Shown: positions 1 through 64,000 of the stretch, piece by piece | How positions within the stretch are numbered: position 1 is the stretch's first letter | Layout of the letters: every line of letters starts with the position of its first letter | Assembly (NCBI GenBank): GCA_041671485.1 | Contig: JBAZBL010000003.1 | Span: 25,412-89,411, forward strand | Length of the DNA stretch: 64,000 nt | Direction of reading: 5' to 3' | DNA from: Minisyncoccota bacterium | GTDB taxonomy: Bacteria > Patescibacteriota > Minisyncoccia > Phycocordibacterales > PALSA-1337 | The notes under the pieces: generated by a model | The model's input: only the letters and a program-made list of their open reading frames with translations | The model's database searches: none | What the model was told of the DNA's origin: nothing | Position numbers and translations under genes: made by a program

Positions 1-1292
1 AGATTGTCGAATACAAATATATTGTGGACCATGTATCCTGCAATAAGTCCTGTAAGTAATGTTTTATTCTTGAATGAAATGTTCGATTTCCAGACTCCTC
101 GAAATGCTAGAAAGTACAGTGACAGATATGCGAGAATGCCGACCAGACCAGCATTGATGAGCCAGTCAAGATAAATATTGTGTGCTCGATCGAACCATTG
201 TTCATGAGCCCACATCTTTGGATTGTAATTTGCATTGAATACATAATTGAAATTCTCTTGTCCCCAGCCGAGAATAGGCCTCTCCGACCATCCCTTCAAG
301 GCCATTGGCCAAACATAGCCACGCGCTTGAGTTTGTGTTTCTTTGAGAGAAATAGATGCTAGACGATTCAAGACTTCATTGTCTCTCACAAAAGTCGAAT
401 CACGATTCATCCAGAATATTACACCGATAAAAATGATTGCTCCCATAATTCCTGCCGATATCCAACGACTCTTCTTTGTCTCACTTTTGCCAAATACAGA
501 GTACAAGAATAGGGCGAGCATCACACCACCTATGAGACCCAGTATTGTACCCCTAGTCCCTGTTTCAAAGAGTAAGAATGCTGAAATAAGTGAATATATT
601 CCATACACCAAAAGTTTAAACTTTGATGCAGAATAACCCTTTTGTTTTTCTAGGAAGAAGAAATAACCAGCCAAGAATGAATGGAAAAGCATATAGACTG
701 CCATATAGATAGCATTGCCAAGTGATGCATCTATACGAGTCGAACCTTGGTGAATATCTGCCCAGCCAAATAGTTGCGCAAAACCATATATAGCAACAAT
801 TGCTGATATAGCAAGAGAAGTATTGAGCCAACGATGCCAATATTTTATAGAATCACTATTCCCTGTTGATGAAATCTTTCGAACATTACTTTGCTCACCA
901 GAATTTTTTATGACTATATCATTTACACCAAATACAGAAGTGGTCACAATAAAGAATGCCCATAGATGCACAATCGTCATCCAACCCTCCATACGCTCAA
1001 AGTTGGACCAGATACTGCGGAGTGGATTGACACCTAGAAGATCTGCTACAAGAGCGACCAATGCAAATACAGTAACTGCTACTGTAAGCTTATTTAACTT
1101 CGGACGATATCTAGCATCCAAGAAAGCTAGGATAGCCCAAGAAGCAAAAGCAATCTCTACTAGAAGTCGGAAATAGAAAGCTTTGCCTGTGATAAATGGG
1201 AAAAAGAATGGATTGGCGACGATAAGAGGGAAAAGAGGTATCAAAAATATCACAGTCAGCACGATGGAACGGTTTATTTTCTTCAATATCAT
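1..1292 (-). CDS. O-antigen ligase/polymerase family (Wzy_C-like) polytopic membrane protein, partial; C-terminus lies beyond the window start
   Basis: Continuous - strand frame from the ATG (revcomp of cat at 1290-1292) to the window edge. It is missing from the ORF track because it has no in-window stop. Hand translation gives many hydrophobic segments plus ETGTRG and RAHNIYLDWLINAGLVG motifs typical of the O-antigen ligase family. Confidence 0.5.
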   Translation of the reverse strand, partial: MILKKINRSIVLTVIFLIPLFPLIVANPFFFPFITGKAFYFRLLVEIAFASWAILAFLDARYRPKLNKLTVAVTVFALVALVADLLGVNPLRSIWSNFERMEGWMTIVHLWAFFIVTTSVFGVNDIVIKNSGEQSNVRKISSTGNSDSIKYWHRWLNTSLAISAIVAIYGFAQLFGWADIHQGSTRIDASLGNAIYMAVYMLFHSFLAGYFFFLEKQKGYSASKFKLLVYGIYSLISAFLLFETGTRGTILGLIGGVMLALFLYSVFGKSETKKSRWISAGIMGAIIFIGVIFWMNRDSTFVRDNEVLNRLASISLKETQTQARGYVWPMALKGWSERPILGWGQENFNYVFNANYNPKMWAHEQWFDRAHNIYLDWLINAGLVGILAYLSLYFLAFRGVWKSNISFKNKTLLTGLIAGYMVHNIFVFDN

Positions 1293-1363
1293 ATATCCGA
1301 TAATACTAGCTTAAACAAATAAAAAACTCAACAATTTCCTTTAAATATGATAGTATATTCCTC

Positions 1364-2191
1364 ATGTCAAACACGACATTAACGGTCATAAAGCCAAAGC
1401 GCCTCTTTCATCTTTCGGATCTGAAGGAGCTTTGGAATTATCGTGAACTATTGTATTTCTTTAGCTGGCGTGATCTCAAGGTACGATACAAACAAACTGC
1501 AATTGGTGTTGTTTGGTCAATATTACAACCATTCATAACAATGGTCATATTTTCTATATTCTTTGGCAAATTGGCAGGAATTCCCTCTGATGGCGTACCC
1601 TATCCTATATTCGTTTATACTGGTTTACTCTTCTGGCAATTTTTCGCTGATGCTTTGGGAGAAACAAGCAATTCACTCATAGCCAATAAAGCAATTATTA
1701 CCAAGGTTTACTTCCCTCGCCTCATATTGCCTGTTTCTTCTGTTGTAACCAAATTTGTTGATTTTGCAATTGCTGCAATTATTCTTATTGGTCTTATGTT
1801 CTATTATGGTTATACACCAAATTTGGTTGGATTACTTATATTACCACTTCTACTACTACTAACTTTTATGATAGCTATAGGTCTTGGACTTTTCCTGTCT
1901 GCGGTGAATGTGAAATATAGAGATGTCCGCTATGCTCTACCTTTCTTCATACAACTTCTTCTATTTGTCACACCAGTCATATATCCCGCTTCTATTGCTG
2001 GTAAATATTCATATCTCTTAGCATTCAATCCAATGATGGGTGTTATACAAGGTGCTCGTGCAGCTCTTCTTGGAACAACACCCATCAACTGGTTACTTAT
2101 TTTGGCTTCAGCAGTTGGTTGTGTGATAGTGCTAACAATTGGAATCATATATTTCAAGAAAACAGAACGATATTTCGCAGATATTATTTAG
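1364..2191 (+). CDS. wzm: ABC-2 type polysaccharide/O-antigen export permease (Wzm/TagG-like)
   Basis: 275 aa with six predicted TM segments and the ABC-2 permease pattern (WRDLKVRYKQTAIGVVWSILQP). It sits immediately upstream of the ATPase. Confidence 0.8.
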   Translation: MSNTTLTVIKPKRLFHLSDLKELWNYRELLYFFSWRDLKVRYKQTAIGVVWSILQPFITMVIFSIFFGKLAGIPSDGVPYPIFVYTGLLFWQFFADALGETSNSLIANKAIITKVYFPRLILPVSSVVTKFVDFAIAAIILIGLMFYYGYTPNLVGLLILPLLLLLTFMIAIGLGLFLSAVNVKYRDVRYALPFFIQLLLFVTPVIYPASIAGKYSYLLAFNPMMGVIQGARAALLGTTPINWLLILASAVGCVIVLTIGIIYFKKTERYFADII

Positions 2192-2201
2192 AATAAAGAA
2201 A

Positions 2202-3449
2202 ATGGATAAACCAATTATAGAAGTAAAAAATATAGGCAAGAAATATAATATCACTCATATGAAGGGTGGATATATTGCATTGCGTGATGTAATAGCAAGT
2301 GCACTCAGAAATCCTTTTTCATTTATCAAGAACAAAGCCAAACAAGCTGTTGGCTTGACGAAGAAAGAAGAATTCTGGGCTCTAAAAGATGTTTCCTTCA
2401 CTGTGAAGAGAGGAGAGATCGTTGGTGTGATTGGCGCAAATGGAGCTGGAAAATCGACTCTCCTAAAAGTATTATCACAAATAACTCCACCAACAGAGGG
2501 TGAAGTTATGTTACATGGTCGTGTCGGTTCCCTACTCGAAGTTGGTACTGGTTTTCATCCAGAATTGACTGGCCGAGAGAATATATTCCTGAATGGAGCA
2601 ATTCTTGGCATGAAGAAAGGTGAGATTGCCTCCAAGTTTGATCAAATCGTAGAATTCGCAGGAATTGAGAAATTCCTCGACACACCGGTCAAATATTATT
2701 CGAGTGGTATGTATGTTCGTCTAGCTTTCTCCGTAGCAGCACATATGGAACCAGACATTCTACTCATAGATGAAGTCTTGGCAGTTGGCGATGCAGAATT
2801 CCAGAAGAAGTGTTTGGGTAAGATGAATGAGATCACAAAGAATGAAGGAAGGACGATTTTGTTCGTGAGCCACAATTTAGAAGCTATCCGTAATTTGTGT
2901 CCAACAACTATACTCCTAGAAGGTGGAAAGATTAATTTTAAAGGTTCCACAAATGAAGTTATCAAGAAATATAATAGCGTAACAAAAGATAATTTTGATT
3001 TTTCTAAAAATTTCAACAGACGAGGAAATGGATTGATCAAATTAACAGGATTCGATATCGTCGATGAAAATAATAAATCTGTTGAATTAATAAATACTGG
3101 AATGAAAATCTCATTTAATTTTTTCTATAGATGCGAGAATCCTGATAGCATATCAAATGTAGATGTTGGTTTCTCAATCTGTAAACAAGATGGAATGTTG
3201 CTTGGAACAAGATATAGCTCATATACCGGAGAAAAGTTAAATGTCAAAACAGAAGGTTGTTTCAAATATTCTATAGACAACCTACCTTTGGATCCAGGCA
3301 CATATGGCATTAATGCTAGAATACTTGCTAATGGTTCTGAGTCTGATTGGCCCAAAGAGCCGATTAAGTATTTGACATTGACTAGTAAAGAAAACGAAAG
3401 AACATACCCCGATTCGATCGTTTGTATTAGTGGAAAATGGTCTACATAA
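2202..3449 (+). CDS. wzt: ABC transporter ATP-binding protein Wzt/TagH-like with a C-terminal extension (possible glycan-binding domain)
   Basis: Walker A GANGAGKST, signature YSSGMYVRLAF and Walker B LLIDEVLAVGD are present. About 180 extra C-terminal residues follow the NBD. Start placed at the ATG at 2202 (MDKPIIEVKN), not at the ORF-track extension. Confidence 0.8.
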   Translation: MDKPIIEVKNIGKKYNITHMKGGYIALRDVIASALRNPFSFIKNKAKQAVGLTKKEEFWALKDVSFTVKRGEIVGVIGANGAGKSTLLKVLSQITPPTEGEVMLHGRVGSLLEVGTGFHPELTGRENIFLNGAILGMKKGEIASKFDQIVEFAGIEKFLDTPVKYYSSGMYVRLAFSVAAHMEPDILLIDEVLAVGDAEFQKKCLGKMNEITKNEGRTILFVSHNLEAIRNLCPTTILLEGGKINFKGSTNEVIKKYNSVTKDNFDFSKNFNRRGNGLIKLTGFDIVDENNKSVELINTGMKISFNFFYRCENPDSISNVDVGFSICKQDGMLLGTRYSSYTGEKLNVKTEGCFKYSIDNLPLDPGTYGINARILANGSESDWPKEPIKYLTLTSKENERTYPDSIVCISGKWST

Positions 3450-3470
3450 AAGATTTAAATTATTTACAAG

Positions 3471-4181
3471 ATGATAAAACAAATGATTTCTCACTTGATA
3501 CCATCGCGCTTACTTGAAAGAATAATGTTTTTAAAATTCAAGTATGCCACAGTCTCTTTTTCCCAACATGGCGAAGATACTATTCTACGAGATCTTCTTT
3601 GGAAGACAAAAAAGGGATTCTATGTGGATATTGGAGCGCACCATCCAACAAGATTCTCCAATACATATTGGTTCTATCGCAACGGTTGGAAAGGTATCAA
3701 TATAGATGCTTCACCTGGATCTATGAAGAATTTTAGAACTATTAGACCAAATGATATTAATATAGAGATAGGTATATCTGAAAAGCCAAATGTGATGAAC
3801 TTTTTTCGATTCAATAAGCCGGCTTTCAATACTTTCTCGATACAATTGGCAAATAAATACAAAGAACAAGGATTCAAATTATTAGATACGGTCAAAGTCA
3901 ACACTGATACTTTGGAAAATATATTAGATAAGAATTTTCCTTTGGGACAGACTATTGATTTTATGAGTATTGATGCCGAGGGATATGATCTAGAAGTATT
4001 AAAGTCCAACGACTGGTCTAGATTTATACCCAAAATCATAGTAATAGAGGACAATAATTTTTCAGTCGAGAATCCATATAATTCACCGATAGCCAACTTT
4101 CTAAAAGAAAAGAGTTACAAAATAATTACGTATACGGGACATACTCTTTTTTTATTAAACAATAATAATTATATTTCATGA
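3471..4181 (+). CDS. FkbM-family SAM-dependent methyltransferase
   Basis: FSQHGEDTILRDLL and DIGAHHPT motifs characteristic of the FkbM methyltransferase domain. Confidence 0.7.
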   Translation: MIKQMISHLIPSRLLERIMFLKFKYATVSFSQHGEDTILRDLLWKTKKGFYVDIGAHHPTRFSNTYWFYRNGWKGINIDASPGSMKNFRTIRPNDINIEIGISEKPNVMNFFRFNKPAFNTFSIQLANKYKEQGFKLLDTVKVNTDTLENILDKNFPLGQTIDFMSIDAEGYDLEVLKSNDWSRFIPKIIVIEDNNFSVENPYNSPIANFLKEKSYKIITYTGHTLFLLNNNNYIS

Positions 4182-5878
4182 AAACCCCAATTCTCTTTAT
4201 AACATTCAATAGACCTGAACAAACTGAACGTGTTTTCGCAGAAATCCGTAAAATACAACCCGAAAAACTTTTCATTGCTGCGGATGGACCTAGAGATAAC
4301 AGGCCTGAAGATGTAGAGAAGTGTGCAAAAACAAGAAAGATAATAGAGAAGGTTGATTGGCCTTGTGATCTGAAAACTTTGTTTCAGGATAAAAACCTTG
4401 GCTGTAAGATCGGAGCAACTACTGCTATTGGTTGGTTTTTTGATCATGTTGAAGAAGGGATAATCCTAGAAGATGATTGCATTCCCGATAAGTCTTTTTT
4501 CCCTTTTTGTGCAGAAATGCTCAACTATTTTAGAAATAAAGAGAAGATTATAATGATTTGCGGATATAATATCAACGAGAAATCAAATATCCCATATTCA
4601 TATACTTTTTCACGATATGGACATCTTTGGGGTTGGGCATCATGGAGACGAGTATGGAAACAGTATGATGTAACAATGAAGATTTGGGAAAGCAAAGAAA
4701 ATCAGAGAAAGATAAAGAAGGCCATGGGTGATCGCCAGCATTGGAATTATCGGCAATGGCTTTACAACGAAACGTATCATGGAAGAAAAGATACTTGGGA
4801 TTATCAATGGGAATCATACCGATTACTTCACAATCAATTATCAATCATTCCTGCAACCAATATGATAGAAAATATTGGTTTTGGAGCTGATGCAACACAT
4901 ACAAAACAAACAAATTCCCATTTGCTAATAAAAAGAAGGGCGATCACTTTTCCGATTGTTCACAATTCAAATATTATTGCTGATGACAATTATGACAAAT
5001 TATTGAGACCACCAAATAAAGCACCTAGCATGTGGATACGAAACATTAAAGAAATGATCAAGACAAATGCCAAAGACATTGTTCCACCACTTCTATACAG
5101 GACAATAAGACAGATACTTTTACGTCAAATAAAATTTAGACCTAGATGGAATACACTACAATACAAATCGATGGAAGGAGTACAAATGTATTTTGACCCA
5201 TCTGGATCGTGGCAAAAAAAGATGCTCGATGGTTCATATGACAAATTCCTCTTCGATAGACTTCGTGATATTGGTGCAAGTAACAAAGTTATCTATGATA
5301 TTGGTGCTCATGTCGGATATCACTCACTGTATTTTGCTCGAATGGTCGGTGAAGGTGGAAAAATCTTTGCCTTCGAACCAAATAATAATAATCTTGATCG
5401 AATAAAATTAAATCTTGACCATAATAAAGATCTGGAAAAAAGAATTAAGATTTTTAACATTGCTATTTCAGATGAGTATGGAAATGCAGAGTTTAATATC
5501 AACAATGATATTGAAAGTGGTAGAAGTTCTGGAAACTTTATTGGTGGGGCTCATCCTTTCTGGAGCCGAGATGTTTACAAGATAAAGGGGTTTATCAAAA
5601 CACGAGTGAAGACAATTCCGATTGACATGTTTAGAGAACATCTCGATATAAATAGTTCTCCAGATATTATCAAACTCGATGTTGAGGGAGCAGAATATCT
5701 AGCACTCAAAGGTGCGAAGAATACCTTGCTATCGAAGAGACCAATAATATTTATAGAAATTCATTCAATGCAGAGTATGTTCGAAGTTATTACATTTCTT
5801 ACATCATTATCATATAGCTCAAGAATTATTCATGTTGAAGATAATGGTGTTTGCTACATAGAAGCACAAAAATTATGA
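4178..5878 (+). CDS. Two-domain protein: N-terminal GT-A-like glycosyltransferase region fused to a C-terminal FkbM-family methyltransferase
   Basis: N-terminus ILFITFNRPEQTERV, typical of a nucleotide-sugar transferase. The C-terminal 230 aa has the FkbM pattern (YDIGAHVGYHSLYFA ... KLDVEGAEYLAL). It overlaps the upstream gene by 4 nt (ATGA). Confidence 0.6.
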   Translation: MKTPILFITFNRPEQTERVFAEIRKIQPEKLFIAADGPRDNRPEDVEKCAKTRKIIEKVDWPCDLKTLFQDKNLGCKIGATTAIGWFFDHVEEGIILEDDCIPDKSFFPFCAEMLNYFRNKEKIIMICGYNINEKSNIPYSYTFSRYGHLWGWASWRRVWKQYDVTMKIWESKENQRKIKKAMGDRQHWNYRQWLYNETYHGRKDTWDYQWESYRLLHNQLSIIPATNMIENIGFGADATHTKQTNSHLLIKRRAITFPIVHNSNIIADDNYDKLLRPPNKAPSMWIRNIKEMIKTNAKDIVPPLLYRTIRQILLRQIKFRPRWNTLQYKSMEGVQMYFDPSGSWQKKMLDGSYDKFLFDRLRDIGASNKVIYDIGAHVGYHSLYFARMVGEGGKIFAFEPNNNNLDRIKLNLDHNKDLEKRIKIFNIAISDEYGNAEFNINNDIESGRSSGNFIGGAHPFWSRDVYKIKGFIKTRVKTIPIDMFREHLDINSSPDIIKLDVEGAEYLALKGAKNTLLSKRPIIFIEIHSMQSMFEVITFLTSLSYSSRIIHVEDNGVCYIEAQKL

Positions 5879-6819
5879 GAACCCATATTGTTACAATATC
5901 TGACAAAAACCACCTAGGTAGGATGATAGCACTACGTCAATCGTTAACAGTTCATGCACCAGATTCACATATTTATTATTTATGTCTTGATGATTTGGGA
6001 TATCAAACTGCAAAGAAATTGAACATACCAGAAACAACTATTCTGAGACCAGAGGATCTAAACGATAAAGAGCTCCTAGCCTCACGTTCAACACGAACAA
6101 ATCCGGAATTTGCGTCAACATGTAAACCTGCTTTCTTATTGTTCACAATGAAGAGTGGCATTGTTAGATCAGATGATTTATTGGTATTTGTTGATCCAGA
6201 TTTTTATTTTTATAAATCAGCACAACCTTTATTCGAGAAAGTCTATAGTTTGGGTTCAATAACTATTACTCCGCATCGCTTTCCGCCCAATCGCGAGAAT
6301 GAACAATGCAAGAAAGGTATATATAATGCTGGAATAATGTTTTTTAAAAATGATGATTCTGCCCTCCAATGTTTGGAAGAATGGAGAAAACAATGTATTG
6401 ATTGGTGTTATCTACGTTACGAAAATGGGAAGATTGGCGACCAAGGATATCTGAGTGATTGGCCACGAAAATACAAAGGCGTTTATGAGCTTAGAGATAA
6501 GGGAGTTAACCTTAGTACTTGGAATATTAATAATTACAAAATAACAAAAAATAAAGATGGAGGGTTCTTTGTTGATAATGAACCTCTTATTTGTTTCCAC
6601 TTTCATGGACTAAAATTGTATTTCGACAGAAAAGGTTGTTTACGAGCATACCCTATCACAATATTTCACAAAGAAATATATCGATTGTGCCTTGAAGAAT
6701 TAGAGAGAGCATACGATAAAATACAAACTATAGATTCTTCATGGCGATTTGGTACATTATCACAACTAAACTTATTCAGAATAATAAAACAGACAGTATC
6801 AAGCTATTTTCCACGCTAG
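5875..6819 (+). CDS. GT-A-fold glycosyltransferase-like protein (DXD motif VDPD)
   Basis: 315 aa; Rossmann-like N-terminus (HIVTISDKNHL), a DXD-like VFVDPDFYFY and a conserved HFHG. 4-nt overlap with the upstream gene. Confidence 0.4.
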   Translation: MRTHIVTISDKNHLGRMIALRQSLTVHAPDSHIYYLCLDDLGYQTAKKLNIPETTILRPEDLNDKELLASRSTRTNPEFASTCKPAFLLFTMKSGIVRSDDLLVFVDPDFYFYKSAQPLFEKVYSLGSITITPHRFPPNRENEQCKKGIYNAGIMFFKNDDSALQCLEEWRKQCIDWCYLRYENGKIGDQGYLSDWPRKYKGVYELRDKGVNLSTWNINNYKITKNKDGGFFVDNEPLICFHFHGLKLYFDRKGCLRAYPITIFHKEIYRLCLEELERAYDKIQTIDSSWRFGTLSQLNLFRIIKQTVSSYFPR

Positions 6820-6916
6820 TTTGACTCTCGAAGGTTTGTAGACAGATGGATGTCTAACAGGTATATTGATCTTGGAAAGATAATTTGTTGTTTTACAACC
6901 AACTTTAGAAAGATGT

Positions 6917-8455
6917 ATGAAAACACTCTTAAACACGCAAACTTCGGTTCTTCTAGATAACACCTCAGGAAAAGTCTGTCTCATCATACCACCCTCTCCA
7001 TTTCTATTGGATGAGCGTGTATTCATGTCACTTGGAATTCTCAAGGTCGCAGCCACTCTGGAACAAGCAGGAGTTGATGTTGATGTACTTGATCTCTCTG
7101 GTATCAAGAATTTTCCAGATGTAATCTCTGATTATGTGAGAACTCGAACAGATACTATCTTGTTCGGAATAACATCTACAACACCTCAATTGCCTGCAAC
7201 AACAATAATTGCTCGCACAATACGTTGTTTACGTCCTTGTGCAAGAATTATAATCGGTGGTCCACATGTAACCCTTGTTAATGCTGCATTCAAAAAGGAA
7301 AGACTCCTCGGGCGAAATGGAAGAGCCACTAGAGCGATGGAACAATTAGAGACTTGTTTCGATGTTCTTGTCGCTGGGGATGGAGAGGAAGCTGTTTTTG
7401 GTGCATTGGATGAAAATCCACCCAAATTGATTGATGCTGATATAGTGGACTCACCTCTATTCCTAGACAATGAGCGTCTGACCGCACTTCCTTTCCCTGC
7501 ACGACATCTCATCGACGAAAAAAGCTATCACTATTCTATAGATAGTGTTCCCGCTTTATCACTTATCGCACAGCTCGGATGTCCATTCGCTTGTGGATTC
7601 TGTGGTGGACGAGAGTCTCCATCCCTTCGGAAAATACGCATGCGAACTTCCGAAAACATTGTTGCGGAAATGATCCACATCTACCAAACAACTGGAAAGA
7701 GAGGATTCATGTTGTATGATGATGAGCTCAATGTTAACAGAAACATGGTTCCTCTCATGAATCTTATTGCAAAGACACAGAGAGATCTAGGAGTTACGTG
7801 GCGATTACGTGGTTTCATAAAATCACAGCTTCTTACAGACGAACAAGCCCAAGCCATGTATGAAGCTGGATTCAGATGGATTCTGGTTGGCTTTGAATCA
7901 GGTTCGTCTGACATTTTAGAGGCTATTAACAAAAGAGCAACACGTGATGAGAATACTCGGTGTATGGAAATCGCGAGACGTCATGGGCTGAAAATAAAGG
8001 CACTGATGTCTATTGGTCATCCAGGAGAAAATATTGCAACTATTGAACAAACCAGGGACTGGCTCATTGAGACAAAACCTGACGACTTCGATATCTCTCT
8101 TATTACATGTTACCCAGGAACACCTTATTACGATCAGGCTATCCCATCCCATGGTAAAGATATGGTTTGGGTATATACCTATCCAAATACAGGTGCCAAA
8201 CTGTATCAATACGCTGTTGATTTTATGGAAACAGCAAACTATTACAAGGGCGATCCTGATGGTGGTTACAAAGCATATGTCTTCACGGACGAACTCTCAT
8301 CTGATGATTTAGTGTTCCAACGTGACCGCTTGGAGAGAGAAGTGCGTTCTATTCTTGGTATTCCATTCAATCCGAGTACAAAAGCAGTTCTTTACGAACA
8401 TTCAATGGGACAATGGGGAAAACTTCCTCACAATATTCTTCGTACCAAAGACTAA
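6917..8455 (+). CDS. B12-binding radical SAM protein (class B radical SAM; possible methyltransferase)
   Basis: N-terminal cobalamin-binding-like Rossmann segment followed by the CxxxCxxC radical SAM cluster motif (GCPFACGFCGG). Confidence 0.75.
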   Translation: MKTLLNTQTSVLLDNTSGKVCLIIPPSPFLLDERVFMSLGILKVAATLEQAGVDVDVLDLSGIKNFPDVISDYVRTRTDTILFGITSTTPQLPATTIIARTIRCLRPCARIIIGGPHVTLVNAAFKKERLLGRNGRATRAMEQLETCFDVLVAGDGEEAVFGALDENPPKLIDADIVDSPLFLDNERLTALPFPARHLIDEKSYHYSIDSVPALSLIAQLGCPFACGFCGGRESPSLRKIRMRTSENIVAEMIHIYQTTGKRGFMLYDDELNVNRNMVPLMNLIAKTQRDLGVTWRLRGFIKSQLLTDEQAQAMYEAGFRWILVGFESGSSDILEAINKRATRDENTRCMEIARRHGLKIKALMSIGHPGENIATIEQTRDWLIETKPDDFDISLITCYPGTPYYDQAIPSHGKDMVWVYTYPNTGAKLYQYAVDFMETANYYKGDPDGGYKAYVFTDELSSDDLVFQRDRLEREVRSILGIPFNPSTKAVLYEHSMGQWGKLPHNILRTKD

Positions 8456-8458
8456 GCT

Positions 8459-8536
8459 TCAAACGAAGCATAATGTTGTATTACACTTCAACTCCCCTTT
8501 CATTAGTCATCATAGCAATGTTGACTAAAAAAAGGG
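8459..8536. terminator. Nested hairpins in a convergent gene junction; likely bidirectional intrinsic terminator
   Basis: gcttcAAACgaagc directly after the radical SAM stop, then ccccttt...(ttagtca/tgactaa)...aaagggg followed by a T-run (tctatttttt). Confidence 0.4.
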
Positions 8537-8540
8537 GGGT

Positions 8541-9380
8541 CTATTTTTTAATAAATCGCCGATTTATATGGTATCGATAAGCCGCTTGAATTTTTCCAAA
8601 CCAATCGAATAGGAAAGCTGTTATAGGATCAAAACTTTCTTTGCCAAGAAAATAGATGATTGATTTCAGAAATGTCTTTTCATGTGTATCAATATATCGA
8701 ATCATTGGGAGTAGCATCATGCCTTTATTGCCAGCAAAATGGATAAAGCTATTTTCATGATACATTTTCAATATCTTTGATAAACCCCAACCATAAGCAT
8801 AACGATAACAAAAAACAACAGTATTGAATTCTGCTGGCATCAGAATCCCTCTGCCATCATTTAACAAATGATATGAAAGAGGTCCATTGTCACAACATTG
8901 CTGTTCTGGATAGTCATTATAGATCATCTCCATAATTGGTTTAATTTCTTTGGTAACAATAAATACACCAGAATTAATCAATTTATCTGGACGATTTTCT
9001 TTAGGGCAAAACTTATACAAATCTGGATCAGTCTTCTTGAGAAAATCTAGATTATAAACATTATTATCAACTATTCCCCATGGTTTGTTACCAACAACAT
9101 CAAATGGATTGTGTGCATGTTTGGTAATATATATGTCTGCATCCATGAACATTACCCTGTTGTATGGTGCTACTCGTGGATGATCGAAGATCAGCAATTT
9201 CTGCCAAGGAGCGCGTTTGTCAGACTGCTTGATAAATTCATCTACCACTACAAATTCTAGATTGTGTCTTTCGGCAAACATCTCGAAACTACCTCTAAAT
9301 TCCCTGTTAAAATTATCTAGATATTTCTTGCCAATAGCAAGAGTGACGAAAACGTCTTTTACTTTTTGATTATTATCCAT
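8541..9380 (-). CDS. GT-A-fold glycosyltransferase-like protein (DXD motif FMDADIY)
   Basis: Start moved to the internal ATG (MDNNQKVKDVFVTLAIGKKY). Has a DXD motif and shows no TM segments. Confidence 0.4.
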   Translation of the reverse strand: MDNNQKVKDVFVTLAIGKKYLDNFNREFRGSFEMFAERHNLEFVVVDEFIKQSDKRAPWQKLLIFDHPRVAPYNRVMFMDADIYITKHAHNPFDVVGNKPWGIVDNNVYNLDFLKKTDPDLYKFCPKENRPDKLINSGVFIVTKEIKPIMEMIYNDYPEQQCCDNGPLSYHLLNDGRGILMPAEFNTVVFCYRYAYGWGLSKILKMYHENSFIHFAGNKGMMLLPMIRYIDTHEKTFLKSIIYFLGKESFDPITAFLFDWFGKIQAAYRYHINRRFIKK

Positions 9381-9410
9381 AATATGTGATAGAGTAACAC
9401 AAAACAAAAA

Positions 9411-10727
9411 ATGAAGCACTCTAGAAATAATAATGTAATCCTAGGTGGTGGTATAACAGGGCTTTCGGCTGGATATGTATCCAAACTACCTATATATGAA
9501 GCAAATGATATTGCTGGTGGTATTTGCACATCGTATTATATGAGAAAGGGTGAAAAGAAACGCCTATCAGAACCTCCAAAAGATGCAGAATCTTATCATT
9601 TTGAGATAGGTGGTGGTCATTGGATTTTTGGTGGAGATCCTTCGATAATTCAATTCATTCAAAATCATTCCCCTTTCAAAAGATATTCTCGTAAAGCAAG
9701 TATTTATTTACCTGAAAAAAATATTTTCATACCCTACCCTATTCAAAATAATTTGTATTATTTGGACAAGAAAAGTTCGGCAAAAGTAGTCGACGAAATC
9801 ATCAATGTAAAAGTCACAGAATACAAGATTCTAACAATGTCCAAATGGTTGAAGATAAATTTTGGACAGACATTATGTAATATATTTTTTCATCCATTTC
9901 ATAAACTATACACGGCAAACTTATATCACAAGATCGCTCCACAAGATCCACACAAATCTCCTATCAATATGAAAGAGATTATGAATGGTCTTCGTGGTAA
10001 GGCAAATCCTGCAGGATATAACACAACATTTATATATCCAGAACACGGACTAGATTCTCTGATGAGAAGCTTGGAAAAAGAATGTAATATCAATTATGGA
10101 AAAAAGGTAGTCAAGATTGATATAAAAAAGAAAATAATAAAATTTTCCGATTCAACTACTATTGGATATAACAAAATCATATCAACATTACCACTAAACA
10201 AGATGATTCAGATGACTGGTATCAAGATCGGTGAAGAGCCTCATCCATCACCTGCTGTATTGGTAATAAATATAGGTGCCAAAAAAGGTCCAAAATGTCC
10301 AGATGATCAGTGGGTATATATTCCTAATTCAAATACAAAATTCCATCGAGTAGGTTTTTATAGCAATATTGATACTTCATTCTTACCGAAATCCAACAGA
10401 AAGAAGAATGATAGAACTTCAATATATGTAGAAAAAGCATATCCAGAAAATTCAAAGCCAAATAAGAAAGAGATAGAAGAGATCTGTCAAAAAACAATAA
10501 AAGAACTACAAGAATGGGGCTGGATAGATGAAGTCGATGTTTATGATCCAACATGGATAGAGACGGCGTATACTTGGAGTTGGCCCAATTCTTCTTGGAA
10601 AGAAAAGGCATTGAAAGAGTTGGAGAAAAATGGAATCTACCAGATCGGTAGATATGGAAGATGGATTTTCCAAGGCATTGCTGATTCTATCAAAGATGGA
10701 CTGATGGTTGGAGGTGCTTTCACATAA
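9411..10727 (+). CDS. FAD-dependent oxidoreductase, possibly UDP-galactopyranose mutase-like
   Basis: N-terminal dinucleotide-binding motif VILGGGITGLSAGY...ANDIAGG. GGGHWIF and IYLPEKNIFIPYP resemble Glf motifs. Divergent and longer than canonical Glf. Confidence 0.5.
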   Translation: MKHSRNNNVILGGGITGLSAGYVSKLPIYEANDIAGGICTSYYMRKGEKKRLSEPPKDAESYHFEIGGGHWIFGGDPSIIQFIQNHSPFKRYSRKASIYLPEKNIFIPYPIQNNLYYLDKKSSAKVVDEIINVKVTEYKILTMSKWLKINFGQTLCNIFFHPFHKLYTANLYHKIAPQDPHKSPINMKEIMNGLRGKANPAGYNTTFIYPEHGLDSLMRSLEKECNINYGKKVVKIDIKKKIIKFSDSTTIGYNKIISTLPLNKMIQMTGIKIGEEPHPSPAVLVINIGAKKGPKCPDDQWVYIPNSNTKFHRVGFYSNIDTSFLPKSNRKKNDRTSIYVEKAYPENSKPNKKEIEEICQKTIKELQEWGWIDEVDVYDPTWIETAYTWSWPNSSWKEKALKELEKNGIYQIGRYGRWIFQGIADSIKDGLMVGGAFT

Positions 10728-10760
10728 ATAGTATAATTTTGATGTAATCTTTATTCGATT

Positions 10761-11804
10761 ATGACAATAGACAAAGATAATCACGCAGAAATATCTATAT
10801 TAGTAACAGGTGGTCTTGGTTTCATCGGAAGCTGTTTTATCGAGATGCTCCTAAAGAAAGGAGATAGTGTTATAAATGTTGATAAAATGACTTATGCAAT
10901 AAGAGAAGACACCAATTTTGAAAAGCATCCAAATTATCAATTCGTTAAAAAAGATATATGTGATCTTAGAGGTTTACCTCAAAATATAAAATATATTGTA
11001 AATTTTGCAGCAGAATCCCATGTAGACAATTCAATAATAAGTACTGCCCAATTTTTCAAAAGCAATGTTCGTGGCGTATATAACTTGCTTGAATTGATAA
11101 GGAGATTACCGAAAGAAAGACGACCTGTATTTATTCAGATCTCAACTGATGAAGTCTATGGTGATATATTGACAGGATCATTCAAGGAAACAGATCCACT
11201 CAAACCCTCTAGTCCATATTCGGCAACAAAAGCAGCAGCAGATCAATTGGTCATGGGTTGGGGAAGGACTTATGGATTGAAATATCGAATAACTAGAAGT
11301 AGCAATAATTATGGATATGGGCAACGTCCAGAGAAATTGATACCAAAAGCAATGAAATTGGCTATGAAGAATGAGAAGATACCAATTCACGGTGATGGTT
11401 CATATCGTCGCGAATGGATATATACAGAGGACAATTGCAGAGCTATAATCCTTGTCATGGAAAGAGGTCTTGATGGTGAAATATATAATATTTCTACTGG
11501 AGAAGAATTCACAAATCTTGAAGTTGTAAAAAAAGTATTGGTAACCATGAATAAACCCAATAATATGTATAGATACGTAACAGATCGTCCAGGACAAGAT
11601 GTCAGATACTATGTCGATTCGAGCAAAATAAGAAGTCTTGGTTGGCAACCCAAAATGACACTCGATCAATATCTACCCATCTGTAAAAAACTGAATGAAG
11701 AAAGGACTCGAAATTTACCCCTCGGAAAAAAAGAACGTTTAGCAAGAATGTTTGGTCTATCAAAACTATTTTATGCCCAACCCAATAAGGAAAATATTCA
11801 ATAA
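10761..11804 (+). CDS. NAD-dependent epimerase/dehydratase, dTDP-glucose 4,6-dehydratase-like
   Basis: VTGGLGFIGS Rossmann motif, DKMTYA, STDEVYGD and the YSATKAAAD catalytic YxxxK. Confidence 0.65.
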   Translation: MTIDKDNHAEISILVTGGLGFIGSCFIEMLLKKGDSVINVDKMTYAIREDTNFEKHPNYQFVKKDICDLRGLPQNIKYIVNFAAESHVDNSIISTAQFFKSNVRGVYNLLELIRRLPKERRPVFIQISTDEVYGDILTGSFKETDPLKPSSPYSATKAAADQLVMGWGRTYGLKYRITRSSNNYGYGQRPEKLIPKAMKLAMKNEKIPIHGDGSYRREWIYTEDNCRAIILVMERGLDGEIYNISTGEEFTNLEVVKKVLVTMNKPNNMYRYVTDRPGQDVRYYVDSSKIRSLGWQPKMTLDQYLPICKKLNEERTRNLPLGKKERLARMFGLSKLFYAQPNKENIQ

Positions 11805-12474
11805 AGCTGGTATCGATCTGCATAGATATCATCCTTCGGCCGATCGTTTGGCTTGGCTTTCTGGTCTCAATATTAAAACGGTCTTTGATACAGGTGCAAA
11901 TATCGGCCAATTCGCAACCGAAATAAGAGAAAGACTTCCATTTGTACAAATATACTCTTTTGAACCAATCAAAGAATGTTACGAAAAATTGATAGTGAAC
12001 TTTGCTAATGACAAGAATTTTCAAGCTTTCAATTGCGCTTTGGGAGAAATAGAGGGATTATTGAATATGAATAAGAGTTCCTATACTCCTAGTTCTTCCC
12101 TTCTTGCTATGGCAGATTCGCACAAACAATTGTTTCCTCATACAAAAGACAATAGATCAGAGTCTATTAGCATTAGGCGTTTGGATGAAGTATCAAATGA
12201 GATCAATGTAGAAAAAGATATACTGATCAAGGTTGATACCCAAGGCTATGAAGACAAAGTCATTGCTGGTGGTATAAAAACATTTTTACAAGCCAAAGTT
12301 GCAATCATGGAAGCATCTTTCATACGTCTATATGAAGGTCAGCCATTATTCGATGATATATATGAAAAAATGAAATCTCTTGGTTTTACATACAATGGAG
12401 CACTACATCAAAAGATCAATCCAAAAACTGGTGAGGTCATATTTGAAGATGCTATATTTGTACGCAATCAATAA
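11773..12474 (+). CDS. FkbM-family methyltransferase
   Basis: TGANIGQFATEIRE and FEPIKECYEKL motifs; start placed at the internal ATG (MPNPIRK). Its 3' end overlaps the convergent GT1 gene by 23 nt. Confidence 0.6.
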   Translation: MPNPIRKIFNKAGIDLHRYHPSADRLAWLSGLNIKTVFDTGANIGQFATEIRERLPFVQIYSFEPIKECYEKLIVNFANDKNFQAFNCALGEIEGLLNMNKSSYTPSSSLLAMADSHKQLFPHTKDNRSESISIRRLDEVSNEINVEKDILIKVDTQGYEDKVIAGGIKTFLQAKVAIMEASFIRLYEGQPLFDDIYEKMKSLGFTYNGALHQKINPKTGEVIFEDAIFVRNQ

Positions 12475-13504
12475 TATCTCTTGCCAACTTCTTATTGGTT
12501 AATCTTTCCTCATACAGTTTTTTCCCATTCTCTGCAAGGCTTCGTACTAATTGGGGTTGATTTTTCAATAATAAAATCTTTTCTGCCAAATCTTCTGGAT
12601 CACCACAATTGACCATAAGACAATTGACATTATCAGTCAATAATTCGCTAATTCCATTTGTACGACCTGTGATATAAGGAAGACCGAGAGCTAGTGTTTC
12701 GAAAGCTTTATGAGGAATAGTACGTTCCAATCTTTCATGAATTCCAAACTGCCCCAAAGAAACATGACATTCGAGCATTTTCTGTCTTACTTCATTGGGC
12801 AAAATATGTTCAGTGATCCATTTGAGATTTTTTGGTTTCAATTCATCTATACAAGATTTGATCTCTTCTTCTGTGCGTCCACTACCAATAATGAGAAATT
12901 CTATATCCTCATTTTCAAGAAGTTTTGCTGTTTGGACAACATATTGAATACCAGCTTCAGGCAAGAATTTGCCACGGAAAATAGCGGTGAACTTTTCCCT
13001 CTTTTCGACACTTGAATCTTCATGAAAAATTTCTTCATCGGCACCCGTTAGAACACACACAACCTTTTCAGCTTCCAATAAAAATCTTTTTATGAAATAT
13101 TCTTTCTGATGATTTGTCTCTACCAAAATAAGATCAGCCGACTTTGCTGACAACAAATCGATAAGCCTAATCCATAATCTCATGAAAGGGTTATAACGAT
13201 AACGACCACGAGAAATAACTTCACCTTCATATAGAGAACAAAGAGCGTCGAAAACAATAGGTTTACAAGAAATCATTTTTGCGAAAGATACAACAATATG
13301 TCCTGGATAACCAACAATCATCACATCATAACCGCCATTTTTTATAATCATTCTGTGTTTCTTCCATAATCTCCAATACTTGAGAAGTCCAAGCGAATCA
13401 TCATGACATTCTATAATTTCTATACCATTTTGCCTCAGACCAGAAATATAGACCTTATTACGGCCAAAGTTACTATTATATATACCAAAATAACATATTC
13501 TCAT
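12452..13504 (-). CDS. Glycosyltransferase family 1 (GT-B); paralog of 18144-19196
   Basis: N-terminus MRICYFGIYN...ISGLRQNGIEIIEC is near-identical in pattern to the ORF at 18144-19196. The C-terminal half has the GT1 E-x7-E region (ETLALGLPYI). Confidence 0.7.
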   Translation of the reverse strand: MRICYFGIYNSNFGRNKVYISGLRQNGIEIIECHDDSLGLLKYWRLWKKHRMIIKNGGYDVMIVGYPGHIVVSFAKMISCKPIVFDALCSLYEGEVISRGRYRYNPFMRLWIRLIDLLSAKSADLILVETNHQKEYFIKRFLLEAEKVVCVLTGADEEIFHEDSSVEKREKFTAIFRGKFLPEAGIQYVVQTAKLLENEDIEFLIIGSGRTEEEIKSCIDELKPKNLKWITEHILPNEVRQKMLECHVSLGQFGIHERLERTIPHKAFETLALGLPYITGRTNGISELLTDNVNCLMVNCGDPEDLAEKILLLKNQPQLVRSLAENGKKLYEERLTNKKLARDIIDCVQI

Positions 13505-13506
13505 AA

Positions 13507-14232
13507 TTATTTATTTATTAGTATCTTTCGCAATCGAGATTTCAATCTTAAAAGATCACAAAACATCCCTATGGAATCTTTAAATAAAGTTACTTTGGAT
13601 TCAGAACTATCTCGCCAAATGATATCTATAGAATCAATCTTATACTTATACCATTGTGATATGACTATAAGTTCAGTATCGAATATCCAAGTCCTTTCCT
13701 GAAGAAGAGGGGCAATCTTTTCGAAAGAACTTCTTTTCATGGCCTTGAAACCACATTGATGATCTGCGAGACGACTACCGAATAAACTACGAACAAAAAA
13801 ATTATAGAACCATGACGAGATCTTACGCACTTTTTTCTTGGATATAACTTGGGATTGTGGCCCAAGACGATTCCCTATTGCCATATCATTCCCTTTTATA
13901 GCAATCGAATCAATAAGTGGTCTAAAAAAATCGAGATCTGAAGACAAATCTATATCCATAAAAGAAAGTACATCAGCCTCACTTTTCATCCATGCAGTCC
14001 TGATCGCCAATCCTTTTCCTTTACCATCTATTTTCAGACTTTTAACATTATTATACTTTCTCGATAAATCACTACATATTAAAGGTGTACGATCTCTACT
14101 ACCATTATCTGCAAGAATAATAGAATAGTCATAAGGAAAAGAAGAAGACTTCAAATGTTCCACAAGCTTCATTATTGAGTCTGTCAATATCTTTTCTTCA
14201 TTATATAACGGAATAACGATATCTACCTTCAT
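13507..14232 (-). CDS. Glycosyltransferase family 2 (polyprenol-phosphate sugar transferase-like)
   Basis: MKVDIVIPLYNEE ... ILADNGSRD ... DIDLSSD are the classic GT2 motifs. Start set at the third ATG. Confidence 0.7.
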   Translation of the reverse strand: MKVDIVIPLYNEEKILTDSIMKLVEHLKSSSFPYDYSIILADNGSRDRTPLICSDLSRKYNNVKSLKIDGKGKGLAIRTAWMKSEADVLSFMDIDLSSDLDFFRPLIDSIAIKGNDMAIGNRLGPQSQVISKKKVRKISSWFYNFFVRSLFGSRLADHQCGFKAMKRSSFEKIAPLLQERTWIFDTELIVISQWYKYKIDSIDIIWRDSSESKVTLFKDSIGMFCDLLRLKSRLRKILINK

Positions 14233-14276
14233 TAGTGTGGTATTATATAGCATATTACCCATTTTGGATACATTTT

Positions 14277-15170
14277 ATGAGAAATATATTGAGTGGCATT
14301 ATCAAACATATATTAGGAATCTTACCTCCTACTTTGCCGCCCAAAATATACAATTTTCTTATCAAAATACCTGTTTTCAAATATGTGTTAAATAAGCTTA
14401 TAAAGAATATAACTCCAGACTTTATTGATATTAGTGAGGGAAAGATCTACTTCAATAAAGCAGATCCAGTTATGACAGCGTGGACAACTATGGGTTCCTT
14501 TGAGCCCGGAACAGTAAAATTCTTTAGAGAAGCTATACGAGAAGGAATGAACATAATAGATATTGGTGCAAATATTGGTTATTACACTGTTATCGCCAGT
14601 AAGAGGGTTGGACAATCTGGAAAAGTTTTCTCATACGAACCAGATCCTGAAAATTTTCGTTTTCTAGAAGATAATATTAAAAAGAACAATTTAGAAAATA
14701 CTATACCATTAATGACTGCTCTATCTGACACGATCAGTGAGAGAAAACTTTATCTTGGTAATAATAAATGTACTACTCATGCTTTCACAGACAATTCAGG
14801 AACTGGTAAATCAGAACTTGTAAACACTGACACTCTTGATCATTCACTAATTCAATATGGTTCGCCGATAATAGACATTATCAAAATTGATATTGAGGGA
14901 GCAGAAATATTAGCACTTGAAGGTATGAAAGAGACAATCAATAGAAGCCCAAATCTAATTATGTTTACAGAACTTTACCCAAAAGCTATGAGGCGACTCA
15001 ATAGAAATCCAGTTGAATATCTAGAAAGATTACAAAGATTTGGATTCACACTATTTCTTATTGATGAGAACAAACAAAATCTTGATACGATAAATGATAT
15101 CAATAAATTTATTTTGACTTTTAGAGATGATGAATCAGTAGAAAATATTTATGCTGTCAAGAAACATTAA
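14277..15170 (+). CDS. FkbM-family methyltransferase
   Basis: IDIGANIGYYTVIAS ... FSYEPDPENF ... KIDIEGAEILALEG. ATG start at 14277. Confidence 0.65.
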   Translation: MRNILSGIIKHILGILPPTLPPKIYNFLIKIPVFKYVLNKLIKNITPDFIDISEGKIYFNKADPVMTAWTTMGSFEPGTVKFFREAIREGMNIIDIGANIGYYTVIASKRVGQSGKVFSYEPDPENFRFLEDNIKKNNLENTIPLMTALSDTISERKLYLGNNKCTTHAFTDNSGTGKSELVNTDTLDHSLIQYGSPIIDIIKIDIEGAEILALEGMKETINRSPNLIMFTELYPKAMRRLNRNPVEYLERLQRFGFTLFLIDENKQNLDTINDINKFILTFRDDESVENIYAVKKH

Positions 15171-15179
15171 TAGAATCTT

Positions 15180-16673
15180 CTAGCGATGTTTTAAAATTGA
15201 ATATTTATACGCCGTCTGATCTAAAATATAGTTTCCGAAGACAGTATCTTTTTGTGGATCATATTTTGATGTTTCAACTATAACCATATCTATTGTACCA
15301 GATTTGAGATGAGATAATTGTTCTTTACCGATCGTATTGATACGCGTCGTAAGAATAGATTGATAATAATTCTTGCTTTGAATAAATGGTGCAACTTCTG
15401 GTGTATCATAAAAAAATACTGATGTTGTAGTTGAGGTCTTGCTAAAATATTCTTGCCAAAACTCTGTTTTATGACTTCCATATGCTTCTGCAACCCAAGA
15501 ATTGAACATTAACTGATATAGGCCAAATAAAGAAAGAAGTACAATCGCAATAACAGGAATACTTTTCTCGTAATACTTAAAAATATTTAGATACCTAGAT
15601 CTATCAAAAATGAAATTATTTATAACTCTTAGTGTATTTGGCAAAAATACAAGTATCAATATCTGTGCTGGGAAAAAATATCTGAATATTCCACCAATGC
15701 GCAGATAAGAAACCATAATAGTAATACTAAATATAAAAGCAATTATCTCCTCGATATTGATCTTCTCTTTTATATATACTTTTATTGATATAGCGAAAAC
15801 CCAAAGTGATATGAGGATCACTGTATATATAGTACTTATATTTGTGAACAAAGCATTGATACTCTGCATAACAACGGTCAAAATACTCTTATGATAATTT
15901 GGATCTTCAAAAGCATAAGGATTGGCATAATAACTAAATACTTGAAATACCGAATCACCAGACTGAAATTGGATGAAAAACCAAGCAATAATTGGCATAC
16001 AAAAAGATAATACACCTATCAGAATACTCTTTTTGGAAATATCCCCACGTTTCCACCCAACAATAATCCCTACAATAATTGCAGGTGCCAATAGGATAAA
16101 AAAAGGTTTAGTTGATATACATAAACCTGCAAAGATGCCAGACAAGATTATCCACACTGTCTTCTTGTCTTTTGTAGATATGACAAGATTTAAAAATAAT
16201 AGAAATAAGATAAAATACAATAGACCAGGAACTTCACCCAGAATACTCTTGCCATTACCATACAATGGTGCAAACGTTGCAAGAAGAGCCATCGATCCAA
16301 GAGCTGTAATATTACTAAATATTCTTTTTACCAGAAAATAACTTGCTATTATGAGTGCCAAAATAAACACTGCCATAAGTGCGCGACCAGACAATACACT
16401 TATCCCAAAGACTTTCATCCATAAGGCCAATGGGTAAATAAGTGGATAACTCACTGTCTGATACATTGAAATATGCATGATATTTCCCGGAGCCAATTGG
16501 AGTCCAAATACACCACTTTCGGCCAAATTGGTGGCGCTTTGGAAATACCATCCTTCGTCATACCAAAAAGATGGACTTTCAGTTAGTTGATAGGTTGCAA
16601 AAAAAATAGTGACTACAAATAAGACACATATAATTACTTTACTTATTTGCCTGCTACTAAGATCTTTAAACAT
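15180..16673 (-). CDS. GT-C fold glycosyltransferase, PMT/ArnT-like (family 39/83-like) polytopic membrane protein
   Basis: About 12 TM helices. First extracytoplasmic loop carries SPSFWYDEGWY (DE motif) as in ArnT/PMT enzymes. Confidence 0.55.
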   Translation of the reverse strand: MFKDLSSRQISKVIICVLFVVTIFFATYQLTESPSFWYDEGWYFQSATNLAESGVFGLQLAPGNIMHISMYQTVSYPLIYPLALWMKVFGISVLSGRALMAVFILALIIASYFLVKRIFSNITALGSMALLATFAPLYGNGKSILGEVPGLLYFILFLLFLNLVISTKDKKTVWIILSGIFAGLCISTKPFFILLAPAIIVGIIVGWKRGDISKKSILIGVLSFCMPIIAWFFIQFQSGDSVFQVFSYYANPYAFEDPNYHKSILTVVMQSINALFTNISTIYTVILISLWVFAISIKVYIKEKINIEEIIAFIFSITIMVSYLRIGGIFRYFFPAQILILVFLPNTLRVINNFIFDRSRYLNIFKYYEKSIPVIAIVLLSLFGLYQLMFNSWVAEAYGSHKTEFWQEYFSKTSTTTSVFFYDTPEVAPFIQSKNYYQSILTTRINTIGKEQLSHLKSGTIDMVIVETSKYDPQKDTVFGNYILDQTAYKYSILKHR

Positions 16674-16684
16674 CTAAAATAATA

Positions 16685-17428
16685 TTATGGCTTTCTTCCA
16701 AAAATTATAACCGAACCAGAAATTTCTCTTAATAATGGTATCTTTTCAACTAATTTTCCAATCTTATTTACCAATGAAAGAAATATATTTGGTGTTGATG
16801 GATGTAGAAAATCATAAGTAAAAATAGAAATATCTATAAAGCCAATTCTCTTCATTAGTCTAGCGAATTTCCAACGAATAATTGCAGTCTCATCTGGAGA
16901 ATCTCCTAACCATTTCTTAATAAAAGGAATATTTTTTTGGACAAAGATTTGTGGATTCAACATATTCGGTTCAGCAAAAACCATTCTTCCTCCTGGTTTC
17001 AAGACCCTTAATATCTCAGTCAGTGCTGGAATGAAATCCAAATGATGAAGTATAGAGCTACCAAAAACAACATCAAATTCATTATCAACAAATGGTAAAT
17101 GCATTGCATCAGCGAGCAGAAAATTAACACCATGCACTTCATTCTTTGCTATATCTAATAAATCTGGAGATAGATCAGTTGCTATGATATTGGCTCTGGT
17201 CAATTCTTTGACTTTCTTTGTAAATAAACCAGTGCCACAACCAATTTCAAGTACTTTATCAGTTAAAGTAATTTTTCCAACAGAAACAAAATATCTAGCA
17301 CGACGTTCTGCTCTAATTTTCCCAGCTGGACTTGACCAATTCCAAATAGCCTCAGCTCCTTCACTTGTCAATTTTTTACCATGTTCTATCTCATGTTCAA
17401 GACGAATATTATATGATTTATCTGACAT
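16685..17428 (-). CDS. Class I SAM-dependent methyltransferase
   Basis: VLEIGCGTGLFT motif I, acidic DL at the end of strand 2, LKPGGRMVF. Confidence 0.7.
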   Translation of the reverse strand: MSDKSYNIRLEHEIEHGKKLTSEGAEAIWNWSSPAGKIRAERRARYFVSVGKITLTDKVLEIGCGTGLFTKKVKELTRANIIATDLSPDLLDIAKNEVHGVNFLLADAMHLPFVDNEFDVVFGSSILHHLDFIPALTEILRVLKPGGRMVFAEPNMLNPQIFVQKNIPFIKKWLGDSPDETAIIRWKFARLMKRIGFIDISIFTYDFLHPSTPNIFLSLVNKIGKLVEKIPLLREISGSVIIFGRKP

Positions 17429-17442
17429 AATATAATAGTAGA

Positions 17443-18132
17443 TTACTTAACCCTACAATAATAAACCATTCTAAAACCTAATAAATTTTTCCACAATCTT
17501 GGTAACCATGGCAAAAGTCCCCTGAATGAGAAACCATCAGAGACTGGTGTTGATATCACTTCAAGTCCCATTGCTTCCAGCCAATCGAGAAAATCAATAT
17601 GAGACCAGTAACGGAGATGTTCTGATGGATGATATACCCATTGAGTAAAGAATCTACCACGAAACATTAGTCCATAACGAAACTGATAAGAAGCACTATT
17701 CGGAACAGTTATTAGAAAATATTTCGTATATGGCTTTAATGCTTTGACGGTCTGCTCTGGATTGCGAGTATGTTCGAGAACTTCACTCAATATCAAATAA
17801 TCAAACTTATCTGACAATTTTATATTATTAACTTTCTCAATATCAATCTCAAAACCATCAATACCTAGTGTACGGTACTGATCAAGAACTATTTTCGAAA
17901 TATCTGCTACTTTGACATCACATCCTTTTTCTTTTACTTTCACTGGTAACAGTGAATTCCCACATCCAATATCAGCAATTTTGGCTCCGATAGGAATAAT
18001 ATCTAGCATAATTTGCTCCCTTGGTTTCAACTTTTTATTGAGTTGCCAACCACGATAATTCCAATAGTCATCATAGTCAATATCTTTTATATTGTGAAAG
18101 TCGGGCTTTCTTATCCAAGGTGATGTAAACAT
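17443..18132 (-). CDS. Class I SAM-dependent methyltransferase
   Basis: IADIGCGNS motif I; VADIS; ILSEVLEHTRNPEQTVKALKP. Confidence 0.65.
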   Translation of the reverse strand: MFTSPWIRKPDFHNIKDIDYDDYWNYRGWQLNKKLKPREQIMLDIIPIGAKIADIGCGNSLLPVKVKEKGCDVKVADISKIVLDQYRTLGIDGFEIDIEKVNNIKLSDKFDYLILSEVLEHTRNPEQTVKALKPYTKYFLITVPNSASYQFRYGLMFRGRFFTQWVYHPSEHLRYWSHIDFLDWLEAMGLEVISTPVSDGFSFRGLLPWLPRLWKNLLGFRMVYYCRVK

Positions 18133-18143
18133 AGATAATAAAA

Positions 18144-19196
18144 TTATTTAGAAATATATTTAGATATTACAGCAACAAGTGATTTTGCGACAGGTGCAGG
18201 GAAATATCTCGATACTGCAATATAACCATTCTTGGCAAGACTTGCACATCTCTCTTTATCATTTGCTAACATCTTTATACCATCTACTATAGATTTAATG
18301 TCATTATTTACAAGTAATATTTCACTATCAGAAAAGATTTCTCTTATTGCAGGAGTATCCATAGTAATTACTACTCTACCTGACGCCAATCCTTCATATA
18401 CTTTATTTGGTACGGCCCTTTGCCCTTTTGCAGTATCACCAAATATACCTAATATTATATCAGCTTCTGCCATGTATTTATTTAATTCACTCGGTGGTAC
18501 TGGTGCTCTTGATACAAATTCAATATTCTCTAGTTTATAACTCTCGGCAAGATCCTTGGTTCTTTTATATTCTTGACCATTACCAATGAGTCGAAATCTA
18601 AGTTTGGGATTATCTGCACACAATCGTGCTACTTCAATTATCTTATTTGTCCCTTGAACTGGAATAAATTTTCCATGCCAATTGATCAATATATAATCTT
18701 TATTGATATATGGTAATGGATGATAAAGCTTATCATTGACACCTAGATATACTGCATGTATTTTATCTTTATTCACACCAAACCATGACAACCAATATTG
18801 TCTATTACCTTCTGTATCAGTTATAGATACATGTGAAAACATTATTCCAAGCCAGTCAAGAATGAGTAGTTTCATCGCTCTAGGATGCCACCACGCAATC
18901 TCCTTACGATCGTAGACTACGGCTTCAAACATAGAATAAAAAGCATCAGAAATTATAGGTTTTGATGATATGAGACGAGCAAGAATGGTTGCAACAGGAG
19001 AAGGATATGCAACATATACACAATCATAATCATTATGTAATGCACGAAGATTTTTCCAGAGTTCGAAATATCTTCTCTTATATCTCCAATCTTCCCTACA
19101 CTCTGTAACTTCAACACCTATCTCTCTCAATCCAGATAAAAGAATATTATTTCTAGAATATGTAGGATCATAAATACCAAAAAAACAAATTTTCAT
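18144..19196 (-). CDS. Glycosyltransferase family 1 (GT-B); paralog of 12452-13504
   Basis: MKICFFGIYDPTYSRNNILLSGLREIGVEVTEC shares its N-terminal pattern with the paralog. C-terminal VYEGLASGRVVI motif. Confidence 0.7.
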   Translation of the reverse strand: MKICFFGIYDPTYSRNNILLSGLREIGVEVTECREDWRYKRRYFELWKNLRALHNDYDCVYVAYPSPVATILARLISSKPIISDAFYSMFEAVVYDRKEIAWWHPRAMKLLILDWLGIMFSHVSITDTEGNRQYWLSWFGVNKDKIHAVYLGVNDKLYHPLPYINKDYILINWHGKFIPVQGTNKIIEVARLCADNPKLRFRLIGNGQEYKRTKDLAESYKLENIEFVSRAPVPPSELNKYMAEADIILGIFGDTAKGQRAVPNKVYEGLASGRVVITMDTPAIREIFSDSEILLVNNDIKSIVDGIKMLANDKERCASLAKNGYIAVSRYFPAPVAKSLVAVISKYISK

Positions 19197-20489
19197 TTAA
19201 ATAAATTTAATCTTCCTCGCCGCAAACACCGTCATCTTGAGTAATAACCATCCATGTTTCCATCGACTTATATTGGTAGAACCGTAAGTCCTTTCTTGGT
19301 ATCGGATTGGTAAATCGATAATTTTCATATTGAGTTTTGCTGCGCCGAAGAGCAGATCGAAGTCACCAAAAGGATCAAAATCACCAAAGAATGCACGGTT
19401 GCTTTTTATCTTCTCATAATCCACACTCCAAAGCATCTTTGTACCACAGAGTGTATCTTTGATTGTTTGATTCAATATCCAACTGAAAGCCATTCCAAAG
19501 AATTTATTAGCGATAATATTGAGTAAACGCATTGAATCTTTTTCTAATGGATATACAAGTCGTGAACCATTGATAAAATCTCCTTTATTATTTACTATCG
19601 CATCATAAAATTTCACCATCTCAAATGCTGGTACAGTCATATCTGCATCATATATCGTCAAGATATCACCTGTTGCCATATCAAATCCTTTTCTTACTGC
19701 ATCACCTTTACCATTTCCTTCTTGTTTAGAATATTTGAATATTTTTTGTCCATTATCTGTATTTGGATTTTTATTTTTTTTATCAATATTCTCTCTTTCC
19801 ACTACCCTTCTGATTTCATCAAAAGTATTATCTGTTGAATTCCCTTCTACAAAGATGATTTCGGTGAATGAACCCAAACTTGGCAATTCTTTTGCAATCT
19901 TCTCTATAGTCCCAGATTCATTTCTTGCTGGAACGATAATTGATATAGATGGTAATTTATCATTTTCATTAATCCTAGTTATTGACTTTCGAATCACCAA
20001 ATAATGAAATAGACCAAAATAATTAAATGGCCAAATATTTGCAAGATATTTATTGAGTAAAAATGAGACAAGTGGAATATAAACTGGCATTAACATTTTT
20101 GTACCAGATTTGACTGTTTCAAATCCTGCCAAATATGCAAAATTCTTGAGATCTCCGATTGAGAGCCAATTTTGCTCTATTACAGCATCTCGGAGTTTCA
20201 ACCATGAAGCCAGCCTCAAAATAGGCTCCCAGAGTGCATTATATTGAGTTATGACGATCCTTCCATCACTATTTAGGCTTTTCCCTACTTCTTCTAGGAA
20301 TCCCTGTATATCGCCTATATTACCCAATAAATCAGAGGCAACTATATATTCATATTTTTCTTCTGATCTTTCATCTGATAAGACAGTATTTTCTTTATCA
20401 AAAATAAATGATTTTGCATTGGAAGGTACAAGAAAATCAGTTATTGATTTCAAGTAATTATAATAATATCTTTTCCAGAATGATTTCAT
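19197..20489 (-). CDS. Bifunctional methyltransferase-like / glycosyltransferase family 2 protein
   Basis: N-terminal SAM-MT-like segment (YIVASDLLGNIGDIQGFL...DGRIVI). C-terminal GT2 segment (ISIIVPARNE...EGNSTDNT...YDADMT). Confidence 0.65.
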   Translation of the reverse strand: MKSFWKRYYYNYLKSITDFLVPSNAKSFIFDKENTVLSDERSEEKYEYIVASDLLGNIGDIQGFLEEVGKSLNSDGRIVITQYNALWEPILRLASWLKLRDAVIEQNWLSIGDLKNFAYLAGFETVKSGTKMLMPVYIPLVSFLLNKYLANIWPFNYFGLFHYLVIRKSITRINENDKLPSISIIVPARNESGTIEKIAKELPSLGSFTEIIFVEGNSTDNTFDEIRRVVERENIDKKNKNPNTDNGQKIFKYSKQEGNGKGDAVRKGFDMATGDILTIYDADMTVPAFEMVKFYDAIVNNKGDFINGSRLVYPLEKDSMRLLNIIANKFFGMAFSWILNQTIKDTLCGTKMLWSVDYEKIKSNRAFFGDFDPFGDFDLLFGAAKLNMKIIDLPIRYQERTYGSTNISRWKHGWLLLKMTVFAARKIKFI

Positions 20490-20500
20490 AGTAATTATGA

Positions 20501-22210
20501 TTATATATTATTTAACAATGTTTTATTATTTGAACAGTCATATACGCTACCAACTATTGCTTTCGATGAAGTATCAAATAAGATATTACATTTATTGAAA
20601 AATTTTCCATAGAATGATTCTTGACCAAGAGGTGGAATACCTACTACCAAGAAATGTCCTCCGAGAGCGACATGTTTTGCAAATTTTTCTCTATAGCCCG
20701 ATTCGGATTCGGGTATAGCATAGATCCTACCACCATATTTCCCAATAGGAGATAAATATTGATTGCCAATATCATTGTAAGAAAGAACACTCTTTATCGA
20801 ATCATTTTCTTTTATATAATTAACCGATTCATTCAAGACTCTTGTTGCGCTACCATTCAACTTTCCAAATAGATATTCTTCAGCAAAAATAATATTATAA
20901 GTCATACCAGTAATAATTAAGATTGACATTATAGCGACTCTCCATTGCTTCTTGAAAAGAGCCACAATGCCCAAAGTGATAGATATTACAAATGAGACTA
21001 CAATAAACATAAAAGAGACATAGAATCCCAAAGGACCAGAACCACCATTGAATGGATTGAGCATTAACCATTGCCCATCAAGGACTCGAGAAAACCATAG
21101 TGTTTTCGGGTATAGAGGCAATACTTCATGTGGCAAGAAATTAGTCAAAATTAATACGACTGATAATACAGCACCTATTATGATCGGTATACGAAGAGTT
21201 TTCCAAATATTTTTGATATCAATCTTTTCAAATATATTAGAGAGTATCATGCCGACTATTATTGATAGTGGTACAATCAAGAACATAAGATATTTGTCGA
21301 GTGCTCCACGTGAGAAATCGAATAAAACAATATAGAATAACAAGCCGAGTATTATATATATAAAAAATATTCTGGTTCTATTGAATATTTCCTTTGTAAT
21401 AAATAGTAGAGGAATAATGAGAAGTGGAGATAAATAGAAAATTGCTTTTACAGCTTGGACAATTATTTGTAGCCAATTTCTGCCAAGACCGTCAGCAAAT
21501 TGATTTGCATGGCCAAGCATTATATTGATACTAAAAGCTGGATATATTGCCTCAAAAAAAGATAAGGAAATAATATATAACAAAGAAAAGCCGATTGTAA
21601 CCATTGAAACAAGTCCTATCTTCCGGATCGTAAACTGCTTCCAATTACTCCAAATATAATCAATTATTAAAACACCAATAACGAGAATAAAGTTCAATTT
21701 AATCAGAAATCCAAACAAAATAGAGACTGTGAGTAATACAAACCATTTCCATTTATTCTTATCTTCTGACTTATTGAATAAGTCATAAAAATAGACTGAT
21801 AGAAGAAAGAAGAAAGGAATGATTGCACCATCAACATCTGGTACTACAGAACCAAATATATTATAAAAACAGATAGTAAATAATACGATTACCCATGTGG
21901 CAATTTTCTTATCTGTCCTATTCCGAACAATTAGGAATAATAGGATACCAGAAGCAATGGAGAATAAAAGTGGAAATATACGAAAATTGTTCTCACCAAA
22001 GATATCGTATGCTGTCACAAATGCAATTTGCATGAGAGGTGGATGAGCAAAGAATCTACCTGCACCTTCTATCGTCTCTGAAGTAGCAACATTTTTCCAT
22101 TCATCTTGATGATACGGATAGTGAATAGCTGGCAATCGCAATACCAAAAAAACCAATGCAATCAATATTACAAAACGCCATTTCTTGATAAATCTAAATA
22201 GATGATGCAT
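20501..22210 (-). CDS. GT-C fold glycosyltransferase, PMT/ArnT-like polytopic membrane protein
   Basis: More than 12 TM helices. YPYHQDEW motif in the first loop (DE motif). Paralogous in architecture to 15180-16673. Confidence 0.55.
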   Translation of the reverse strand: MHHLFRFIKKWRFVILIALVFLVLRLPAIHYPYHQDEWKNVATSETIEGAGRFFAHPPLMQIAFVTAYDIFGENNFRIFPLLFSIASGILLFLIVRNRTDKKIATWVIVLFTICFYNIFGSVVPDVDGAIIPFFFLLSVYFYDLFNKSEDKNKWKWFVLLTVSILFGFLIKLNFILVIGVLIIDYIWSNWKQFTIRKIGLVSMVTIGFSLLYIISLSFFEAIYPAFSINIMLGHANQFADGLGRNWLQIIVQAVKAIFYLSPLLIIPLLFITKEIFNRTRIFFIYIILGLLFYIVLFDFSRGALDKYLMFLIVPLSIIVGMILSNIFEKIDIKNIWKTLRIPIIIGAVLSVVLILTNFLPHEVLPLYPKTLWFSRVLDGQWLMLNPFNGGSGPLGFYVSFMFIVVSFVISITLGIVALFKKQWRVAIMSILIITGMTYNIIFAEEYLFGKLNGSATRVLNESVNYIKENDSIKSVLSYNDIGNQYLSPIGKYGGRIYAIPESESGYREKFAKHVALGGHFLVVGIPPLGQESFYGKFFNKCNILFDTSSKAIVGSVYDCSNNKTLLNNI

Positions 22211-22646
22211 TTTCGGTTTTCTTCTTGAAGATAAATATTTGATAAATAAAAAAACTTTCTACCGCTATGAAAACACTTGCAATCAATTGAGCAACTATAT
22301 AATGAATACCTAGATATTCGACCTGCATATATAGTAAACCTGTATTTATAAACAAGTTAAATAGAGCAACAGTCAAATAAACCATAGCTTGTCTATGGAT
22401 TTGATCTTTCGACACATCTTGAAAAGTCCAGAATTTTTGCAAAGTAAAACTAACAATAAAAGCTATGGAAAAAGCCATGGCTGCCGAGGCTATATACCAA
22501 ATACCAAAAATTTCAGTAAATAAGTAAAGCAGGAGAATATTGGTAAAAGCAGCAGTACCACCAGATATTAGATAACGTACGACCTTTGCATGAATTGGAT
22601 ATCTACTACTGAGTTCTCCGTATTTGTTTTTTGTCCAGTCAATCAT
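22194..22646 (-). CDS. GtrA-family small membrane protein (polysaccharide synthesis/flippase-associated)
   Basis: Four TM segments; RYLISGGTAAFTNILLLY is the GtrA signature region. Start set to the internal ATG. Confidence 0.7.
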   Translation of the reverse strand: MIDWTKNKYGELSSRYPIHAKVVRYLISGGTAAFTNILLLYLFTEIFGIWYIASAAMAFSIAFIVSFTLQKFWTFQDVSKDQIHRQAMVYLTVALFNLFINTGLLYMQVEYLGIHYIVAQLIASVFIAVESFFIYQIFIFKKKTENASSI

Positions 22647-22651
22647 ATAGA

Positions 22652-23695
22652 TTATGTGATAGATTCTATAGCACCACACAAGGATAGAGCAAGTTTAGAA
22701 AGACTGTGTTTGGAGTCTACAAGTTCTATAGAGTCTCTACATAATTTATCTTTTTCTTGTCTCGATATGGTCAACAATGTTTGAAGTCTATTAGATAGAG
22801 AGTCATTATTACATTCTTTGAATAGGAGAGAACTAGCGATCATACCTTCAAGATTTTTATTTGATGAGATAGATAGACATCCACACGCCATGGCTTCAAA
22901 TATTGTCTTATCATACATACCACTTGGACTAAGGTTTACAAATATCTGATGGCTTGAATATATTAATGGTGTTTCGTGATTTGGTATACAAGAATGAAAT
23001 TTGATCTTTGGAATAAGATTGGAGTTTTGAACTTTATCAATTAATGATTGATAATACTCTCTACTATCATTTGAAGGATCACCATAGATTGAAGCAGAAA
23101 AATCAATACCCTTTTTATCGAGTAGAATCAGAGAATCAATGAGGATATCTGGTCTCTTTGACGGCGCAATCCTACCTAAAAATAAAATAGAATCTTTCAT
23201 ACGATCAACAGTATCGACAGGCTTAAATATTTCCGTATCTATACCAACGGGCATGAGAACGGTCTTCTTATATTTTGCCGTAAAAGAATATTTGGAAGTA
23301 CAAAATATTTTATGACAGAATATTGATGCAACATCAGTGAGAGATGACCCTTCATAATGATTCCTCCACATATATACCTTCTTGCCCCACAGTCTCCAGA
23401 GCCAACCTGCCAATATTAGATACTCTTGATTCATATGCACAAAAACTGCATCATAATTTTTCTTTTCATGCTGAATATACCAATAAAAATGAATGAGATA
23501 CTGTAGTCGTGATTGTTTCTCCTCCTTCCCTAGAGAAAGCACCTTCACATTCTTTGGCAATTCATATTTACCCATCTCTAGACATATGACTGTGATTGAC
23601 TCAAAATGCTTCGCAAATTCTATGATCCATCTATGAAAAAAGCCGAGGATCGGATCGTCTTTATTTACTTTCTGTGTGACGATGAGTAATTTCAT
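22652..23695 (-). CDS. Glycosyltransferase family 1
   Basis: GT-B architecture; FLGRIAPSKRPD and FEAMACGCLSIS motifs. Confidence 0.65.
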   Translation of the reverse strand: MKLLIVTQKVNKDDPILGFFHRWIIEFAKHFESITVICLEMGKYELPKNVKVLSLGKEEKQSRLQYLIHFYWYIQHEKKNYDAVFVHMNQEYLILAGWLWRLWGKKVYMWRNHYEGSSLTDVASIFCHKIFCTSKYSFTAKYKKTVLMPVGIDTEIFKPVDTVDRMKDSILFLGRIAPSKRPDILIDSLILLDKKGIDFSASIYGDPSNDSREYYQSLIDKVQNSNLIPKIKFHSCIPNHETPLIYSSHQIFVNLSPSGMYDKTIFEAMACGCLSISSNKNLEGMIASSLLFKECNNDSLSNRLQTLLTISRQEKDKLCRDSIELVDSKHSLSKLALSLCGAIESIT

Positions 23696-23722
23696 TTTAT
23701 TCTCTTTATATCATGGATCTGT

Positions 23723-24745
23723 TTAAGACTTACTCAATTGATTTACTACCGCCCTCGCCACACTCTTCTCGCAAAACTCCACAATAGTTGCCCCCATTTC
23801 TTTTGCCACCCCCACATCAGTCGATATTATCGAACAATCTGCTGACTTGGCTTCTACGAAAGTCATACCATATCCTTCATATAGTGAAGTAGACAAGAAG
23901 GCATCAGCAGTCTTGTAATACGATGCAAGTGTCTGATTGCTTGTCCATGTTTCAAATTTTACAGAATTAGAAAGACCAAGCTTCTTCACCAATGACCTTA
24001 ACTTTGATCCTTGTGAACCCAAACCCACTATGATCAAACCCGCTTTTGGTAATTTCTCTACAACTTTCTTCCAAGAATTTATTGCAAGATCAATATTTTT
24101 CTCCTTTTCAAATCGTGATGCCATGAGAACAATATTATCGAATTGACCATACTTATCATGAAGATCAACTGTTATTGGCGCATTCTTTATCCATTCCGTA
24201 TCAATTGATATTGGTCTTACTATGATCTTTGAATCATCTATTTTTAATCTTTTTATCAGATAATCTTTCAATCTATTTGAAACAACCCTTATCGTATCTG
24301 CTTTTGGCAAGTAAGATAAAGCCATAAATTTACGTATGCCATTCAAGACCGAATGACTAAAATACTGACTTGCAATATCTGTATGCAGTTGTATCTCTAG
24401 TGGAATCTTGAATCTTTTCTTGAGAGATATTCCAGCCATAGATGTCAAAAATGGATCTTGGCATGTGATATGACTTATTTTTCTCTTTTCAATGATAAAT
24501 CTGCCAAGCCTTATAGCATCAAGTGAATATGTAAATTGACTTATAGACTCTGTAGAATATGCCCAACAATTGTCGGAGAGAACTACTTCACTCGGAACAC
24601 CCACATTTTGTGTTGCAAAGACAATTATATGCACTTCATCCCATTGTTTTGCATATTCTATCTGTCGCATACGTACAGCACTATCACTTTCGAATATCTT
24701 TCGATCTGTCGATATCATTAGTAATTTTTTAACTAGATTATTCAT
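23723..24745 (-). CDS. Glycosyltransferase family 1
   Basis: GT-B; VLMASRFEKEKN...SLYEGYGMTFVEAKSADCSIIST. Confidence 0.65.
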   Translation of the reverse strand: MNNLVKKLLMISTDRKIFESDSAVRMRQIEYAKQWDEVHIIVFATQNVGVPSEVVLSDNCWAYSTESISQFTYSLDAIRLGRFIIEKRKISHITCQDPFLTSMAGISLKKRFKIPLEIQLHTDIASQYFSHSVLNGIRKFMALSYLPKADTIRVVSNRLKDYLIKRLKIDDSKIIVRPISIDTEWIKNAPITVDLHDKYGQFDNIVLMASRFEKEKNIDLAINSWKKVVEKLPKAGLIIVGLGSQGSKLRSLVKKLGLSNSVKFETWTSNQTLASYYKTADAFLSTSLYEGYGMTFVEAKSADCSIISTDVGVAKEMGATIVEFCEKSVARAVVNQLSKS

Positions 24746-24755
24746 TATTTTAATT

Positions 24756-25907
24756 TTAGCATTTACCAGAACATGTATGATGAGAATTATTTTTAATATC
24801 CATCAAAAATAGTTTACATAGTTGATCCAATGTATTATCTATAGAAAATTGTTTTGATTTTTGCTTTGCTATCATCCTTATTTTCTCTCTAAAATCAGAA
24901 TCATCTAGTATTTTGAGAATTGATATTTTCAATGCTTCTCTATCATCTGGCTTCACTAGAATACCAGAATTACCATCTTCTATTATTTCTGGAATATTTC
25001 CAATATTTGTCGATACAACAGGTATTCCAGCATACATTGCTTCGACTATTTGGAATGAAAAACTCTCAAAAGAAGTATTCAAAACAAAAATGTCAGAAGC
25101 TATAAGATAAGAGAACATCTCTGATCTTGATATTGATCCTGTCAATATGACTATACTTTCAAGACCTTTGTCTACTATATATCTTTCCAATGCAGGTCTG
25201 TCTGGACCATCACCTATTATATATAGTTTACAATTCGGTATATCTTTTACTAGATTTCCTATAACATCGATCAATGTGAAAAAACCTTTCCATGGAACCA
25301 GGCGACCAGAGGATACAATTGATATCACATTATTTGAAATAGAAACTTTTTCTCTCGCAACATCTTTAGATTCATCAAGTGTAGGGAATTCAATACCATT
25401 ATAAATATGAAAAACTCTTTTTTGTTTTTTATTCCATCTAGATACCAAATCTCGAAAATAGATACTAGGAGTAATAACAGTATCCGCATGACCTACAACA
25501 AACTTTTGTATTGATCTCAAGAATTCAACATTCGTTTTGTATTTCTTGTTTTGAAAATCATCTATAGTATCACTGATACCAAATCTCTGCATCGATTGTT
25601 CCCAAGCATAATCACCAGCTACTCGTATAAAAAATTTCTTACCCAATATCTTGGATACAAATAAAGATGGCAGACCAACAGAGACAGGATCTTGGGCAAA
25701 TATAATATCACACCCTCTGGATCTTTTAATAAGTTTAAAGAAGAAAACAATATGTCTTATAACCTTGGGCAAATGCCTCACCTCACCAAATGACAAAATC
25801 AAAACCTCTATCCCTCTTTTTGGCAATTCATCATTTAGGAGTTTGGAATAGGTTGCCGGCCCCCCAATATCTGGCGGATATATACCCGTTGCTATCAATA
25901 TTTTCAT
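24756..25907 (-). CDS. Glycosyltransferase family 1
   Basis: MKILIATGIYPPDIGGPATY ... SFESFSFQIVEAMYAGIPVVSTNIGNIPEII (E-x7-E). Confidence 0.7.
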   Translation of the reverse strand: MKILIATGIYPPDIGGPATYSKLLNDELPKRGIEVLILSFGEVRHLPKVIRHIVFFFKLIKRSRGCDIIFAQDPVSVGLPSLFVSKILGKKFFIRVAGDYAWEQSMQRFGISDTIDDFQNKKYKTNVEFLRSIQKFVVGHADTVITPSIYFRDLVSRWNKKQKRVFHIYNGIEFPTLDESKDVAREKVSISNNVISIVSSGRLVPWKGFFTLIDVIGNLVKDIPNCKLYIIGDGPDRPALERYIVDKGLESIVILTGSISRSEMFSYLIASDIFVLNTSFESFSFQIVEAMYAGIPVVSTNIGNIPEIIEDGNSGILVKPDDREALKISILKILDDSDFREKIRMIAKQKSKQFSIDNTLDQLCKLFLMDIKNNSHHTCSGKC

Positions 25908-25944
25908 GAGTGTAGTCTACCAAAAATCCACGAAATTCCAAGTG

Positions 25945-26135
25945 TTTTGGATAATTGCAAGCAACATTTGATTTTTAGTTTTGGCAACCTGTTTGAGCGC
26001 AGTATAAATTTCTTGACAAAATACTGCTGTTAGCTGGAATTGCTCGATGTATGACATCGAGCAATTCCGCAAGTATTTTGTCTAGAAATTTAACGGAGCG
26101 AGTCTTGCCAAAACTAAAAATCAAATGTTGCTTGC
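25945..26135. repeat. Family A long nested palindromic repeat, copy 1
   Basis: Perfect 32-bp terminal inverted repeat (ttgcaagcaacatttgatttttagttttggcaa / ttgccaaaactaaaaatcaaatgttgcttgca). Inner perfect 15-bp IR (ggaattgctcgatgt-atg-acatcgagcaattcc). Conserved unpaired motifs tgagcg (left) and ggagcgagt (right). Confidence 0.6.
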
Positions 26136-26139
26136 ACTA

Positions 26140-27360
26140 TCACATATTCTCAAATATCTCATTCATCTTTTCTGCAACCATATCCCAATCATATTTTTGT
26201 CTGACCATCTCACTCGCCTGTCTTATGATATATTCTCGGGATTCTTTGTCTTTCATAAGCTTTTCTACTTTCTGTGCAATACTCTTTGGATTCTTAACCT
26301 CACAGAAAAGTCCAGTCTCACCATTCTGGAGGAAATCAACAATACCTCCAACTGGCGTTGCAATAACTGGAATACCCGCAGCCATCGCTTCTATAAATGA
26401 ATTGCCAAATCCTTCAGAAAGTGATGGACGTACAAATATATCAGACACTTGCAAATATTTTGGTAATTGATCGTGTGGAATATTCCCTAGGAATTGAACT
26501 CTCGATCCGAGGGTAGGCCCGCCTTCGGCGGGGTAGGCCTCGGGAACCACCTCCGACATCGCTTTCAATCTACTTTCTTCATAACCACTTCCCAATATCA
26601 ACAATTTGACATTTTCTGGCAAATATTGAAGAGAGTCAATAATGTCATTCACTGCATTTTTCACGACCAATCTGGATGTTGTTATGATGAAAATATCGTC
26701 TTTTTGCTTGCCCAATTGCCCTTTTAAGGCCTCTAAACGCCCACTAGAGACCTGTTTAGAGAAATAAGCATAATCTACACCATTTGGCACTATTTTCACC
26801 TCGCATTTGGCCCCCATATCTACAGCCCAATCTGCCAGATATTTTGATATTGTCTGAATACAATCTGCACGTCTAAATATCATTTTGAAAAGTGGATATA
26901 GTGGTCTAGCGCGTTTCTTGATATATGGTATAGGATCGCCATCTTGGAGAGTAAATATAAATGGGACTTTCGGATGAATGAGTTTGAAGAAAAGTGCAGC
27001 AAATGAATTGTATGTAGCCATAAGTGACCATATAGCATCGTATTTCTTTTTCCTATGAAGAGAGACTGCTTTCAGAAAACCAGTTATCAAGAAAGCATAT
27101 TTATTCAAATCTAAATACCAATGCAAAGAATCTGAAGAAGTTTTTTGCTTACCCGTCCAACCTACACGATATATATCAACATTCCCAATACGTTCAAATT
27201 TGGGCAAGCTAGAATCCAGATGCAAAGTCACCATGTCAAACTGGACATCATCTGTAGATATCCTATCTGTTATTTCTTTTATCGCTATCTCTGCCCCGCC
27301 TATATAACGTGGATAGTAGACTAGCGAAAATATGAGTATTTTGCGCATATCTTCATTCAA
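26140..27360 (-). CDS. Glycosyltransferase family 1
   Basis: GT-B; RVQFLGNIPHDQLPKYLQVSDIFVRPSLSEGFGNSFIEAMAAGIPVIATPVGG. Contains the GC-rich in-frame insertion at 26497-26553. Confidence 0.7.
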   Translation of the reverse strand: MNEDMRKILIFSLVYYPRYIGGAEIAIKEITDRISTDDVQFDMVTLHLDSSLPKFERIGNVDIYRVGWTGKQKTSSDSLHWYLDLNKYAFLITGFLKAVSLHRKKKYDAIWSLMATYNSFAALFFKLIHPKVPFIFTLQDGDPIPYIKKRARPLYPLFKMIFRRADCIQTISKYLADWAVDMGAKCEVKIVPNGVDYAYFSKQVSSGRLEALKGQLGKQKDDIFIITTSRLVVKNAVNDIIDSLQYLPENVKLLILGSGYEESRLKAMSEVVPEAYPAEGGPTLGSRVQFLGNIPHDQLPKYLQVSDIFVRPSLSEGFGNSFIEAMAAGIPVIATPVGGIVDFLQNGETGLFCEVKNPKSIAQKVEKLMKDKESREYIIRQASEMVRQKYDWDMVAEKMNEIFENM

Positions 27361-29120
27361 TCAACTTTCAAGACATTTTTCAAGACATATTCTGGAACTT
27401 CTTTTGGTTGTGGAGAACCATGATCAGTTGAATTATTTTGGACCTGATCTTTTGTATCATTTGGCTTTGGATTATTTAGTATTACAGGATTTGGCTTAAC
27501 ATTCTTGCTCATAATTGCTTGAAGCGCACTTTTCAATTCATTAACATTTTCTTTTGTCTGTACTTTGGGATCGCTCTTTAATTTATTTTTATTTAATACT
27601 GATAGTGGAGCAGGTTTAACATTTGTATTCATTGTATGTCCGTGTTGAATCGGCATATCATACTGTTTCTTTTGATGATTTATATTTGGGCTGACATTTG
27701 GTACTTCAACATTTTTTGGCACACTAGTACTACTGTAGTCAGTTTTGACAGGAATTGGAGGAATTGGCTTTGAAATATTTATAGTTTGATTTATAGGAAT
27801 TGACTTCAGTACTGATGGTGGTGCCACTTTTACAGGTGGTTCATGGAATTTGATGATTTCTTCCTCTACTCCTGCCCTCTTCCTTGCAAATTGCTCTCTC
27901 GAAGCCTCGATAATCTCTTTTACAAAGGATTCATCTGGCTGTGTTATGGGTGGTAATGTTACAGCAGAGAAAGGTGGTGATGTTAGTCCATCTATCATAA
28001 GTTTGAGATATACCTGTGCAAAGCCGAGATTTACCAAATCTTCTATGACAAATGTTGGCGAGAATTCTTTTTCCAATAATTCTGCATCTGTTGCACCTAC
28101 TCTAAATACAATCATTGTTCCAACGTTACCAAATACTGCAGCACAAACATCTTCATCCATTTGTTCGACATATTGATGTGCAATAGTTAGATTCAACTTG
28201 TATTTCCTAGCTTCTGACAAAATATCAGCAAAAGAAGCATTTGCAAAGTTTTGGAATTCATCTACATATAGATAGAAATTTGGCAACGCCTTTGCTATCC
28301 TATCCGGCGTATCAGCCCTAGACATTGCCGAGAGATATATCTTTGTTACAAGCATACCTCCTAGGAGCTTCATATTTTCATCACCTATCCTTCCTTTCGA
28401 AAGGTTTATTATCACAATCTTTTTAGAATCCATAGCTTCTCTAAAGTCAAAAGATGATTGTGGTTGACCTATCATATTCCTGATCAGAGGATTGGCTGTG
28501 AATTGACCAACTTTATTTTGTATAGCTGGTACAGCTTCGGCGGCCATGCGTTCTGTATAGTTAGCAAATTCTTTTGCCCAGAAGTTTTTGACCGATGGGT
28601 CTTTGATCTTGGAGACAATCTCTTTTCTATATTCTTTATCAGAGAGAATCCTATTTACCCCTAAAAGTGTTGAGCCAGGAACTTCGAGCAATGCCAAGAG
28701 AGTATTCGTCAATATGTATTCCATTCTGGCTGACCAAGCATCAACCCATATTTTCTTGAATGTACTCATGAGACCCGATACTACTAGATGCCTCTTGTCT
28801 ATATCTACACTCTCTAGAACATTGAATGATATCGGGTATTCAACATCAAATGGTGCAATATAGATAACATCTTTTATTCTTTCTTTTGGAACATATTCGA
28901 GAAGTAAGTCAGCAGTCTTGCCGTGTGGATCAATGAAGCATAGACCTTCGCCGGCCTGAATGTCCTGCACAGCCATATTCTCGAGCATTGTTGACTTGCC
29001 CATGCCTGTCTTACCTATGACATATACATGCTTCGTCCTGTCTTTTGCTTTGATACCAAATCTTACTCGTTTATTACGAGCATCTGTTTCTCCGAAATAT
29101 GTTATGCGATTTTCATCCAT
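27357..29120 (-). CDS. P-loop NTPase of the FtsK/HerA/TraD-VirD4 superfamily (possible type IV secretion coupling-protein-like ATPase) with a Pro/Asn-rich low-complexity C-terminal tail
   Basis: Walker A VIGKTGMGKST, FIDPHG, Walker B YLYVDEFQNF and TIAHQ. The last 170 aa or so are low-complexity and Pro/Lys/Asn-rich. Confidence 0.5.
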   Translation of the reverse strand: MDENRITYFGETDARNKRVRFGIKAKDRTKHVYVIGKTGMGKSTMLENMAVQDIQAGEGLCFIDPHGKTADLLLEYVPKERIKDVIYIAPFDVEYPISFNVLESVDIDKRHLVVSGLMSTFKKIWVDAWSARMEYILTNTLLALLEVPGSTLLGVNRILSDKEYRKEIVSKIKDPSVKNFWAKEFANYTERMAAEAVPAIQNKVGQFTANPLIRNMIGQPQSSFDFREAMDSKKIVIINLSKGRIGDENMKLLGGMLVTKIYLSAMSRADTPDRIAKALPNFYLYVDEFQNFANASFADILSEARKYKLNLTIAHQYVEQMDEDVCAAVFGNVGTMIVFRVGATDAELLEKEFSPTFVIEDLVNLGFAQVYLKLMIDGLTSPPFSAVTLPPITQPDESFVKEIIEASREQFARKRAGVEEEIIKFHEPPVKVAPPSVLKSIPINQTINISKPIPPIPVKTDYSSTSVPKNVEVPNVSPNINHQKKQYDMPIQHGHTMNTNVKPAPLSVLNKNKLKSDPKVQTKENVNELKSALQAIMSKNVKPNPVILNNPKPNDTKDQVQNNSTDHGSPQPKEVPEYVLKNVLKVD

Positions 29121-29203
29121 ACAAGATACGAATTAACGAATTATTCAAATTACGAATGGATACAAATGTAACACATATTATTTTACCATATAATAAAGAA
29201 AAC

Positions 29204-29240
29204 CGGCACGCGCTCCTGTGGCGTGCCGGGGAAGATTACG
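29204..29240 (-). terminator. Rho-independent terminator downstream of the small ORF at 29267-29479
   Basis: On the - strand: ccggcacgccacaggagcgcgtgccgg (9-bp GC stem) followed by ttttcttt. Confidence 0.6.
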
Positions 29241-29266
29241 GTTGTCATTAGTACCACTGTGGCACA

Positions 29267-29479
29267 CTAATGAGTAGCGGGTAACATTGTTTCCGGAGGG
29301 ATCCATCCTTTTTGGATCAATAGATGAGCTTGAGCTCTGTCCTTGATCCGACGTCCAATACCGTGCCTCATAAGAAACCTCTGAACCTTGTCAAAGGCTT
29401 CATTAGGGACATGTACTCTTGGCGTTTTTGAATGATCCTTGAGAACAGGACCTACCGGTAACTGGAATGTTCTAGCCAT
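29267..29479 (-). CDS. Small hypothetical protein (70 aa), possible ribbon-helix-helix DNA-binding fold
   Basis: Intact ORF with its own terminator and a plausible upstream promoter. Pattern PRVHVPNEAFDKVQRFLMRHG..RRIKDRAQAHLL is compatible with a beta-strand plus two helices. Noticeably GC-richer than its neighbours. Confidence 0.35.
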   Translation of the reverse strand: MARTFQLPVGPVLKDHSKTPRVHVPNEAFDKVQRFLMRHGIGRRIKDRAQAHLLIQKGWIPPETMLPATH

Positions 29480-29499
29480 AACTTAACTAACGAACGTTA

Positions 29500-29575
29500 A
29501 CCGATTTTGATTTTGTATGTGCTTCCCACCCATCGAACAATCATCCGACTAGCACATGCTCCGAGTGAAGATAGT
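29500..29575 (-). promoter_or_regulatory. Putative sigma70-like promoter and long 5' leader for the small ORF
   Basis: - strand ttgcca-N17-actatc / tggtactat (extended -10-like) about 100 nt upstream of the ATG. Confidence 0.25.
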
Positions 29576-29608
29576 ACCACTTATGAAAAATATGGCAAGT
29601 GCATAACT

Positions 29609-29830
29609 ATTACTAATATTGTAGGCATCTAGGAAATATGAGTTTTCGCAAATCGAGGACTGTCTGAGCGACTAAAAATTGCTTGATAAAATGCGTAGGT
29701 TGCGGGAATTGCTACGATACTGAGGCATTTCTAATGCCGAAGTATCGAGCAATTCAATAGCATTTTATCTAGCAATTTAAGGAGCGAGTTCCGCAGATTT
29801 GCGAAAACTCATATTTCCTAGATGCCTACA
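29609..29830. repeat. Family A long nested palindromic repeat, copy 2
   Basis: Perfect 35-bp terminal IR (tgtaggcatctaggaaatatgagttttcgcaaatc and its reverse complement). Inner IRs aaattgcttgataaaatgc/gcattttatctagcaattt and gaattgctacgatact/agtatcgagcaattc. Shares actgtctgagcg and ggagcgagttccgcag motifs with the other copies. Confidence 0.6.
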
Positions 29831-31013
29831 TAGGAGACTCTTCGAGAAAAATCCTCTTATCATACACACTCCCTGCATTCCACAACATCCAACTATCGAA
29901 GCCAGCGTCATATGTCGCTTGCATTTGTTTCCTCACCATTTCTGGCGTATATGTTGCACCAAGGTTAAATGCTTGAAGCCATGGACGTAATTTGTTTGGT
30001 GTAGAAGAAGCATTGTATATTTTCACAAAAGCTTGATCCATAGAATATTTCACGACTTTATATGGTTCTGTAGCAGGTTTCTCTATACCGATAAAGCCAT
30101 ATGCAAAATGTGATGGATATACCATAGGACCAACATAGTCAAAATATATGAGAGCATCTTCTAGAACTTGACCAATACCCAAGTCACCACTAGCACTAGT
30201 CGTAAGCCCAAATAGATCCGCGGAGAGAACTGCTTTTGTTTCTGACATTTGCTGGCGCAGATATGCAAAGAAACTAGAAAGAATATTCGTTCTATGTGTT
30301 GTAGAACTTATATTATAAAGTATGTCTTTTATATTTCCATCAGATGGAAAACGTATATAGTCATAATTCAATTCATCGAAACCAATAGATGAAGCTTCTT
30401 TGGAAAGATCTACTATATAATCCCAAAATACTTTTGAACCAGGGTGAATATAAGCGAGACCCATATTGTCATGCCAAGACGATTCAGGATTGGATACTTT
30501 CTTTATAGCTGATTCAGGATACTTGGATGCATATAGAGGATCTTGGAATACTGTAATCCTAGCTATTACATATATACCCAATTCATGCAATTCATTTATA
30601 AATTCTGGAAAATCTTGTACGATACAACCTCTACCACGAGCATAATTCCCTACCGTCGTAGAAGAATACGATACTGTACCTGTATAGTCTTTTAGATCAA
30701 CAACGATACTATTCAATTCTGTTCCTTTGAAAAGTTCAATGGTTTTATTGCGCAATCTCTTTTCGCTAGCTGTACATGCGGTGATATATATAGCTTTGAC
30801 AGGAATGGGTGTAGCGATATGAGTGATGGTAGGTTTGGCAATAATATTATTGGTCAAAGTTGATACATCAATATCATCTGATGTATTTGAATATTTGATT
30901 ACGCCAATAGATGATATAAATATCAAATAAGAGAGTATTGCAAGAATAAAAAAAGCACCAACGATGACCGTGACAATTCGCGTTGCGCCAAACTTACGCC
31001 ACTCTTTTATCAT
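29826..31013 (-). CDS. Membrane-anchored putative glycoside-hydrolase-like (TIM-barrel) protein
   Basis: N-terminal TM anchor followed by a roughly 350-aa domain with alternating beta/alpha pattern and conserved acidic residues (GFDELNYDYIRFP). Family assignment is tentative. Confidence 0.35.
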   Translation of the reverse strand: MIKEWRKFGATRIVTVIVGAFFILAILSYLIFISSIGVIKYSNTSDDIDVSTLTNNIIAKPTITHIATPIPVKAIYITACTASEKRLRNKTIELFKGTELNSIVVDLKDYTGTVSYSSTTVGNYARGRGCIVQDFPEFINELHELGIYVIARITVFQDPLYASKYPESAIKKVSNPESSWHDNMGLAYIHPGSKVFWDYIVDLSKEASSIGFDELNYDYIRFPSDGNIKDILYNISSTTHRTNILSSFFAYLRQQMSETKAVLSADLFGLTTSASGDLGIGQVLEDALIYFDYVGPMVYPSHFAYGFIGIEKPATEPYKVVKYSMDQAFVKIYNASSTPNKLRPWLQAFNLGATYTPEMVRKQMQATYDAGFDSWMLWNAGSVYDKRIFLEESPM

Positions 31014-31015
31014 TT

Positions 31016-31276
31016 TTATATTTCGGATAATGGACGACTAATAATTGTTTCATCTCTTGTAGGAGGAGAAAGTGATTTTTCTTTATGTTCAATATATGGC
31101 AATGCTTCTTGATCGGCCTTACTCATCTCACGAGTAGTGCAAATCCTATAAGCCAAGAATATTATGAGAAGACCGATAAATATATATATTATATTGTCCC
31201 AAGTAGATGGAAAACCAAGATATGGTAATACCATAACGATGATTCCAAGAATTATTAACCATTGTCTTTTTGACAT
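31016..31276 (-). CDS. Small membrane protein (2 TM)
   Basis: 86 aa with two hydrophobic helices; tightly packed with the upstream gene. Confidence 0.4.
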   Translation of the reverse strand: MSKRQWLIILGIIVMVLPYLGFPSTWDNIIYIFIGLLIIFLAYRICTTREMSKADQEALPYIEHKEKSLSPPTRDETIISRPLSEI

Positions 31277-31334
31277 GTTGCAATTATAACCCGAAATGAT
31301 AGAATCGCGCTAGAAGGATAGTACGAAAAAAAAT

Positions 31335-31715
31335 ATGAATGAAATATCTGCGCAGATACCTGATGCAACATACTACAAGGTATGTATGTTTGGCACAGCG
31401 TTTGATGACAATTACGCTGGAGAATTGCGAAGTGCACATTTTGTGGAAAATGAGCTCCACGTAATCTTTCATTTTGTAACAAGGATACATAAGAGAGGTG
31501 ACCCTCCAAAGTGGCAGGTTGATGATAAGGGTAAGGTTATATGTGATTATGAGATCATCTTTGAGGGTTGTGTGGTCTTGGAAAATAATGGTATAGACCG
31601 CATCAAAGTCAAATCTACACAGGGAGATGTTGTAACCCTTTCCTCTACGAAACAAGACATTGCGATTGTCCACGAATTGATCGAGAATGCACTTGAGATC
31701 ATACGCAGTCGTTAG
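31335..31715 (+). CDS. Hypothetical protein
   Basis: 126-aa ORF with a downstream hairpin terminator; no recognisable motif. Confidence 0.4.
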   Translation: MNEISAQIPDATYYKVCMFGTAFDDNYAGELRSAHFVENELHVIFHFVTRIHKRGDPPKWQVDDKGKVICDYEIIFEGCVVLENNGIDRIKVKSTQGDVVTLSSTKQDIAIVHELIENALEIIRSR

Positions 31716-31721
31716 CAAAGC

Positions 31722-31753
31722 CACGTCTATTCAATTTCACTGACGTGGCTCTT
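31722..31753 (+). terminator. Hairpin terminator (agccacgtc...gacgtggct followed by cttttatttgg)
   Basis: 9-bp stem with a T-rich tail immediately after the stop of 31335-31715. Confidence 0.45.
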
Positions 31754-32560
31754 TTATTTGGAAACTATTACTACAAATTCACCGCGGACTTTATCGGAAT
31801 TCAATTCAAAATATTTCACAACTTCATCTACCGAACCACTGACTACTTCTTCGAATATTTTTGTAAGTTCTCTGCATACAGTTATTTTCATCGATTTTTG
31901 AATATCTTCATAGTATGCATGGCAACAGTCTCGTAACGAAGCCGACACCCCCCGACGAGACTTAACAGCGTGGTGCGATGCGTCTCGGAGGGGGGTAGTC
32001 GGCGAAGTTATCGAGATTGTTGCCAATGACTTCAGCGTCTTCAATATCCTATGTGGTGATTCGTAGAAAATCATGGTTCGTTTTGATGCAATAATTTCTT
32101 TTAGCAAAGTCTCTTTCCCCTTCTTATGAGGCAAAAATCCCAAGAAGGTGAAATCATTGTGAGATATTCCTGCAATAGAAAAAGCAGAGATGAGAGCAGA
32201 TGGACCAGGAATAGATTCTATTTTCAATTCATTTTCTTCTATCTCTTTTGCACATTCTTTCCTGATCCTCGCTACAAGCTCCGAACCAGGATCAGATATA
32301 CATGGTGTACCTGCGTCAGAGACAAGAGCAAGATTTTTGCCAGATTTCAAAAGTCCTATTATCTCCTCTACTCGCGAAAGTCTACTATGCATATGATATG
32401 AAAGTGTATGTGTTTTGATCTCATATTTATCGAGAAGTTTGCGTGTGACTCTGGTATCTTCGCACAATATCAAGTCCACATTCTTGAGTACTTCAATAGC
32501 CCGAAGTGTGATATCACCGAGATTGCCAATTGGAGTGCCAACGACAGATAAAGTAGACAT
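31754..32560 (-). CDS. rsmI: 16S rRNA (cytidine1402-2'-O)-methyltransferase RsmI, carrying an in-frame GC-rich palindromic insertion
   Basis: MSTLSVVGTPIGNLGDITLRAIEVLKNVDLILCEDTR ... YESPHRILKTL ... CRELTKIFEE tetrapyrrole-methylase-fold motifs. About 37 extra residues sit between LKSL and KITVCRELTK. Confidence 0.75.
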   Translation of the reverse strand: MSTLSVVGTPIGNLGDITLRAIEVLKNVDLILCEDTRVTRKLLDKYEIKTHTLSYHMHSRLSRVEEIIGLLKSGKNLALVSDAGTPCISDPGSELVARIRKECAKEIEENELKIESIPGPSALISAFSIAGISHNDFTFLGFLPHKKGKETLLKEIIASKRTMIFYESPHRILKTLKSLATISITSPTTPLRDASHHAVKSRRGVSASLRDCCHAYYEDIQKSMKITVCRELTKIFEEVVSGSVDEVVKYFELNSDKVRGEFVVIVSK

Positions 32561-32601
32561 AATAAAATGTTATTTAATTCGTTTAATAAAATTACTTTCA
32601 T

Positions 32602-33150
32602 CTACTCCTGATGAATGATATTTGTCAAAATAGCGTATTCATCCTTTTCCTTGACTTCATTATCTTTCCAATAATCTGTAAGATTATTCCGGATTTCCTG
32701 CCCCATCATTCTTTGTTGAATCCATTTTTGACTTCGTCCCATTCCCTGCCAATAATGTCTACTACGATTGAGCGCCTTTTCTGGGTCGTTTATTTCTTCG
32801 ATTCTTTCATAACCCACTTTCGCCAACCACAATTTGAACGGCTCAGCTTTTGGTGATGGGATTGACTGGATTACACGAAACATCGTCTCCGTATCAGCCG
32901 CATCTGTTAGATAAAATTTACCATCCGCAGCTCGCATTTTCAGTTGGTTACATTTTGTAACCACCTCACTTCCTTCTTGTTTTAAGCGGTTTTTCAACAC
33001 TTTCCAATAATTTCTCGGATTTTCACTAGCATTGAGCGCACCAACCACATCAACCACCGAAAAATACCATAACTCTTTTTCCTCATCCCAAATCCTGCGT
33101 ATTTTTTTGCCTTCGAATATGGCTAACTTATTTGATTTCATGATTACCAC
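32602..33150 (-). CDS. Bro-N domain protein, DinD-like (DNA-damage-inducible protein D / phage antirepressor-like)
   Basis: FEGKKIRRIWDEEKELWYFSVVDVVGAL (Bro-N) and IQSIPSPKAEPFKLWLAKVGYERIEEINDPE, as recalled for DinD-like proteins. Confidence 0.6.
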   Translation of the reverse strand: MVIMKSNKLAIFEGKKIRRIWDEEKELWYFSVVDVVGALNASENPRNYWKVLKNRLKQEGSEVVTKCNQLKMRAADGKFYLTDAADTETMFRVIQSIPSPKAEPFKLWLAKVGYERIEEINDPEKALNRSRHYWQGMGRSQKWIQQRMMGQEIRNNLTDYWKDNEVKEKDEYAILTNIIHQE

Positions 33151-33230
33151 TCTACCATACTCTTCACATCCATCAACTGAAATTTAACAATCATTTTACA
33201 TTTATCCATTTAGACACTAATATAGGTACT

Positions 33231-34460
33231 ATGTCTGCAAACGAACCAACAAACCGTATCGTTTATGTAACCCGCGACATCGAACGCGCTTTGGGTGTTT
33301 TGCCAAATGATAACTATATGATTGTCTCAAATAAGACTTCATACTCCGAAAAGATATTGAAAAATTTGAATAATACAAACAATTCGATTGGAAACAATAT
33401 TCTTTTAATTGAAAATGCGACCATTCTTGACACTGCAGAACTATTAGAACAGAACAAGGTACGAGATTATATCAATCAGAACGATTCTACAGTTTTGGTT
33501 TTTAAGAATACTTCGCTGATTGAAGATATCGTCAAAAAGAATGGCTGGAATTTACTCAATCCTCCATCCACATTAGCGGAAAAATATGAGAATAAGATCA
33601 CACAAGTCGAATGGCTCGGAGAATTGGCGAAATATTTACCACCACACTCTATTTCACTTGCTAAAAATTTGAAATGGTCCGACCAACCTATTGTCGTCCA
33701 GTGGGCGCACGGACATACAGGAGATGGAACTATTCTTGTAAATTCTCAAAAGGAACTTGATACCATTCAAGCAAAGTTTCCAGAAAGGTTGGCTCGAGCC
33801 ACAACTTTTATCAACGGACCTTCATTTACCGTTAATATGGTAGTGGCACCAAATACTATCTTAATTGGAAATATTAGTTATCAGATAACAGGTCTCCCAC
33901 CATTTACAGATAACCGATTCAGCACGATTGGTAATGATTGGGGGAAAATCGTACCAGCGTTACTCAATAAATCAGAGGTTGAATATATCCATCAAATAGC
34001 GCGAGAAATTGGTGAAAAAATGCACAAGGATGGTTGGAAAGGACTTTTTGGTATTGATATTATCAAAGAAGAAAAGACTGGTAAAATCTTTCTAATAGAG
34101 ATAAATGCTAGACAACCAGCTTCGACGACTTTTGAATCACAGTTGCAATCAAGATACGGAGGTCAGACCTCCGTATTCGAAGCACATTTACTTGCTTTGC
34201 AAGATATACAAATAGAAAGACCCATAATTGAGATCGAGGAGGGCGCGCAGATAATTCAAAGGGTTACAAAAGATATTACAAATATTTCAAAGAGTGTGAT
34301 CGACTCTCTGGAATCATCCGGATACAATGTTATTGCATATTCAAATACAGAGATAAATTCAGATCTTGTCAGGATACATAGTAATAAAGGGATAATCTCT
34401 AAACACAATCAATTTAATGAAGCGGGTGAGAAAATCAGAGCTTGCATTATTGGAAAATAA
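33231..34460 (+). CDS. ATP-grasp domain protein
   Basis: Central ATP-grasp pattern (IVVQWAHGHTGDGTILV ... GLFGIDIIKEEKTGKIFLIEINARQPAS). Confidence 0.6.
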   Translation: MSANEPTNRIVYVTRDIERALGVLPNDNYMIVSNKTSYSEKILKNLNNTNNSIGNNILLIENATILDTAELLEQNKVRDYINQNDSTVLVFKNTSLIEDIVKKNGWNLLNPPSTLAEKYENKITQVEWLGELAKYLPPHSISLAKNLKWSDQPIVVQWAHGHTGDGTILVNSQKELDTIQAKFPERLARATTFINGPSFTVNMVVAPNTILIGNISYQITGLPPFTDNRFSTIGNDWGKIVPALLNKSEVEYIHQIAREIGEKMHKDGWKGLFGIDIIKEEKTGKIFLIEINARQPASTTFESQLQSRYGGQTSVFEAHLLALQDIQIERPIIEIEEGAQIIQRVTKDITNISKSVIDSLESSGYNVIAYSNTEINSDLVRIHSNKGIISKHNQFNEAGEKIRACIIGK

Positions 34461-34492
34461 TCTGATAAAGAATTAATATAGTACCAACCACC

Positions 34493-35290
34493 ATGAACAC
34501 CAAAACGCTCTCATCTCGCGCCCTATCTGTTATTGATCAATATCGCCATTTCGCTGTAGGTAGTGCAGTGTGTAATGTTCCATATTTCAATAATAAAGCC
34601 TCTCGCGCACGAGCAACTCTCCGCACATACGGTGGCAAAGGAAGTCCAAAAGATATTTTTGAAGAAGTTCAAGGACTAATGATAAAGAGTCATATTTCTC
34701 CAAGTCTTTTGAATGATGAAGCATTGAAGAAAATGCTAGTAGAAAATAATATTGGTATAGATTGTTCTGGCTTTGCATACTATGTTCTAAATGCAGAAAA
34801 TGAAGAGCGTGGCTATGGATCGCTCGATAAACATATTCATTTTACCAGTTGCAAAGGAATAGTTGGCAAGATACGATGTCACTTTCGACCAGTAGAGAAT
34901 TGTGATGTGGCAACATTTGCAAATGATAAAAATAGTCGAATAATTGCTATAAAAGAAATACAAGTTGGAGATGTGATAACAATGCTTGCAAAAATAGATT
35001 CCAATAGTGATACCCAGATCCGCAACACTGAACGTGATCATATTCTAATCATTCATCAGGTTGATTATCAAAATTTTGTGCCAATAAAGATTTATTATAG
35101 TCACACAGTTGCATATCCAGAAGATGGTCTATATGGAACAGGCGTGAAGCAAGGTAGTATAGAAATACTCGATTTAAACAAATCAATTACCGAACAGAGT
35201 TGGAGTGAAAATGAAAGTGATACAAACAATCGCATCTTCAATAGAGCTCAAATATCAAATACAGAAGTTAGGAGAGTGATAAAGGATTGA
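34493..35290 (+). CDS. Hypothetical protein with a possible papain-like Cys/His (NlpC/P60-type) motif
   Basis: GIDCSGFAYYVL Cys motif and a later ILIIHQ His; weak assignment. Confidence 0.35.
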   Translation: MNTKTLSSRALSVIDQYRHFAVGSAVCNVPYFNNKASRARATLRTYGGKGSPKDIFEEVQGLMIKSHISPSLLNDEALKKMLVENNIGIDCSGFAYYVLNAENEERGYGSLDKHIHFTSCKGIVGKIRCHFRPVENCDVATFANDKNSRIIAIKEIQVGDVITMLAKIDSNSDTQIRNTERDHILIIHQVDYQNFVPIKIYYSHTVAYPEDGLYGTGVKQGSIEILDLNKSITEQSWSENESDTNNRIFNRAQISNTEVRRVIKD

Positions 35291-35295
35291 TACAA

Positions 35296-35466
35296 ATCAG
35301 GAAAAGGTTATGTCATTTCGTGAATCGAGTACTGTCCGAGCGTAGTCATTCGACTAGTATTTCCCAAAAGATGAGGCCGTTTATGTCCGAGAGGCCGAGT
35401 CTTTTGTGGAAATACAGGAGAATGACGCAAGCGAGTTACGCAGATTCACGAAATGACATAACCTTT
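35296..35466. repeat. Family A long nested palindromic repeat, copy 3
   Basis: Perfect 29-bp terminal IR (caggaaaaggttatgtcatttcgtgaatc / gattcacgaaatgacataaccttttcctg). Interior shares gtactgtccgagcg and gcaagcgagttacgcagatt motifs with copies 1 and 2. Confidence 0.6.
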
Positions 35467-35529
35467 TCCTGAGACTCATTCAAGGTTCTATAATCGCCAA
35501 AAACAGCTTTTTATGGTATCCTTTTTGTC

Positions 35530-36657
35530 ATGTTAACATTCCTGCAAGGAACTGCCGATCTGGCCTATATCCTCGGTTTTGCGATTATTGGGGCTGTCGT
35601 AGCTTTTGCTTGGGCACCACTCCTCACCAAATTCCTATATCAATTCAAGATCGTAAAAGGAGCAAAAGTTGAGCTTTCAAATCTCGGCTCTCATGCTTAC
35701 AAAGCTCAAACTCCTGTAATGGGTGGTTTACTAGTCATAATAACAACAGCAGTTGTAACTTATACTCTCAATTGGTCAAGAGGTTTCACTTGGGTACCAG
35801 TAGGTATCATGATTATGGCAGCACTTTTGGGATTTATTGATGATCTCATGAATGTATACGGTGCAGAGCGCCGTTCGCGCAAACTATCTCATATTTGGAA
35901 CTTGATACGTATTCACAAAGACTTTCGAATGCGTGTCTGGTATTTTATTACATTACCGTGGACTGCTTTCAAGCGCATTTCTGTTTGGTTCGGTTCGCGC
36001 ACTAGACGTGGAGTATTTGTACACGAGAAATTGATACTACAATTCATCGCAGGAACGATAGCCGCATATTGGATATATTCCAAGCTCGGACCTGCTTGGC
36101 ACTATGTCTATTTCCCATTCGGGTTCGAATGGTTGGCAGGCTGGATAATCGTACCAATAATGATCTTTGTAATCATGTTCACAGCAAATGCAGTAAATAT
36201 TGCAGATGGTATGGATGGTCTGGCTGGTGGAATGTTGATCACCACTTTCAGCGCTTTAACATTTTTGAGCTGGATCAATGGCTTCGGAGAAATTGCAATC
36301 CTAAATGCCACCCTCGTAGGCGCCTTGGCTGTTTATACATATTTCAATATCAAACCTGCACGATTTATGATGGGTGATGTTGGCTCTTTAGGCTTGGGAG
36401 CTTTGCTTGCGGTCAATGCACTTGCAATAGGTGAAATGCCATCTCTCATTTTCCTCGGCTTTATGTTCTATGTAGAAGCAGGATCAGTAGTCATACAAGT
36501 GATATCTAGATATTTATTTGGCAAGAGGATATTTGCTATGGCTCCTCTTCATCACCATTTTGAGATCAGAGGATGGAGTGAAGAGAAGACTGTTATGCGT
36601 TTTTGGGTTGTTCACTTTATCTTCGTAGTATTTGGTTTTTGGTTGGCATTACATTGA
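35530..36657 (+). CDS. mraY: Phospho-N-acetylmuramoyl-pentapeptide transferase MraY
   Basis: Polytopic membrane protein with NAVNIADGMDGLAGG and the MGDVGSLGLGA motifs of the MraY/WecA family. Confidence 0.7.
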   Translation: MLTFLQGTADLAYILGFAIIGAVVAFAWAPLLTKFLYQFKIVKGAKVELSNLGSHAYKAQTPVMGGLLVIITTAVVTYTLNWSRGFTWVPVGIMIMAALLGFIDDLMNVYGAERRSRKLSHIWNLIRIHKDFRMRVWYFITLPWTAFKRISVWFGSRTRRGVFVHEKLILQFIAGTIAAYWIYSKLGPAWHYVYFPFGFEWLAGWIIVPIMIFVIMFTANAVNIADGMDGLAGGMLITTFSALTFLSWINGFGEIAILNATLVGALAVYTYFNIKPARFMMGDVGSLGLGALLAVNALAIGEMPSLIFLGFMFYVEAGSVVIQVISRYLFGKRIFAMAPLHHHFEIRGWSEEKTVMRFWVVHFIFVVFGFWLALH

Positions 36658-37310
36658 TGAAATATTTGAAATGGGATGAAAAAACAATAACTGATTTCTC
36701 TACAGAGAATATAGATGTCATGTATGACAATGGCTATCTATTTACTCGTCTAGGCAAAGGTATTATGCATGAGACGAGAGGCGTTAGGATTGATCTGGAG
36801 AAATTTGAAAAAAGTAGTGAAAACCGCAGAATATTAAGAAAGATTCAGAATATAAATTTCAAGGTGAATAATTTACCTATGAAAGACTATGATTGGAAAA
36901 TATCCAAGTTGGCCAAAGACTTTTATGATTTGAAATTTGGGCCAGATATTATGAGTGCACAGAAGGTAAAAGAGATGCTCTCTAATGATTCAAAAAGTAA
37001 TTTCAATACTTTATTGGAATATTCAATAGATTCAGAAAAGGTCGGATATGCAATATGCTATCAAGATGATGCAATCATTCACTATAGCTACCCATTCTAT
37101 GATATAGAGTCTGCAATAAAAGATATGGGTTTGTGGATGATGATAAATGCAATAATATACGCAAAAGATTCTAGGAAAAGATACATATATCTCGGTTCAC
37201 TTCAAAGACCAAATGATACTTATAAACTCCAATTCAAGGGCCTACAATGGTTCGATGGCAAAGAGTGGTCAGATGATATAGAAAAAGTAAAAATACTGCT
37301 TAAAAAATAA
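36657..37310 (+). CDS. Hypothetical protein (possibly acyl/aminoacyl-transferase-like fold)
   Basis: ATG at 36657 overlaps the mraY stop (TGATGA). No confident motif. Confidence 0.3.
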   Translation: MKYLKWDEKTITDFSTENIDVMYDNGYLFTRLGKGIMHETRGVRIDLEKFEKSSENRRILRKIQNINFKVNNLPMKDYDWKISKLAKDFYDLKFGPDIMSAQKVKEMLSNDSKSNFNTLLEYSIDSEKVGYAICYQDDAIIHYSYPFYDIESAIKDMGLWMMINAIIYAKDSRKRYIYLGSLQRPNDTYKLQFKGLQWFDGKEWSDDIEKVKILLKK

Positions 37311-37378
37311 CTTAGAACACAATATTTTCATGTCTACAATATTGCAAGAATATATTTTTTAGTGATAAAATTATCCCT

Positions 37379-37774
37379 ATGAAAGCAAAGCAATCAAAAA
37401 AGAAAATACCGATCAAGAGTAGGTTTGTAACAGAAGGATTTGTCCATGAAGAGGTGGATAGTCTTGCTCGTATGTCGGCAGTGCAATTCACGTCTATAGA
37501 TAATAGATTTGATGGGATTTATAAAAGACTTGATAATGTAGAATGCCGACTAGATGGAGTCGAACAAGGACTTGGTAATTTGAGTTTAGAATTGATGAAT
37601 TTCAAAAAGGAGGTCTATATACAGTTCTCCCACCTAAGAGAAGACATGAAATATATGAAAGATATGCAAGAAAAGGGACAAATGGAAATACGAGCTTTGA
37701 TAGTATTCATGAAAGGTCATGAATCCAGAATCTCAAATCTAGAAGACAAGGTCACTGTATTAGAAAGAGTTTAG
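37379..37774 (+). CDS. Hypothetical coiled-coil protein
   Basis: 131 aa, Lys-rich N-terminus, heptad-like pattern. Confidence 0.35.
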   Translation: MKAKQSKKKIPIKSRFVTEGFVHEEVDSLARMSAVQFTSIDNRFDGIYKRLDNVECRLDGVEQGLGNLSLELMNFKKEVYIQFSHLREDMKYMKDMQEKGQMEIRALIVFMKGHESRISNLEDKVTVLERV

Positions 37775-37775
37775 T

Positions 37776-39191
37776 ATGGCTTCTCAATCACAAAATCTTC
37801 CAGGCCGAGTCCATATCATCGGTATATGTGGTGTAGCCACAAGCGCACTCGCAATTGCACTTCATAACAAAGGCGTGAAGGTTACTGGTAGTGATAAAGG
37901 ATTCTTCCCTCCTATTTCAACAGAATTAGAAAATAAAGGAATATCATTTTATGCTGGTTGGCATACAGAGAAAATGATAGAGAATGGAAATCCAGACATA
38001 GTCATTGTTGGTGGTAGTGGTACTAGTCCCAACAATCCAGAAACAATAAATGCAAAAGAGTTGGGCATACCAGTTATTTCATTTGCAGAAGCATTGGCAA
38101 AATATATTATAAAGAAAAATTCGATAGTTGTTGTTGGAACATGGGGCAAAACAACTTCATCAGCATTGTTGTCTTTTATTCTTGGAAATACCGAGATAAA
38201 ACCGAGCTATTTCACCGGCGGACTTTCCCTATCACATGATACTGGTCTCATCACTGATTCTGACTGGTCTGTAGTCGAGGGAGATGAATATCAGATTTCT
38301 ATTTCTGATAGAAGACCCAAATTCGATTTATTCTCGCCAACTCATTTATTATTAACATCTGTATCATGGGATCATGCAGATCTGTATCCGACAGAAAAGG
38401 ATTACTTTAATACATTCGAAAAACTTGTAAGACAAATTCCAGATTCTGGGATCGTAGTTGCTTGCATAGACAATGCTGGTGTAAATAAAATTTTGGCCAA
38501 TGCCAAAACAAAAGTAATTACATATGGAGAAAATCCTTCTTCAGATTTCAGATTGCATTCAATAGAACATACAAAGAAAGGATTGAGATTCAAAATTGAT
38601 CAACAAAATACTTCTTATGAAATAGTGTCCCCCATGCTCGGACGATTCAATGCAGAAAATATCACTGGGGCTTTTGCTATGGCAGTATCTATTGATATAG
38701 ATCCAAAAGAAATCATAAAAAGTATTGGTGAATTCAAAGGCATAAAAAGGCGATTTGAAAAGAGATTGGATGGAGATATAACAGTTCTAGACTGTCATGC
38801 ACCAACTCCAGAGAAAGCAAGTTCAGTACTTACAAGTATCCGTGAAGTCTATGATGCCAAAATTATCGCTGTTTATGAACCAAACATTGGTGGCAGACAA
38901 AGGGATTCTATAAAAGCATACAATAATGCTTTCAAAGATGCTGACTCTGTCTTGATTCCACGTCTCACAAAACTAAAAGTTGACCCTACAAATCCGAATA
39001 AACCACTTGAAGGAGAAGAATTGGCTAGCACCATGTCTTATACTCATGCAAATACAAAATACATTGACGATGATGAAATATTGATTCAATCACTCAAATC
39101 ACAATCAGAAAAAGGTGATGTTATCGTATTCTTGGGATCTCATGGTTTCCGTGGGATGATCGAAACTATTGTGAAGATACTAAGTAATTAA
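37776..39191 (+). CDS. murC: UDP-N-acetylmuramate--L-alanine ligase (MurC/Mpl family)
   Basis: HIIGICGVATSALAIALHNKG-VKVTGSD N-terminal MurC signature; VVGTWGKTTSSAL P-loop. Confidence 0.7.
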   Translation: MASQSQNLPGRVHIIGICGVATSALAIALHNKGVKVTGSDKGFFPPISTELENKGISFYAGWHTEKMIENGNPDIVIVGGSGTSPNNPETINAKELGIPVISFAEALAKYIIKKNSIVVVGTWGKTTSSALLSFILGNTEIKPSYFTGGLSLSHDTGLITDSDWSVVEGDEYQISISDRRPKFDLFSPTHLLLTSVSWDHADLYPTEKDYFNTFEKLVRQIPDSGIVVACIDNAGVNKILANAKTKVITYGENPSSDFRLHSIEHTKKGLRFKIDQQNTSYEIVSPMLGRFNAENITGAFAMAVSIDIDPKEIIKSIGEFKGIKRRFEKRLDGDITVLDCHAPTPEKASSVLTSIREVYDAKIIAVYEPNIGGRQRDSIKAYNNAFKDADSVLIPRLTKLKVDPTNPNKPLEGEELASTMSYTHANTKYIDDDEILIQSLKSQSEKGDVIVFLGSHGFRGMIETIVKILSN

Positions 39192-39201
39192 GATCAGTTT
39201 T

Positions 39202-39358
39202 CAAAAAAGCCCAACGAAATATACTCTCGAGCTGACACGCAATGCAATGTGAGCCATGAACAAATTGCCCATATTTGCTGAATCCTTGTAAGCAAATATG
39301 GTTGCAATTTGGAATGGCGACCTTGCGTGGAGGCGAGAGAGATATTTCGTCGGGCTTT
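39202..39358. repeat. Family B structured palindromic repeat, copy A (bidirectional terminator-like)
   Basis: Roughly 155-nt rod: an outer 25-bp stem flanked by T-runs on both strands and an inner long hairpin (cccatatttgct/agcaaatatgg). About 90 percent identical to 57180-57335, with compensatory substitutions in the stems. Confidence 0.6.
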
Positions 39359-39367
39359 TAATATAAA

Positions 39368-39568
39368 TCACTTCCCTTCATCAACAATATCAGTCTTGAT
39401 TTCGCCACTATCGGTAATATCCTTTACAAGAAGTGTCATACCACAATGATCACATTCTATAACCATACCTTGTGCAAGATTTGGATATCTAGACAAATTG
39501 ACAGTGTTTTTGCATTCTGGACAAATTAGCAATGAATTTTCGCTTTTCATATTTTGATGTATTGGCAT
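39368..39568 (-). CDS. Small zinc-ribbon protein, LysW-like
   Basis: CPEC...(24)...CDHC double CxxC plus an acidic C-terminal tail (DIVDEGK), as in LysW/ArgW carrier proteins. Confidence 0.4.
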   Translation of the reverse strand: MPIHQNMKSENSLLICPECKNTVNLSRYPNLAQGMVIECDHCGMTLLVKDITDSGEIKTDIVDEGK

Positions 39569-39646
39569 ATATTTATAACTCTGACCTATCGAATTAGCTG
39601 TCGATAATGCCTTTTAATAATAGCGAGAAAAGTGTAATATTGCAAT

Positions 39647-40525
39647 ATGATTACTCCGTATCAAAAATATGAAAAATTGGCGCAAGCAATCGGCTTTTCA
39701 GGAAATCTTTACTTCAAACGCGAAGATCTGCATCCCCTAGGATCTCATAAAGGTAGATCAATACCTTTTATGATTGACCATTATCTTAAAAGTGGTGATA
39801 GACATTTTGCAATCTCTTCATCTGGTAATGCAGGTTTAGCAGCAACATTATATGTGAAAGAAATCAATGCAAAGAATTTAGATGCTCCAATCAAGCTCGA
39901 TATATTTGTTGGGAATAATATAGAAAGAGATAAATTGGAAAAGTTGAATAATCTTATTGATGAGAATATCAAGATATCCAAAATAGATCGTCCACTTCAG
40001 GCTCTAACTGAAGCAGCAAAGAGTGGTGCTAGAAGTTTACGTCAATCAACAGATGATATTGCCCTTATCGGTTATCAATCTTTAGCAGAAGAAATATCGA
40101 GCATTAGTAATATTGGTGCGGTCTTTATTGGCACTTCTTCTGGCACAACTGCACAATCTTTGGCTCAAAACTTTTCTGATAATAAATTACCAATTCAAGT
40201 TCATATCGTTCAAACTTCTTCTTGTCATCCGATTATAGATTCATTTGGGCCTTTTGATACTTCAAAAGAGAGATCTGTCGCTGATGCCATAGTCGATATA
40301 GTAGCAAATCGGAAAGACGTACTAGTATCACTTATCCAAAGAGCTGGTGGGAATGGATGGTTAGCTACAAATGACGATATTCACTCTGCAATACAACTAG
40401 CAAAAGAAAATACTGGAATAGAAATATCTACAAATAGTGCATTATCTATAGTCGGTGCAATGAAAGCAGTAAAGACAAAACATCCTATAAATGGAGCTAT
40501 TGTATGCCTGATTTGTGGTGATTGA
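39647..40525 (+). CDS. PLP-dependent enzyme of the tryptophan-synthase-beta superfamily (threonine synthase-like)
   Basis: REDLHPLGSHKGR (PLP lysine) and SSGNAG motifs. Confidence 0.55.
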   Translation: MITPYQKYEKLAQAIGFSGNLYFKREDLHPLGSHKGRSIPFMIDHYLKSGDRHFAISSSGNAGLAATLYVKEINAKNLDAPIKLDIFVGNNIERDKLEKLNNLIDENIKISKIDRPLQALTEAAKSGARSLRQSTDDIALIGYQSLAEEISSISNIGAVFIGTSSGTTAQSLAQNFSDNKLPIQVHIVQTSSCHPIIDSFGPFDTSKERSVADAIVDIVANRKDVLVSLIQRAGGNGWLATNDDIHSAIQLAKENTGIEISTNSALSIVGAMKAVKTKHPINGAIVCLICGD

Positions 40526-40550
40526 TAATATGTGGCAGTCATTTTATAAA

Positions 40551-41852
40551 CTACAATCCTCTCACAGATTTTACAAACCTTTCACCTCGATCTTTTCTCG
40601 ATGGATCTATGCCATTTGCAGAAAATCCTGGACTAAATAAAATCTTATCCCCACTTCTCGCATGTTCGCGAGCCAATACTGTCGCTTCTTCTATGGATGG
40701 TACTGACATGACTTCGACATGATCGAGTCTTTCTATCGTTCTTCTTTCTTTCATTGTCCCACTACCAGGGATAAGTATCACCGTATGTACATATTGTGGC
40801 AAGATTGCATGCAATTCACGATAATCAAAGCCACTCTCTGCTCCACCTAGGATAAGAATAATATTTCGATTTAGAGACAATGAAATAATACTAGCTATTG
40901 TTGAAGCAGGATTTACAGATGCACTATCATTATAAAATTCAATACCTTTGATCTTCTTTATAAGTTCTATTCTACCCTTGAGTGGTTTCCAATTGCTCAA
41001 TATTTCTTGGATAAAGTCATCTGGAACCTTGAATAATCTTGCAGCCTGAAATGAAAGAGCCGCATTTTCACGATCATGTGTTCTACCTTTGAAATCAAAC
41101 TCTTCTGTAATAAGAGATGGTTTGGTACGTAACATCTTGGCTTTTGGCTGGAATCTATAGAGACGAGTAGCATCTATGATCTCATCACTCGCAATAATAA
41201 AATTATTGTATGTCTGAAAATCCAATATCTCAAAAGGAGAATCTGCATATGTGCCTTTTTGAGGTACAGTAGTAAATATTGCAACTTGTGGACTGATCCT
41301 TACTTCTCGCAATTCATTGAATATGATGTCTGTTATCTTCAATATCAAAATGTCTCCATTTTTTGCTTTTCTTAAAAAAGATAATATCCCTTTGCCAGAT
41401 TCATGATCAGCAGTGAAAACACTATCACTCACTTTTTCGAGCATAGGCCGTAGCATTGAGATCAAAGATGTCTTGCCACACATACCCATAATACCAACAA
41501 CAGTAAGTGGTGGAGCGAGTCTGAAAAATAAAGTCTCTGGATATTCGATCTGGATATTCTCTTTTTTTGCTAGTGTGAGAAATGATGAATCCCGTGGGTA
41601 TTCATGTGACAATATGATGAGATCCATATCAACAAGGTCATCCATGGGTATTGATCCACAAACATAGTTGGCTAGACCTTCTCCACGCAAAAAAACAAGA
41701 TAGCTCTTGAGTTTGGCTTCGCTCTGTAAATCATATACTGACAGTATCGCCCCTGCCTTTATAAGAAATCTTGCATCTTCAACCATTTCACCATTATGGC
41801 CAAGACCTATAAGGGCAACTCTTTTTCCTTTGAAATAATCCCGGGAAGTCAT
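40551..41852 (-). CDS. murD: UDP-N-acetylmuramoylalanine--D-glutamate ligase (MurD-like Mur ligase)
   Basis: KRVALIGLGHNG N-terminal motif; GMCGKTS P-loop; Mur ligase middle and C-terminal domains. Confidence 0.65.
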   Translation of the reverse strand: MTSRDYFKGKRVALIGLGHNGEMVEDARFLIKAGAILSVYDLQSEAKLKSYLVFLRGEGLANYVCGSIPMDDLVDMDLIILSHEYPRDSSFLTLAKKENIQIEYPETLFFRLAPPLTVVGIMGMCGKTSLISMLRPMLEKVSDSVFTADHESGKGILSFLRKAKNGDILILKITDIIFNELREVRISPQVAIFTTVPQKGTYADSPFEILDFQTYNNFIIASDEIIDATRLYRFQPKAKMLRTKPSLITEEFDFKGRTHDRENAALSFQAARLFKVPDDFIQEILSNWKPLKGRIELIKKIKGIEFYNDSASVNPASTIASIISLSLNRNIILILGGAESGFDYRELHAILPQYVHTVILIPGSGTMKERRTIERLDHVEVMSVPSIEEATVLAREHARSGDKILFSPGFSANGIDPSRKDRGERFVKSVRGL

Positions 41853-41909
41853 AAAGACAGTTTACGGTAAAAAGAGATAGGTGAAAAGAGTGTGTATAGA
41901 GAGTGAAGT

Positions 41910-42230
41910 TTATTCTGATTTTGTATTTTGAGCCAAAAGTTTTTTTACTTTCGTGAATTCTTGTAACATTGCCTGCAATTTTACTGCCTCATCAGATGAA
42001 GGTGAAGCATCTATAGAGAATTGAGAAATCTTTTTTATCAATACTCCATATAGATCATGAAAATAATCTTCGATAATATGTCGTTCTGGTAACTTTTCTC
42101 TATTACACCATTCTGGCCGATCAAATATCCTTACAATTTCGAGAGGTCTCTTCAAGCCATCATATACTACTGATTCATGAGATAATATCCCATCTAGAGA
42201 TGGGGATACAATATTATAATTTCCAACCAT
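41910..42230 (-). CDS. Hypothetical protein
   Basis: 106-aa ORF with tight spacing to radC. Confidence 0.35.
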   Translation of the reverse strand: MVGNYNIVSPSLDGILSHESVVYDGLKRPLEIVRIFDRPEWCNREKLPERHIIEDYFHDLYGVLIKKISQFSIDASPSSDEAVKLQAMLQEFTKVKKLLAQNTKSE

Positions 42231-42244
42231 TTGTTTTTTATTAT

Positions 42245-42976
42245 TTAATAATTTGCCTTTATACTGACGAATTCATCTTTTGTTATTATGATATGATCGA
42301 GAAGTGAAATACCTAGAATTTTACCTGCTTGTATGATCTGTTTGGTTATCTCTATATCTTCGGATGAAGGTGTCGCTTCACCAGAAGGATGATTGTGAGC
42401 AAGAACTATAGCAGATGCATTTGACTCTATTGCAGGACGAAAAACTTCACGGGGGTGAACAATATTTGTATTTATTGTGCCTATTGATATAACTTCATCA
42501 CGAATGATATGATTTCGACTATTCAAATACAATCCACGTAAATGTTCTTTTGGCAAATTACGCATATCCTGTAAATATTCATAGGCATCTTTTGCACTTC
42601 TTATCGTCGCGAAATTTGATTGGTTTCGATCGTAAAAACGTCGTCCGAGTTCACCACAAGCTACAATAACACACGCTTTAACAATCGGTACATTCATCTC
42701 AAAAGCAAGATGCTTAGCATCTTTTTCGGCCAAGATGCTCTTTTCACCATATTCACGAATGAGACGGTTTGCCATTTCGAGTACATCTTCTTTGACCGTA
42801 CCGACGCCTAGGACTACCGCTAAAAGCTCCTTCACACTCAATGCTTCTGGCCCTTGTGACATCAATCTTTCGCGTGGTTTCTCTTCTGTCGGCAAATCAT
42901 GGATCGTCTGAACATACTCACGATTCATGATCGAGTCGAGAAACAAAACATTTGAACGAATGGCATAAGTCTGCAT
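42245..42976 (-). CDS. radC: RadC-family JAB-domain protein
   Basis: HhH N-terminal region and JAMM motif HNHPSG. Confidence 0.8.
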   Translation of the reverse strand: MQTYAIRSNVLFLDSIMNREYVQTIHDLPTEEKPRERLMSQGPEALSVKELLAVVLGVGTVKEDVLEMANRLIREYGEKSILAEKDAKHLAFEMNVPIVKACVIVACGELGRRFYDRNQSNFATIRSAKDAYEYLQDMRNLPKEHLRGLYLNSRNHIIRDEVISIGTINTNIVHPREVFRPAIESNASAIVLAHNHPSGEATPSSEDIEITKQIIQAGKILGISLLDHIIITKDEFVSIKANY

Positions 42977-43010
42977 ATCGGGATTATATCATATAATATA
43001 ATTATGCAAA

Positions 43011-44894
43011 TTATATCCTTCGTCTTTTATTGATTTCTGCTTTACGGATCGAAAGGGCCTGACATTTCTTTGCCAATTCTGCAACAGATTTTGTATTATG
43101 ACGAGCTTCGGCAATTTTCAATTCTTGCATAGTATCTATCAATTCTATATTGATGAGATCCTCTTCAAAATTGATCAATAATTCTTTTGCATTTTTTTCC
43201 CATAAATCTTCATCATTGCCAAAGAATGCTTCAGCCTCAAATACTAGATCACTCGCTATACTATCTGCTCTAGCTTTACGTATGTCATAAGATTTCTGAT
43301 CAAGTCTCTTCAATTCTTCTATAAATGTATCTACCTTTTTTGACTTCTCTTTTTTCATGAGATACAAAAGTCCAAATAGACGTCTTTCTATAAGATCAAT
43401 GCGTTTGGATTGTTCATCGCTGGTCTTGGTAACAATTTTATCATCGGTTTTATTTTCTTGCTTCAAACGCTTTTCTATAACTTTCAAATCTTGCCATATT
43501 GTATCTATTGGAGTCTTTGAATGATCGGCAATCATCTGTACAAAATGTGATTGATCACTAGCACTTTCTATCCTTGCAAGTAATGGTAATACACGCTCTT
43601 CTATTGCTCGGATAAGTTTGCGTTTATCTTGAAATTCACGTAAAACATTGTTTATCTCAAATTCAATAACTGGTTTTGCATTGCGCAATACTTCTTTCCA
43701 CTTGTTTGTATCTTCTCTTGCAAGATCGGCAGGATCTTTGCCTCCGACAATATCAGCAATCTTTACATCCATGCCGAGCGATAAAGCAATACCTGATGCT
43801 CTCATAGCTGCTTTTCGTCCTGCAGGATCGGAGTCAAATGCAATAATTATATTTGGTGATAGGCGTCTCACCAAGCCGAGATTACTCACAACTCCATCAC
43901 TTTTATAAACTTCATCTCCTAGAGCAGTTCCTGAAGATGCAACTGTATTACAAATCCCTGCTTGATGTGACATGACTAGGTCCATTTGACCTTCGACAAA
44001 TATAGAATAATTGAGTCTTCTTATCTCACTTTTTGCTTTGTCCAAGCCATACAAGACTGCGGATTTATCGAATAGTGGTGTATCTGGACTATTCAGATAT
44101 TTTGCAGATTGGCCATCATCTTTGAGTATTCGTCCGGAGAATGCAATCACCCGACCACTAGAGTCATTTATTGGAAACATTATTCGTCCACGAAATCGGT
44201 CGTAAAACCCACTGTCATTCCCGCGAAAGCGGGAATCCATATTTACATGAGCAGGATCCGCCGCTCCCTCCTCGGGGCGACTAAATGCCTTCGTTCGCTT
44301 CGCGAAGTCGCCATTTGTCGCCCCTGCGACGGTCGCGGCTCCTATCCCACTTGATTCTTTCCTCTTCACAAGACCCACTTTTTCGAGGATGGCATCATTG
44401 TAACCTTTACCCTTCATATAAATAGAAAGATTGCGCCAACCATCTGGAGCAAAACCTATTCGAAATAGTTTTCGAGTTTCTTCTTTTATTCCACGACATT
44501 TCAAGTATTCCCTTGCTTCTTTGGATCTTTCGAATTGAAATTCAAAATACTTTGTTGCTTCTTCTATGAGAGCGTATAGATGATCTCTTTCACCATCAGA
44601 TTTTTGATCATGAACAATAGGTACGCCAGCCTTTTCTGCAAGAAGCTTCAATGCCCCACGAAAGTCCAGTCCTTCAAACTGTTCAACAAATGAGAATATA
44701 TCTCCTTTGGCACCACAGCCAAAACAATAATAACCACCTCTTTCCGGAGAGACGAAAAAAGAAGGAGTCTTTTCATTGTGAAATGGACACTTTGCTTTCA
44801 ATGATTTGCCTGCTCTTTCTAGTTTTATATAAGAACCAAGAACATCTTCTATTGAAAGTCGAGCTTTGATTTCTTCTACGGTAGAACGATTCAT
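43011..44894 (-). CDS. dnaG: DNA primase DnaG, carrying a roughly 45-aa GC-rich in-frame insertion
   Basis: CHC2 zinc finger CPFHNEKTPSFFVSPERGGYYCFGCGAKGD and TOPRIM motifs. Extra segment lies between KRKESSG and FYDRFRGRIMFPI. Confidence 0.85.
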   Translation of the reverse strand: MNRSTVEEIKARLSIEDVLGSYIKLERAGKSLKAKCPFHNEKTPSFFVSPERGGYYCFGCGAKGDIFSFVEQFEGLDFRGALKLLAEKAGVPIVHDQKSDGERDHLYALIEEATKYFEFQFERSKEAREYLKCRGIKEETRKLFRIGFAPDGWRNLSIYMKGKGYNDAILEKVGLVKRKESSGIGAATVAGATNGDFAKRTKAFSRPEEGAADPAHVNMDSRFRGNDSGFYDRFRGRIMFPINDSSGRVIAFSGRILKDDGQSAKYLNSPDTPLFDKSAVLYGLDKAKSEIRRLNYSIFVEGQMDLVMSHQAGICNTVASSGTALGDEVYKSDGVVSNLGLVRRLSPNIIIAFDSDPAGRKAAMRASGIALSLGMDVKIADIVGGKDPADLAREDTNKWKEVLRNAKPVIEFEINNVLREFQDKRKLIRAIEERVLPLLARIESASDQSHFVQMIADHSKTPIDTIWQDLKVIEKRLKQENKTDDKIVTKTSDEQSKRIDLIERRLFGLLYLMKKEKSKKVDTFIEELKRLDQKSYDIRKARADSIASDLVFEAEAFFGNDEDLWEKNAKELLINFEEDLINIELIDTMQELKIAEARHNTKSVAELAKKCQALSIRKAEINKRRRI

Positions 44895-44943
44895 ATTGCA
44901 AGTATATGATAAGATAGCAAAAGTACAAATATTCAGATCTTAT

Positions 44944-47900
44944 TTATTCATTTGACTTTATCTCTCTTTTCATATCATTTATCATCTTTTGCTTTGGTGA
45001 ACCAGGGAAGCCAGTACCAGCTGGTACAAGGCGTCCGATAATAACATTTTCCATTAGTCCAGTTAGATCATCCTCTGCCGAGCGCACGGAATTTGCTATG
45101 AGAACACGAGTAGTATGTTGGAAAGATGCAGCCGAAAGGAAAGATTGTCTTGTAAGAGAAGTCTCTGTGATTCCCATAACAATCTTTGTCACTTTTGCTA
45201 TAGAACCCCCTTTAGCTTTTGCCATAACATTTTCTTCTGCTAGTTGAACATCATCAACTATCATACCTTCTGTTAGATTTGTATCTCCTCCTTCAGAGAC
45301 ACGACGTCTGGAGAACATTTGTTTTACGATAATTTCGATGTGTTTTCTGGATACTGTTTCTCCTTGTAATTCATATATCTTACCAACCTCTGTAATAACA
45401 TAGTCTTTTGCACGCTCCTCTCCTCCATATTCAAATACTTCATCAATTTCGGCAGAACCATCTGTCAATAGATCACCCTTCTTTACTTTATCACCAGCTT
45501 TTACAAAAGGTGTTCTACGATATGGGAATACATATTCAATTTCACTTGCTTTTTTGTTTTTACCTTTATCTTCGATCTCTGGTATAACACGAATTAGTCT
45601 TTCTTTGCCCATATCTTTGACTTCAGTAACCATACCGTTAACAGTTGCAACTACAGCTGGATTCTTTGGACGACGTTTTTCGAATATTTCTTCAACTCGA
45701 GGTAAACCTTGTGTTATATCTCCACCATGTGAAGCAGTACCTCCAGCATGGAATGTTCTCATTGTAAGTTGTGTTCCTGGCTCACCTATTGCTTGTGCAG
45801 CAACGGTCCCTACAGCTTCACCTAGAGCAATTAGCTCGTTTTTACCCAAGTCTAGTCCATAACACTGTGCACATACACCCCTCATTGTTTTACATGAAAG
45901 TGGAGAACGTACATGAACTTCATTTACACCAGCTTCTTCTATTTTGAGTGCATCGCCTTTACTGATAATATGACCTTTATTGAATATCGTATTACCACTT
46001 ATATCTTTTACGGATTCTGCCAATACTCTGCCACGAATACTCTTCGAAATTGGAATATTTATACCAGAAGCTGTTTGTTTGTGGATAATAATAAAATCTT
46101 TTGTACCACAATCATCTTCAGAAATAACAACATCTTGGGCAACAACGAATAGTTTACGCGTGAGATAACCTGCTTTGGCAGTATTGAGCGCTGTATCTGT
46201 AAGACCTTTACGTGAACCGTGAGTAGTGATGAAATATTCGATAGGAGTTAGACCTTCCTTTGCACAAGAAATAATAGGAAATTCAATAGTCTCTCCAGAG
46301 ACTGAAGCAATCAATCCTTTCATTCCAGCCATTTGTGTGATCTGGGATAGAGAACCTCTAGCACCAGAAGTTACCATATCATAAACAGAACCATTCTTAT
46401 CCAAACTTGGTGGGATAGCTTTCTCGACTTCTCCTTTGACTTTTTGCCATGTTTCAATATGTTTCCTTATACGTTCTTCCTCGGTCAAAAGTCCTTCATT
46501 AAATTGTTGTGTAACGATATTTGCTTGTCTCTTGCCTTTTATTATTAACTCTCCTTTTGAAGAAGGAATCATAATATCATCAATTCCCCAAGTCGTACCA
46601 GAATAAGTCGCAAAACTAAAACCAAAACTCTTTATCTTATCGAGTATTGGGGCAATATTCTTGGCTCCATGGAAAGTGATCATATCATCAATTATTTGTC
46701 CCAATTTCTTTCGACCTACCTCTTCATTGACAAAAGGATAATCATCAAACAAAATATTATTGAATAATATCCTACCGACAGTCGTTTCAAATATAGCATT
46801 ATTGAATTTTTCGTATTTCTTATTGTTTGTTGCCAATACTTTTATAGGTTCACGGAGATCGATTGACTTAAAATCATAGGCGAGTACAGCAGCCTCTGGT
46901 GATTCAAACATTCTTATATTGTTAGCAGCATTTTTATTATTATCTCTCACTTTTATCTTTGTGACCCAGAAACAACCGAGAACAATATCCAACATTTTTG
47001 CAACAACAGTTGGATCATTGTTACCTGGTTTCAATACATTCTTATCAGCAGCCATAATTTCTCTGGCTTCAAGCTGTGCCTCCTCGGAAAGTGGTATATG
47101 TACTGCCATTTGATCGCCATCAAAGTCAGCATTGAAAGCAGTGCAAACCAATGGATGAACCTGGATTGCATTCCCTTCTATAAGTATAGGCTGAAAAGCT
47201 TGTATACCTAGGCGATGCAATGTAGGAGCACGATTTAGCAATACATATTTGTTTTTGATTACTTCTTCTAGGATTTCCCAGACTTCTTTTGAATCATCAT
47301 CTATCAATCTATTTGCACCACGAATATTGTAAGCCAATTCTCTTTTCAAAAGTCCAGAAATAACAAATGGTCGGAATAATTCTAATGCCATATGCTTTGG
47401 CAAACCACATTGATCTAGTCTCAATTCTGGACCAACTACGATGACAGAACGTCCTGAATAGTCTACACGTTTACCGAGAAGGTTTTGGCGAAATAGTCCT
47501 CTCTTTGATTTCAAACTATCAGACAGAGACTTGAGTGCTCGTTTTTGTGCAGCAGCTGCAGCAGCACCAGCAGAAGAGCCGTGACGGATAGAGTTGTCTA
47601 TGAGAGCGTCTACTGCTTCTTGGAGAATGCGCTTTTCATTGCGCAATATAACTTCTGGAGCATTGATATCTTTTAGTTTTAGTAAGCGATTGTTTCTATT
47701 GATTACTCTCCTATATAAGTCATTGACATCAGAAGTGGCAAATCTGCCACCATCTAGAGCAACCATTGGACGGATGCCTGGTGGGATTACAGGGATCTTG
47801 GTTAGGAACATCCATTCTGGACGAATATTTGCTTTTATCATCTGTTTTACCAATGATATCCTCTTGGCCAATTTGTCTTTGTCAGCAGAGCTTACAGTTT

Positions 47901-48633
47901 CATATTCTTTATCGAGTTCTACTTTGAGTTTTGGCATATCAACCTTCTTCAATATTTCAAATATTGCTTCTGCTCCAATTCCAGATTCAAAGAGTCCTCC
48001 ATACTTCATTGCATATTTATGATATGTAACTTCGTCCATAACAAAACCAGGAACAATTGTCTCTATCTCTCTTCTCGCATTTAATACCAGCTCTTTCAAT
48101 GCTTCTTTTGTTTTATCATCTTGAGAACTTTTTACTTTTGTTTTGTATTCATTGTCAAGTTCTTTCAAGAATTTTACTTTCTCTTGTTCATGAACTTTGA
48201 TGACTATATATCCAGCAAAGTAGACGACTTTTTCTAGATCTCCTGACGTCATACCTAGTATAAGACCAATCCTTGATGGTACACTCCTCAAGAACCAAAT
48301 ATGAGAAACAGGAGATGCAAGTTCGATATGGCCCATCCTTTCCCGTCTTACTATCGAACGAGTGATCTCTACACCACATTTTTCACAAACAATACCTTTG
48401 TATCGTATTCCTCTATATTTACCGCAATAACATTCATAGTCACGATCTGGTCCAAATATTCTTTCATCGAATAGACCACCCTTTTCACTTCTTTGCGTTC
48501 TATAGTTGATCGTCTCTGGCTTGGTAATCTCGCCATAAGACCATTCCAATATCTTCTCAGGGGACGCTATAGTCAATCGAATGAGGTCAAAGTCCTGAAT
48601 GTCTTGGGATTTTTTGGTTGTTTGTGTTTGCAT
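44944..48633 (-). CDS. rpoC: DNA-directed RNA polymerase subunit beta' (RpoC)
   Basis: 1229 aa with the NADFDGD catalytic motif and the zinc-binding N-terminus CYCGKYRGIRYKGIVCEKCGVE. Confidence 0.95.
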   Translation of the reverse strand: MQTQTTKKSQDIQDFDLIRLTIASPEKILEWSYGEITKPETINYRTQRSEKGGLFDERIFGPDRDYECYCGKYRGIRYKGIVCEKCGVEITRSIVRRERMGHIELASPVSHIWFLRSVPSRIGLILGMTSGDLEKVVYFAGYIVIKVHEQEKVKFLKELDNEYKTKVKSSQDDKTKEALKELVLNARREIETIVPGFVMDEVTYHKYAMKYGGLFESGIGAEAIFEILKKVDMPKLKVELDKEYETVSSADKDKLAKRISLVKQMIKANIRPEWMFLTKIPVIPPGIRPMVALDGGRFATSDVNDLYRRVINRNNRLLKLKDINAPEVILRNEKRILQEAVDALIDNSIRHGSSAGAAAAAAQKRALKSLSDSLKSKRGLFRQNLLGKRVDYSGRSVIVVGPELRLDQCGLPKHMALELFRPFVISGLLKRELAYNIRGANRLIDDDSKEVWEILEEVIKNKYVLLNRAPTLHRLGIQAFQPILIEGNAIQVHPLVCTAFNADFDGDQMAVHIPLSEEAQLEAREIMAADKNVLKPGNNDPTVVAKMLDIVLGCFWVTKIKVRDNNKNAANNIRMFESPEAAVLAYDFKSIDLREPIKVLATNNKKYEKFNNAIFETTVGRILFNNILFDDYPFVNEEVGRKKLGQIIDDMITFHGAKNIAPILDKIKSFGFSFATYSGTTWGIDDIMIPSSKGELIIKGKRQANIVTQQFNEGLLTEEERIRKHIETWQKVKGEVEKAIPPSLDKNGSVYDMVTSGARGSLSQITQMAGMKGLIASVSGETIEFPIISCAKEGLTPIEYFITTHGSRKGLTDTALNTAKAGYLTRKLFVVAQDVVISEDDCGTKDFIIIHKQTASGINIPISKSIRGRVLAESVKDISGNTIFNKGHIISKGDALKIEEAGVNEVHVRSPLSCKTMRGVCAQCYGLDLGKNELIALGEAVGTVAAQAIGEPGTQLTMRTFHAGGTASHGGDITQGLPRVEEIFEKRRPKNPAVVATVNGMVTEVKDMGKERLIRVIPEIEDKGKNKKASEIEYVFPYRRTPFVKAGDKVKKGDLLTDGSAEIDEVFEYGGEERAKDYVITEVGKIYELQGETVSRKHIEIIVKQMFSRRRVSEGGDTNLTEGMIVDDVQLAEENVMAKAKGGSIAKVTKIVMGITETSLTRQSFLSAASFQHTTRVLIANSVRSAEDDLTGLMENVIIGRLVPAGTGFPGSPKQKMINDMKREIKSNE

Positions 48634-48726
48634 ATTTGTTAAATTAAAATTGCAGTTGTGATAATCTCTGTAATCTTCAATATTGAACCTTTTTGTGTAT
48701 TTGTTTTCATAATATTAATCAAAAAA

Positions 48727-48984
48727 TTATTCATACAATTCACTGTGTGAACCAATCTTCAGAAGACGAATCCCATTTGCTTTTATTTCATAAATTACTC
48801 GTATATTTCCAGTCACATTGATACTACGACATCCTAAATACTTGCCATGAAGAGTATGATTATTCAATTCTGGTGCAGTTGGATCTTTCATGAAGATTTC
48901 TAATTTATCATCAAACTTTTGTTGTAATTTGGTTGGTAATTTATCATATTGCTTAACAAATCTCTTGTGAAAATCTATGATCAT
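48727..48984 (-). CDS. relE: Type II toxin, RelE/ParE family
   Basis: 85 aa; HTLHGKYLGCRSINVTGNIRVIYEI...IRLLKIGSHSELY. Confidence 0.75.
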   Translation of the reverse strand: MIIDFHKRFVKQYDKLPTKLQQKFDDKLEIFMKDPTAPELNNHTLHGKYLGCRSINVTGNIRVIYEIKANGIRLLKIGSHSELYE

Positions 48985-49265
48985 GATCTTTTCGAATGTA
49001 GATAACCAATAGCTTCCTTGGCAGAATCAAATGGTCCAACAAAATTCTTATTCTCTTTAGAATCAGCCAGAAGTTCATCCAATACTTTTCTTGTCTTTGC
49101 ATTTGGCATAGGATGGTCAGCAAAAGTGACTTTTCTTTCAGAAATAAATTCCTTTATAAAGCCATTGATAACCGCATTCAGAGACACGCCCAGATCATGG
49201 GCCAGATTTAAAGCCTGATCTTTCAATGTTTTCTCGATTTTCACACTCATCATAGTGATAGTCAT
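48981..49265 (-). CDS. relB: Type II antitoxin, RelB/DinJ family
   Basis: 94 aa; SVKIEKTLKDQALNLAHDLGVSLNAVINGFIKEF. 4-nt overlap with the toxin gene. Confidence 0.7.
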   Translation of the reverse strand: MTITMMSVKIEKTLKDQALNLAHDLGVSLNAVINGFIKEFISERKVTFADHPMPNAKTRKVLDELLADSKENKNFVGPFDSAKEAIGYLHSKRS

Positions 49266-49329
49266 AGTATTTTAATAATTGATTGTTAATTGATAGTATA
49301 TACAAAGTATATACTTAGTATAATATCTG
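49266..49329 (-). promoter_or_regulatory. Putative promoter/operator of the relBE cassette
   Basis: - strand TTGACA-N16/17-TATACT with the direct repeat gtatatact x2 overlapping the -10 region. Confidence 0.4.
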
Positions 49330-52300
49330 TCAATCCTTTTCATTACCAACTTCATCTTCTTTGACTAGCTCCACATTCAAGGCAAGACCTCTAAGAGTCT
49401 TCAAAAGTACATTGAATGATGCAGGCAGATTTGGTGGTTTCAGAGCTTCACCCTTCACGATCGAATCGAAAGTCTGCGAACGACCGATGATATCGTCAGA
49501 CTTGACTGTAAGGATCTCACGTAGTGTATGTGCAGCACCATGCCCCAACAATGCCCAGACTTCCATTTCTCCGAAGCGTTGACCACCTCCTTGTGCCTTA
49601 CCACCCAAAGGTTGCTGTGTAATGAGTGAATATGGTCCGATAGAGCGCATATGGATCTTATCTTCGACCATATGATGCAATTTCATTATATACATATATC
49701 CAACAGCTATCGGTTGATCGAAGTATTCTCCATTTCGCCCATCACGCAATTTCATCTTGCCAGAAGCATCATGTCCCGCTTTTACCAATTCTTCTTTTAT
49801 CTCGGATTCCAAAGCTCCCATAAATGGAGGAACAATGGCTTGATATCCGAGAGTATTTGCAGCAAGACCCAAATGTAATTCGAGGATCTGTCCTAGATTC
49901 ATACGTGATGGCACACCCAGCGGTGTAAGGATGACATCTATAGGAGTACCATCTTCCATATATGGCATATCTTCTTCTGGAAGGATTTTGGATATGACAC
50001 CCTTATTACCGTGACGACCGGCCATCTTGTCTCCTACAGATATATTTCTTACTTGAGCAACTTCTATATATATCTTTTTTATTATTCCTGATTCCAATTT
50101 ATCACCTTTCTCACGTGAGAATATTTTGATAGAAATAACTCGGCCCTGTTTGCCATTTTCCATTCTCTTTGAAGTATCCTTGACATCACGTGCCTTTTCT
50201 CCAAATATAGATCGGAGCAATCGCTCTTCTGGAGTTAGTTGTGTCTCACTCTTGGGAGAAATCTTTCCGACCAATATATCCCCAGGTCTCACTTCTGCAC
50301 CAACCCTTACGATACCTTCTTCAGTCAGATTTTTTAGTTTTGCTTCGCCAACATTTGGTATATCACACGTTGTCACTTCTGGACCAAGTTTTGTATCACG
50401 TACATTGACCAAGAATTCTTCTATATGTATAGAACTCCATTTGGCATTTTTGACTACACGTTCGGATAGAATTATGGCATCTTCATAGTTTGATCCTGAC
50501 CAAGACATGAATGCAACCAAGGCATTGTGTCCAAGAGCTATCTCTCCATGATCAGAAGTCGATGTATCAGCCAAAACATCACCTTTTTTGACCTTCTCTC
50601 CGAGTTCTACTATCGGTCTTTGATGAAATGCAGTAAAACCATTTGTCCTAGAAAATAGGATTAGACTGAAATCTTTTATTCCATTCTTGGTCTTGAGTGA
50701 TATACTTCTGGCATCAACTTTTGTGATCTCACCATCTTCTGGAGCAATCACAATGCGACCAGTTTCTATGATTGCTTTGCTCTCCATGCCCGTTGCAACG
50801 ATCGGCACTTCTGGTACGAGACATGGTGTTGCTTGTTTTTGCATATTTGAACCCATGAGAGCACGGTTTGCATCATCATGATTTAGAAATGGTATAAGTG
50901 ATGTTGCTACAGAAAATGCTTGATTTGCAGAAACATCGATAAGATCAACGTCTTTTTTATTGACTATTGCTGGTTTGCCATTTCTCCTAACTTCGACTTC
51001 ATCAATAGTTATATTTCCAGAATTGTCCCTAGGTATAGCAGCATGAGCAATATTGAAGCTTTCTTCTTCTAGAGCATTAAAATATGAAATCTCTTTTGTG
51101 ATTTTCCCATCTTTGACTTTTGCATAAGGAGTTTCTATCATGCCAAAATGATTGATACGTGCATAGTTGGTCAAGTGCAAAACCAAACCAATGTTTGGAC
51201 CTTCTGGAGTGTGTATTGGGCATAATCGGCCATAATGAGATGGATGGACATCACGTACTTCGAAGCCTGCACGTTCACGAGACAAACCACCCGGTCCAAG
51301 TGCCGACAATAGACGCAGATGTTCGATTTCATCTAGAGTATTGGTCTGTTGCATGAATTGAGAAAGCTGATTGGTAGTAAAAAATTCTTTGATCCTAGCC
51401 TGAAGTGGTCTTGGATAAACAAAAGATATGGGTTGAGTTATATCTGGCTCTATCGTAGACATCCTATCCTGAATATTTCTCTTCATCTGTGTAAGGCCCA
51501 ATCTGATCCTCTGTTCTATCAATTCACCGACATATCTCACACGACGTGAACCCAAATGATCAATATCATCAGCTTGCATTTCCGGATTAACATTCAAAGC
51601 AACAATATGTTTGATCGTTATAGAGAGGTCATTTGTATCTACAGTTCTGCGTTCCAATGATTTCTCATCCATTGTTTTATTGAAACGTTTATTGAAACGG
51701 AATCTACCAACTCGAGAAAGATCGTATCTTTCTACACTCAATATAGCTCGAACAAAAGAACGAGCATTTTCGGCTGTAGCTAGATCACCATCTCGAAGTC
51801 TTTTGTAGATCTCAACATAAGCCTCTTCCTGTGTTTTGGCATGATCCTTGGAAAGAGTAAGTTCAATAGTCTTTTTGGCATCTTCATCGTCTTTGAATAG
51901 GTCCATTATGTCTTCATTTTTCTCTGCACCCAAGACTCGTAGAAGTGAAGTGATGGGGAACTTTCTTTTCCTGTCTATTCTACAATACATCACACCATCA
52001 ATATCAGTCTCGATTTCCATCCATACGCCTCGTGAAGGGATGATCTTTGCACCATAATATACTTTGCCTCTAACGTCATTGGCAGTGAAGAAAACCCCAA
52101 AAGAACGAGCCAATTGTGGTACTATCACTCTCTCAACACCATTTATAATAAATGTGCCGTGGTTTGTCATCAATGGAAAATCTGCAAGAAACATTTCTTG
52201 CTCTTTTACTACATTTAGAGATTTATTTTTGAGTGTTACCTTTATCTTGATCTGTCCTTCATAATTGAGCTTATTGCTTTTTGCATAATGTTCATCGAAC

Positions 52301-52518
52301 TTTGGTTTGATCACTTCGAAACCACCGAGTGAAAGTTCAAACTTCTTTTCAGCATAATCTTTGATTGGTGAGAATTCCTTGAGAAGGTTTGGGATATTTT
52401 CTCCCAAAAGTTGCTTGAATGATGCCGCTTGTGCTTCAACCAAATTGGGCATATCTGCCAATGGAGCCTGATAGCGAGAAAAATATTTTTTTGGACGAGG
52501 AGCATGAGTATTGAACAT
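49330..52518 (-). CDS. rpoB: DNA-directed RNA polymerase subunit beta (RpoB)
   Basis: Start trimmed to MFNTHAPRPKKYFSRY; the ORF-track N-terminal 45 aa look like a spurious extension. Conserved rifampicin region and C-terminal motifs are present. Confidence 0.9.
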   Translation of the reverse strand: MFNTHAPRPKKYFSRYQAPLADMPNLVEAQAASFKQLLGENIPNLLKEFSPIKDYAEKKFELSLGGFEVIKPKFDEHYAKSNKLNYEGQIKIKVTLKNKSLNVVKEQEMFLADFPLMTNHGTFIINGVERVIVPQLARSFGVFFTANDVRGKVYYGAKIIPSRGVWMEIETDIDGVMYCRIDRKRKFPITSLLRVLGAEKNEDIMDLFKDDEDAKKTIELTLSKDHAKTQEEAYVEIYKRLRDGDLATAENARSFVRAILSVERYDLSRVGRFRFNKRFNKTMDEKSLERRTVDTNDLSITIKHIVALNVNPEMQADDIDHLGSRRVRYVGELIEQRIRLGLTQMKRNIQDRMSTIEPDITQPISFVYPRPLQARIKEFFTTNQLSQFMQQTNTLDEIEHLRLLSALGPGGLSRERAGFEVRDVHPSHYGRLCPIHTPEGPNIGLVLHLTNYARINHFGMIETPYAKVKDGKITKEISYFNALEEESFNIAHAAIPRDNSGNITIDEVEVRRNGKPAIVNKKDVDLIDVSANQAFSVATSLIPFLNHDDANRALMGSNMQKQATPCLVPEVPIVATGMESKAIIETGRIVIAPEDGEITKVDARSISLKTKNGIKDFSLILFSRTNGFTAFHQRPIVELGEKVKKGDVLADTSTSDHGEIALGHNALVAFMSWSGSNYEDAIILSERVVKNAKWSSIHIEEFLVNVRDTKLGPEVTTCDIPNVGEAKLKNLTEEGIVRVGAEVRPGDILVGKISPKSETQLTPEERLLRSIFGEKARDVKDTSKRMENGKQGRVISIKIFSREKGDKLESGIIKKIYIEVAQVRNISVGDKMAGRHGNKGVISKILPEEDMPYMEDGTPIDVILTPLGVPSRMNLGQILELHLGLAANTLGYQAIVPPFMGALESEIKEELVKAGHDASGKMKLRDGRNGEYFDQPIAVGYMYIMKLHHMVEDKIHMRSIGPYSLITQQPLGGKAQGGGQRFGEMEVWALLGHGAAHTLREILTVKSDDIIGRSQTFDSIVKGEALKPPNLPASFNVLLKTLRGLALNVELVKEDEVGNEKD

Positions 52519-52750
52519 ATTTGGTGAAAAGATTATTTTGACGCATAAAAATGCCGTCAAATTTAAACGGATTATTAAAACTAATTGCTTTATTATCTCT
52601 TTATCACGGTTTGGATGACTATCCAAATCCTCCGCATTTTGGCCGGAACTCAATCACGGCGAAGTTGTATGTACCCTAGCATATACAAAATCCTCGTCAA
52701 TATTGACATCTGATAACTTGTGTCTTGTAATAAGAATTGAGAGGATCTAA

Positions 52751-53470
52751 TTACTTCCCTTTTCTATTGACTTTCCAATCATTGATCTTTGAATGGTGCC
52801 CACTCAATAAGACTTTTGGTACACGATATTTCTTTTTCCCAAATTCTATAACTTCTGGCCTTGTATAGACATCTGGACTTGCAATCCTCTCTTCTTCGAT
52901 TGATAGTTTATCACCAAGTACACCATCTATTCTCCTTGCAATAGAATCAATAACTATCATTCCAGGCAATTCTCCACCTGTCAGAGTATATGGTCCAACA
53001 GAGATATCTGTCATCTTGAACATCTTCTTTATTCTAGCGTCTATACCTTCGTATCGTCCACATATTAAAATAATATCAGTATATTTTTTTAGTGTGTCCG
53101 CAACCTTGTTTGTAAACTGTTTTCCTGACGGACTAAAAAATACAATCTTTATTTTTTTATTTTTATTTTTTATCTTATTTATCGTCTCTTCTATCGCTCT
53201 TGCGATTGGCAATGCCTCAATAACCATACCCGGTCCCCCACCATATGGTCTATCATCAATTCTTCTTTCTGCATAAGTCATCTTTTTACTTTTTTTCGAA
53301 GGCTTGCCCGCCTCCGCTCGTATGAGCGAGCTTCGGCGTGGTAAAACGAAATCTCTAGGATTGTAATATTCAATCCCAATATATCCTTCTTTTTGCGCTC
53401 TCTTTACTATTGAAACATTGAGATACGATTCGAAGCTTTCAGGAAATAATGTAATTATGTGGAAATTCAT
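52751..53470 (-). CDS. trmD: tRNA (guanine37-N1)-methyltransferase TrmD, carrying a roughly 25-aa GC-rich in-frame insertion
   Basis: MNFHIITLFPESF...DDRPYGGGPGMV...ILICGRYEGIDAR...GGELP motifs. Confidence 0.85.
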   Translation of the reverse strand: MNFHIITLFPESFESYLNVSIVKRAQKEGYIGIEYYNPRDFVLPRRSSLIRAEAGKPSKKSKKMTYAERRIDDRPYGGGPGMVIEALPIARAIEETINKIKNKNKKIKIVFFSPSGKQFTNKVADTLKKYTDIILICGRYEGIDARIKKMFKMTDISVGPYTLTGGELPGMIVIDSIARRIDGVLGDKLSIEEERIASPDVYTRPEVIEFGKKKYRVPKVLLSGHHSKINDWKVNRKGK

Positions 53471-53482
53471 GGGATCTCACAC

Positions 53483-53818
53483 TTATTCCAATTTGAGGTC
53501 TGCCATTGCTTCATCTACAGACTTTGAAGCTTTTAGAGCAGCCGAAGGCATCTGATCCTTGAGTCCTCCAACAGGCTCATTTATCTTGAGGTTAACGCGA
53601 GAATTATTCTTCATACCCACGACACGGAGTAATGTACGGATTGATTTGGCAGTATTGCCTTGACGACCAATAATCTTGCCCATATCTGCTGCAGAAACTT
53701 CGAGAGTAAGCAGTACTCCCATCTCATCTACTGTGCGAACAATCTTGACCTGATCTGGATAGTCTACCAAAGCTTTGATAACCAATTCGAGAAACTGCTG
53801 ATCTGCGTGCTGATTCAT
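53483..53818 (-). CDS. KH-domain RNA-binding protein (YlqC/UPF0109-like)
   Basis: GKIIGRQGNTAKSIR KH motif; sits in the usual position between rpsP and trmD. Confidence 0.7.
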   Translation of the reverse strand: MNQHADQQFLELVIKALVDYPDQVKIVRTVDEMGVLLTLEVSAADMGKIIGRQGNTAKSIRTLLRVVGMKNNSRVNLKINEPVGGLKDQMPSAALKASKSVDEAMADLKLE

Positions 53819-53960
53819 GATATTTATAAGCTAAATTATAATCGTACAGTTCGCTGTACTACAAATATTCTATCAGAAAAATAATTACCGTCAATCGTTT
53901 TTGTTTCAAGTGATAATGTAATATTTTGAATCCTCTTCGGAGGCACCATAAAGTAAGATT

Positions 53961-54992
53961 TTAAAATGACCGCAGATATTCCTCAAGCAATCGGTCATAT
54001 ATTGGTTGCAATATGCACTGATAATTATAGGCATTACCATGCTTTAACATACCCAAATAAGACGAGACTGTTTCGAACTTTGGCTCGTTATTGCATTTAT
54101 TCATCATTCTTCTTCTGGTAGTTGTCCTTAACACCCGATGATCTGGAAAGTGTATCCAGCCCAAAAAGTCAACGCCCGAAGCAAAAGTCTTGAGAAATGT
54201 TTTGTCGGGATGTAATGACAAATGGAGTTTTTCTTTCAAAAATTGGTCCATATCTGTAAGCATAGATAAAAGTAATTTGTGATCAGTGTTAAGGATTACA
54301 AAATCATCGGCATAACGAATATAGTATTTGACTTTGATTTTATGCTTCATGAATTGATCGAATTTATTCATGTAAATATTCGCGAATAATTGAGAAGTTA
54401 AATTTCCTAGTGGCATACCAACATTTGGGTCACCCGAATGAAAACTGTTTATTATTTGATCTAACAGATGAAGAATGTCCCGGTCGGGAATATAGGAATT
54501 GAGTATGTCAAATAATATTTGATGATCTATTGAAGCAAAGAACTTTCTAATATCACATTTCAAAACCCAAACAGTTTTTGTATGATTGCACGATGCTTGT
54601 CTGGCAAACTCGCTAAATTTTTTGAAGGCTCTATGTGTACCTTTGTCGATCCTACAAGAATATGAATCAGAGATGAAAGTTCGGTCAAAGAATGGGTATA
54701 GTTTCCTGTAAAGTGCTCGATGTAAAATTCGATCTCTTACAGTAGCTTTATGGATATTACGAGGTTTGGGATCATTGATTTTGAAGGGCATATATGGACC
54801 ATGTACAAATGTTCTATTTTTCAAATCTTTGTGGAGTTGTAATAGGTGTCTCATTAACTGTAATCGAAATTCAGCTACATCTTCCCTTCTGTCTTTGTCG
54901 GCTGAAAATTCATTCCACGCCTCTAGTAAATTCTCAATGGATATGATAGCTTCGTAGTTATGGCTGAATTGAATTCGTCCCATATTTCTCAT
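53961..54992 (-). CDS. Diversity-generating retroelement (DGR) reverse transcriptase
   Basis: 343 aa; RT motifs including PLGNLTSQLFANIYM (the DGR-type I/LGxxxSQ motif rather than the group II QGxxxSP) and YIRYADDFVIL (YADD). Lies directly downstream of the TR on the same strand. Confidence 0.85.
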   Translation of the reverse strand: MRNMGRIQFSHNYEAIISIENLLEAWNEFSADKDRREDVAEFRLQLMRHLLQLHKDLKNRTFVHGPYMPFKINDPKPRNIHKATVRDRILHRALYRKLYPFFDRTFISDSYSCRIDKGTHRAFKKFSEFARQASCNHTKTVWVLKCDIRKFFASIDHQILFDILNSYIPDRDILHLLDQIINSFHSGDPNVGMPLGNLTSQLFANIYMNKFDQFMKHKIKVKYYIRYADDFVILNTDHKLLLSMLTDMDQFLKEKLHLSLHPDKTFLKTFASGVDFLGWIHFPDHRVLRTTTRRRMMNKCNNEPKFETVSSYLGMLKHGNAYNYQCILQPIYDRLLEEYLRSF

Positions 54993-55017
54993 AATACCCC
55001 CCCCACGGTTTTTACCA

Positions 55018-55404
55018 GTTGTCGAAAAGCTTAAATCAAGCTACAAACTTTGGCATGAATATCACGGACTCGTACCGAAAACACAAAGATATTCGCTTGG
55101 CAATAGAATAGATAATCTCTTAGTAGAAAGCATCGAAGCGACAGTAACTGCGACATTTTTATCAAAAGAAGAGAAATTACCGTGGATACGACTGGCAATT
55201 CGAAAAACCGATACATTGAAAGTTTTACTCATGATTTTATGGGAAACTAAATCAATAGATGATAAAAAATATATTGCTCTTTCTGTGAAATTAGATGAGG
55301 TCGGCAAGATGCTCGGTGGTTGGAGTGGACAGCTTATAAAATCTACCTCTACTAAAACTATAGTGAATAAACAAAACTCTCCAGCAAAAGCAGGAGAGAA
55401 ATGA
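55018..55404 (+). CDS. Avd-like four-helix-bundle protein (accessory variability determinant family) on the opposite strand to the RT; no canonical start codon as sequenced
   Basis: Frame open from 54973 to the TGA at 55402-55404. Translation ...KLKSSYKLWHEYHGLVPKTQRYSLGNRIDNLLVESIEATVTATFLSKEEKLPWIRLAIRKTDTLKVLLMILWETKSIDDKKYIALSVKLDEVGKMLGGWSGQLIK matches the 23S-rRNA-IVS/Avd four-helix-bundle pattern. An ATG at 54960 is one frame off, across a C8 tract. Confidence 0.45.
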   Translation, partial: VVEKLKSSYKLWHEYHGLVPKTQRYSLGNRIDNLLVESIEATVTATFLSKEEKLPWIRLAIRKTDTLKVLLMILWETKSIDDKKYIALSVKLDEVGKMLGGWSGQLIKSTSTKTIVNKQNSPAKAGEK

Positions 55405-55412
55405 AGAGAGTC

Positions 55413-55534
55413 GCCGACACCGCCGCAGGGTTGTTGTCTTTGAAGTCGTTGTCAAGCCAGTTGTAGTTCCAGTCCCACCTGCCGCCGTTCCAGTTGAGGT
55501 AACGAACATAGAGGTTGTCATCGGCGCTGCGGTA
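55413..55534 (-). repeat. DGR template repeat (TR)
   Basis: 122 nt aligning gap-free with 55861-55982. All 17 differences are at TR adenines (sense = - strand). The TR sense strand is rich in AAC codons. Confidence 0.85.
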
Positions 55535-55778
55535 TCGTATGAAGCACCATCCATACCACCACCCCTCGGATACCCTCAGGGCTGAATCGTATTTGGCATC
55601 GTAATGCCTTAGCACCTCATACCAAGTATTTTCATTTTTTAATGAAGTTCTGCATACACCACTCTACCCAAAATCTTGGTCGTGGATATTCTCGATGTAT
55701 GGATACTGGTTTCGGTAGCAAGCAACATTAGTCGCTCACATATTCACCTACTCCCGCCACATCTTACCATATAAATCA

Positions 55779-55802
55779 GCCCCGCGCGTTGTCGCACGGG
55801 GC
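55779..55802 (-). other. GC-rich stem-loop downstream of the VR (candidate DGR homing-enhancing hairpin/cruciform)
   Basis: gccccgcgcg-ttgt-cgcacggggc: 10-bp stem (one C-A mismatch) with a 4-nt loop, about 58 nt beyond the IMH-like end of the VR. Confidence 0.45.
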
Positions 55803-55853
55803 CAAGGTCAAAGGTCACAGGTTCTGAAGAACAAAGTGACTGATGTTCAAGAG

Positions 55854-56474
55854 CTAACTTGCCGACACCGCCGCAGGGTCGAGGCCCCTGAAGTCGTTGT
55901 CAAGCCAGCGGCAGTTCCAGCCCCACCTGCCGCCGCCCCAGCGGAGGCAACGAACATAGAGGTCGTCATCGGCGCCGCGGTAGATGGTCCCCCAGAAGAA
56001 GATGTAGCGGGTGTTTCCGTTTTCATCCTTTTTCCATGCCTCGGGAATGAGGTGCGGGTTCTTCAGGAGATAATCCAAAACATTGGCGTTGAGGACTCGT
56101 TGCTTGGCGAGTTCCTTGCGCAGGTCATTGCCACGGATGGCATTGCCTTTCTTCTGGAGCTTGGACAACCAAAACTCGATTTTCTTGCCATCGAGATAGA
56201 GGTCGTCTCCACGGCATTCGAGCTTGGCAACCTTGCCACTCTGGTGTTCTTCCACCTTCCAGCCGTCAGGAAGGTAGGGGTCGGCACCGAGGTCAATGGC
56301 GTGTTCGATAGGCTTGATTTCATACAAACCCAGTTGGACACCCCTCACACGACCGAGGAAATCCCCGACAGTGAGCGCTTTGACTTCTTCCAGCGATTGG
56401 AAGCCGTTGCGGTTGAGCGCATGCTCGATTTCTTGAGCCAAACCAACACCGAGCGTTAACTTTATATTATCCAT
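55854..56474 (-). CDS. DGR target (variable) protein, 206 aa, with C-terminal VR
   Basis: Intact ORF whose last 40 codons or so are the VR. GC content is far above the genomic background. No obvious signal peptide. Confidence 0.8.
   Translation of the reverse strand: MDNIKLTLGVGLAQEIEHALNRNGFQSLEEVKALTVGDFLGRVRGVQLGLYEIKPIEHAIDLGADPYLPDGWKVEEHQSGKVAKLECRGDDLYLDGKKIEFWLSKLQKKGNAIRGNDLRKELAKQRVLNANVLDYLLKNPHLIPEAWKKDENGNTRYIFFWGTIYRGADDDLYVRCLRWGGGRWGWNCRWLDNDFRGLDPAAVSAS
55861..55982 (-). repeat. DGR variable repeat (VR) at the 3' end of the target gene
   Basis: Cognate of the TR. Encodes YRGADDDLYVRCLRWGGGRWGWNCRWLDNDFRGLDPAAVSA, against TR-encoded YRSADDNLYVRYLNWNGGRWDWNYNWLDNDFKDNNPAAVSA. 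Confidence 0.85.
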
Positions 56475-56539
56475 AATGTGTTCTTTTTCTGTTTCGTGGA
56501 CATGTCCTTTTCGAGGACTGGTCCAAACTGTTGGGCTCG

Positions 56540-56586
56540 CAATTTAGCTTTGCCACAGCAGAGAATGGCCTAAAAAGCTACTTTCT
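56540..56586. repeat. Perfect 13-bp inverted repeat (ttgccacagcaga / tctgctgtggcaa) upstream of the DGR target gene
   Basis: Seen directly; 21-nt spacer; no T-run on either side, so it looks more like an operator or structural element than a terminator. Confidence 0.35.
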
Positions 56587-56784
56587 GCTGTGGCAAATGC
56601 AAGTTAGCATATCAAAGAACTTTACGCTAAAAGTCTATCACACCAATAACTTAAAGTCAAGGGCTTGAATTCACCGAGGAGGAATAATCCCACCTATTTT
56701 GCACTCTATTGAGTAAAGTAGATTTTAAGTTGTTGGTGCTACAGGTGGGGTTGTTACTGAAGCCTCTTTTGCTGTAATCTCAAC

Positions 56785-57135
56785 TTATTCTGACGGAACA
56801 GGTACAGGTTCAGTCACAACCACTTTCGGAGCTTCTTTCACCTCTTCCTTTTTGATCGGAGTTTTCCTAGGTAATGCATTCATCTTTTTGCCAGCAATTA
56901 CCTTCTGCGAAACAAGATAATTGTGAATTGTTACAGATGTTTGTGCACCTTTTGATATCCAATACTTGATACGTTCAACATTCAATTGTTCCAATTTATT
57001 CTTGAGTCTAGAATCATACCAACCCAAATTTTCTAGATATTTACCACTCTTTGGTCCATTTTTGGAATCAGTCAAAACCAACCGAAAAGTTGGTTCGTGT
57101 TTCCTACCAGTGCGTTGCAGTCTTATCATCAACAT
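56785..57135 (-). CDS. rpsP: 30S ribosomal protein S16 (with short C-terminal extension)
   Basis: MLMIRLQRTGRKHEPTFRLVLTDSKNGPKSGKYLENLGWYD is the canonical S16 N-terminus. Confidence 0.85.
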   Translation of the reverse strand: MLMIRLQRTGRKHEPTFRLVLTDSKNGPKSGKYLENLGWYDSRLKNKLEQLNVERIKYWISKGAQTSVTIHNYLVSQKVIAGKKMNALPRKTPIKKEEVKEAPKVVVTEPVPVPSE

Positions 57136-57179
57136 GGCTATGATGCTAACATATACAATCTATTTCTGCAATTGTCTTA

Positions 57180-57335
57180 TAAAAAGCTTGGTGAAATATC
57201 TCTCGAGCCAACACGCAATGCGATCTGAGCCATGAACAAATTGCCCGTATTTGCCGAATCCTTGTAGGCAAATACGGTGCAATTTGGAATGGCGACCTTG
57301 CGTGGAGGCGAGGGAGATATTTCACCAAGCTTTTT
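57180..57335. repeat. Family B structured palindromic repeat, copy B (bidirectional terminator-like)
   Basis: Homologous to 39202-39358 with covarying stems (gcttggtgaaatat/atatttcaccaagc versus gcccaacgaaatat/atatttcgtcgggc; ccgtatttgcc/ggcaaatacgg versus cccatatttgct/agcaaatatgg). T-runs on both strands. Confidence 0.6.
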
Positions 57336-58381
57336 TAGAATTCAGTTACCTTATCACGAATATGTACTTCACTTTCGATACGCATTGCTATTTCTGCCAT
57401 TTCCTTCACCGTCTCTATCGGATATTCACCTATAGCAGTCTCTTCGGATAACATCACTGCATCAGCTCCATCTATGATTGCATTTGCAACATCGGATACT
57501 TCTGCCCTAGTCGGAATAGGATTCTTGACCATAGACTCCATCATTTGTGTTGCAACTATTACCGGCTTATTGGATACATTACATTTATATATTATAGTCT
57601 TCTGTATCAATGGTACTTCTTCGGCTGGAACTTCTATAGACAGATCGCCACGAGCCACCATTATGCCATCTGCTTCTTTTATGATTTCATCAATATCTTT
57701 TAGAGCTTCAGGTGTTTCGATCTTGGCAATGATTCTTGAAGTCAAACCTTTGTCTTTCAATATCTGTTTCAAATGAATTATATCTCCAGCATTGCGTACA
57801 AATGAAAGAGCAACTAGATCAACTTTATTCTTTACACCAAATTCAATGTCTCTCATATCTTTCTCTGTAATAGAGTCTAGTGATAGACCTGCGCCAGGAA
57901 TATTCATGCCAACATTATTCTGGACTTTTCCTCCTATTATTACTTTTGTAATTATTTCATTGCCATTTATTTCCATGACTTCCAATTTCCTTGTACCATC
58001 TTGCAATAAAACAATATTTCCAACTTTGATTTCTTTTGGTAGTCCAGAATGATTGATACTAACGACCTCATTTCCTCCTTCAATATCATCAGTAGTCAAG
58101 GTAAAAGTCTGATCTTGTTTCAATTCTACCATTCCACCTTTGAAAGTCCCTACTCTTATCTTTGGACCACAGAGATCTTGCATTATTTTGATTGATTTGC
58201 CGATCTTCTTCTCTACCTCTTTTACGGTATCAAATCTTCTCTCATGAACTTCAAATTTATCGTGCGAGAAGTTGAATCGCGCTATATCCATACCAGCTTG
58301 TATGAGTTTTTCGATCTTATCAGCACTTTCAGTTGCTGGACCAATAGTACATACAATCTTTGTCTTTTTGGCTATATTCAT
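57335..58381 (-). CDS. pyk: Pyruvate kinase (short form lacking the C-terminal regulatory domain)
   Basis: [10 protein letters not shown]..., [16 protein letters not shown] and the [12 protein letters not shown] motifs. Confidence 0.8.
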
Positions 58382-59385
58382 TGTTGGATTATGATTTGCT
58401 TTACTGGTACTTGTCTCAATAGTTCATTCTTCGAATATATTTCTGGATCAATCATTCTATCAAAACAAGTATTTCCAGATCTATGATTCCAAGAATCATT
58501 GTTGTATTTTAGGTCGGGTGCATTGACATATACTGATGTTGGACCACGGTTCTTCATATCTTCCGATGGTAGTGCAAATATTGCACAAAGTTCAAATGTA
58601 GTATCGCCTTTTTTATTATAAACATAATCAGTATCATCCTTGGGATCTTGTGGGATCAACCATCCAGATATAGGATCATTTGTATCATCCAATACGTTTG
58701 GTAATTTACTCTTATTCTGCCAATAATTGATAATTTGCCATTGAATATTCGTCAAATCATTTACCCTCTGATTGTCAAAACGAAGATTTCTTTGTTTGGA
58801 TGGAGAACCAACTGCTACAAAACCTCCGATAATTCCTGCAATAACTATTATGATACCTATACCTGCAAGTATTTTGCGCAGACTTCTTCGTGTCTCAATA
58901 GATCTTTCAAAGAGATAATAAGCAAATATGATTATAGAAACAATGAGTACAGCCAATATTTTGTATACAAACCGACTAGTTATTTCTCCGTTCAAATATG
59001 TATTTATGAGTGCAATGAGATCAACAATGATAGCTACACCTGCCGAGAAAAGTGTGAGATATATTCTCCAACGACGTATCCATATCTCTCTTTTTTCTGG
59101 TGTTATAGATATATCACGATTCGTTAGCCATTCTAGGATATATAGGATTGGTACAAGGACAATAAGCATAGAGACTGGCCATACGATACTATTGCCATAG
59201 AAATATCCTGCAAGTCTATCAGGAAGAAAATAATTTATCACACTGAAAAGCAAGTTGAGTAAAGCAATCGCTGAAGCATATAGGGCTATAGTTGCACCCA
59301 AATGCAAGAAGAAGTCCTTTGGTGTCATCTTAGGAGATACTGTATCCATAGAAGTAGTGTTTGTCGGTAAATTATTTGGTGGCAT
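58378..59385 (-). CDS. Polytopic membrane protein of unknown function
   Basis: Six or seven TM helices in the N-terminal two-thirds and a hydrophilic C-terminal domain. Confidence 0.45.
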
Positions 59386-59456
59386 AAATATAATGATTAA
59401 TTACTAAAAACTTATGTTGATTATAACATATTGGTGTATTTAGAATTTTTGAAAGA

Positions 59457-60269
59457 TTAACTATCAGAATAAGAAGTTAAATATAAATGAACTATTTTTG
59501 ATAAATATCTTTGATCAATTTTAAAGAATTTCGTAATTCTTCTAACATTATCTAAAGCAAACTTTGATGCCATTCTTTCTTCTTCTAATATATTTGCAGT
59601 ATCACTAACTTTTCTAGTTTTTTGTTCTTTCTTACGACTTTCTTTTAATTCTTCTTTTCTTTCTATATCTAATTTAGCCATATATTTTAAATGTCCAATT
59701 TCATGAAATAAATTAAATATTGCTAGGATATTATCTATTGGTAATCCTGAATATATAATACCAGAATCTGGATTAGTTCTAGATAATAACATTCTTTTGA
59801 ACCTATCTTTTGATGAAATGCCACTATTAATCAATGGAGAAATTATAAAATATTCTTGATCTTCGCTTGGTTTTAAATCTAATTCTTCATTACCTATCTT
59901 GATTTTTAAATTAGAAATATGAAATGTTCGTTCTTTTATACCATCTTGTTTAAAACTTTGTTCTAGATTAAAAAATGCTAAAGTTTGATTTGTCGATAAA
60001 GAATATATATCTAGTTTTTCACAGAAAAAAGAAATTTGTAAAGTATCTTTTTCATTACCAAAACTAAATTGATTAAAACCTTCCTTTATTCCGTAAATTG
60101 GAGTAGAAAGGTCCTCTATGGCAACTAAAATTGTTTTATCTTCAAAAGATTGTTCTATAATATTTCTTGATTGTCTAGTTTTTCTATCTATATAATCAGA
60201 ATCAATTTCTTCCTGTGTTTCTGGTTTGACAAGATCATCTGGTACTTTAAATAGTTTAAAAAATTCCAT
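59457..60269 (-). CDS. Hypothetical protein with an HExxH motif (possible zinc metallopeptidase)
   Basis: FHEIGHLKYM. The gene is distinctly more AT-rich than its neighbours. Confidence 0.4.
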   Translation of the reverse strand: MEFFKLFKVPDDLVKPETQEEIDSDYIDRKTRQSRNIIEQSFEDKTILVAIEDLSTPIYGIKEGFNQFSFGNEKDTLQISFFCEKLDIYSLSTNQTLAFFNLEQSFKQDGIKERTFHISNLKIKIGNEELDLKPSEDQEYFIISPLINSGISSKDRFKRMLLSRTNPDSGIIYSGLPIDNILAIFNLFHEIGHLKYMAKLDIERKEELKESRKKEQKTRKVSDTANILEEERMASKFALDNVRRITKFFKIDQRYLSKIVHLYLTSYSDS

Positions 60270-60407
60270 ACAAATATATTAACACGATTGCGGAGACAAT
60301 GGGATGAAGTTGGAACTTATTTGGCCTGTAATATAACCGAAATCTAAATCTTTAATTTTGCTGGCACAAAAAGCCATGTAGGTATATTATTATGTCTAAT
60401 AAATATT

Positions 60408-60667
60408 ATGAAAAAAGATTTTGACTCATGGAATACCCGTAAAAAAGAAATTAATGAAAAAGGTTCAAATTTCTACCGAATGAGAGACATCAGATGGTGT
60501 TCGCTTGGTATTAATGTTGGCTTCGAACAAGATGGCACAAGTGAAGCATATCGTAGACCAGTACTCATTTTAGATTGATTGACACAAAACGGCTACATGA
60601 TCGTCTTGCCATTCTTGACCAAGAGAAGTTTGAGGAAATAAGAAAAGCCATCAGAAACTTAATCTAA
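60408..60667 (+). pseudogene. Degraded MazF/PemK-family toxin gene (internal stop and frame jump)
   Basis: MKKDFDSWNTRKKEINEKGSNFYRMRDIRWCSLGINVGFEQDGTSEAYRRPVLILD-stop-LTQNGYMIVLPFLT... then a frameshift to QEKFEEIRKAIRNLI. The segments match the order of MazF-like motifs but are interrupted. Confidence 0.5.
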
Positions 60668-60840
60668 TGGCTTTCCCTTGTTCTCTCCGACTTTCATCGG
60701 AGGACGGCCCGAAGGCATTTGTACCAATATACTATCAAATCAAAGCTGAAAGTCAAGCAAAATCGGTTCTTTAAATAATTGGTTCCAAACCACCAAACTA
60801 TTACCGAAAATAACATTGATAAATAAGGCTAAAATATTTG

Positions 60841-60927
60841 CGGAGACGATGGGATTCGAACCCATGAAGCCGGTTAAGGCTTACCTCGTTAGCAGTGAGG
60901 CGCTTTCGACCGCTCAGCCACGTCTCC
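60841..60927 (-). tRNA. tRNA-Ser (anticodon GCU), class II with long variable arm; CCA not encoded
   Basis: Hand-folded: acceptor GGAGACG/CGTCTCC, anticodon loop CUGCUAA, variable arm AAGCC-TTAACC-GGCTT, T-arm ATGGG-TTCGAAT-CCCAT. Confidence 0.75.
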
Positions 60928-60984
60928 TTTCATGTCGATCGAATCTTATTCTTGCACAAAATCTGTATTTTTCAAAGCGAGTAA

Positions 60985-61005
60985 TACGGAGGTCTGACCT
61001 CCGTA
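60985..61005. repeat. 21-bp perfect palindrome tacggaggtc-t-gacctccgta; second copy at 34155-34175 inside the ATP-grasp gene
   Basis: Identical palindrome arms at both sites (centre base a versus t, i.e. reverse-complement orientation). Confidence 0.4.
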
Positions 61006-61068
61006 TGAGAATCAATATGAGAACAGGTCTATTTGCGTGTAAATCATTTAAAGCCTAAAATAAAATCC

Positions 61069-63255
61069 ATGAACATCTCCCTCTCCGATGCCGTGGTAGA
61101 ACACTTCCGCCTTACTCCCATACAAAAGCTGGCCCTAAAGAAGCTTGGCATAACAAGTATCCGTGATCTCTTGTATCATTTCCCTTCTCGATACGGCGAC
61201 ACAGCAGAGACTTGTAATATTGATTCACTAGACAAGGGTGATACTGCTGTTGTATATGGCAAGATCACAGGGCTCAAAACTAGCAAGGGCTTCAAATCCA
61301 AAATCCCGATGGCAGACGGTTACGTACAGGATGAAACAGGTAAGATACATTGCGTATGGTTCAATCAGCCATATCTAGCAAAAACAATACAAGAAGGTTC
61401 TATGGTTAGGATTGAAGGCAGAGTCAGTCAGAGACAAAAGACCAATGAACTCTATTTCTCAAATCCGAAAGTAGAAATGGTTACAAAGTTGCCAATAGGA
61501 GTTGGCGATTCCCTATTTAGTGGATCTACAGATGACAGCGAATCACATACACTGTATCCAGTATATCCAGAGTCTCGTGGCATCACTTCGATCTGGATAT
61601 ATCACAATATACAAAAGATATTTAGGAGTGGTTTATTGGATACGATATCAGAATGCATTCCAGAAGATATACTAGAAAAATACCATTTACCTCAAGTAAA
61701 AACTGCACTTATATGGATACATACCCCGATGAAGCGTGACGATGCTCTATCTGCACGCAAACGATTTTCTTTCGAAGAAATATTCTTGATACAGATAGGA
61801 AAATATCAAGAAAGAAAGAAATATGAAAGTCTTCCATCATTTACTATTGAAGAAAATCCAAGAAGTGTACAAGAATTTATCCGCCGCTTCCCATTCCATG
61901 CAACAGAAGCACAAGAGAAGAGTATAGATACTATCCTAAATGATATGAAAAGGGGCATTGCTATGTCACGACTCTTAGAAGGAGATGTTGGCTCCGGCAA
62001 AACCGCCGTGGCAGCAACATCTGCTTATTCAGTCATTACATCCAGAGATGAAACAGGCAAAAACAATTATTTCCAAGTAGCATATATGTGCCCAACAGAA
62101 ATATTGGCAATGCAACATTTCGAATCATTCATACAATATTTCTCATATCTAGGTGTACAAGTAGGACTTTTGACATCCTCTGGTTGTCGCAAATTCCCAT
62201 CGAAAGTCAATCCAAAGGGCTGGACAGATATTTCACGATCCCAACTTTTGAAATGGGTGGAGGGAGGTGAAATACCAATAGTCATAGGCACACACTCTCT
62301 CATACAAAAGTCTGTTCAATTCAAGAAACTTGCTTTTGTTATTATAGATGAACAACATCGTTTTGGTACATCACAGAGAGCACAATTGGTTAGGAAAAAT
62401 GGACATAGTTCTGTTGCACCACACCTTCTGTCTATGACAGCTACACCTATTCCACGCACATTAGCACTCACCATGTATGGCGACCTCGATCTCACTCTAC
62501 TCGATCAATCTCCATCTGGTCGCAAGCCGATAATAACAGAGATTGTCTTGCCAAATCATCGTGATCAAGTATATGAAAAAGTTCGTCAAGAATTGAAGAC
62601 TGGGCGACAAGTATATGTTATTTGTCCTAGGATAGATGAGCCAGATCCAGACAAAGAATTGGCATTGAATGCAAGATCAGTCAAAGCCGAAGCAAAAAGG
62701 TTGAAAGATGATGTATTCCAAGAATATGAAATAGGTATTTTGCATAGTAGGATGAAACCAAAAGAAAAAGATATGGTAATGAATCAATTCAAAAATGGAG
62801 ATATAAATATACTCTGTGCTACTTCGGTCGTAGAAGTGGGTGTCAATGTACCAAATGCAACAGTGATAATCATAGAAGGCGCAGAAAGATTTGGTCTAGC
62901 ACAACTCCATCAATTGCGTGGACGAGTCATGAGAAGTACCTATCAACCATATTGCTATGCATTCACAGAATCAAATGGAGCAAAATCAATAGAGCGTCTC
63001 AAGGCTCTCCAAAACGCAAAGAATGGCTTTGAATTAGCAGAACTCGATCTAGTCCAGCGTGGTACTGGTGGTTTGTCTGGCAATAAACAATGGGGTGTAT
63101 CTGATGTCGCTATGGAAGCCCTGAAGAATCTGAAAATGGTCGAAGCCGCGCGCAATGAAGCACAAAGATTGGTAGACCTAGACTCTACTCTCACTAACTA
63201 CCCTGTCTTGAAACAAGAAGTAGATAATAAGAAAAAGAATTTGCATTTTGAATAA
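61069..63255 (+). CDS. recG: ATP-dependent DNA helicase RecG
   Basis: Wedge/OB N-terminal domain, Walker A GDVGSGKT, DEQHRFG, TATPIPRTLAL and the C-terminal helicase motifs (HGRMK-like ILHSRMKPKEK). Confidence 0.85.
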   Translation: MNISLSDAVVEHFRLTPIQKLALKKLGITSIRDLLYHFPSRYGDTAETCNIDSLDKGDTAVVYGKITGLKTSKGFKSKIPMADGYVQDETGKIHCVWFNQPYLAKTIQEGSMVRIEGRVSQRQKTNELYFSNPKVEMVTKLPIGVGDSLFSGSTDDSESHTLYPVYPESRGITSIWIYHNIQKIFRSGLLDTISECIPEDILEKYHLPQVKTALIWIHTPMKRDDALSARKRFSFEEIFLIQIGKYQERKKYESLPSFTIEENPRSVQEFIRRFPFHATEAQEKSIDTILNDMKRGIAMSRLLEGDVGSGKTAVAATSAYSVITSRDETGKNNYFQVAYMCPTEILAMQHFESFIQYFSYLGVQVGLLTSSGCRKFPSKVNPKGWTDISRSQLLKWVEGGEIPIVIGTHSLIQKSVQFKKLAFVIIDEQHRFGTSQRAQLVRKNGHSSVAPHLLSMTATPIPRTLALTMYGDLDLTLLDQSPSGRKPIITEIVLPNHRDQVYEKVRQELKTGRQVYVICPRIDEPDPDKELALNARSVKAEAKRLKDDVFQEYEIGILHSRMKPKEKDMVMNQFKNGDINILCATSVVEVGVNVPNATVIIIEGAERFGLAQLHQLRGRVMRSTYQPYCYAFTESNGAKSIERLKALQNAKNGFELAELDLVQRGTGGLSGNKQWGVSDVAMEALKNLKMVEAARNEAQRLVDLDSTLTNYPVLKQEVDNKKKNLHFE

Positions 63256-63370
63256 TATCTCATTTACAACATAATCATACAAAACAAACAATCACCAAAT
63301 CCAAATTCATCCGAACATCAAAGCACAATGTTTCAAAGCGCAAGAATATCAATGATTCAAGGTGCAATAA

Positions 63371-64000
63371 TCAAATCTCGAGGAGCACAACACGACAGCT
63401 CGAGTCCCACTCATCGTCGAGCCAACCCGCACCGCGGAGCCACCCAGCCCCATTCCACCCCGCATAAGGCAAATACCAGCTGCCATCCGAGAGGCGAACA
63501 AGAGAGCCGAAGTTGAAGTACCAGTTTCCGTCTTTTAGTTGATCTGGGACTTTGTCAGGGTTTTCTAACATGAATTTCCAGTATTCTATGCCTGGTATTT
63601 TGTATTTGTCGGAGTATTTCTCAATCAAACGGTTGGCAACATCCTGAACTGTACTACAATCTTCAAATTCCTTGGGATCTGGTATGAATATCTTGTCCTT
63701 GAGTGCTTCCCAGTCTAGGCCTTGTGTGTCAGGATTTAGGGTGAATTGACCAAATTTGTCTGGATCTATGTCTGCTTTTCTTTCTGAATAGTCTTCGTCC
63801 TTTGGATTCTTGATTTCTACAGATATTTGAGTGTCTTTGATCTTTTCTTCGTCTACACCCCATATCTTCCATGTTTCCTTGAGGAAAGAGGTAAAAGAGC
63901 CATATATGTGTTCTGCTTGTTCTACTGTGACTTCTTGATTGCCAAGCTTGATCTTTGTACCTTTTAGGGACTCTCTTAGTTTGGTGATGCTTTCAGTTGT
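63371..64000 (-). CDS. Hypothetical acidic protein, partial (N-terminus beyond the window end) with a GC-rich Trp/Gly-rich C-terminus resembling a DGR VR-type segment
   Basis: Open - strand frame from the window edge to the stop at 63371. C-terminus ...SDGSWYLPYAGWNGAGWLRGAGWLDDEWDSSCRVVLLEI. Local GC spike at about 63380-63500. Confidence 0.5.
   Translation of the reverse strand, partial: TTESITKLRESLKGTKIKLGNQEVTVEQAEHIYGSFTSFLKETWKIWGVDEEKIKDTQISVEIKNPKDEDYSERKADIDPDKFGQFTLNPDTQGLDWEALKDKIFIPDPKEFEDCSTVQDVANRLIEKYSDKYKIPGIEYWKFMLENPDKVPDQLKDGNWYFNFGSLVRLSDGSWYLPYAGWNGAGWLRGAGWLDDEWDSSCRVVLLEI

Follow-up and report, generated by a model that had tools for sequence, protein, structure and literature searches.

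Several kinds of short palindromic element are known from bacterial chromosomes. The REPs and REPINs of the RAYT system are extragenic imperfect palindromes that fold into long hairpins, and the stem of a REPIN is a conserved, species-specific REP. Correia elements in Neisseria, ERIC/IRU sequences in enterobacteria and RPE in Rickettsia can fold over their whole length and end in conserved terminal inverted repeats. Classical MITEs are small and non-coding, have terminal repeats common to all copies and to a parent IS, and duplicate their target. In Patescibacteria (CPR), whose genomes are very small and in which few repeats have been recognised, one would not expect a structured element that is conserved and present in several copies. 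Here we describe such an element, family A, and compare it with these systems.

The stretch of DNA analysed here (the window) is 64 kb of bacterial chromosome with 36% G+C, in which short rpoB/rpoC, dnaG, murC and rpsP-trmD are present. An earlier note, made from the letters of the window, had described a 191-bp element at 25945–26135. The element exists, with different limits: inverted-repeat analysis and folding place the whole unit (copy 1) at 25956–26136 on the + strand (181 bp), so the left limit had been set 11 nt too far out and the right limit 1 nt short. The left outer arm (25956–25987) is 32 nt long, 100% complementary to the right outer arm (26105–26136) 117 nt away, and its sequence is unique to copy 1. 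Inside the arms lie the two strands of what we call the head. The left strand (25988–25999, CCTGTTTGAGCG) consists of a bulged UGUYU and then GAGCG; the right strand (26095–26104, GGAGCGAGTC) stands opposite the left GAGCG, and by inspection tandem G.A pairs could border a G-C/C-G core. The interior hairpin (26005–26092) holds a helix with a T.T mismatch and an apical hairpin at 26036–26068. The inner helix (26005–26025/26072–26092) is 21 nt long with 20/21 positions paired (95%), and the central hairpin (26036–26050/26054–26068) is 15 nt long, 100% paired, with a 3-nt loop. The inverted-repeat search thus recovers both perfect repeats that had been claimed, the 32-bp terminal one and the 15-bp central one. 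As had also been proposed, the unit folds as one rod: the RNA fold has −96.5 kcal/mol, compared with −38.9 ± 3.8 for dinucleotide shuffles (z = −15).

Copy 1 stands between two glycosyltransferase genes, described earlier as GT1 and of GT1/GT4 type on both sides. Both genes are on the − strand and the core motifs read on the + strand. The right arm stops 3 nt short of the glycosyltransferase stop codon at 26140–26142 (gene 26140–27360, −), so that the unit begins 3 nt past that stop and ends 48 nt ahead of the start of the next gene (24756–25907, −). Its interior has homologues in copy 2 and in most of the Patescibacteria copies, and covariance model R1 scores it at 116.6 bits on the + strand versus 33.5 bits on the − strand.

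Two further copies lie in the window. Copy 2 (29620–29830, + strand, 211 bp, arms 35/35) has the full head, GAGGACTGTCTGAGCG ... GGAGCGAGTTCCGCAG, and the DUF4015 gene 29826–31013 (−) takes its last codons and its stop from the right arm. Copy 3 (35297–35472, + strand, 176 bp, arms 30/30) has the same head and a different interior, and begins 6 nt past the stop of gene 34493–35290 (+). All three copies are within a glycosyltransferase (surface-glycan) cluster; relative to their operon, copies 1 and 2 are in antisense orientation. The left motif CTGTYYGAGCG (at 25989, 29660 and 35332) and the right motif RAGCGAGTYNYGC (at 26096, 29782 and 35429) are on the + strand in all three. The terminal arms (30–35 bp) are perfect within each copy and unrelated between copies, in agreement with the earlier observation that three elements share short motifs and differ in their terminal repeats. 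Copies 1 and 2 have most of the interior in common, including a conserved T.T mismatch (CTTGR/YCTAG), and ATCGAGKACTGTC and AGCGAGTTMCGCAGATT are common to copies 2 and 3. The covarying pair noticed before, gacaaaat/attttgtc versus gataaaat/attttatc, is visible in the window copies. Independent assemblies break at the elements of the window loci.

The window also holds a related hairpin, family B, in two copies on the + strand (39205–39359 and 57181–57335) that are about 90% identical. Its first copy has an analogous head, ACGCAA-UGCAAUGU-GAGCC / GGCGA-CC-UUGCGU, and a CGAG/CGAG loop. One segment of the stem has been replaced in a compensatory way between the two copies, GCTTGGTG/CACCAAGC versus GCCCAACG/CGTCGGGC. 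Two other inverted repeats in the window, at 13269–13543 and 18198–18450, are inside coding sequence and were rejected as chance matches. A link of the elements to a nearby reverse transcriptase was also rejected; that gene belongs to a separate diversity-generating retroelement.

We scanned 185,579 species genomes for the two motifs 85–115 nt apart and obtained at least 115 loci. Most of these are chance matches to CTGTTCGAGCG in G+C-rich coding DNA, without flanking repeats. About 15 loci among the matches listed have flanking inverted repeats of 13–38 bp. Among the matches listed, the repeat-flanked loci are all on low-G+C Saccharibacteria/Patescibacteria MAG contigs or on short contigs binned elsewhere; for a short MAG contig the taxonomic label may be mistaken. 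With a stricter pattern, a further 12 loci came from groundwater, soil and human-gut metagenomes. The motif pair with a long flanking inverted repeat occurs in about 25 independent public loci (among the matches listed), a recurrence far beyond chance. Rfam 15, searched at gathering and at permissive thresholds with the window and six sets of related loci, returned only sub-threshold microRNA-precursor hairpin noise, and a literature search on the head motifs and on repeats of Saccharibacteria, Patescibacteria and Ralstonia gave nothing relevant. The hairpin family is apparently undescribed so far.

The earlier note had proposed a genome-wide search for the core motifs and a covariance model of the copies. 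The search turned up further copies with long arms in Patescibacteria MAGs, and the model revealed strong covariation. Built from 20 copies, it gives 100–165 bits on the + strand versus about 30 bits on the − strand. The core of about 120 nt is homologous across the roughly 25 loci (among the matches listed) at 100–165 bits, and 96.4% of the cells in the model alignment are paired. Double changes occur in 20/32 pairs, compared with 11.0 ± 1.3 in shuffles (a value reached in 0/500); as a control, sliding the partners leaves at most six pairs with double changes.

The outer stems differ in sequence from copy to copy and are almost always perfectly paired. In 21 distinct elements they comprise 654 bp with 12 mismatches (98.2% complementary). 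Identity between copies is 27% over the distal 14 nt of the arms, the random level, versus 91% over the head (21 elements). Arms match between copies in orthologous pairs only. The + strand folds better than the − strand in 22/25 elements, by 5.8 kcal/mol on average. G.U pairs are rare on either strand, 59/1764 (3.3%) on + and 28/1710 (1.6%) on −, and there are none among the 76 pairs of copy 1 and the 83 pairs of copy 2.

The head reads (GAGGA)CTGTYTGAGCG on the left strand and RAGCGAGT(TCCGCAG) on the right. In Patescibacteria an additional hairpin of about 100 nt sits at its apex; in other bacteria the two strands are fused into a head of about 31 nt, GAGGACTGTCTGAGCGAAGCGAGTTCCGCAG. A Spirochaetota contig has eight matches to the head or its left-strand motif in an array directly downstream of ftsZ, the final head of which stands on an outer stem of about 36 bp. 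A Polyangiaceae (myxobacterium) contig has the two strands split by a 21-nt interior hairpin, and one IMG/VR contig has one fused head. More than 130 megaplasmids of the Ralstonia solanacearum complex carry 2–10 unannotated hairpins each, of about 110 bp and of the form CCTTGAATTT[variable stem]GGAGGC-TGTCTGAGCGAAGCGAGTT-TGCCTCC[variable stem]AAATTCAAGG; these heads are without the GAGGA/CCGCAG flanks. In Ralstonia pseudosolanacearum GMI1000 one such hairpin is at 302,946–303,056 of the megaplasmid, which has four sister copies. A rumen contig has two R-cap-L units within a 37-bp outer stem. In high-GC human-gut contigs the polarity is reversed (R, capped hairpin, L) and the element lies within trmD in frame; the protein has 331 aa versus the usual ~240. 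The head was not found in E. coli, and a match on a Roseomonas plasmid, inside a transposase gene, is non-significant and was put down to chance. In all, the head is found outside Patescibacteria in Spirochaetota, Ralstonia, Myxococcota (with a short insert), and Firmicutes-binned and high-GC gut contigs. This spread points either to propagation machinery of very broad distribution or to a universal host factor by which the head is read. The split-head pattern had 0 matches in viral contigs, which were searched for signs of a phage origin, and the fused head a single match. Exact scans of the arms of the three window copies against IMG/VR, bearing on a spacer-like origin, also gave 0 matches, a weak negative.

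By inspection, the left strand of the head runs from the C-stem part GGAC through a bulge of 5 nt (UGUYU) into GAGCG, and the right strand from GAGCGA into GUUCC. GAGCGA opposite GAGCGA is able to form G.A/A.G, G-C/C-G and again G.A/A.G pairs. The apex of the fused head is GCGAAGC, and CGAG-facing-CGAG loops are found also in the family A interior and in family B. Tandem sheared G.A pairs are an established motif, and the d(GCGAAGC) mini-hairpin is unusually stable. Nearest-neighbour models for DNA or RNA do not predict a stable fold for the isolated head (z = +0.4 to +0.8), so the kinked, G.A-paired structure is a proposal based on inspection and on these precedents. The G.A and CGAG features are present on one strand, which accounts for the better folding of the + strand. 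Because the head is found in various scaffolds and in both polarities, it is an internal-loop module of two strands, on either side of which any helix is tolerated.

Elements fill intergenic gaps. They begin 0–12 nt past a stop codon and often end 7–17 nt ahead of the next start; 15 are between co-directional genes, about six between convergent genes and none between divergent genes. Relative to transcription, the core is sense in eight cases and antisense in eight. GC skew on the core strand is negative at 15 loci and positive at 10, so orientation has no link with replication direction. Many copies adjoin housekeeping genes such as radC, ftsZ and trmD. Copy number is low, with three copies per 64 kb in the window and 2–10 per Ralstonia megaplasmid.

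Whole units, arms included, are gained or lost at orthologous sites without duplicating the target, and they can be copied to new loci. In a relative (L133) whose flanking glycosyltransferase is 89% identical to that in the window, the sites of copies 1 and 2 are both empty: the first is a 48-nt spacer with a small hairpin (11-bp stem), the second an 80-nt spacer. The reverse is seen at the radC-X junction, where five Saccharibacteria contigs have a 194–196-bp family A element and the window has a 14-nt spacer (42231–42244, − strand) between radC (42245–42976) and the downstream gene (41910–42230). This element is kept across Saccharibacteria in which the neighbouring gene is only 75% identical. 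Two different loci of one groundwater genome (L101 and L107) have 97%-identical copies, including 25 bp of stem. No target-site duplication flanks copies 1–3 or the other copies, and no conserved target sequence was found at insertion sites. We also considered arms derived from the target site and rejected this, given that the empty radC-X site is just 14 nt long and the empty copy 1 and copy 2 sites are without arm sequences.

The earlier note had concluded that the repeats point to selection on structure rather than recent transposition. The first part stands, in that this is a true family with a conserved core and variable termini whose pairing is kept through compensatory changes; the structure under selection may be an RNA, a single-stranded DNA hairpin or a cruciform. 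The second part is not supported as it was put, since copies are gained, lost and duplicated. The empty sites in L133, the empty radC-X site in the window and the 97%-identical pair within one genome mean that copies are not fixed structural features.

The core also changes orientation. Two loci, L004 and L012, have flanks that are 396/400 and 397/400 identical, and their elements match at 193/194 positions only if one is flipped relative to its flanks, versus 155/210 unflipped. A second flip separates L060 from L124, which are in opposite orientation with a recognisably homologous stem. The radC-X series has at least two independent flips, seen between genomes and not within one population. 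In Ralstonia, the spacer between neighbouring elements is also inverted between strains.

The arms co-evolve by mirrored substitutions and mirrored indels, with almost no G.U pairs. Between L058 and L124, where the neighbouring gene is 95.6% identical, T-rich parts of the stem have indels that are mirrored on both arms, and the distal 14–16 bp of both arms are entirely different. Drift does not explain this wholesale replacement of the distal arms. At a Ralstonia locus in two strains with flanks about 99% identical, the stems differ by five or more changes, all of them fully compensated, and the variant stem is the one present at another locus, which suggests copy-to-copy replacement. The rarity of G.U pairs, the mirrored indels, the core inversion and the 8:8 orientation together make the complementarity look like a property maintained at the level of DNA rather than RNA.

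With a confidence that falls a little short of even, we favour the view that family A is a REPIN- or MITE-like selfish hairpin: DNA-level events would keep its arms complementary, and its head would serve as a recognition site on a single strand. Template switching at a hairpin or cruciform would maintain the complementarity of the arms. Recombination between the arms could do the same and would also flip the core, and replacement of one copy by another would be a further route. The head would be the sole part under sequence selection. Whatever propagates the element would probably recognise the head on one strand only, folded as ssDNA or possibly as RNA. The likeliest candidate is a structure-specific nuclease or transposase acting in trans, like those that mobilise REPs, IS200/IS605 ends or attC sites. 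Read-through of an element within an operon would produce a long, perfect hairpin RNA, which may secondarily affect mRNA processing or stability. No autonomous parent element or parent IS was found. The annotated ORFs of the 64-kb window include no transposase, recombinase, invertase, integrase or RAYT-like gene, and there is no transposase, recombinase or RAYT-like gene beside the copies elsewhere (8-kb stretches around the matches). The persistence of the radC-X element and the near-invariant head across phyla are explained by a host function no less well than by selfish DNA.

A second explanation is a cis-acting structured RNA, which we regard as possible, if on the unlikely side. It would be co-transcribed with the operon and present a kinked, G.A-rich, K-turn-like protein-binding loop on a long double-stranded stem, acting between cistrons as an RNase III or other processing site, a 3'-end stabiliser, or a terminator or attenuator, roles that have precedents in REP/BIME, ERIC and Correia elements. 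Such a role would suit the location of every copy downstream of a gene end, with none in a divergent promoter region, and the strong covariation. It would likewise suit the non-Watson-Crick features conserved on one strand (GAGCGA/GAGCGA, CGAG/CGAG and the T.T mismatch), the 5.8 kcal/mol mean folding advantage of the + strand, where G.U pairs are twice as frequent as on −, and a head that is conserved between phyla while its scaffold differs and its polarity in the helix can be either. The orientation of the elements argues against it: at a ratio of 8:8, half of the read-through transcripts would contain the head's complement, and in the window both copy 1 and copy 2 run antisense to their operon. 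The core flips between near-identical genomes, and for an RNA helix the number of G.U pairs is very low, at 0 in both copy 1 and copy 2. Promoter-like signals do not rise above shuffles, Rfam has no match, and the bulge has 5 nt where a canonical K-turn has 3 nt.

The flips raise another explanation, a phase-variation switch (inverton), in which the arms are inversion sites and the core toggles an RNA motif, promoter or terminator for the neighbouring genes, here those of the surface-glycan cluster. Both orientations do occur at one locus with flanks 99% identical, there are at least two independent flips at radC-X, and an inter-element spacer is inverted between Ralstonia strains; the window copies are moreover in a glycosyltransferase cluster, a classic target of invertible switches. 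However, perfect repeats of 30–38 bp are expected to invert by general recombination or replication template switching, for which no function is needed. The arms differ between copies, so they hold no common recombinase site, and no invertase gene was found in the window. Inside the elements there is no convincing promoter (only 9/12 promoter-like matches, no better than shuffles), and many copies are beside housekeeping genes (radC, ftsZ, trmD). The asymmetric head might itself act as a directional signal. We judge a switch improbable.

Ordinary intrinsic terminators or chance palindromes with coincidental short motifs, an alternative that the earlier note had raised against itself, have a negligible probability and are excluded: elements do stand at gene ends, the central hairpin of copy 1 with a T-rich run matches a terminator scan on the + strand, and the empty copy 1 site in L133 has the hairpin with the 11-bp stem, but about 25 loci (among the matches listed) have a homologous core of about 120 nt at 100–165 bits, the head is identical across phyla, the perfect stems of 30–38 bp (z about −15) are A+T-rich, the terminator-like match is on the strand opposite the flanking genes, internal terminator signals do not rise above shuffles, and the elements are insertions relative to their relatives.

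A bolder proposal can be made about the head, and we offer it as speculation that is rather unlikely to hold in full. The 31-nt head (bulged UGUYU, GA-GCGAAGC-GA and GGAC/GUUCC closure) may be an undescribed, pan-bacterial module read on one strand that defines a new class of flip-flop hairpins with long perfect stems rewritten wholesale, either a novel ssDNA-hairpin mobile system with a new enzyme or a recombination-driven RNA/DNA switch used by the tiny-genome Patescibacteria. The family in any case offers natural material for work on how bacterial chromosomes tolerate long perfect palindromes, keep them perfect and invert them. In practice, the elements break short-read assemblies, and they can add or change gene ends (copy 2) or be situated within essential genes (trmD).

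Several known kinds of element can be compared with family A. An intrinsic terminator is expected as a short, G+C-rich hairpin followed by a U-run on the transcribed strand, unlike the A+T-rich stems of 30–38 bp described here. A kink-turn has a 3-nt bulge, then tandem trans-sugar-Hoogsteen G.A/A.G pairs, beside a Watson-Crick C-stem. In the head, inspection suggests a C-stem GGAC/GUUCC, a bulge of 5 nt and then GA facing GA; nearest-neighbour folding does not favour the head. Like invertons, family A elements are segments bounded by inverted repeats that are found in both orientations in close genomes, with some copies in surface-glycan loci. Unlike invertons, they are without an invertase in the window and without a repeat common to the copies, and the segment is a near-palindrome with no recognisable promoter.

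The attC sites and IS200/IS605 ends share with family A a variable sequence with a conserved fold, unpaired or extrahelical features on one strand, and a position directly after a gene. In contrast to attC sites, family A is without R''/R' core sites (RYYYAAC/GTTRRRY) or a uniform orientation, no integrase was found in the window, and the genes around its copies are on both strands. In contrast to IS200/IS605, it is without a conserved target tetranucleotide. Classical MITEs are likewise small, non-coding, and present or absent at orthologous sites, but terminal repeats shared by the copies and a parent IS, and target duplication, are both absent from family A.

Correia elements, ERIC/IRU and RPE are closer. 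They are of similar size (100–210 bp), with the whole unit foldable, vary between strains by presence or absence, are co-transcribed, and adjoin or overlap gene ends, as copy 2 does with a stop codon. RPE are in addition inserted in frame in coding genes, as family A is in trmD. Family A differs in having arms that are unrelated between copies (27% identity) and no target duplication, where the terminal inverted repeats of those families are conserved and Correia elements have a TA duplication, and it has no sequence similarity to any of them.

The REP/REPIN-RAYT system is close as well. Both groups are extragenic imperfect palindromes that form long hairpins at gene 3' ends and within operons, in either orientation. 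Both have compensatory stem evolution, arrays in some genomes (here Spirochaetota) and no target duplication, and recognition is probably strand- and structure-specific. The conserved and variable parts are exchanged, however: a REPIN is built on a conserved, species-specific stem, whereas family A has a variable stem and a head of about 31 nt conserved across phyla. That head (GAGGACTGTCTGAGCGAAGCGAGTTCCGCAG) is without GTAG/CTAC, there is no RAYT among the window ORFs, and copy number is low. On these comparisons, family A is most akin to the REPIN/REP, ERIC and Correia elements and to other palindromic sequences of MITE-like character. What is unusual about it is a cross-phylum head, hypervariable yet perfect stems, and a core that flips back and forth.

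Family A elements are hairpin repeats that combine a conserved two-strand head with variable, perfectly paired stems. Three copies, here copies 1, 2 and 3, lie in the glycosyltransferase cluster (25956–26136, 29620–29830 and 35297–35472). Four Logan short-read contigs (L002, L118, L119 and L120) are independent assemblies of the same organism, and all of them break off within 25–80 nt of the genes flanking these copies. The perfect 30–35-bp inverted repeats of copies 1–3 therefore break de Bruijn-graph assemblies.

By comparison with L133, a related contig from which copies 1 and 2 are absent, the surroundings of copies 1–3 are a variable segment, since a RelB/YafQ toxin–antitoxin pair, flanked by a HerA/TraG-like ATPase gene and a glycosyltransferase gene, is present in L133 (4155–4719) and absent at the corresponding site of the window (~27357). 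The region of copies 1–3 also includes a Bro-N protein (32602–33150). The short, almost perfect palindrome ATACGGAGGTC(A/T)GACCTCCGTAT occurs twice in the window, with one copy within or adjoining the ORF at 33231–34460 (34154–34184) and the other (60984–61014) between tRNA-Ser (60840–60927) and recG (61033–63255).

The window holds a second family of hairpin repeats, family B, whose two copies are ~90% identical to each other and are undetected by the covariance model built from family A. One lies downstream of murC (39205–39359) and the other in the pyk/rpsP interval (57181–57335). The family B head is analogous to that of family A, with UCUGAGCC/GGCGACC and a CGAG/CGAG loop, and one 8-bp stem segment has undergone a compensated replacement. 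Within the rpsP-khpA-trmD operon region, 53961–56474 is an inserted diversity-generating retroelement. Its reverse transcriptase gene (RVT_1) is on the minus strand (53961–54992). A 122-nt repeat pair (55413–55534 and 55861–55982) differs at 17 positions, every one a T on the plus strand, or A on the minus strand; this pattern marks 55413–55534 as the template repeat. The variable repeat forms the 3' end of a minus-strand ORF (55854–56474).

Beyond this organism, Ralstonia solanacearum-complex megaplasmids (L139–L145) carry unannotated ~110-bp hairpin elements with the family A head, 2–10 per megaplasmid (for example, NC_003296.1, 302946–303056). They are nested in a larger conserved repeat, which has TTTCTTTGC...CAAAGAAAG as a further hairpin. 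The ~95-nt spacer separating two adjacent elements has opposite orientations in different strains (L141 versus L143). In a Spirochaetota MAG contig (L108), fused heads and chimeric ones form an array (600–1150) 3' of ftsZ, with eight matches to the head or its left-strand motif. The array includes a 260-nt tandem duplication. Its junctions are located in the head, and this suggests that recombination or template switching took place at the head apex.

Head motifs also occur inside a gene. In a human-gut metagenome contig (L127; OLRK01000012.1, 1466–2461), from an organism of 65–70% G+C, trmD contains an in-frame insertion of ~220 nt, shared by L128 and L129. It comprises, in order, a right-strand motif (RAGCGAGT type), a capped hairpin, a left-strand motif (CTGTYTGAGCG type) and a second right-strand motif, and leaves the 331-aa ORF uninterrupted. 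The insertion may be either removed or translated, like the Rickettsia palindromic elements.

Follow-up and report, generated by a model that had tools for sequence, protein, structure and literature searches.

The palindrome at positions 29620-29830 is interpreted here, with a probability of about 0.5, as a copy of a dispersed, non-coding, non-autonomous foldback insertion element of the MITE/REPIN/RPE kind. Three copies of this element, 25956-26136 (copy 1), 29620-29830 (copy 2), and 35297-35472 (copy 3), were found in the window, that is, the whole stretch of 64 kb of DNA analyzed here. About eleven further copies were found outside it, in Patescibacteria metagenomes and in one MAG. Together, these copies form a previously undescribed family of interspersed palindromic elements with unusual properties, herein referred to as family A. 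An earlier note on this DNA had assigned copy 2 to a repeat family, and the relatives well outside the window bear out this assignment.

Patescibacteria have tiny, tightly packed genomes, thought to be poor in repetitive DNA, and we know of no described family of interspersed structured elements in this group. In the literature, no description of palindromic or structured repeats in CPR bacteria was found. The mix of features is unusual: an interior shared across phyla, rapidly changing but compensated arms of 30-37 bp, insertion both at gene ends and within genes, and a permuted tandem form. If the element is mobile, an unknown mobilizing enzyme recognizing a folded single strand would be implied; if it acts as RNA, it would be a new RNA class; if it is a ribozyme or RNP, its spread in bacteria of two phyla would resemble that of retrozyme or viroid-like repeats. 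Such elements are prone to being mis-flagged as invertons or mis-called as small genes.

Structure of the Palindromic Element

The outer arms of copy 2 (Table 1) are 100% complementary over all 35 nt, which confirms the perfect terminal inverted repeat proposed in the earlier note; no equivalent was found in 100 shuffles of the window. The length proposed for the unit, 222 bp, is corrected to 211 bp because the palindrome begins only at 29620, and positions 29609-29619 are ordinary flank. Both of the proposed internal inverted repeats were recovered. One is 19 nt long (95%), with a single T.T mismatch in CTTG/CTAG, and the other is 15 nt long (87%), with a 3-nt loop between its arms. As RNA, copy 2 is predicted to fold from either strand into one long, almost continuous hairpin, with energies of -117.6 kcal/mol for the plus strand and -109.3 kcal/mol for the minus strand; as DNA, the energy is -73.2 kcal/mol. 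The z-score of the fold is about -15. The element contains no ORF.

The general layout of the family comprises an arm, CGAGGACTGTYTGAGCGA, a helix of the form AAATTNCTTGG.../...CCTAGNAATTT, a second small loop, an apical hairpin, RGAGCGAGTTCCGCAG, and the other arm. The outermost layer is a stem of 18-40 bp, which is 30-37 bp long and perfect in AT-rich hosts. It encloses a conserved asymmetric internal loop, where CGAGGACUGUYUGAGCGA faces RGAGCGAGUUCCGCAG; throughout the family, CGAGGACTGTYTGAGCGA and RGAGCGAGTTCCGCAG are the near-invariant pair facing each other across this loop. Pairing of GAGGA with UCCGC, including a conserved A.G mismatch, is possible between the two loop strands, and their GAGCGA/GAGCGA segment can form a stretch rich in G.A juxtapositions. 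By analogy with k-turn-like motifs, this segment could adopt tandem sheared G.A pairs. Inside the loop lie the conserved helix of about 16 bp (with the T.T, or U.U, mismatch and a bulged A), the second small loop, which is degenerate in the window copies, and the variable apical hairpin.

Two Logan contigs (L002 and L003, k=31), corresponding to window positions 29801-31974, include the DUF4015 gene and stop exactly 30 nt inside the right arm. The arms form a perfect 35-nt inverted repeat, and therefore assemblies made with short k break inside the arm. An assembly artefact as the source of the palindrome itself was ruled out by independent assemblies and by the covariation described below.

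Table 1. Coordinates of the parts of copy 2, of the other family A copies in the window, and of the genes and promoter-like site next to copy 2.
Feature	Position	Strand	Details
Left outer arm, copy-specific sequence	29620-29654	+	35 nt, complementary to right arm
Left conserved loop motif CGAGGACTGTCTGAGCGA	29654-29671	+	Near-invariant in 12/14 members
Inner helix, 5' strand AAATTGCTTGATAAAATGC, T.T mismatch	29676-29694	+	Pairs with 29760-29778
Variable apical hairpin (GGAATTGCT... stem and 15-nt arms 29715-29729/29733-29747)	29706-29756	+	Predicted pairing
Inner helix, 3' strand	29760-29778	+	Pairs with 29676-29694, covariation
Right conserved loop motif GGAGCGAGTTCCGCAG	29781-29796	+	Family alignment
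Right outer arm, holding the stop codon of the upstream gene	29796-29830	+	35 nt
Family copy 1	25956-26136	+	181 bp, 32-nt perfect arms, 112 bits
Family copy 3	35297-35472	+	176 bp, 30-nt perfect arms, divergent interior, 47 bits
DUF4015 putative glycoside hydrolase gene	29826-31013	-	Pfam PF13200, E=1e-90
Promoter-like site TTGCCA-N16-(TG)TACTAT of the small downstream gene	29571-29598	-	22 nt beyond left arm
Downstream 70-aa gene	29267-29479	-	ORF call

Family Members and Covariation

The three copies in the window, all on the plus strand, are about 68% alike (mean column identity) and share a left motif, CTGTYYGAGCG, and a right motif, RAGCGAGTY. The sharing of core motifs with copies 1 and 3 claimed in the earlier note therefore stands for the loop motifs. 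The claim that the three copies also share the cttgaYaaaat stem with its T.T mismatch holds for copy 1 and for most of the outside relatives but fails for copy 3, which has only the outer loop motifs, lacks this helix, and has a different interior.

Outside the window, a pattern scan of one genome per species yielded a single true relative among the matches listed, namely L184, a MAG labelled Saccharibacteria; the other matches listed were chance occurrences in high-GC genomes. A stricter pattern applied to metagenomes gave about ten more copies, mainly from 0.1-um fractions of Hainich groundwater and from soils. The exact 16-mer of the left loop motif is present at 14 loci. The 14 distinct copies, located by narrow exact-match patterns, are the whole studied set; elements range from 165 to 215 bp, and the density in the window is 3 copies in 64 kb. 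In viral contigs, a first pattern scan gave 113 chance matches without flanking arms and a second scan gave none. No family copy was found in plasmid and phage collections by BLAST.

The 14 copies were aligned with covariance model R1, so that the alignment is a model-fitted one. Standard pairs occupy 95% of its pair cells, and 25 of the 37 pairs vary on both sides, a number reached in 0/500 shuffles and approached by no slid register. In the inner helix, both sides have changed across the family in 8 of the 13 modelled pairs. The apical hairpin differs in length and sequence from copy to copy with its pairing retained (helices 7 and 8). The hairpin fold is thus preserved by compensatory change, as for a folded single strand.

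Rfam covariance models, run in gathering and E-value modes on the window, the element, and four other loci, reported only tRNAs above threshold. The best sub-threshold matches were generic long-hairpin miRNA precursor models, for example one with 33 bits against a cut-off of 195. Likenesses of the element to retron, 6S, SRP, and RNase P sequences presumably reflect short chance motifs only.

Divergence and Pairing of the Arms

The arms are homologous between copies and differ strongly in sequence. Those of copies 1 and 2 are identical at 20/32 positions (p=5e-5), those of copies 2 and 3 at 16/30 (p=0.001), and those of the orthologous copies in L184 and L242 at 21/36 (p=2e-4), the pairing being perfect in each of the latter two. 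Between L184 and L242, the flanks are 74-80% identical and the cores about 85% (by eye). Every arm difference between copies, both among the window copies and between L184 and L242, is mirrored in the partner arm. Overall, arm identity is only about 55-62% between copies, distant copies have unrelated arms, and conservation is internal. The arms, being homologous and having mirrored differences, are therefore part of the element and evolve fast in concert. The idea that a core had been inserted into a pre-existing terminator hairpin was rejected: the arms are homologous across copies, and a copy inside an ORF brought its own arms.

The perfect arms of L184 and L242, which nevertheless differ from each other, point to a function maintained in place, not to mere decay of a selfish insert. 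Low-GC hosts have arms that pair perfectly along 30-37 bp, and some G.T and other mismatches occur in GC-richer hosts. The arm pairs counted comprise 467 Watson-Crick, 13 G.U, and 7 A.C. This scarcity of G.U in perfect arms suggests a DNA-level process, for instance template-switch correction of quasi-palindromes, because many G.U pairs should remain if selection acted on RNA alone. If the arms are corrected at the DNA level, selection must be what keeps the conserved asymmetries of the interior. Of the non-canonical pairs overall, about 21 are G.U and 10 are A.C. At one of the pairs closing the loop, 8 copies have C:G and 6 have U.G. These observations hint weakly that folding takes place on the motif strand, possibly as RNA.

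Recombination between the arms, flipping the interior and keeping the arms identical as in an inverton, would also explain perfect inverted repeats of 30-37 bp around a segment of 100-140 bp, their maintained identity, and the occurrence of the core in both orientations, albeit at different sites. We consider this very improbable. The interior is itself a near-palindrome, so flipping it changes little; no recombinase or invertase gene lies nearby in the window; and the arms are not a conserved recombinase site. Moreover, a single orientation was seen in the few independent assemblies available for comparison, namely the window and L001 and, for another element, L273, L274, and L276, as well as in the L184 and L242 orthologues. 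Control of orientation by the replication strand was likewise rejected: all five hairpins of the window are on the plus strand, yet two copies in L184, 3 kb apart, are opposite.

Insertion Sites

The gene order around the DUF4015 gene is conserved in eight other lineages. The gap between this gene and the small downstream gene is 346 nt in the window and 148-180 nt in L265, L267, L275, and L282. At the site of copy 3, the gap is 239 nt in the window against 26-81 nt in relatives, and at the site of copy 1 it is 232 nt against 2-112 nt. No element was detected in the relatives' gaps at the three sites by covariance model or repeat search. Since the gaps of syntenic relatives are short and element-free at all three sites, the window copies are lineage-specific insertions. 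Copy 2, including its arms, was inserted into the short gap between the DUF4015 stop codon and the next promoter.

No target-site duplications or shared flanking bases were found at 8 inspected copies, and the arm ends carry neither conserved termini nor a target tetranucleotide in the style of IS200/IS605 or IS91. The internal CTTG and GTTC were discounted as targets because they are too short to count.

For the 11 copies that could be interpreted, the distance between a stop codon and the start of the element is -5 to +13 nt. For copy 2 this agrees with the earlier note, which had placed the right end on the stop of 29826-31013; the right arm includes the TAG at 29826-29828 (minus strand). 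Of the 11 copies, 5 have the motif strand in the sense direction of the abutting gene and 6 in the antisense direction, so that orientation is random. Proximity to stop codons could result from purifying selection and is no proof of targeting, because in very compact genomes gene ends are the only tolerated landing zone.

The same position invites another reading, namely a host-selected, non-mobile 3'-end hairpin at a transcription-unit boundary, serving as terminator or insulator, RNase III site, or mRNA stabilizer. Besides the proximity to stops, this reading draws on a promoter-like site within about 50 nt after each window copy and on other hairpins at equivalent junctions. At the DUF4015 junction, the hairpins are an ordinary one of 24 bp with a T-rich tract in L284 and an unrelated element with arms of 49 bp in L270. 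At the site of the second, diverged copy of L184 (3540-3711), L242 and L275 have a canonical terminator. We nevertheless find it unlikely. A U-tract or T-run follows the hairpin at no copy, and a terminator scan of the window reported just an internal stem of copy 1. In most relatives, these junctions lack any hairpin, a plain hairpin does not need the conserved asymmetric loop, and the orientation is random with respect to transcription. Copies also occur inside ORFs, and closeness to a stop is expected of any insertion tolerated in a compact genome.

Copies inside Genes

In the TraG-like gene of L267, an in-frame copy of 165 nt (55 codons) with 36-nt perfect GC-rich arms lies in a variable linker; the orthologue in the window is without it. 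The same two motifs were found in frame in trmD of Adlercreutzia (human gut, Actinomycetota), where they are translated as ERGLSER and ASSAA. Here the order is circularly permuted: the right motif comes first, followed by a short closed 12-bp "arm" hairpin and the left motif, and the inner helix is left open. Units follow one another in tandem and measure about 156 nt in the 331-aa form. Strains whose TrmD proteins are otherwise 96-100% identical differ in unit number, giving proteins of 293, 315, 326, 331, and 364 aa. The internal loop and the two helices that flank it are retained as a module in every case, whatever the connectivity.

These findings bear on the possibility that the element is a structured-RNA gene or module, such as an sRNA, a protein-binding k-turn-like RNP RNA, or a new self-cleaving ribozyme. 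Its transcript would carry the motif strand, the outer stem would serve for processing or closing, and activity would reside in the conserved loops. The covariation resembles that of functional RNA, the excess of G.U over A.C and the C:G/U.G loop-closing pair are in keeping with it, and both loop motifs are conserved across phyla. The Adlercreutzia strands are circularly permuted and in tandem, and known small ribozymes occur in both of these forms. On the other hand, about half of the copies are antisense to both neighbors, in tight operon-like contexts and with no conserved promoter of their own. Some copies are translated within ORFs, the second loop is degenerate in the window copies, no Rfam family matches, and the strand bias of the wobble pairs is weak. 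On balance, we hold this reading as a tentative alternative. A more specific form of it is doubtful: the loop module (the left loop strand given above, GAGCGAGUUCCGCAG, and the two flanking helices) might be a new self-cleaving ribozyme class or a k-turn/Nop-like RNP scaffold, spreading via an RNA or rolling-circle intermediate. The hints of a ribozyme are indirect and consist of the conserved loops, the permuted tandem form, and the lack of a match to known classes.

Neighboring Genes and Promoters

An NCBI entry identical to the DUF4015 protein is labelled Candidatus Paceibacterota, and the next relatives are only 60% identical. The earlier note had placed the left end of copy 2 near the promoter of a small ORF. 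In agreement with this, a promoter-like site lies just beyond the left arm (Table 1), and its sequence, CACTTGC...TGGTA.T, is conserved at the orthologous loci of L267, L273, L275, and L284. The 70-aa product of the downstream gene matches no Pfam family; a gene for 66-106 aa is called at the equivalent place in seven related loci, matched by position only.

The leader of the small gene (29480-29570, minus strand) is about 85 nt long and starts with C[CT]CGGAGC right after the -10 element. Because this start and the promoter are conserved in relatives, with equivalents in L265, L267, and L273, the leader may be a regulatory leader or an RNA. Promoter-like sites with an extended -10 (TGGTA..T) were also found at 25908-25955 and 35473-35529, and the genes downstream of copies 1 and 3 have their start codons only a few bases beyond these sites. 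Such a short distance suggests that the mRNAs of these two genes may be near-leaderless.

Proposed Origin and Maintenance of the Element

The interpretation of copy 2 as an insertion element rests on the empty orthologous sites, the presence and absence of the element between L184 and L242/L275, the in-frame copies, and the variation in copy number in TrmD, together with the covarying family structure, the homologous and compensated arms, the random orientation, and the lack of an ORF, an Rfam match, and a U-tract. A trans-acting protein encoded elsewhere would recognize the conserved loop on a folded single strand, either ssDNA or RNA, and propagate the element. Complementarity of the arms would be kept through concerted evolution by template-switch correction, through selection for a foldable substrate, or through both. 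Against this reading, a Pfam scan of about 50 ORFs of the window found no gene for a transposase, recombinase, or Nop-domain protein as a mobilizing candidate, and the same ORFs comprise only housekeeping, glycosylation, and DGR genes. No evidence was found of a link between the element and the DGR reverse transcriptase of the window.

Copy 2 would be co-transcribed as the 3' end of the DUF4015 mRNA, where, judging from the predicted fold, a hairpin of -109 kcal/mol would start inside the stop codon. This hairpin may protect or define the 3' end of the mRNA and shield the promoter 22 nt downstream. A terminator, 3'-end-defining, RNase III-target, or insulator effect of copy 2 is a plausible hypothesis; any such effect would probably be a by-product rather than the reason for conservation.

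The element departs from an active MITE in that its copies in the window are only about 68% alike, which would be unusual, and no near-identical recent copies were seen within a genome. It also reverses the pattern of a classical MITE, as its interior is conserved and its ends are not. Functional RNA is a serious rival to the insertion-element reading because young near-identical copies, terminal motifs, and target duplications are absent and the orthologues have kept perfect arms.

Other Elements in the Window and Related Loci

A DGR was found at 53961-56474 of the window. It comprises a reverse transcriptase gene (53961-54992, minus strand, RVT_1), a template repeat at 55413-55534, and a variable repeat at 55861-55982, located at the 3' end of the ORF 55854-56474. 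The differences between the 122-nt repeats fall almost entirely at template adenines (13 A>G, 5 A>C, and 1 A>T).

Two hairpins at 39205-39359 and 57181-57335, herein referred to as family B, are about 90% alike, and the differences in their arms are compensated. One begins 13 nt after a stop codon and the other overlaps one by 1 nt. No Rfam family matches family B. Families A and B may be distant relatives, as the loop of B, with GAGC(U)GA opposite GGAG(G)CGA, resembles that of A.

A third hairpin family was found in L270 (6226-6344, 9513-9632, and 11191-11312), with arms of 48-49 bp whose outer part is variable and whose inner part is conserved (CTCATTTTC..CACAAGTTTAGAGACA). Its members lie 5-27 nt after stop codons, twice at the junctions occupied in the window by copies 2 and 3. 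A further element of L270, at 2788-2914, has 32-bp arms and lies between convergent genes. In L273, an element at 16033-16197 (equivalent to 12553-12717 in L274 and 14931-15095 in L276) has 32-nt perfect arms and is identical in the three assemblies; its branched interior contains GGAGCG...GCGAGT motifs, and it is annotated in the source as a 65-aa "gene". L273 also contains a duplicated GC-rich palindrome around a run of N (11563-11742).

L273 and L274, L275, and L276, which encode an identical DUF4015 protein, are mosaics of segments with 100%, 93%, 85%, and 80% identity, and this mosaic pattern suggests that recombination may be frequent in the population. In the window, ATP-grasp-like and RsmI-like genes are separated by a gene with a BRO-N domain (32602-33150). 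None of the syntenic relatives has this gene there, and it is thus probably an insertion derived from a phage. In L270, a gene of the 23S_rRNA_IVP family (Avd-like four-helix bundle) was found at 1237-1614 between those for a Mur ligase and PALP, in this one relative only.

Comparison with Known Systems

Two types of known single-strand structures were considered as identities of the element, an integron attC-type recombination site and a TIGR-type stem-loop guide RNA unit. As in attC sites, structure is conserved more than sequence, the element lies at a gene 3' end covering the upstream stop codon, and unpaired or mismatched bases are conserved in the folded strand. Family A has no R/L boxes, no R''/R' core sites (RYYYAAC/GTTRRRY), no integrase, and no cassette array. 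Its termini (TGTAGGC/TGCAAGC/TCAGGAA) contain no attC core sites, its own conserved boxes are buried within a stem of 30-37 bp, away from the ends, and its neighbors are syntenic housekeeping genes. TIGR units occur as tandem arrays beside a tas gene with a Nop domain and have two variable spacers of 8-12 nt and box C/D-like motifs (PMC12045711). CPR hosts, variable palindromic stems, and short conserved loop motifs are common to TIGR arrays and family A (PMC12045711), and the pseudo-symmetric loop, with GAGCGA opposite GAGCGA, could suit a dimeric protein. In contrast to TIGR units, family A copies are dispersed singletons without a tandem array, the segments between their motifs are conserved and base-paired rather than being 8-12-nt variable spacers, and no Nop-domain gene was found among the scanned ORFs. 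The likeness to TIGR-Tas is thus only a loose analogy. With the defining features of both types missing, an attC or TIGR identity is already largely refuted, and we give it next to no credence.

Like an intrinsic terminator, copy 2 is a hairpin placed between a stop codon, which it directly follows, and the next promoter. It differs in having about 95 paired positions instead of 5-15, in being AT-rich, in the absence of a U-tract, and in its conserved asymmetric interior.

Correia/NEMIS, ERIC, and other bacterial MITEs insert in either orientation, are co-transcribed with their neighbors, and form long RNA hairpins; these can be substrates of RNase III or RNase E and influence the stability of the mRNA. 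Such elements have conserved terminal inverted repeats and target duplications (TA in Correia), whereas family A has neither. Family A resembles classical MITEs in being short, non-coding, and multi-copy and in showing insertion polymorphism; it differs from them in lacking sequence-conserved terminal repeats and target-site duplications.

REP/REPIN sequences are extragenic hairpin repeats near gene 3' ends that evolve with their hosts over the long term. A single-copy HUH enzyme acting in trans presumably recognizes them in folded single-stranded form. Family A likewise consists of long-lived hairpin repeats near gene ends. Unlike REPINs, its arm ends lack a GTAG-type 5' motif, and no RAYT/Y1 gene was found among the about 50 ORFs of the 64 kb. 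Its copies are few and diverged at each locus rather than forming large near-identical populations, are much longer, at 165-215 bp, and contain a conserved asymmetric internal loop.

RPEs are non-coding palindromic inserts of about 100-200 bp that occur both in intergenic regions and in frame within genes, with no known transposase and no clear target duplications. Family A shares this distribution, being intergenic as well as in frame inside conserved genes (the TraG-like gene of L267 and Adlercreutzia TrmD of 293-364 aa). The two differ in that RPE sequence is shared over the full length, whereas family A is conserved only inside, with long arms that are copy-specific yet paired, and in that the hosts of family A are Patescibacteria and Adlercreutzia.

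Follow-up and report, generated by a model that had tools for sequence, protein, structure and literature searches.

The window, by which we mean the whole 64-kb stretch of DNA analyzed here, carries a long hairpin element that lies flush between the gene for a conserved hypothetical protein of 265 aa (hyp265), whose stop codon lies 6 nt before the outer stem, and mraY. This element, copy 3 of a repeat family, is a 176-bp unit in which two 30-nt arms with 100% complementarity enclose a 116-nt core (Table 1). The original prediction had described it as a 171-bp unit at 35296-35466 with perfect 29-bp arms; the perfection of the arms stands, whereas the extent does not, as the unit starts 1 nt later and runs on for another 6 nt. 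Folded as a single strand, copy 3 reaches -98.3 kcal/mol versus -42.3 +/- 3.9 kcal/mol for 200 shuffled sequences (z = -14.5), none of which (0/200) is as stable. An ORF of 61 aa coincides with the palindrome and had rightly been called its artefact. We reject it as a protein gene because no ORF runs across copies 1 and 2 and because conservation in the element tracks base pairing, not codons.

Table 1. Coordinates of the hairpin elements and of the other features discussed (positions in the window unless a contig is named)
Feature	Position	Strand	Basis or remark
Copy 3, complete hairpin element, 176 nt	35297..35472	+	complementarity, fold, R1 score
P1 5' arm of copy 3, outer stem, 30 nt, TCAGGAAAAGGTTATGTCATTTCGTGAATC	35297..35326	+	100% complementary to 35443-35472
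P1 3' arm of copy 3, outer stem, 30 nt	35443..35472	+	complementarity to 35297-35326
J1 5' strand of copy 3, conserved asymmetric loop, GAGTACTGTCCGAGCGTA	35327..35344	+	pattern match 35332-35342, R1 alignment
J1 3' strand of copy 3, conserved loop, GCAAGCGAGTTACGCA	35427..35442	+	pattern match, R1 alignment
Inner hairpin peculiar to copy 3, not canonical P2/P3	35345..35426	+	predicted fold; unaligned 68-nt insert in R1
Interior motif CTGTCCGAGCG in copy 3	35332..35342	+	pattern match; same motif at 29660-29670 (copy 2) and 25989-25999 (copy 1)
Interior motif CAAGCGAGTTACGC in copy 3	35428..35441	+	pattern match; same motif at 29781-29794 (copy 2) and 26095-26108 (copy 1)
Spurious ORF over the palindrome, TTG start, 61 aa	35287..35472	+	ORF list
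Upstream neighbor, conserved hypothetical, 265 aa (hyp265)	34493..35290	+	stop 6 nt before P1
Downstream neighbor, MraY (Glycos_transf_4)	35530..36657	+	
Copy 1, 32-nt perfect arms, short-J1 subtype	25956..26136	+	R1 113.4 bits
Copy 2, 35-nt perfect arms, canonical type	29620..29830	+	R1 138.9 bits
Copy 4, divergent, imperfect arms (87%)	57181..57335	+	R1 17.7 bits (match 57205-57311), directly 3' of pyruvate kinase
VirD4/TraG-like ATPase gene	27357..29120		between copies 1 and 2
Imperfect inverted-repeat pair, 83% complementary	13269..13543		no R1 match
Imperfect inverted-repeat pair, 74% complementary	18198..18450		no R1 match
DGR	53961..56474		
RT gene of the DGR	53961..54992	-	
DGR repeat pair (template/variable), 122 nt	55413..55534 and 55861..55982		86% identical
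DGR target ORF, 206 aa	55854..56474	-	
Hairpin with 21-nt arms and 7-nt loop	56549..56597		just upstream of the DGR target gene
J1-core hairpins, imperfect outer and unrelated inner stems	L028:585-795, L063:320-510, L066:290-500, L116:1775-1985		
Adlercreutzia trmD permuted J1 units	L130:1700-1965, L141:1215-1600		

On the plus strand, an element of the family measures 150-230 nt and is laid out as P1, J1, P2, J2 and P3. P1 is an outer stem of 30-37 bp with a copy-specific sequence, P2 is an inner stem of ~20 bp that contains a conserved U.U mismatch in canonical copies, J2 is a second asymmetric loop and P3 is the apical hairpin. What do the copies have in common? The shared core is the asymmetric internal loop J1 and not the palindrome, a point that the original prediction missed. 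J1 is an 11 x 7-nt loop located between two long covarying helices, with 5' (CGAGGA)CUGUYUGAGCG(A) opposite 3' (G)AGCGAGUY(CCGCAG), and it breaks the palindrome because GAGCG is present as a direct repeat on both arms. As read from the alignments and the variant members, J1 probably consists of short helices around a 3-nt UGA bulge together with G.A pairs. In the likely pairing scheme, the 2-bp helices U4-A5'/Y5-G4' and G9-C3'/C10-G2' flank the U6-G7-A8 bulge and are accompanied by a G11.A1' pair and by position 12/0', which covaries as A.G, U-A, C-G and A-U. The scans of sequence collections required J1 strings, and thus the invariance of J1 is partly built in; members found by the covariance model alone (L009:3535-3716 and copy 4) vary in J1. 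However, positions outside the search pattern (CGAGGA, CGCAG) are conserved too. Hand threading of J1 onto the hammerhead, hairpin-ribozyme, sarcin-ricin, box C/D and attC cores gave no fit. In a kink-turn, tandem G.A/A.G pairs follow directly on the 3-nt bulge, with the C-stem on its other side; in J1 threaded by hand, the tandem G.A candidates (G11.A1', A12.G0') lie two Watson-Crick pairs from the UGA bulge, and no standard register fits.

Copy 3 retains P1 and J1 of the family and contains an inner hairpin of its own. In its J1, GUA replaces the family GGA on the 5' strand and UAC replaces UCC on the 3' strand, which constitutes a compensated change, and its P1 resembles, by eye, the inner part of the copy 2 P1. 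The covariance model R1, built from 16 members, scores copy 3 at 49.8 bits on the plus strand and 6.9 bits on the minus strand. The apex of copy 3 (35383-35400) repeats TGTCCGAG of its own J1 and continues with GGCCGAGTC, either by chance or perhaps as a remnant of a second unit that was nested or has collapsed.

The window contains three clear copies of the hairpin and one divergent copy, all of which R1 places on one strand. The original prediction of a genuine repeat family is borne out, given that the same two interior motifs occur on the plus strand in 3/3 copies and that R1, although built mostly from other genomes, recovers exactly these three copies and one weak fourth in the window. 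Its interior strings are present in copy 3 and matched by copy 2 (and copy 1), and its description of different termini around a shared core agrees with the arm sequences, which differ, and with the motifs, which are common to copies 1-3. The R1 match to copy 4 has an E value of 0.015 when the whole window is searched and of 7.7e-5 when the search is local. Copy 4 retains UCUGAGC / GGCGA and the start of P2, and it lies just 3' of pyruvate kinase, as do the copies in L083 and L122. It starts exactly at the 3' end of a pyruvate kinase gene (57181-58381 region) that encodes 348 aa and lacks the PK_C domain; the orthologues of relatives have 471 aa and contain PK_C. In relatives, pyk adjoins radC, and the two genes are ~14 kb apart in the window.

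The first 27 kb of the window is a polysaccharide biosynthesis cluster. A scan of all 51 ORFs of at least 100 aa found no transposase, recombinase, invertase, integrase or Y1 gene, and the RT of a DGR is the only mobile-type enzyme in the window. Related RT cassettes are found elsewhere in the relatives L136, L137 and L140, beside the hyp265 gene. In the Taylorbacteria relative L140 (5892-8833), Y1 transposase, RT and HicA toxin genes are inserted between ATP-grasp and hyp265, and no hairpin accompanies them. A link between the element and the Y1 transposase or RT genes near the orthologous site (L136, L140) was rejected for the lack of linked hairpins. In several Paceibacterota relatives, the VirD4/TraG-like ATPase gene shares a conserved gene order with DUF4015, mraY and mur genes and therefore does not mark an obvious conjugative island. 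Two further inverted-repeat pairs, with 23-nt arms 207-229 nt apart, are located in the glycosyltransferase gene cluster.

How far does the family extend? It reaches far outside this genome, its stems covary and its core inverts between strains, all of which goes beyond the original prediction. A scan of one genome per species for the two motifs separated by an 85-115-nt gap returns 118 stretches, most of which are chance matches in high-GC genomes and were removed by demanding flanking complementarity. Nine of the 118 come from three Saccharibacteria MAGs and two other Patescibacteria MAGs, and most of these nine have 32-37-nt perfect arms whose sequence differs between loci. Nine more canonical copies are contributed by a metagenome scan. 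The variant L009:3535-3716, from a Saccharibacteria MAG, is a second, divergent copy 3 kb from the first, with a 34-nt perfect stem and the J1 strands UUGUUUGAGUA / UUGCGAGUCUGC. The same J1 also occurs with unrelated helices in Clostridia/Bacillota MAGs (L028, L063, L066, L116), where the outer stem of the four copies is imperfect, and in the Blautia MAG contig L036. The former MAGs are labelled Bacillota bacterium (MAG.222) and Clostridia bacterium (MAG.191) and hold several such hairpins, and those of L028 and L063 lie near two-component system genes. At the gathering score, the only Rfam match in the window is one tRNA, and relaxed searches (E <= 10 over 25800-35600, E <= 1 over seven relatives) return only sub-threshold matches to microRNA-precursor and sRNA hairpins. 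Viral contig scans yield two chance matches in high-GC phage contigs and nothing else, BLAST against phages and plasmids gives no match to the element, and a literature search by organism, concept and motif strings found no description of it. Seven contigs (L001, L009, L016, L036, L096, L125, L135) end within a few hundred bases of an element, and L001 ends inside one, which suggests that the palindrome breaks short-read assemblies.

In trmD of Adlercreutzia (Coriobacteriia), the two J1 strands appear in frame and in reverse order, a circular permutation that closes P1 with a loop and leaves the other helix open. The in-frame insertion varies by strain from one to three permuted J1 units (TrmD of 293, 315, 326, 331 or 364 aa), and in the strain with the 364-aa TrmD, the two units differ from each other in their self-complementary outer helix and in their capped P1. 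Translation of the J1 string gives ERGLSER in one unit and, in another frame, SEDCLSES in a second; thus, it is conserved at the level of the nucleic acid and not of the protein. The alignments of these units show that J1 is retained whichever helix is capped, and the units provide the strongest argument that the junction itself matters.

Base pairing in the family is maintained by compensatory change. The original prediction had proposed a multiple alignment with covariance analysis as its check, and the alignment of 16 sequences shows that the stems do covary, with 93% of cells paired and 26 of the 40 pairs changed on both sides. None of 500 shuffle controls reaches any of five measures, and pairing falls to 32-54% when the partners are slid by 1-3 columns. 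Of the two strands, the named one gives the more stable fold in 19 of 22 copies, G.U outnumbers A.C in P1 by 9 to 2, and pair 23-162 in J1 is C-G in nine copies and U.G in seven. At the level of alignments and predicted folds, these data show a real structured family whose junction is conserved across phyla and whose fold is selected as a single strand, on one defined strand. However, G.T wobbles are tolerated in single-stranded DNA too, so RNA is not proven, and covarying arms are also expected from DNA-level arm conversion without selection on RNA.

P1 is almost purely Watson-Crick. Among 572 P1 pairs from 18 copies (17 from Patescibacteria and L036), 557 are Watson-Crick, 9 are G.U, 2 are A.C and 4 are other mismatches, and the window and Saccharibacteria copies contain no non-Watson-Crick P1 pair at all. 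The P1 sequence is very different between copies, even between orthologues; in L098 and L125, 29 of 36 arm positions are identical and both stems are perfect. In two pairs of strains, the core lies in opposite orientations. L009 and L020 are identical at 347/350 and 787/800 flanking positions, and their 120-nt cores agree at 119 positions when one is inverted and at 88 in direct alignment; the cores of L098 and L125 agree at 115/126 positions inverted and 80/126 direct. Three comparisons of near-identical contigs (L031/L126/L133, L083/L124 and the window/L001) reveal no flip. Judged from strains with 98-99% identical flanks, the core thus inverts between the P1 arms. The scarcity of wobbles, the fast and fully compensated divergence and the flips would all be explained by arm-to-arm recombination or hairpin-templated strand switching, DNA-level processes that would keep the arms identical and flip the core. 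If such arm homogenization operates, the asymmetry of J1 and the U.U mismatch must be kept by selection, which would hold J1 asymmetric against the homogenizing process.

The copies have no constant neighbor gene. They lie flush between housekeeping genes (hyp/mraY, G6PD/mraZ, tpiA/pgk, pyk/radC, radC/113aa-murD), adjoin tyrS or separate glycosyltransferase genes, and those between the co-directional genes tpiA/pgk, pyk/radC and hyp/mraY lie a few nucleotides from stop codons. L088 was considered as an orthologue of the copy 3 locus and discarded, since its neighbors are tpiA and pgk. Five Saccharibacteria contigs (L009, L020, L096, L098, L125) have a copy beside the same 113-aa and MurD genes, with flanks of ~76-99% identity, and RadC lies on the other side in L020 and L098. 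The window comes from a Candidatus Paceibacterota MAG, whose relatives belong to the Taylorbacteria. In L136, the closest of them (88% protein identity), the orthologous hyp/mraY spacer contains only the 5' arm followed by CGAGGACTGTCTGA, the spacer of more distant relatives is 27-46 bp, and what is left in L138 of the copy 2 element is a degenerate 3' half. The elements at the copy 3 and copy 2 sites are therefore old there and are lost in relatives by partial deletion, and given that close relatives lack intact copies at the same sites, no copy is essential.

What is the molecule that folds? We tentatively propose, as a reading with close to an even chance of being correct, that the family is a new structured interspersed element that acts as RNA inside operon transcripts, with arms homogenized and core flipped by arm recombination or template switching. 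The folding molecule would be RNA made within the surrounding polycistronic transcripts. There P1, a long and perfect duplex, would either be cut by double-strand RNases such as RNase III or block exonucleases, and J1 may be the recognition site for a conserved protein or RNase. The main weakness of the RNA reading is that about half of the copies are antisense (the orientation relative to neighboring genes is ~50:50 across loci) and that no sigma-70-type promoter was found. Read-through of an antisense copy would yield the less stable complement. Scans of copies 1-3 and of two relatives for sigma-70-type promoters and intrinsic terminators returned no consistent site within or beside the element. 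The TTGnnA hexamer of P2 and the TATAAAT by J1 were rejected as a promoter because neither has a correctly spaced partner and copy 3 lacks both.

With half of the copies antisense and no such promoter, the element may instead act as single-stranded DNA or be nothing but selfish. A selfish mobile palindrome of the MITE, REPIN or RPE type, whose hairpin would form in single-stranded DNA and whose J1 would be bound or cut by a trans-acting enzyme such as an HUH/Y1 transposase, is in our estimate unlikely. Its copies would spread to new intergenic sites and occasionally into genes, in line with their clustering (four copies in 64 kb, two within 3.2 kb in L009), the occupation of different spacers of one syntenic cluster by lineage (pyk/radC versus radC/113aa), the patchy cross-phylum distribution with a near-identical J1, the in-frame insertion with a variable number of units in Adlercreutzia trmD and the decay of copies in relatives. 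However, the copies do not have conserved termini and show no target-site duplication, the 64-kb window encodes no transposase, recombinase or RAYT, real matches are lacking in viral contigs, phages and plasmids, and the Y1_Tnp gene of the related genome L140, which could be counted in its favor, has no flanking hairpins. Moreover, J1 and the compensated stems are kept at one orthologous site while the flanks drop to ~76-86% identity, which is more like in-situ selection than decay. It is even less probable that the hairpin is a single-stranded DNA signal for replication or transfer, such as a priming site or an sso/Frpo-type hairpin promoter, a role that we regard as extremely improbable. The inversions between close strains are hard to square with dependence on replication direction, although the hairpin is strand-specific and the window copies all lie on the same strand. 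The TTGnnA hexamer with its conserved T.T mismatch in P2 has no -10 partner at the right spacing, and that P2 is absent from copy 3, L036 and the Clostridial copies. The VirD4-like ATPase gene between copies 1 and 2 would suit transfer, but it belongs to conserved core synteny, and most copies elsewhere are not near one.

Do the flips themselves have a function? The perfect P1 arms could allow frequent inversion of the strand-specific core, so that loci would toggle between functional and non-functional states and flanking genes would be expressed heterogeneously, a switch that acts as an inverton flipping an RNA structure and not a promoter. We consider this quite unlikely, and we give no better chance to its more specific form, in which one orientation would place a functional J1 (a protein or RNase recognition site or a new catalytic core) in the operon transcript and the other its inert complement. 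The inversion between strains with 98-99% identical flanks and again in the second pair, the perfect repeats around a strongly asymmetric core, the ~50:50 orientation and the location of three window copies in a cell-envelope gene cluster (glycosyltransferases, mraY, mur genes) are consistent with a switch, but the inversion is possibly a mere by-product of any inverted repeat. The core contains no consistent sigma-70-type promoter or intrinsic terminator and no invertase lies nearby, one site-specific recombinase cannot recognize repeats that differ between loci, the three near-identical contig comparisons lack a flip, and the outer stems of the Clostridial relatives are imperfect. A trans-acting small RNA family, for which P1 would be the processing stem and cleavage would free a stable J1-P2-P3 RNA of ~120-150 nt from any passing transcript, is distinctly unlikely. 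A trans-acting RNA would not usually have several divergent paralogues per genome that differ in their inner hairpins (copy 3, L036), copies are readily lost and half of them would release the wrong strand; on the other side, this proposal accounts for strand-specific fold selection and for a conserved core beside a freely varying processing stem, and it needs no dedicated promoter or terminator. Finally, J1 could be the core of a new self-cleaving ribozyme class between two helices, which we judge very improbable. Its ~30 conserved nucleotides in a junction with freely varying flanking helices, natural circular permutation and tandem units, and multiple copies across phyla are traits typical of small ribozymes such as the hammerhead and twister. 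No Rfam ribozyme model matches, however, even at E <= 10, J1 does not fit the hammerhead or hairpin-ribozyme cores by hand, a two-helix junction without a tertiary partner is unlike known classes, and a trmD coding region that is apparently functional contains two of the units.

The genomes of Patescibacteria are tiny and leave hardly any DNA to spare; even so, this lineage carries several hairpins of 180-210 nt and about -100 kcal/mol between its core genes. The same ~30-nt loop is met again in Clostridia and, within an essential gene, in a gut actinobacterium. Functional RNA modules are usually recognized by just such a combination of a constant junction with changing helices, circular permutation and one-strand folding. 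Should J1 bind a conserved factor or prove catalytic, it would represent an RNA motif that is both new and widespread; should the inversions take place within populations, they would constitute a new kind of switch, and reduced genomes with few regulators would gain heritable, reversible expression variation of neighboring genes were that switch real. In practical terms, the elements account for spurious ORF calls and may add to assembly breaks.

The family shares only the general behavior of intergenic hairpin repeats with the ERIC/Correia, RPE, REPIN and inverton systems and departs from each in its defining features. It resembles the ERIC/IRU and Correia (NEMIS/CREE) elements of enterobacteria and Neisseria, which are co-transcribed and measure 100-200 bp, in forming long intergenic hairpins in either orientation, and it has the general traits of such MITEs, being short, non-coding, multi-copy, hairpin-forming, intergenic and present in either orientation. 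The hairpins of Correia elements are cut by RNase III and affect how stable the mRNA is. However, the conserved part of ERIC and Correia elements is the terminal inverted repeat, whereas the termini here are copy-specific (the P1 arms of the 18 copies differ, with loose compositional similarity only) and the conserved part is an internal asymmetric loop. Furthermore, Correia elements make a TA duplication, whereas the flanks of copy 3 (ACAAA/GACTC), copy 1 (ATAAT/CTATC) and copy 2 (AATAT/TAGGA) contain no direct repeat. The Rickettsia palindromic elements are likewise palindromic, reside in small genomes and also occur in frame within protein genes, reminiscent of Adlercreutzia trmD, but have no sequence relationship to the element; we know of no RPE with a shared asymmetric core, circular permutation or inversion. 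REPINs are hairpin-forming doublets with compensatory evolution, a presumed single-stranded action and long maintenance, but each of their two ends is a conserved REP unit with a GTAG-type head, and such units flank a RAYT gene, whereas the ends here are variable and neither the window nor the surroundings of any copy contain a Y1 gene.

An inverton is similar in that inverted repeats surround a short segment found in both orientations among close strains (L009/L020, L098/L125). It differs in its internal promoter, nearby invertase and repeats common to loci, whereas the invertible segment here is a near-palindrome with a conserved RNA-like motif. Three other known systems were set aside. An integron attC requires conserved R''/R' ends, a variable centre and arrays next to intI; the element, with variable ends and a conserved centre, is the opposite, and no integrase lies in the window. 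The non-coding RNA of a retron msr-msd adjoins its reverse transcriptase; here, the only RT lies ~18 kb from copy 3 in a DGR with TR/VR repeats, and no copy elsewhere is beside an RT. 6S RNA is encoded by a single gene and has a large central bubble, whereas the 64-kb window has four copies of the element, its loop measures no more than 11 x 7 nt and Rfam 6S does not match. Hammerhead and twister ribozymes share the conserved junction, variable helices and natural circular permutations, but no model matches and the element has two helices only. T7-type RNase III processing signals and rRNA stalks consist of two helices split by a conserved asymmetric internal loop and lie between cistrons. The layout of the element is alike, with far longer stems and no sequence similarity. 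What is new about this interspersed hairpin repeat is that it conserves an internal RNA-like junction and not its ends.

Follow-up and report, generated by a model that had tools for sequence, protein, structure and literature searches.

Family B at two gene boundaries

Two copies of an imperfect palindrome, here designated family B, are located in the window, i.e. the whole 64-kb stretch of DNA that was analysed. The window derives from a metagenome-assembled genome of Candidatus Paceibacterota (Patescibacteria/CPR), an uncultured bacterium, and has a GC content of 36%. Its genes are tightly packed, with spacers usually below 50 nt, and the few larger gaps are for the most part occupied by long hairpins. 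Copy 1 is placed between two convergent genes, a plus-strand murC-like ligase gene that ends at 39191 and, on the minus strand, a lysW-like zinc-ribbon gene that ends at 39368, and its A-run begins 11 nt past the murC-like stop codon. Copy 2 is situated between the co-directional minus-strand genes for pyruvate kinase (pyk) and rpsP. On its right, it overlaps the pyk stop codon (57335-57337, minus strand), and 44 nt separate it from the rpsP start (57135), upstream of which it lies. The first-pass annotation of this DNA had assigned both copies to convergent or terminator positions, which is correct for copy 1 with its convergent murC-like and lysW-like neighbours but only loosely so for copy 2, which separates two minus-strand genes. 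The parts of the two copies are as follows.

39202-39359, plus strand: family B copy 1, full imperfect palindrome from A-run to T-run (covariance-model match, 192.6 bits)
39209-39216, plus strand: left arm of the copy 1 outer stem, GCCCAACG, with A6 before it at 39203-39208
39229-39235, plus strand: left-arm motif GA-GCT-GA of copy 1
39236-39329, plus strand: sequence-conserved core of copy 1 (alignment columns 35-128)
39330-39336, plus strand: right-arm motif GA-GGC-GA of copy 1, opposite 39229-39235
39348-39355, plus strand: right arm of the copy 1 outer stem, CGTCGGGC, with T4 after it at 39356-39359
57180-57336, plus strand: family B copy 2, full imperfect palindrome (covariance-model match, 188.2 bits)
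57186-57193 with 57323-57330, plus strand: outer stem of copy 2, GCTTGGTG with CACCAAGC, with A5 and T6 on the flanks

The coordinates given at first pass, as well as the identity of about 90% over roughly 155 nt, are confirmed by a mean column identity of 91% in the pairwise alignment (~170 columns) and by 87% identity over 155 nt in BLAST, outer stems included. Conserved 20- and 27-mers of the family occur exactly twice in the window, against 0.00-0.01 occurrences expected by chance. The covariance-model scan that had been suggested finds both copies at the scores listed above, but no third one within the 64-kb window, including with filters off. The small open reading frames of the element (11 aa on the plus strand, 18-23 aa on the minus strand) were considered as coding sequence and rejected, and the element is treated as non-coding. 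Start and frame of the 18-23-aa minus-strand frames differ between the copies, while the 11-aa plus-strand frame survives three changes, with its start codon in a stem and without a ribosome-binding site. A search of the protein database with a spurious 56-aa frame that overlaps the element, seeking mis-called reading frames on other copies, yielded no candidates.

Each copy is predicted to fold on the plus strand into one long hairpin with about 58 pairs across 155 nt (copy 1, -78.6 kcal/mol, z -11.7, shuffled mean -36; copy 2, -92.3 kcal/mol, z -14.5, shuffled mean -38). The minus strands reach -71.5 (copy 1) and -86.0 kcal/mol (copy 2), and using DNA energy parameters both strands of family B are alike (-47.0 vs -47.1; -55.1 vs -53.2). 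In copy 1, the outer arms (39209-39216 and 39348-39355) pair with the exception of one A.C mismatch, and further up the hairpin the segment 39229-39235, facing 39330-39336, forms two tandem G.A/A.G mismatches 3 bp apart. The core consists of the stems CACGCAA/TTGCGTG, GCCAT/ATGGC and CAAATTGC/GCAATTTG plus an 11-bp apical stem, and contains two more GA/GA(A) loops and an 11-nt loop, GAATCCTTGTA, at 39280-39290.

The internal loops of family B on the plus strand of the window are almost wholly G and A, with purines accounting for 20/26 internal unpaired bases in copy 1 and 16/20 in copy 2. Four sites read 5'-GA-3' on both arms, three of them as GA/GA and one as GAA/GA, and all four represent potential tandem sheared G.A pairs. 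In a kink-turn, tandem G.A/A.G pairs come after a bulge of 3 nt. The four tandem GA motifs of family B are arranged in symmetric 2x2 loops or in a 3x2 loop, and do not show the canonical kink-turn bulge. The family also contains a CUGA tetramer.

Covariation and constraint across three copies

A relative with 88% MurC identity has family B at the orthologous murC/lysW junction. This relative is represented by the Logan assemblies of SRR22216446, SRR22216448 and SRR22216451, and its copy was rebuilt from L024 plus L036, giving an incomplete sequence. The murC-side contigs of the three samples end at one identical base within the left arm, and the contig with lysW and a PLP enzyme begins within the right arm; the same-strain contigs L001 and L032 likewise break within copy 1. 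De Bruijn assemblers break contigs at repeats. As the breaks inside the arms are those seen at assembler repeats, we infer that the 88% relative carries at least two family B copies.

Covariation was assessed in these three aligned sequences, one of them incomplete, with an imposed 58-pair hairpin. In this alignment, 98.8% of the stem cells form standard pairs and eight pairs are changed on both sides, values that are each matched by none of 500 shuffles, and sliding the partners by 1-3 columns reduces pairing to 34-43%. Between copy 1 and copy 2, six pairs are changed on both sides (four in the outer 8-bp stem, two in the apical stem), three single changes yield G.U or mend a mismatch, and the sole non-standard pair is the A.C in copy 1, in agreement with the compensatory stem changes initially described. 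In the second stem of the orthologue, two C-G pairs have become T-A through compensated changes, and the orthologue further shows one pair that is new and one that is disrupted. Non-compensatory changes in further copies had been named as the finding that would speak against the fold; with the orthologue, eight pairs are two-sided and one is disrupted (A.G).

The same covariation had also been presented as direct evidence of a conserved folded structure. The hairpin is indeed conserved, and nearly all stem differences are compensatory or wobble-compatible, but taken alone this does not directly demonstrate an RNA. In quasi-palindromes, templated correction or repair at the DNA level can also create paired changes. 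Moreover, compensatory changes on the two hairpin sides are common in REPINs (PMC3116915), and because these elements display a similar pattern, covariation does not by itself directly prove an RNA.

As a neutral yardstick, we used 668 four-fold degenerate sites of six flanking genes, compared between the window species and the 88% relative. These sites are 73% identical, with 96 transitions and 83 transversions. Copy 1 and its orthologue are identical at 114/129 positions of the whole hairpin and at 66/68 positions of the core (columns 35-128), where the two differences correspond to a binomial P of 2e-7 vs neutral. The cores of copy 1 and copy 2 differ at 6/93 sites. Since the core is closer between orthologues (2/68) than between paralogues (6/93), its conservation is attributed to selection acting on the locus rather than to copies homogenising each other. 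On this comparison, family B has evidently been subject to purifying selection at this position since its insertion.

The differences are dominated by transitions, with a transition:transversion ratio of 17:1 between copy 1 and copy 2 and of 14:1 between copy 1 and the orthologue. In the outer 8-bp stem, 9/16 positions differ between the window copies and all nine differences are transitions, from which it follows that the stems are homologous and have changed via wobble intermediates, ruling out two unrelated terminators. The outer third of family B evidently evolves solely through pair-preserving transitions. The constraint is clearly two-tiered, judged by these substitutions, with the base and outer third of the hairpin maintained for pairing only and the core together with the four G/A-only motifs maintained for sequence. 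At all four GA motifs, purine faces purine in 3/3 copies.

Insertion and the other long hairpins of the window

The murC/lysW junction of the window, with family B, comprises 176 nt. In L029 (69% MurC identity) the two genes overlap and there is no hairpin, and the junctions of L039 (12 nt) and L043 (16 nt; 68% MurC identity) are likewise hairpin-free. In L027 (72% MurC identity) the junction is filled by a hairpin of another family, A, with 40-nt perfect arms. The absence of hairpins from the empty junctions of L029, L039 and L043 implies that family B arrived whole, together with its A-run, GC stem and T-run; hence, family B is evidently an insertion that came as a complete unit. No direct repeat that would represent a target-site duplication flanks either window copy (gttttc/AAAAAAG...CTTTT/aatat for copy 1 and cttat/AAAAAG...CTTTTT/tagaa for copy 2). 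A MITE inserted into the loop of a pre-existing terminator was considered and rejected, as the empty junctions of the relatives measure 12-16 nt without a hairpin and the outer stems are homologous (9/9 transitions). At the same junction, the L038 tail (71% MurC identity) has a 12-mer, CGCAAGGTCGCC, in common with the reverse complement of the family B right arm; the family B covariance model finds nothing in this tail, even with filters off, and we treat the kinship as unproven.

Four further long hairpins are present in the window, three of family A and one, termed C, in frame within a gene.

25956-26136: family A hairpin, 32-nt arms
29620-29830: family A hairpin, 35-nt arms
35297-35472: family A hairpin, 30-nt arms
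31920-32026: in-gene hairpin C, within an RsmI-like methylase gene (-74 kcal/mol, z -8.7)

The genome holds at least three long-hairpin families, of which family B is one. Neither this nor the nature of family B as an insertion was mentioned in the first-pass annotation. The arms of family A are 100% Watson-Crick complementary over 30-40 bp with hardly any G.U, all its elements are at or within ~10 nt of a stop codon, and the hairpins at equivalent positions are without T-runs. The element at 25956 and that of L027 have homologous arms that are ~66% alike by our own count and are 76% identical as whole elements, and each is still perfectly self-complementary. A homologous element is found in L039 at the same gene/mraY junction, where the 88% relative retains just a remnant of the family A element at 35297. 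Hairpin C encodes a 32-aa in-frame insertion that is absent in the L029 orthologue, and is 97% identical in the 88% relative vs 86% for the surrounding DNA. With filters off, the three hairpins of family A receive 28-35 bits from the family B model, which could reflect long hairpins alone and does not imply a common origin of A and B.

The family A subtypes and hairpin C have GA/GA and GAA/GAA loops of this kind as well, on the DNA strand that also carries the G/A loops of family B. All six long hairpins (A x3, B x2, C x1) have the purine-mismatch side on the plus strand, whatever the gene direction, a shared orientation with a chance probability of ~0.03 if the elements are independent, observed in one 64-kb stretch. 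The GC skew in the window tracks gene direction, and replication direction is not readable from it.

Searches for known families and further copies were conducted at several levels. Rfam 15 covariance models, applied to the whole window, report only a tRNA-Ser above the gathering threshold, and at E up to 10 the element itself gives only chance matches to miRNA precursors (14-15 bits vs thresholds of 44-65). Neither Rfam nor the literature searched provided a counterpart of family B for CPR/Patescibacteria. Among 40 window ORFs scanned there is no Pfam match to transposase, RAYT, HUH or Nop/Tas families, and the other window genes have housekeeping Pfam labels only, in syntenic loci. An autonomous insertion sequence with family B ends was found neither in the window nor in 143 kb of related loci, and BLAST of family B vs phage and plasmid collections returned no match. 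The 20-mer TGGCGACCTTGCGTGGAGGC has two chance matches in genome_contigs (Nitrososphaera and Pseudomonadota contigs), and an 18-mer has 20 matches in metagenome_contigs, all on GC-rich contigs and only 18-23 nt alike, and none in viral_contigs; the orthologue has a C to T change within the scanned 18-mer, so those scans could miss relatives. A second 20-mer, common to all copies, has one chance match, within a viral coding region. A search with window proteins for contigs that reach past the window detected only same-strain contigs inside it. Finally, no promoter beyond chance is detected within the element or, as a promoter-like site, upstream of copy 2, and near copy 1 there are only weak 9-of-12 matches.

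Transcript ends, rival readings and known systems

The outer 8-bp stem contains 5-7 G-C pairs followed by T4-T6 on both strands in copy 1, copy 2 and the orthologue, and A5-6 and T4-6 flank the GC stem in 3/3 copies. T-runs on both strands and, with them, the bidirectional-terminator anatomy of the hairpin base (A-run, 8-bp GC stem, T-run) are therefore as originally proposed. The further remark that an interior of ~120 nt exceeds what a terminator needs also holds, as the core is 97% identical to the orthologue vs 73% at four-fold sites, and termination alone would be insufficient to explain the sequence-conserved core. A consensus scan for compact terminators (stem ~5-20 bp, loop 3-8 nt) calls neither copy. 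Simple terminator-like sites number 11 vs 9.8 in shuffles at 20-40 kb, and 16 vs 10.8 (sd 3.4) at 40-60 kb, a modest excess. The window has five more convergent junctions, all of them short and none with one of the long hairpins (0/5), which suggests that termination is not obviously needed. With terminator-like sites not clearly enriched, convergent junctions bare and family A without T-runs, termination is a doubtful reason for the conservation.

Based on these analyses, we tentatively propose that family B is a lineage-specific inserted hairpin repeat of Candidatus Paceibacterota (CPR/Patescibacteria) that is possibly kept as a transcript-end hairpin with a putative binding core. A unit of ~155 bp, consisting of the A-run, the 8-bp GC stem, an interior of ~125 nt, the complementary stem and the T-run, was evidently inserted whole, landing in very short spacers at gene 3' ends. 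Upon transcription from either flanking gene, family B would fold up as one hairpin of very high stability, and its GC-rich base with the U-run behind it would end or insulate transcripts in both directions and protect the 3' end. The core with its tandem G.A/A.G mismatches may then act as a recognition platform for a putative factor, candidates being an RNA-binding or RNA-processing protein of the host, or an enzyme responsible for the past mobilisation of family B. We note that copy 2 would be transcribed only as the minus strand, on which the purine mismatches become pyrimidine, and that the plus-strand purine side of 6/6 hairpins better fits a DNA-strand-specific or independently transcribed element; both observations speak against a transcript-end hairpin.

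Alternatively, family B may be a purely selfish mobile palindrome similar to MITEs, REPINs or RPEs, without host function, with the core as the target of a mobilising enzyme and the gene-end sites as tolerated insertions. This is unlikely. It would accommodate the dispersed copies, a murC/lysW junction that contains B or A or is empty among relatives, the several hairpin families of the genome, one of them in frame in a gene as for RPEs, the family A element at 35297 being only a remnant in the 88% relative, and compensatory changes like those of REPINs (PMC3116915). An inactive fixed copy should, however, drift by ~27% between the two species, and the orthologous core differs by 3%; orthologues are more alike than paralogues, so that concerted evolution fails to explain the conservation. 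The scanned ORFs include no transposase, RAYT or HUH gene, a target-site duplication is missing, and only two copies are present in 64 kb. The sequence conservation of the core, next to stems kept only for pairing, is also what a free-standing plus-strand ncRNA gene would show, i.e. a gene for a protein-binding long hairpin RNA with tandem G.A motifs and the T-run as its own terminator. Such a gene, which we consider quite unlikely, would agree with plus-strand folds that are 6-7 kcal/mol better in both copies, with the G/A-only internal loops on this strand and with the same orientation of both copies despite different flanking gene directions. Against it, an A-run 11 nt past the murC-like stop leaves no room for a promoter, promoter-like sites are lacking upstream of copy 2 and limited to the weak 9-of-12 matches near copy 1, and no Rfam match is obtained even at E up to 10; in addition, palindrome hairpins are alike on both strands, leaving mismatch chemistry as the only basis for the choice of strand.

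The one-strand placement of the purine-purine mismatches in 6/6 hairpins (chance ~0.03 if independent) would equally suit a strand-polar element at the DNA level, forming a ssDNA hairpin during replication, transfer or repair that is read by a DNA enzyme or structural protein. Sheared G.A pairs stabilise DNA hairpins too, and the family A arms, perfectly complementary though homologous arms are ~66% alike, resemble the outcome of DNA-level templating. We nevertheless regard this as very unlikely, as DNA parameters fold both strands of family B equally well, the dependence of GC skew on gene direction makes replication direction unreadable from the window, the window ORFs scanned include no candidate enzyme, and the shared orientation is that of six elements within a single 64-kb stretch. 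For the window, the reading of family B as a guide-RNA unit of a TIGR-Tas or box C/D-like system is effectively refuted. TIGR systems have been found in CPR bacteria, with one type of array made up of stem-loops that combine variable palindromic stems with short, conserved box C/D-like motifs, and TIGR-Tas loci are built from tandem units beside a Nop-domain Tas gene, with a pair of variable spacers of 8-12 nt bordered by box C/D motifs (PMC12045711). Family B shares tandem G.A motifs and the CUGA tetramer, but its copies are 18 kb apart among housekeeping genes instead of in a tandem array, no Nop-domain or Tas protein is present among the scanned ORFs, and the stretches between its GA motifs are paired and conserved, not free variable 8-12-nt spacers.

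CPR/Patescibacteria genomes are ~1 Mb in size and tightly packed, and their regulation is poorly understood. An inserted hairpin that occupies some of the few sizeable gaps, yet is much more conserved than synonymous sites between species, would represent either an element that has been domesticated or a structured signal, of RNA or DNA, that has so far escaped recognition. That A, B and C form one undescribed Paceibacterota class of long hairpins, strand-polar and functional rather than junk repeats or plain terminators, is an improbable idea. Members of such a class would be recognised by variable, strictly complementary stems, conserved symmetric G/A-only mismatch motifs, reading from one DNA strand whatever the gene direction and purifying selection at their loci, and the class could constitute a new kind of protein-binding RNA, or a ssDNA-hairpin signal for replication, DNA transfer or a new mobilising enzyme. 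If true genome-wide, the G.A-mismatch architecture combined with single-strand polarity would define a new element class and provide a handle for finding the protein partner; if not, family B would be the first description of REPIN/MITE-like gene-end hairpin repeats in the phylum.

Several known systems resemble family B in part. The element shares with REPINs dispersed extragenic copies, a hairpin of ~100 nt or more in ssDNA or mRNA, and compensatory changes (PMC3116915), and a role of REPs in ending transcription or in stabilising the 3' ends of mRNA has been suggested (PMC3733652). In contrast to REPINs, each family B arm pairs with the other arm and not with itself, there are no short palindromic REP units, and conserved GTAG or CGTC tags are missing. 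No RAYT is present among the scanned window ORFs, the copy number is two per 64 kb, and family B is longer (155 bp), with its own A-run and T-run. The L039 locus, unlike family B, carries REPIN-like doublets. Compared to a bidirectional intrinsic terminator, family B has the GC stem between A-run and T-run and the location directly past stop codons, but its outer stem closes ~130 nt that are themselves folded into an extended stem, with a sequence-conserved interior.

Correia/NEMIS of Neisseria, enterobacterial ERIC and pneumococcal RUP/BOX are palindromic MITE-like repeats that are transcribed into mRNA hairpins. They are inverted repeats of 100-160 bp at gene boundaries, their co-transcribed hairpins affect termination or processing, and their presence at a given site varies between strains. 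Family B likewise exhibits presence and absence at an orthologous site: it occupies the junction in the window and in the 88% relative, the junctions of L029, L039 and L043 are empty, and L027 has family A instead. It differs from these repeats in that no target-site duplication was seen, no partner insertion sequence was found in the window or in 143 kb of related loci, and phage and plasmid collections yielded nothing similar. Conservation of the orthologous copy also greatly exceeds that of neutral sites, which is unexpected for a dead MITE. Integron attC sites possess two core sites, RYYYAAC and GTTRRRY, where the hairpin closes at its base, and belong to a cassette array beside an integrase. 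An attC assignment was rejected: GCCCAAC/GTCGGGC of copy 1 is a near match, GCTTGGT/ACCAAGC of copy 2 is none, and the neighbours are housekeeping genes (Mur ligase, pyruvate kinase, rpsP). Rickettsia palindromic elements (RPE) are hairpin repeats of small, AT-rich, host-dependent genomes that are inserted in frame in genes. The sister hairpin at 31920-32026, in frame within a coding gene, is reminiscent of these; family B differs in being intergenic only, and no sequence relationship is expected. Membership of the REPINs or of the classical MITEs fails on the features tested, and the nearest known kind is the hairpin-forming intergenic repeats, i.e. REPIN, MITE-like and RPE.

Contig breaks within family B

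The Logan assemblies of the window strain and of its closest relative (88% MurC identity, hereafter the 88% relative), which are independent, all break within the family B element, an imperfect palindrome of about 155 bp.

Contig breaks within family B
L001 (window strain): end at window position 39331
L032 (window strain) and L033: start at 39308
L024-L026 (88% relative): ends
L036 (88% relative): start

Because independent contigs break inside the element, the presence of more than one family B copy per genome is indirectly supported. The breaks are also a warning that short-read assemblies under-represent such elements.

Long hairpins of family A

Family A comprises long hairpins with complementary outer arms, in the window and in the more distant relatives represented by L027 (72% MurC identity) and L039.

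Family A hairpins
25956-26136: window
29620-29830: window
35297-35472: window
1660-1859: L027
1620-1837: L039

These elements are 176-218 nt long and share a conserved asymmetric internal-loop motif (left ..CTGTyyGAGCG.., right ..GGAGCGAGTy.CGCA). A stop codon lies at, or about 10 nt or less from, every one of them, and a T-run is absent from all the elements of the window, L027 and L039. Arm sequence varies among copies, the window element at 25956 and that of L027 being only about 66% alike. In the three window elements and in L027 the outer arms, 30-40 nt in length, are nonetheless 100% Watson-Crick complementary, with 94% complementarity over 35-nt arms in the L039 copy. Since the arms are perfect despite this divergence, either DNA-level templating or very strong selection is suggested.

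At the site of the window element 35297-35472, the 88% relative carries only about 60 nt (L024 7655-7740), in which the left-arm motif (GAGGACTGTCTGAACGACT) is retained, followed by a short hairpin. This is an apparent deletion remnant, implying that copies of family A can be lost.

A diversity-generating retroelement

A diversity-generating retroelement occupies window positions 53961-56474.

Parts of the retroelement
53961-54992, minus strand: RT
55216-55404, plus strand: weak Avd-like fragment
55413-55534: template repeat
55854-56474, minus strand: target gene, 206 aa
55861-55982: variable repeat, at the 3' end of the target gene

Nearly all mismatches between template and variable repeats fall at template adenines, and a GC-rich hairpin (55776-55805) comes after the target gene. 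An 85-aa ORF (63371-63628, minus strand), the C-terminus of which (..YAGWNGAGWLRGAGWLDDEWD..) is similar to the variable region of the target protein, may represent a second target or a remnant. In the 88% relative, an RT cassette occupies a different place, in the gap between the ATP-grasp gene and a 265-aa gene (L024 3266-6609).

Further palindromes, intergenic and in frame

The short perfect hairpin ATACGGAGGTCwGACCTCCGTAT has two window copies, 87% identical, one within the ATP-grasp gene (34154-34184) and one adjoining tRNA-Ser and the recG start (60984-61014). REPIN-like doublets (GTCATTCCCGCGAAAGCGGGAAT.. as inverted pairs) occur in L041 and in L039, the more distant Paceibacterota relative, where they occupy three intergenic gaps spanning less than 3 kb (5434-5496, 6386-6450 and 8139-8176); the L039 doublets are a palindromic repeat family distinct from those of the window. 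At the convergent PLP enzyme/murD junction, L027 carries a 130-nt hairpin (3043-3172) with 41-nt arms, 95% complementary, the outermost bases of which provide the TGA stops of both genes. The same junction in the window measures 25 nt.

A GC-rich hairpin of 107 nt (31920-32026; fold -74 kcal/mol, z -8.7; plus-strand loops GAA/GAA and GA/GA) lies inside the RsmI-like (TP_methylase) gene at 31754-32560, minus strand, as an in-frame insertion adding 32 aa that are missing from the 68% identical orthologue in L029, a relative at 69% MurC identity. Between the window and the 88% relative, the hairpin shows 97% identity and the flanking DNA 86%. In being inserted in frame in a coding gene, it resembles the Rickettsia palindromic elements.
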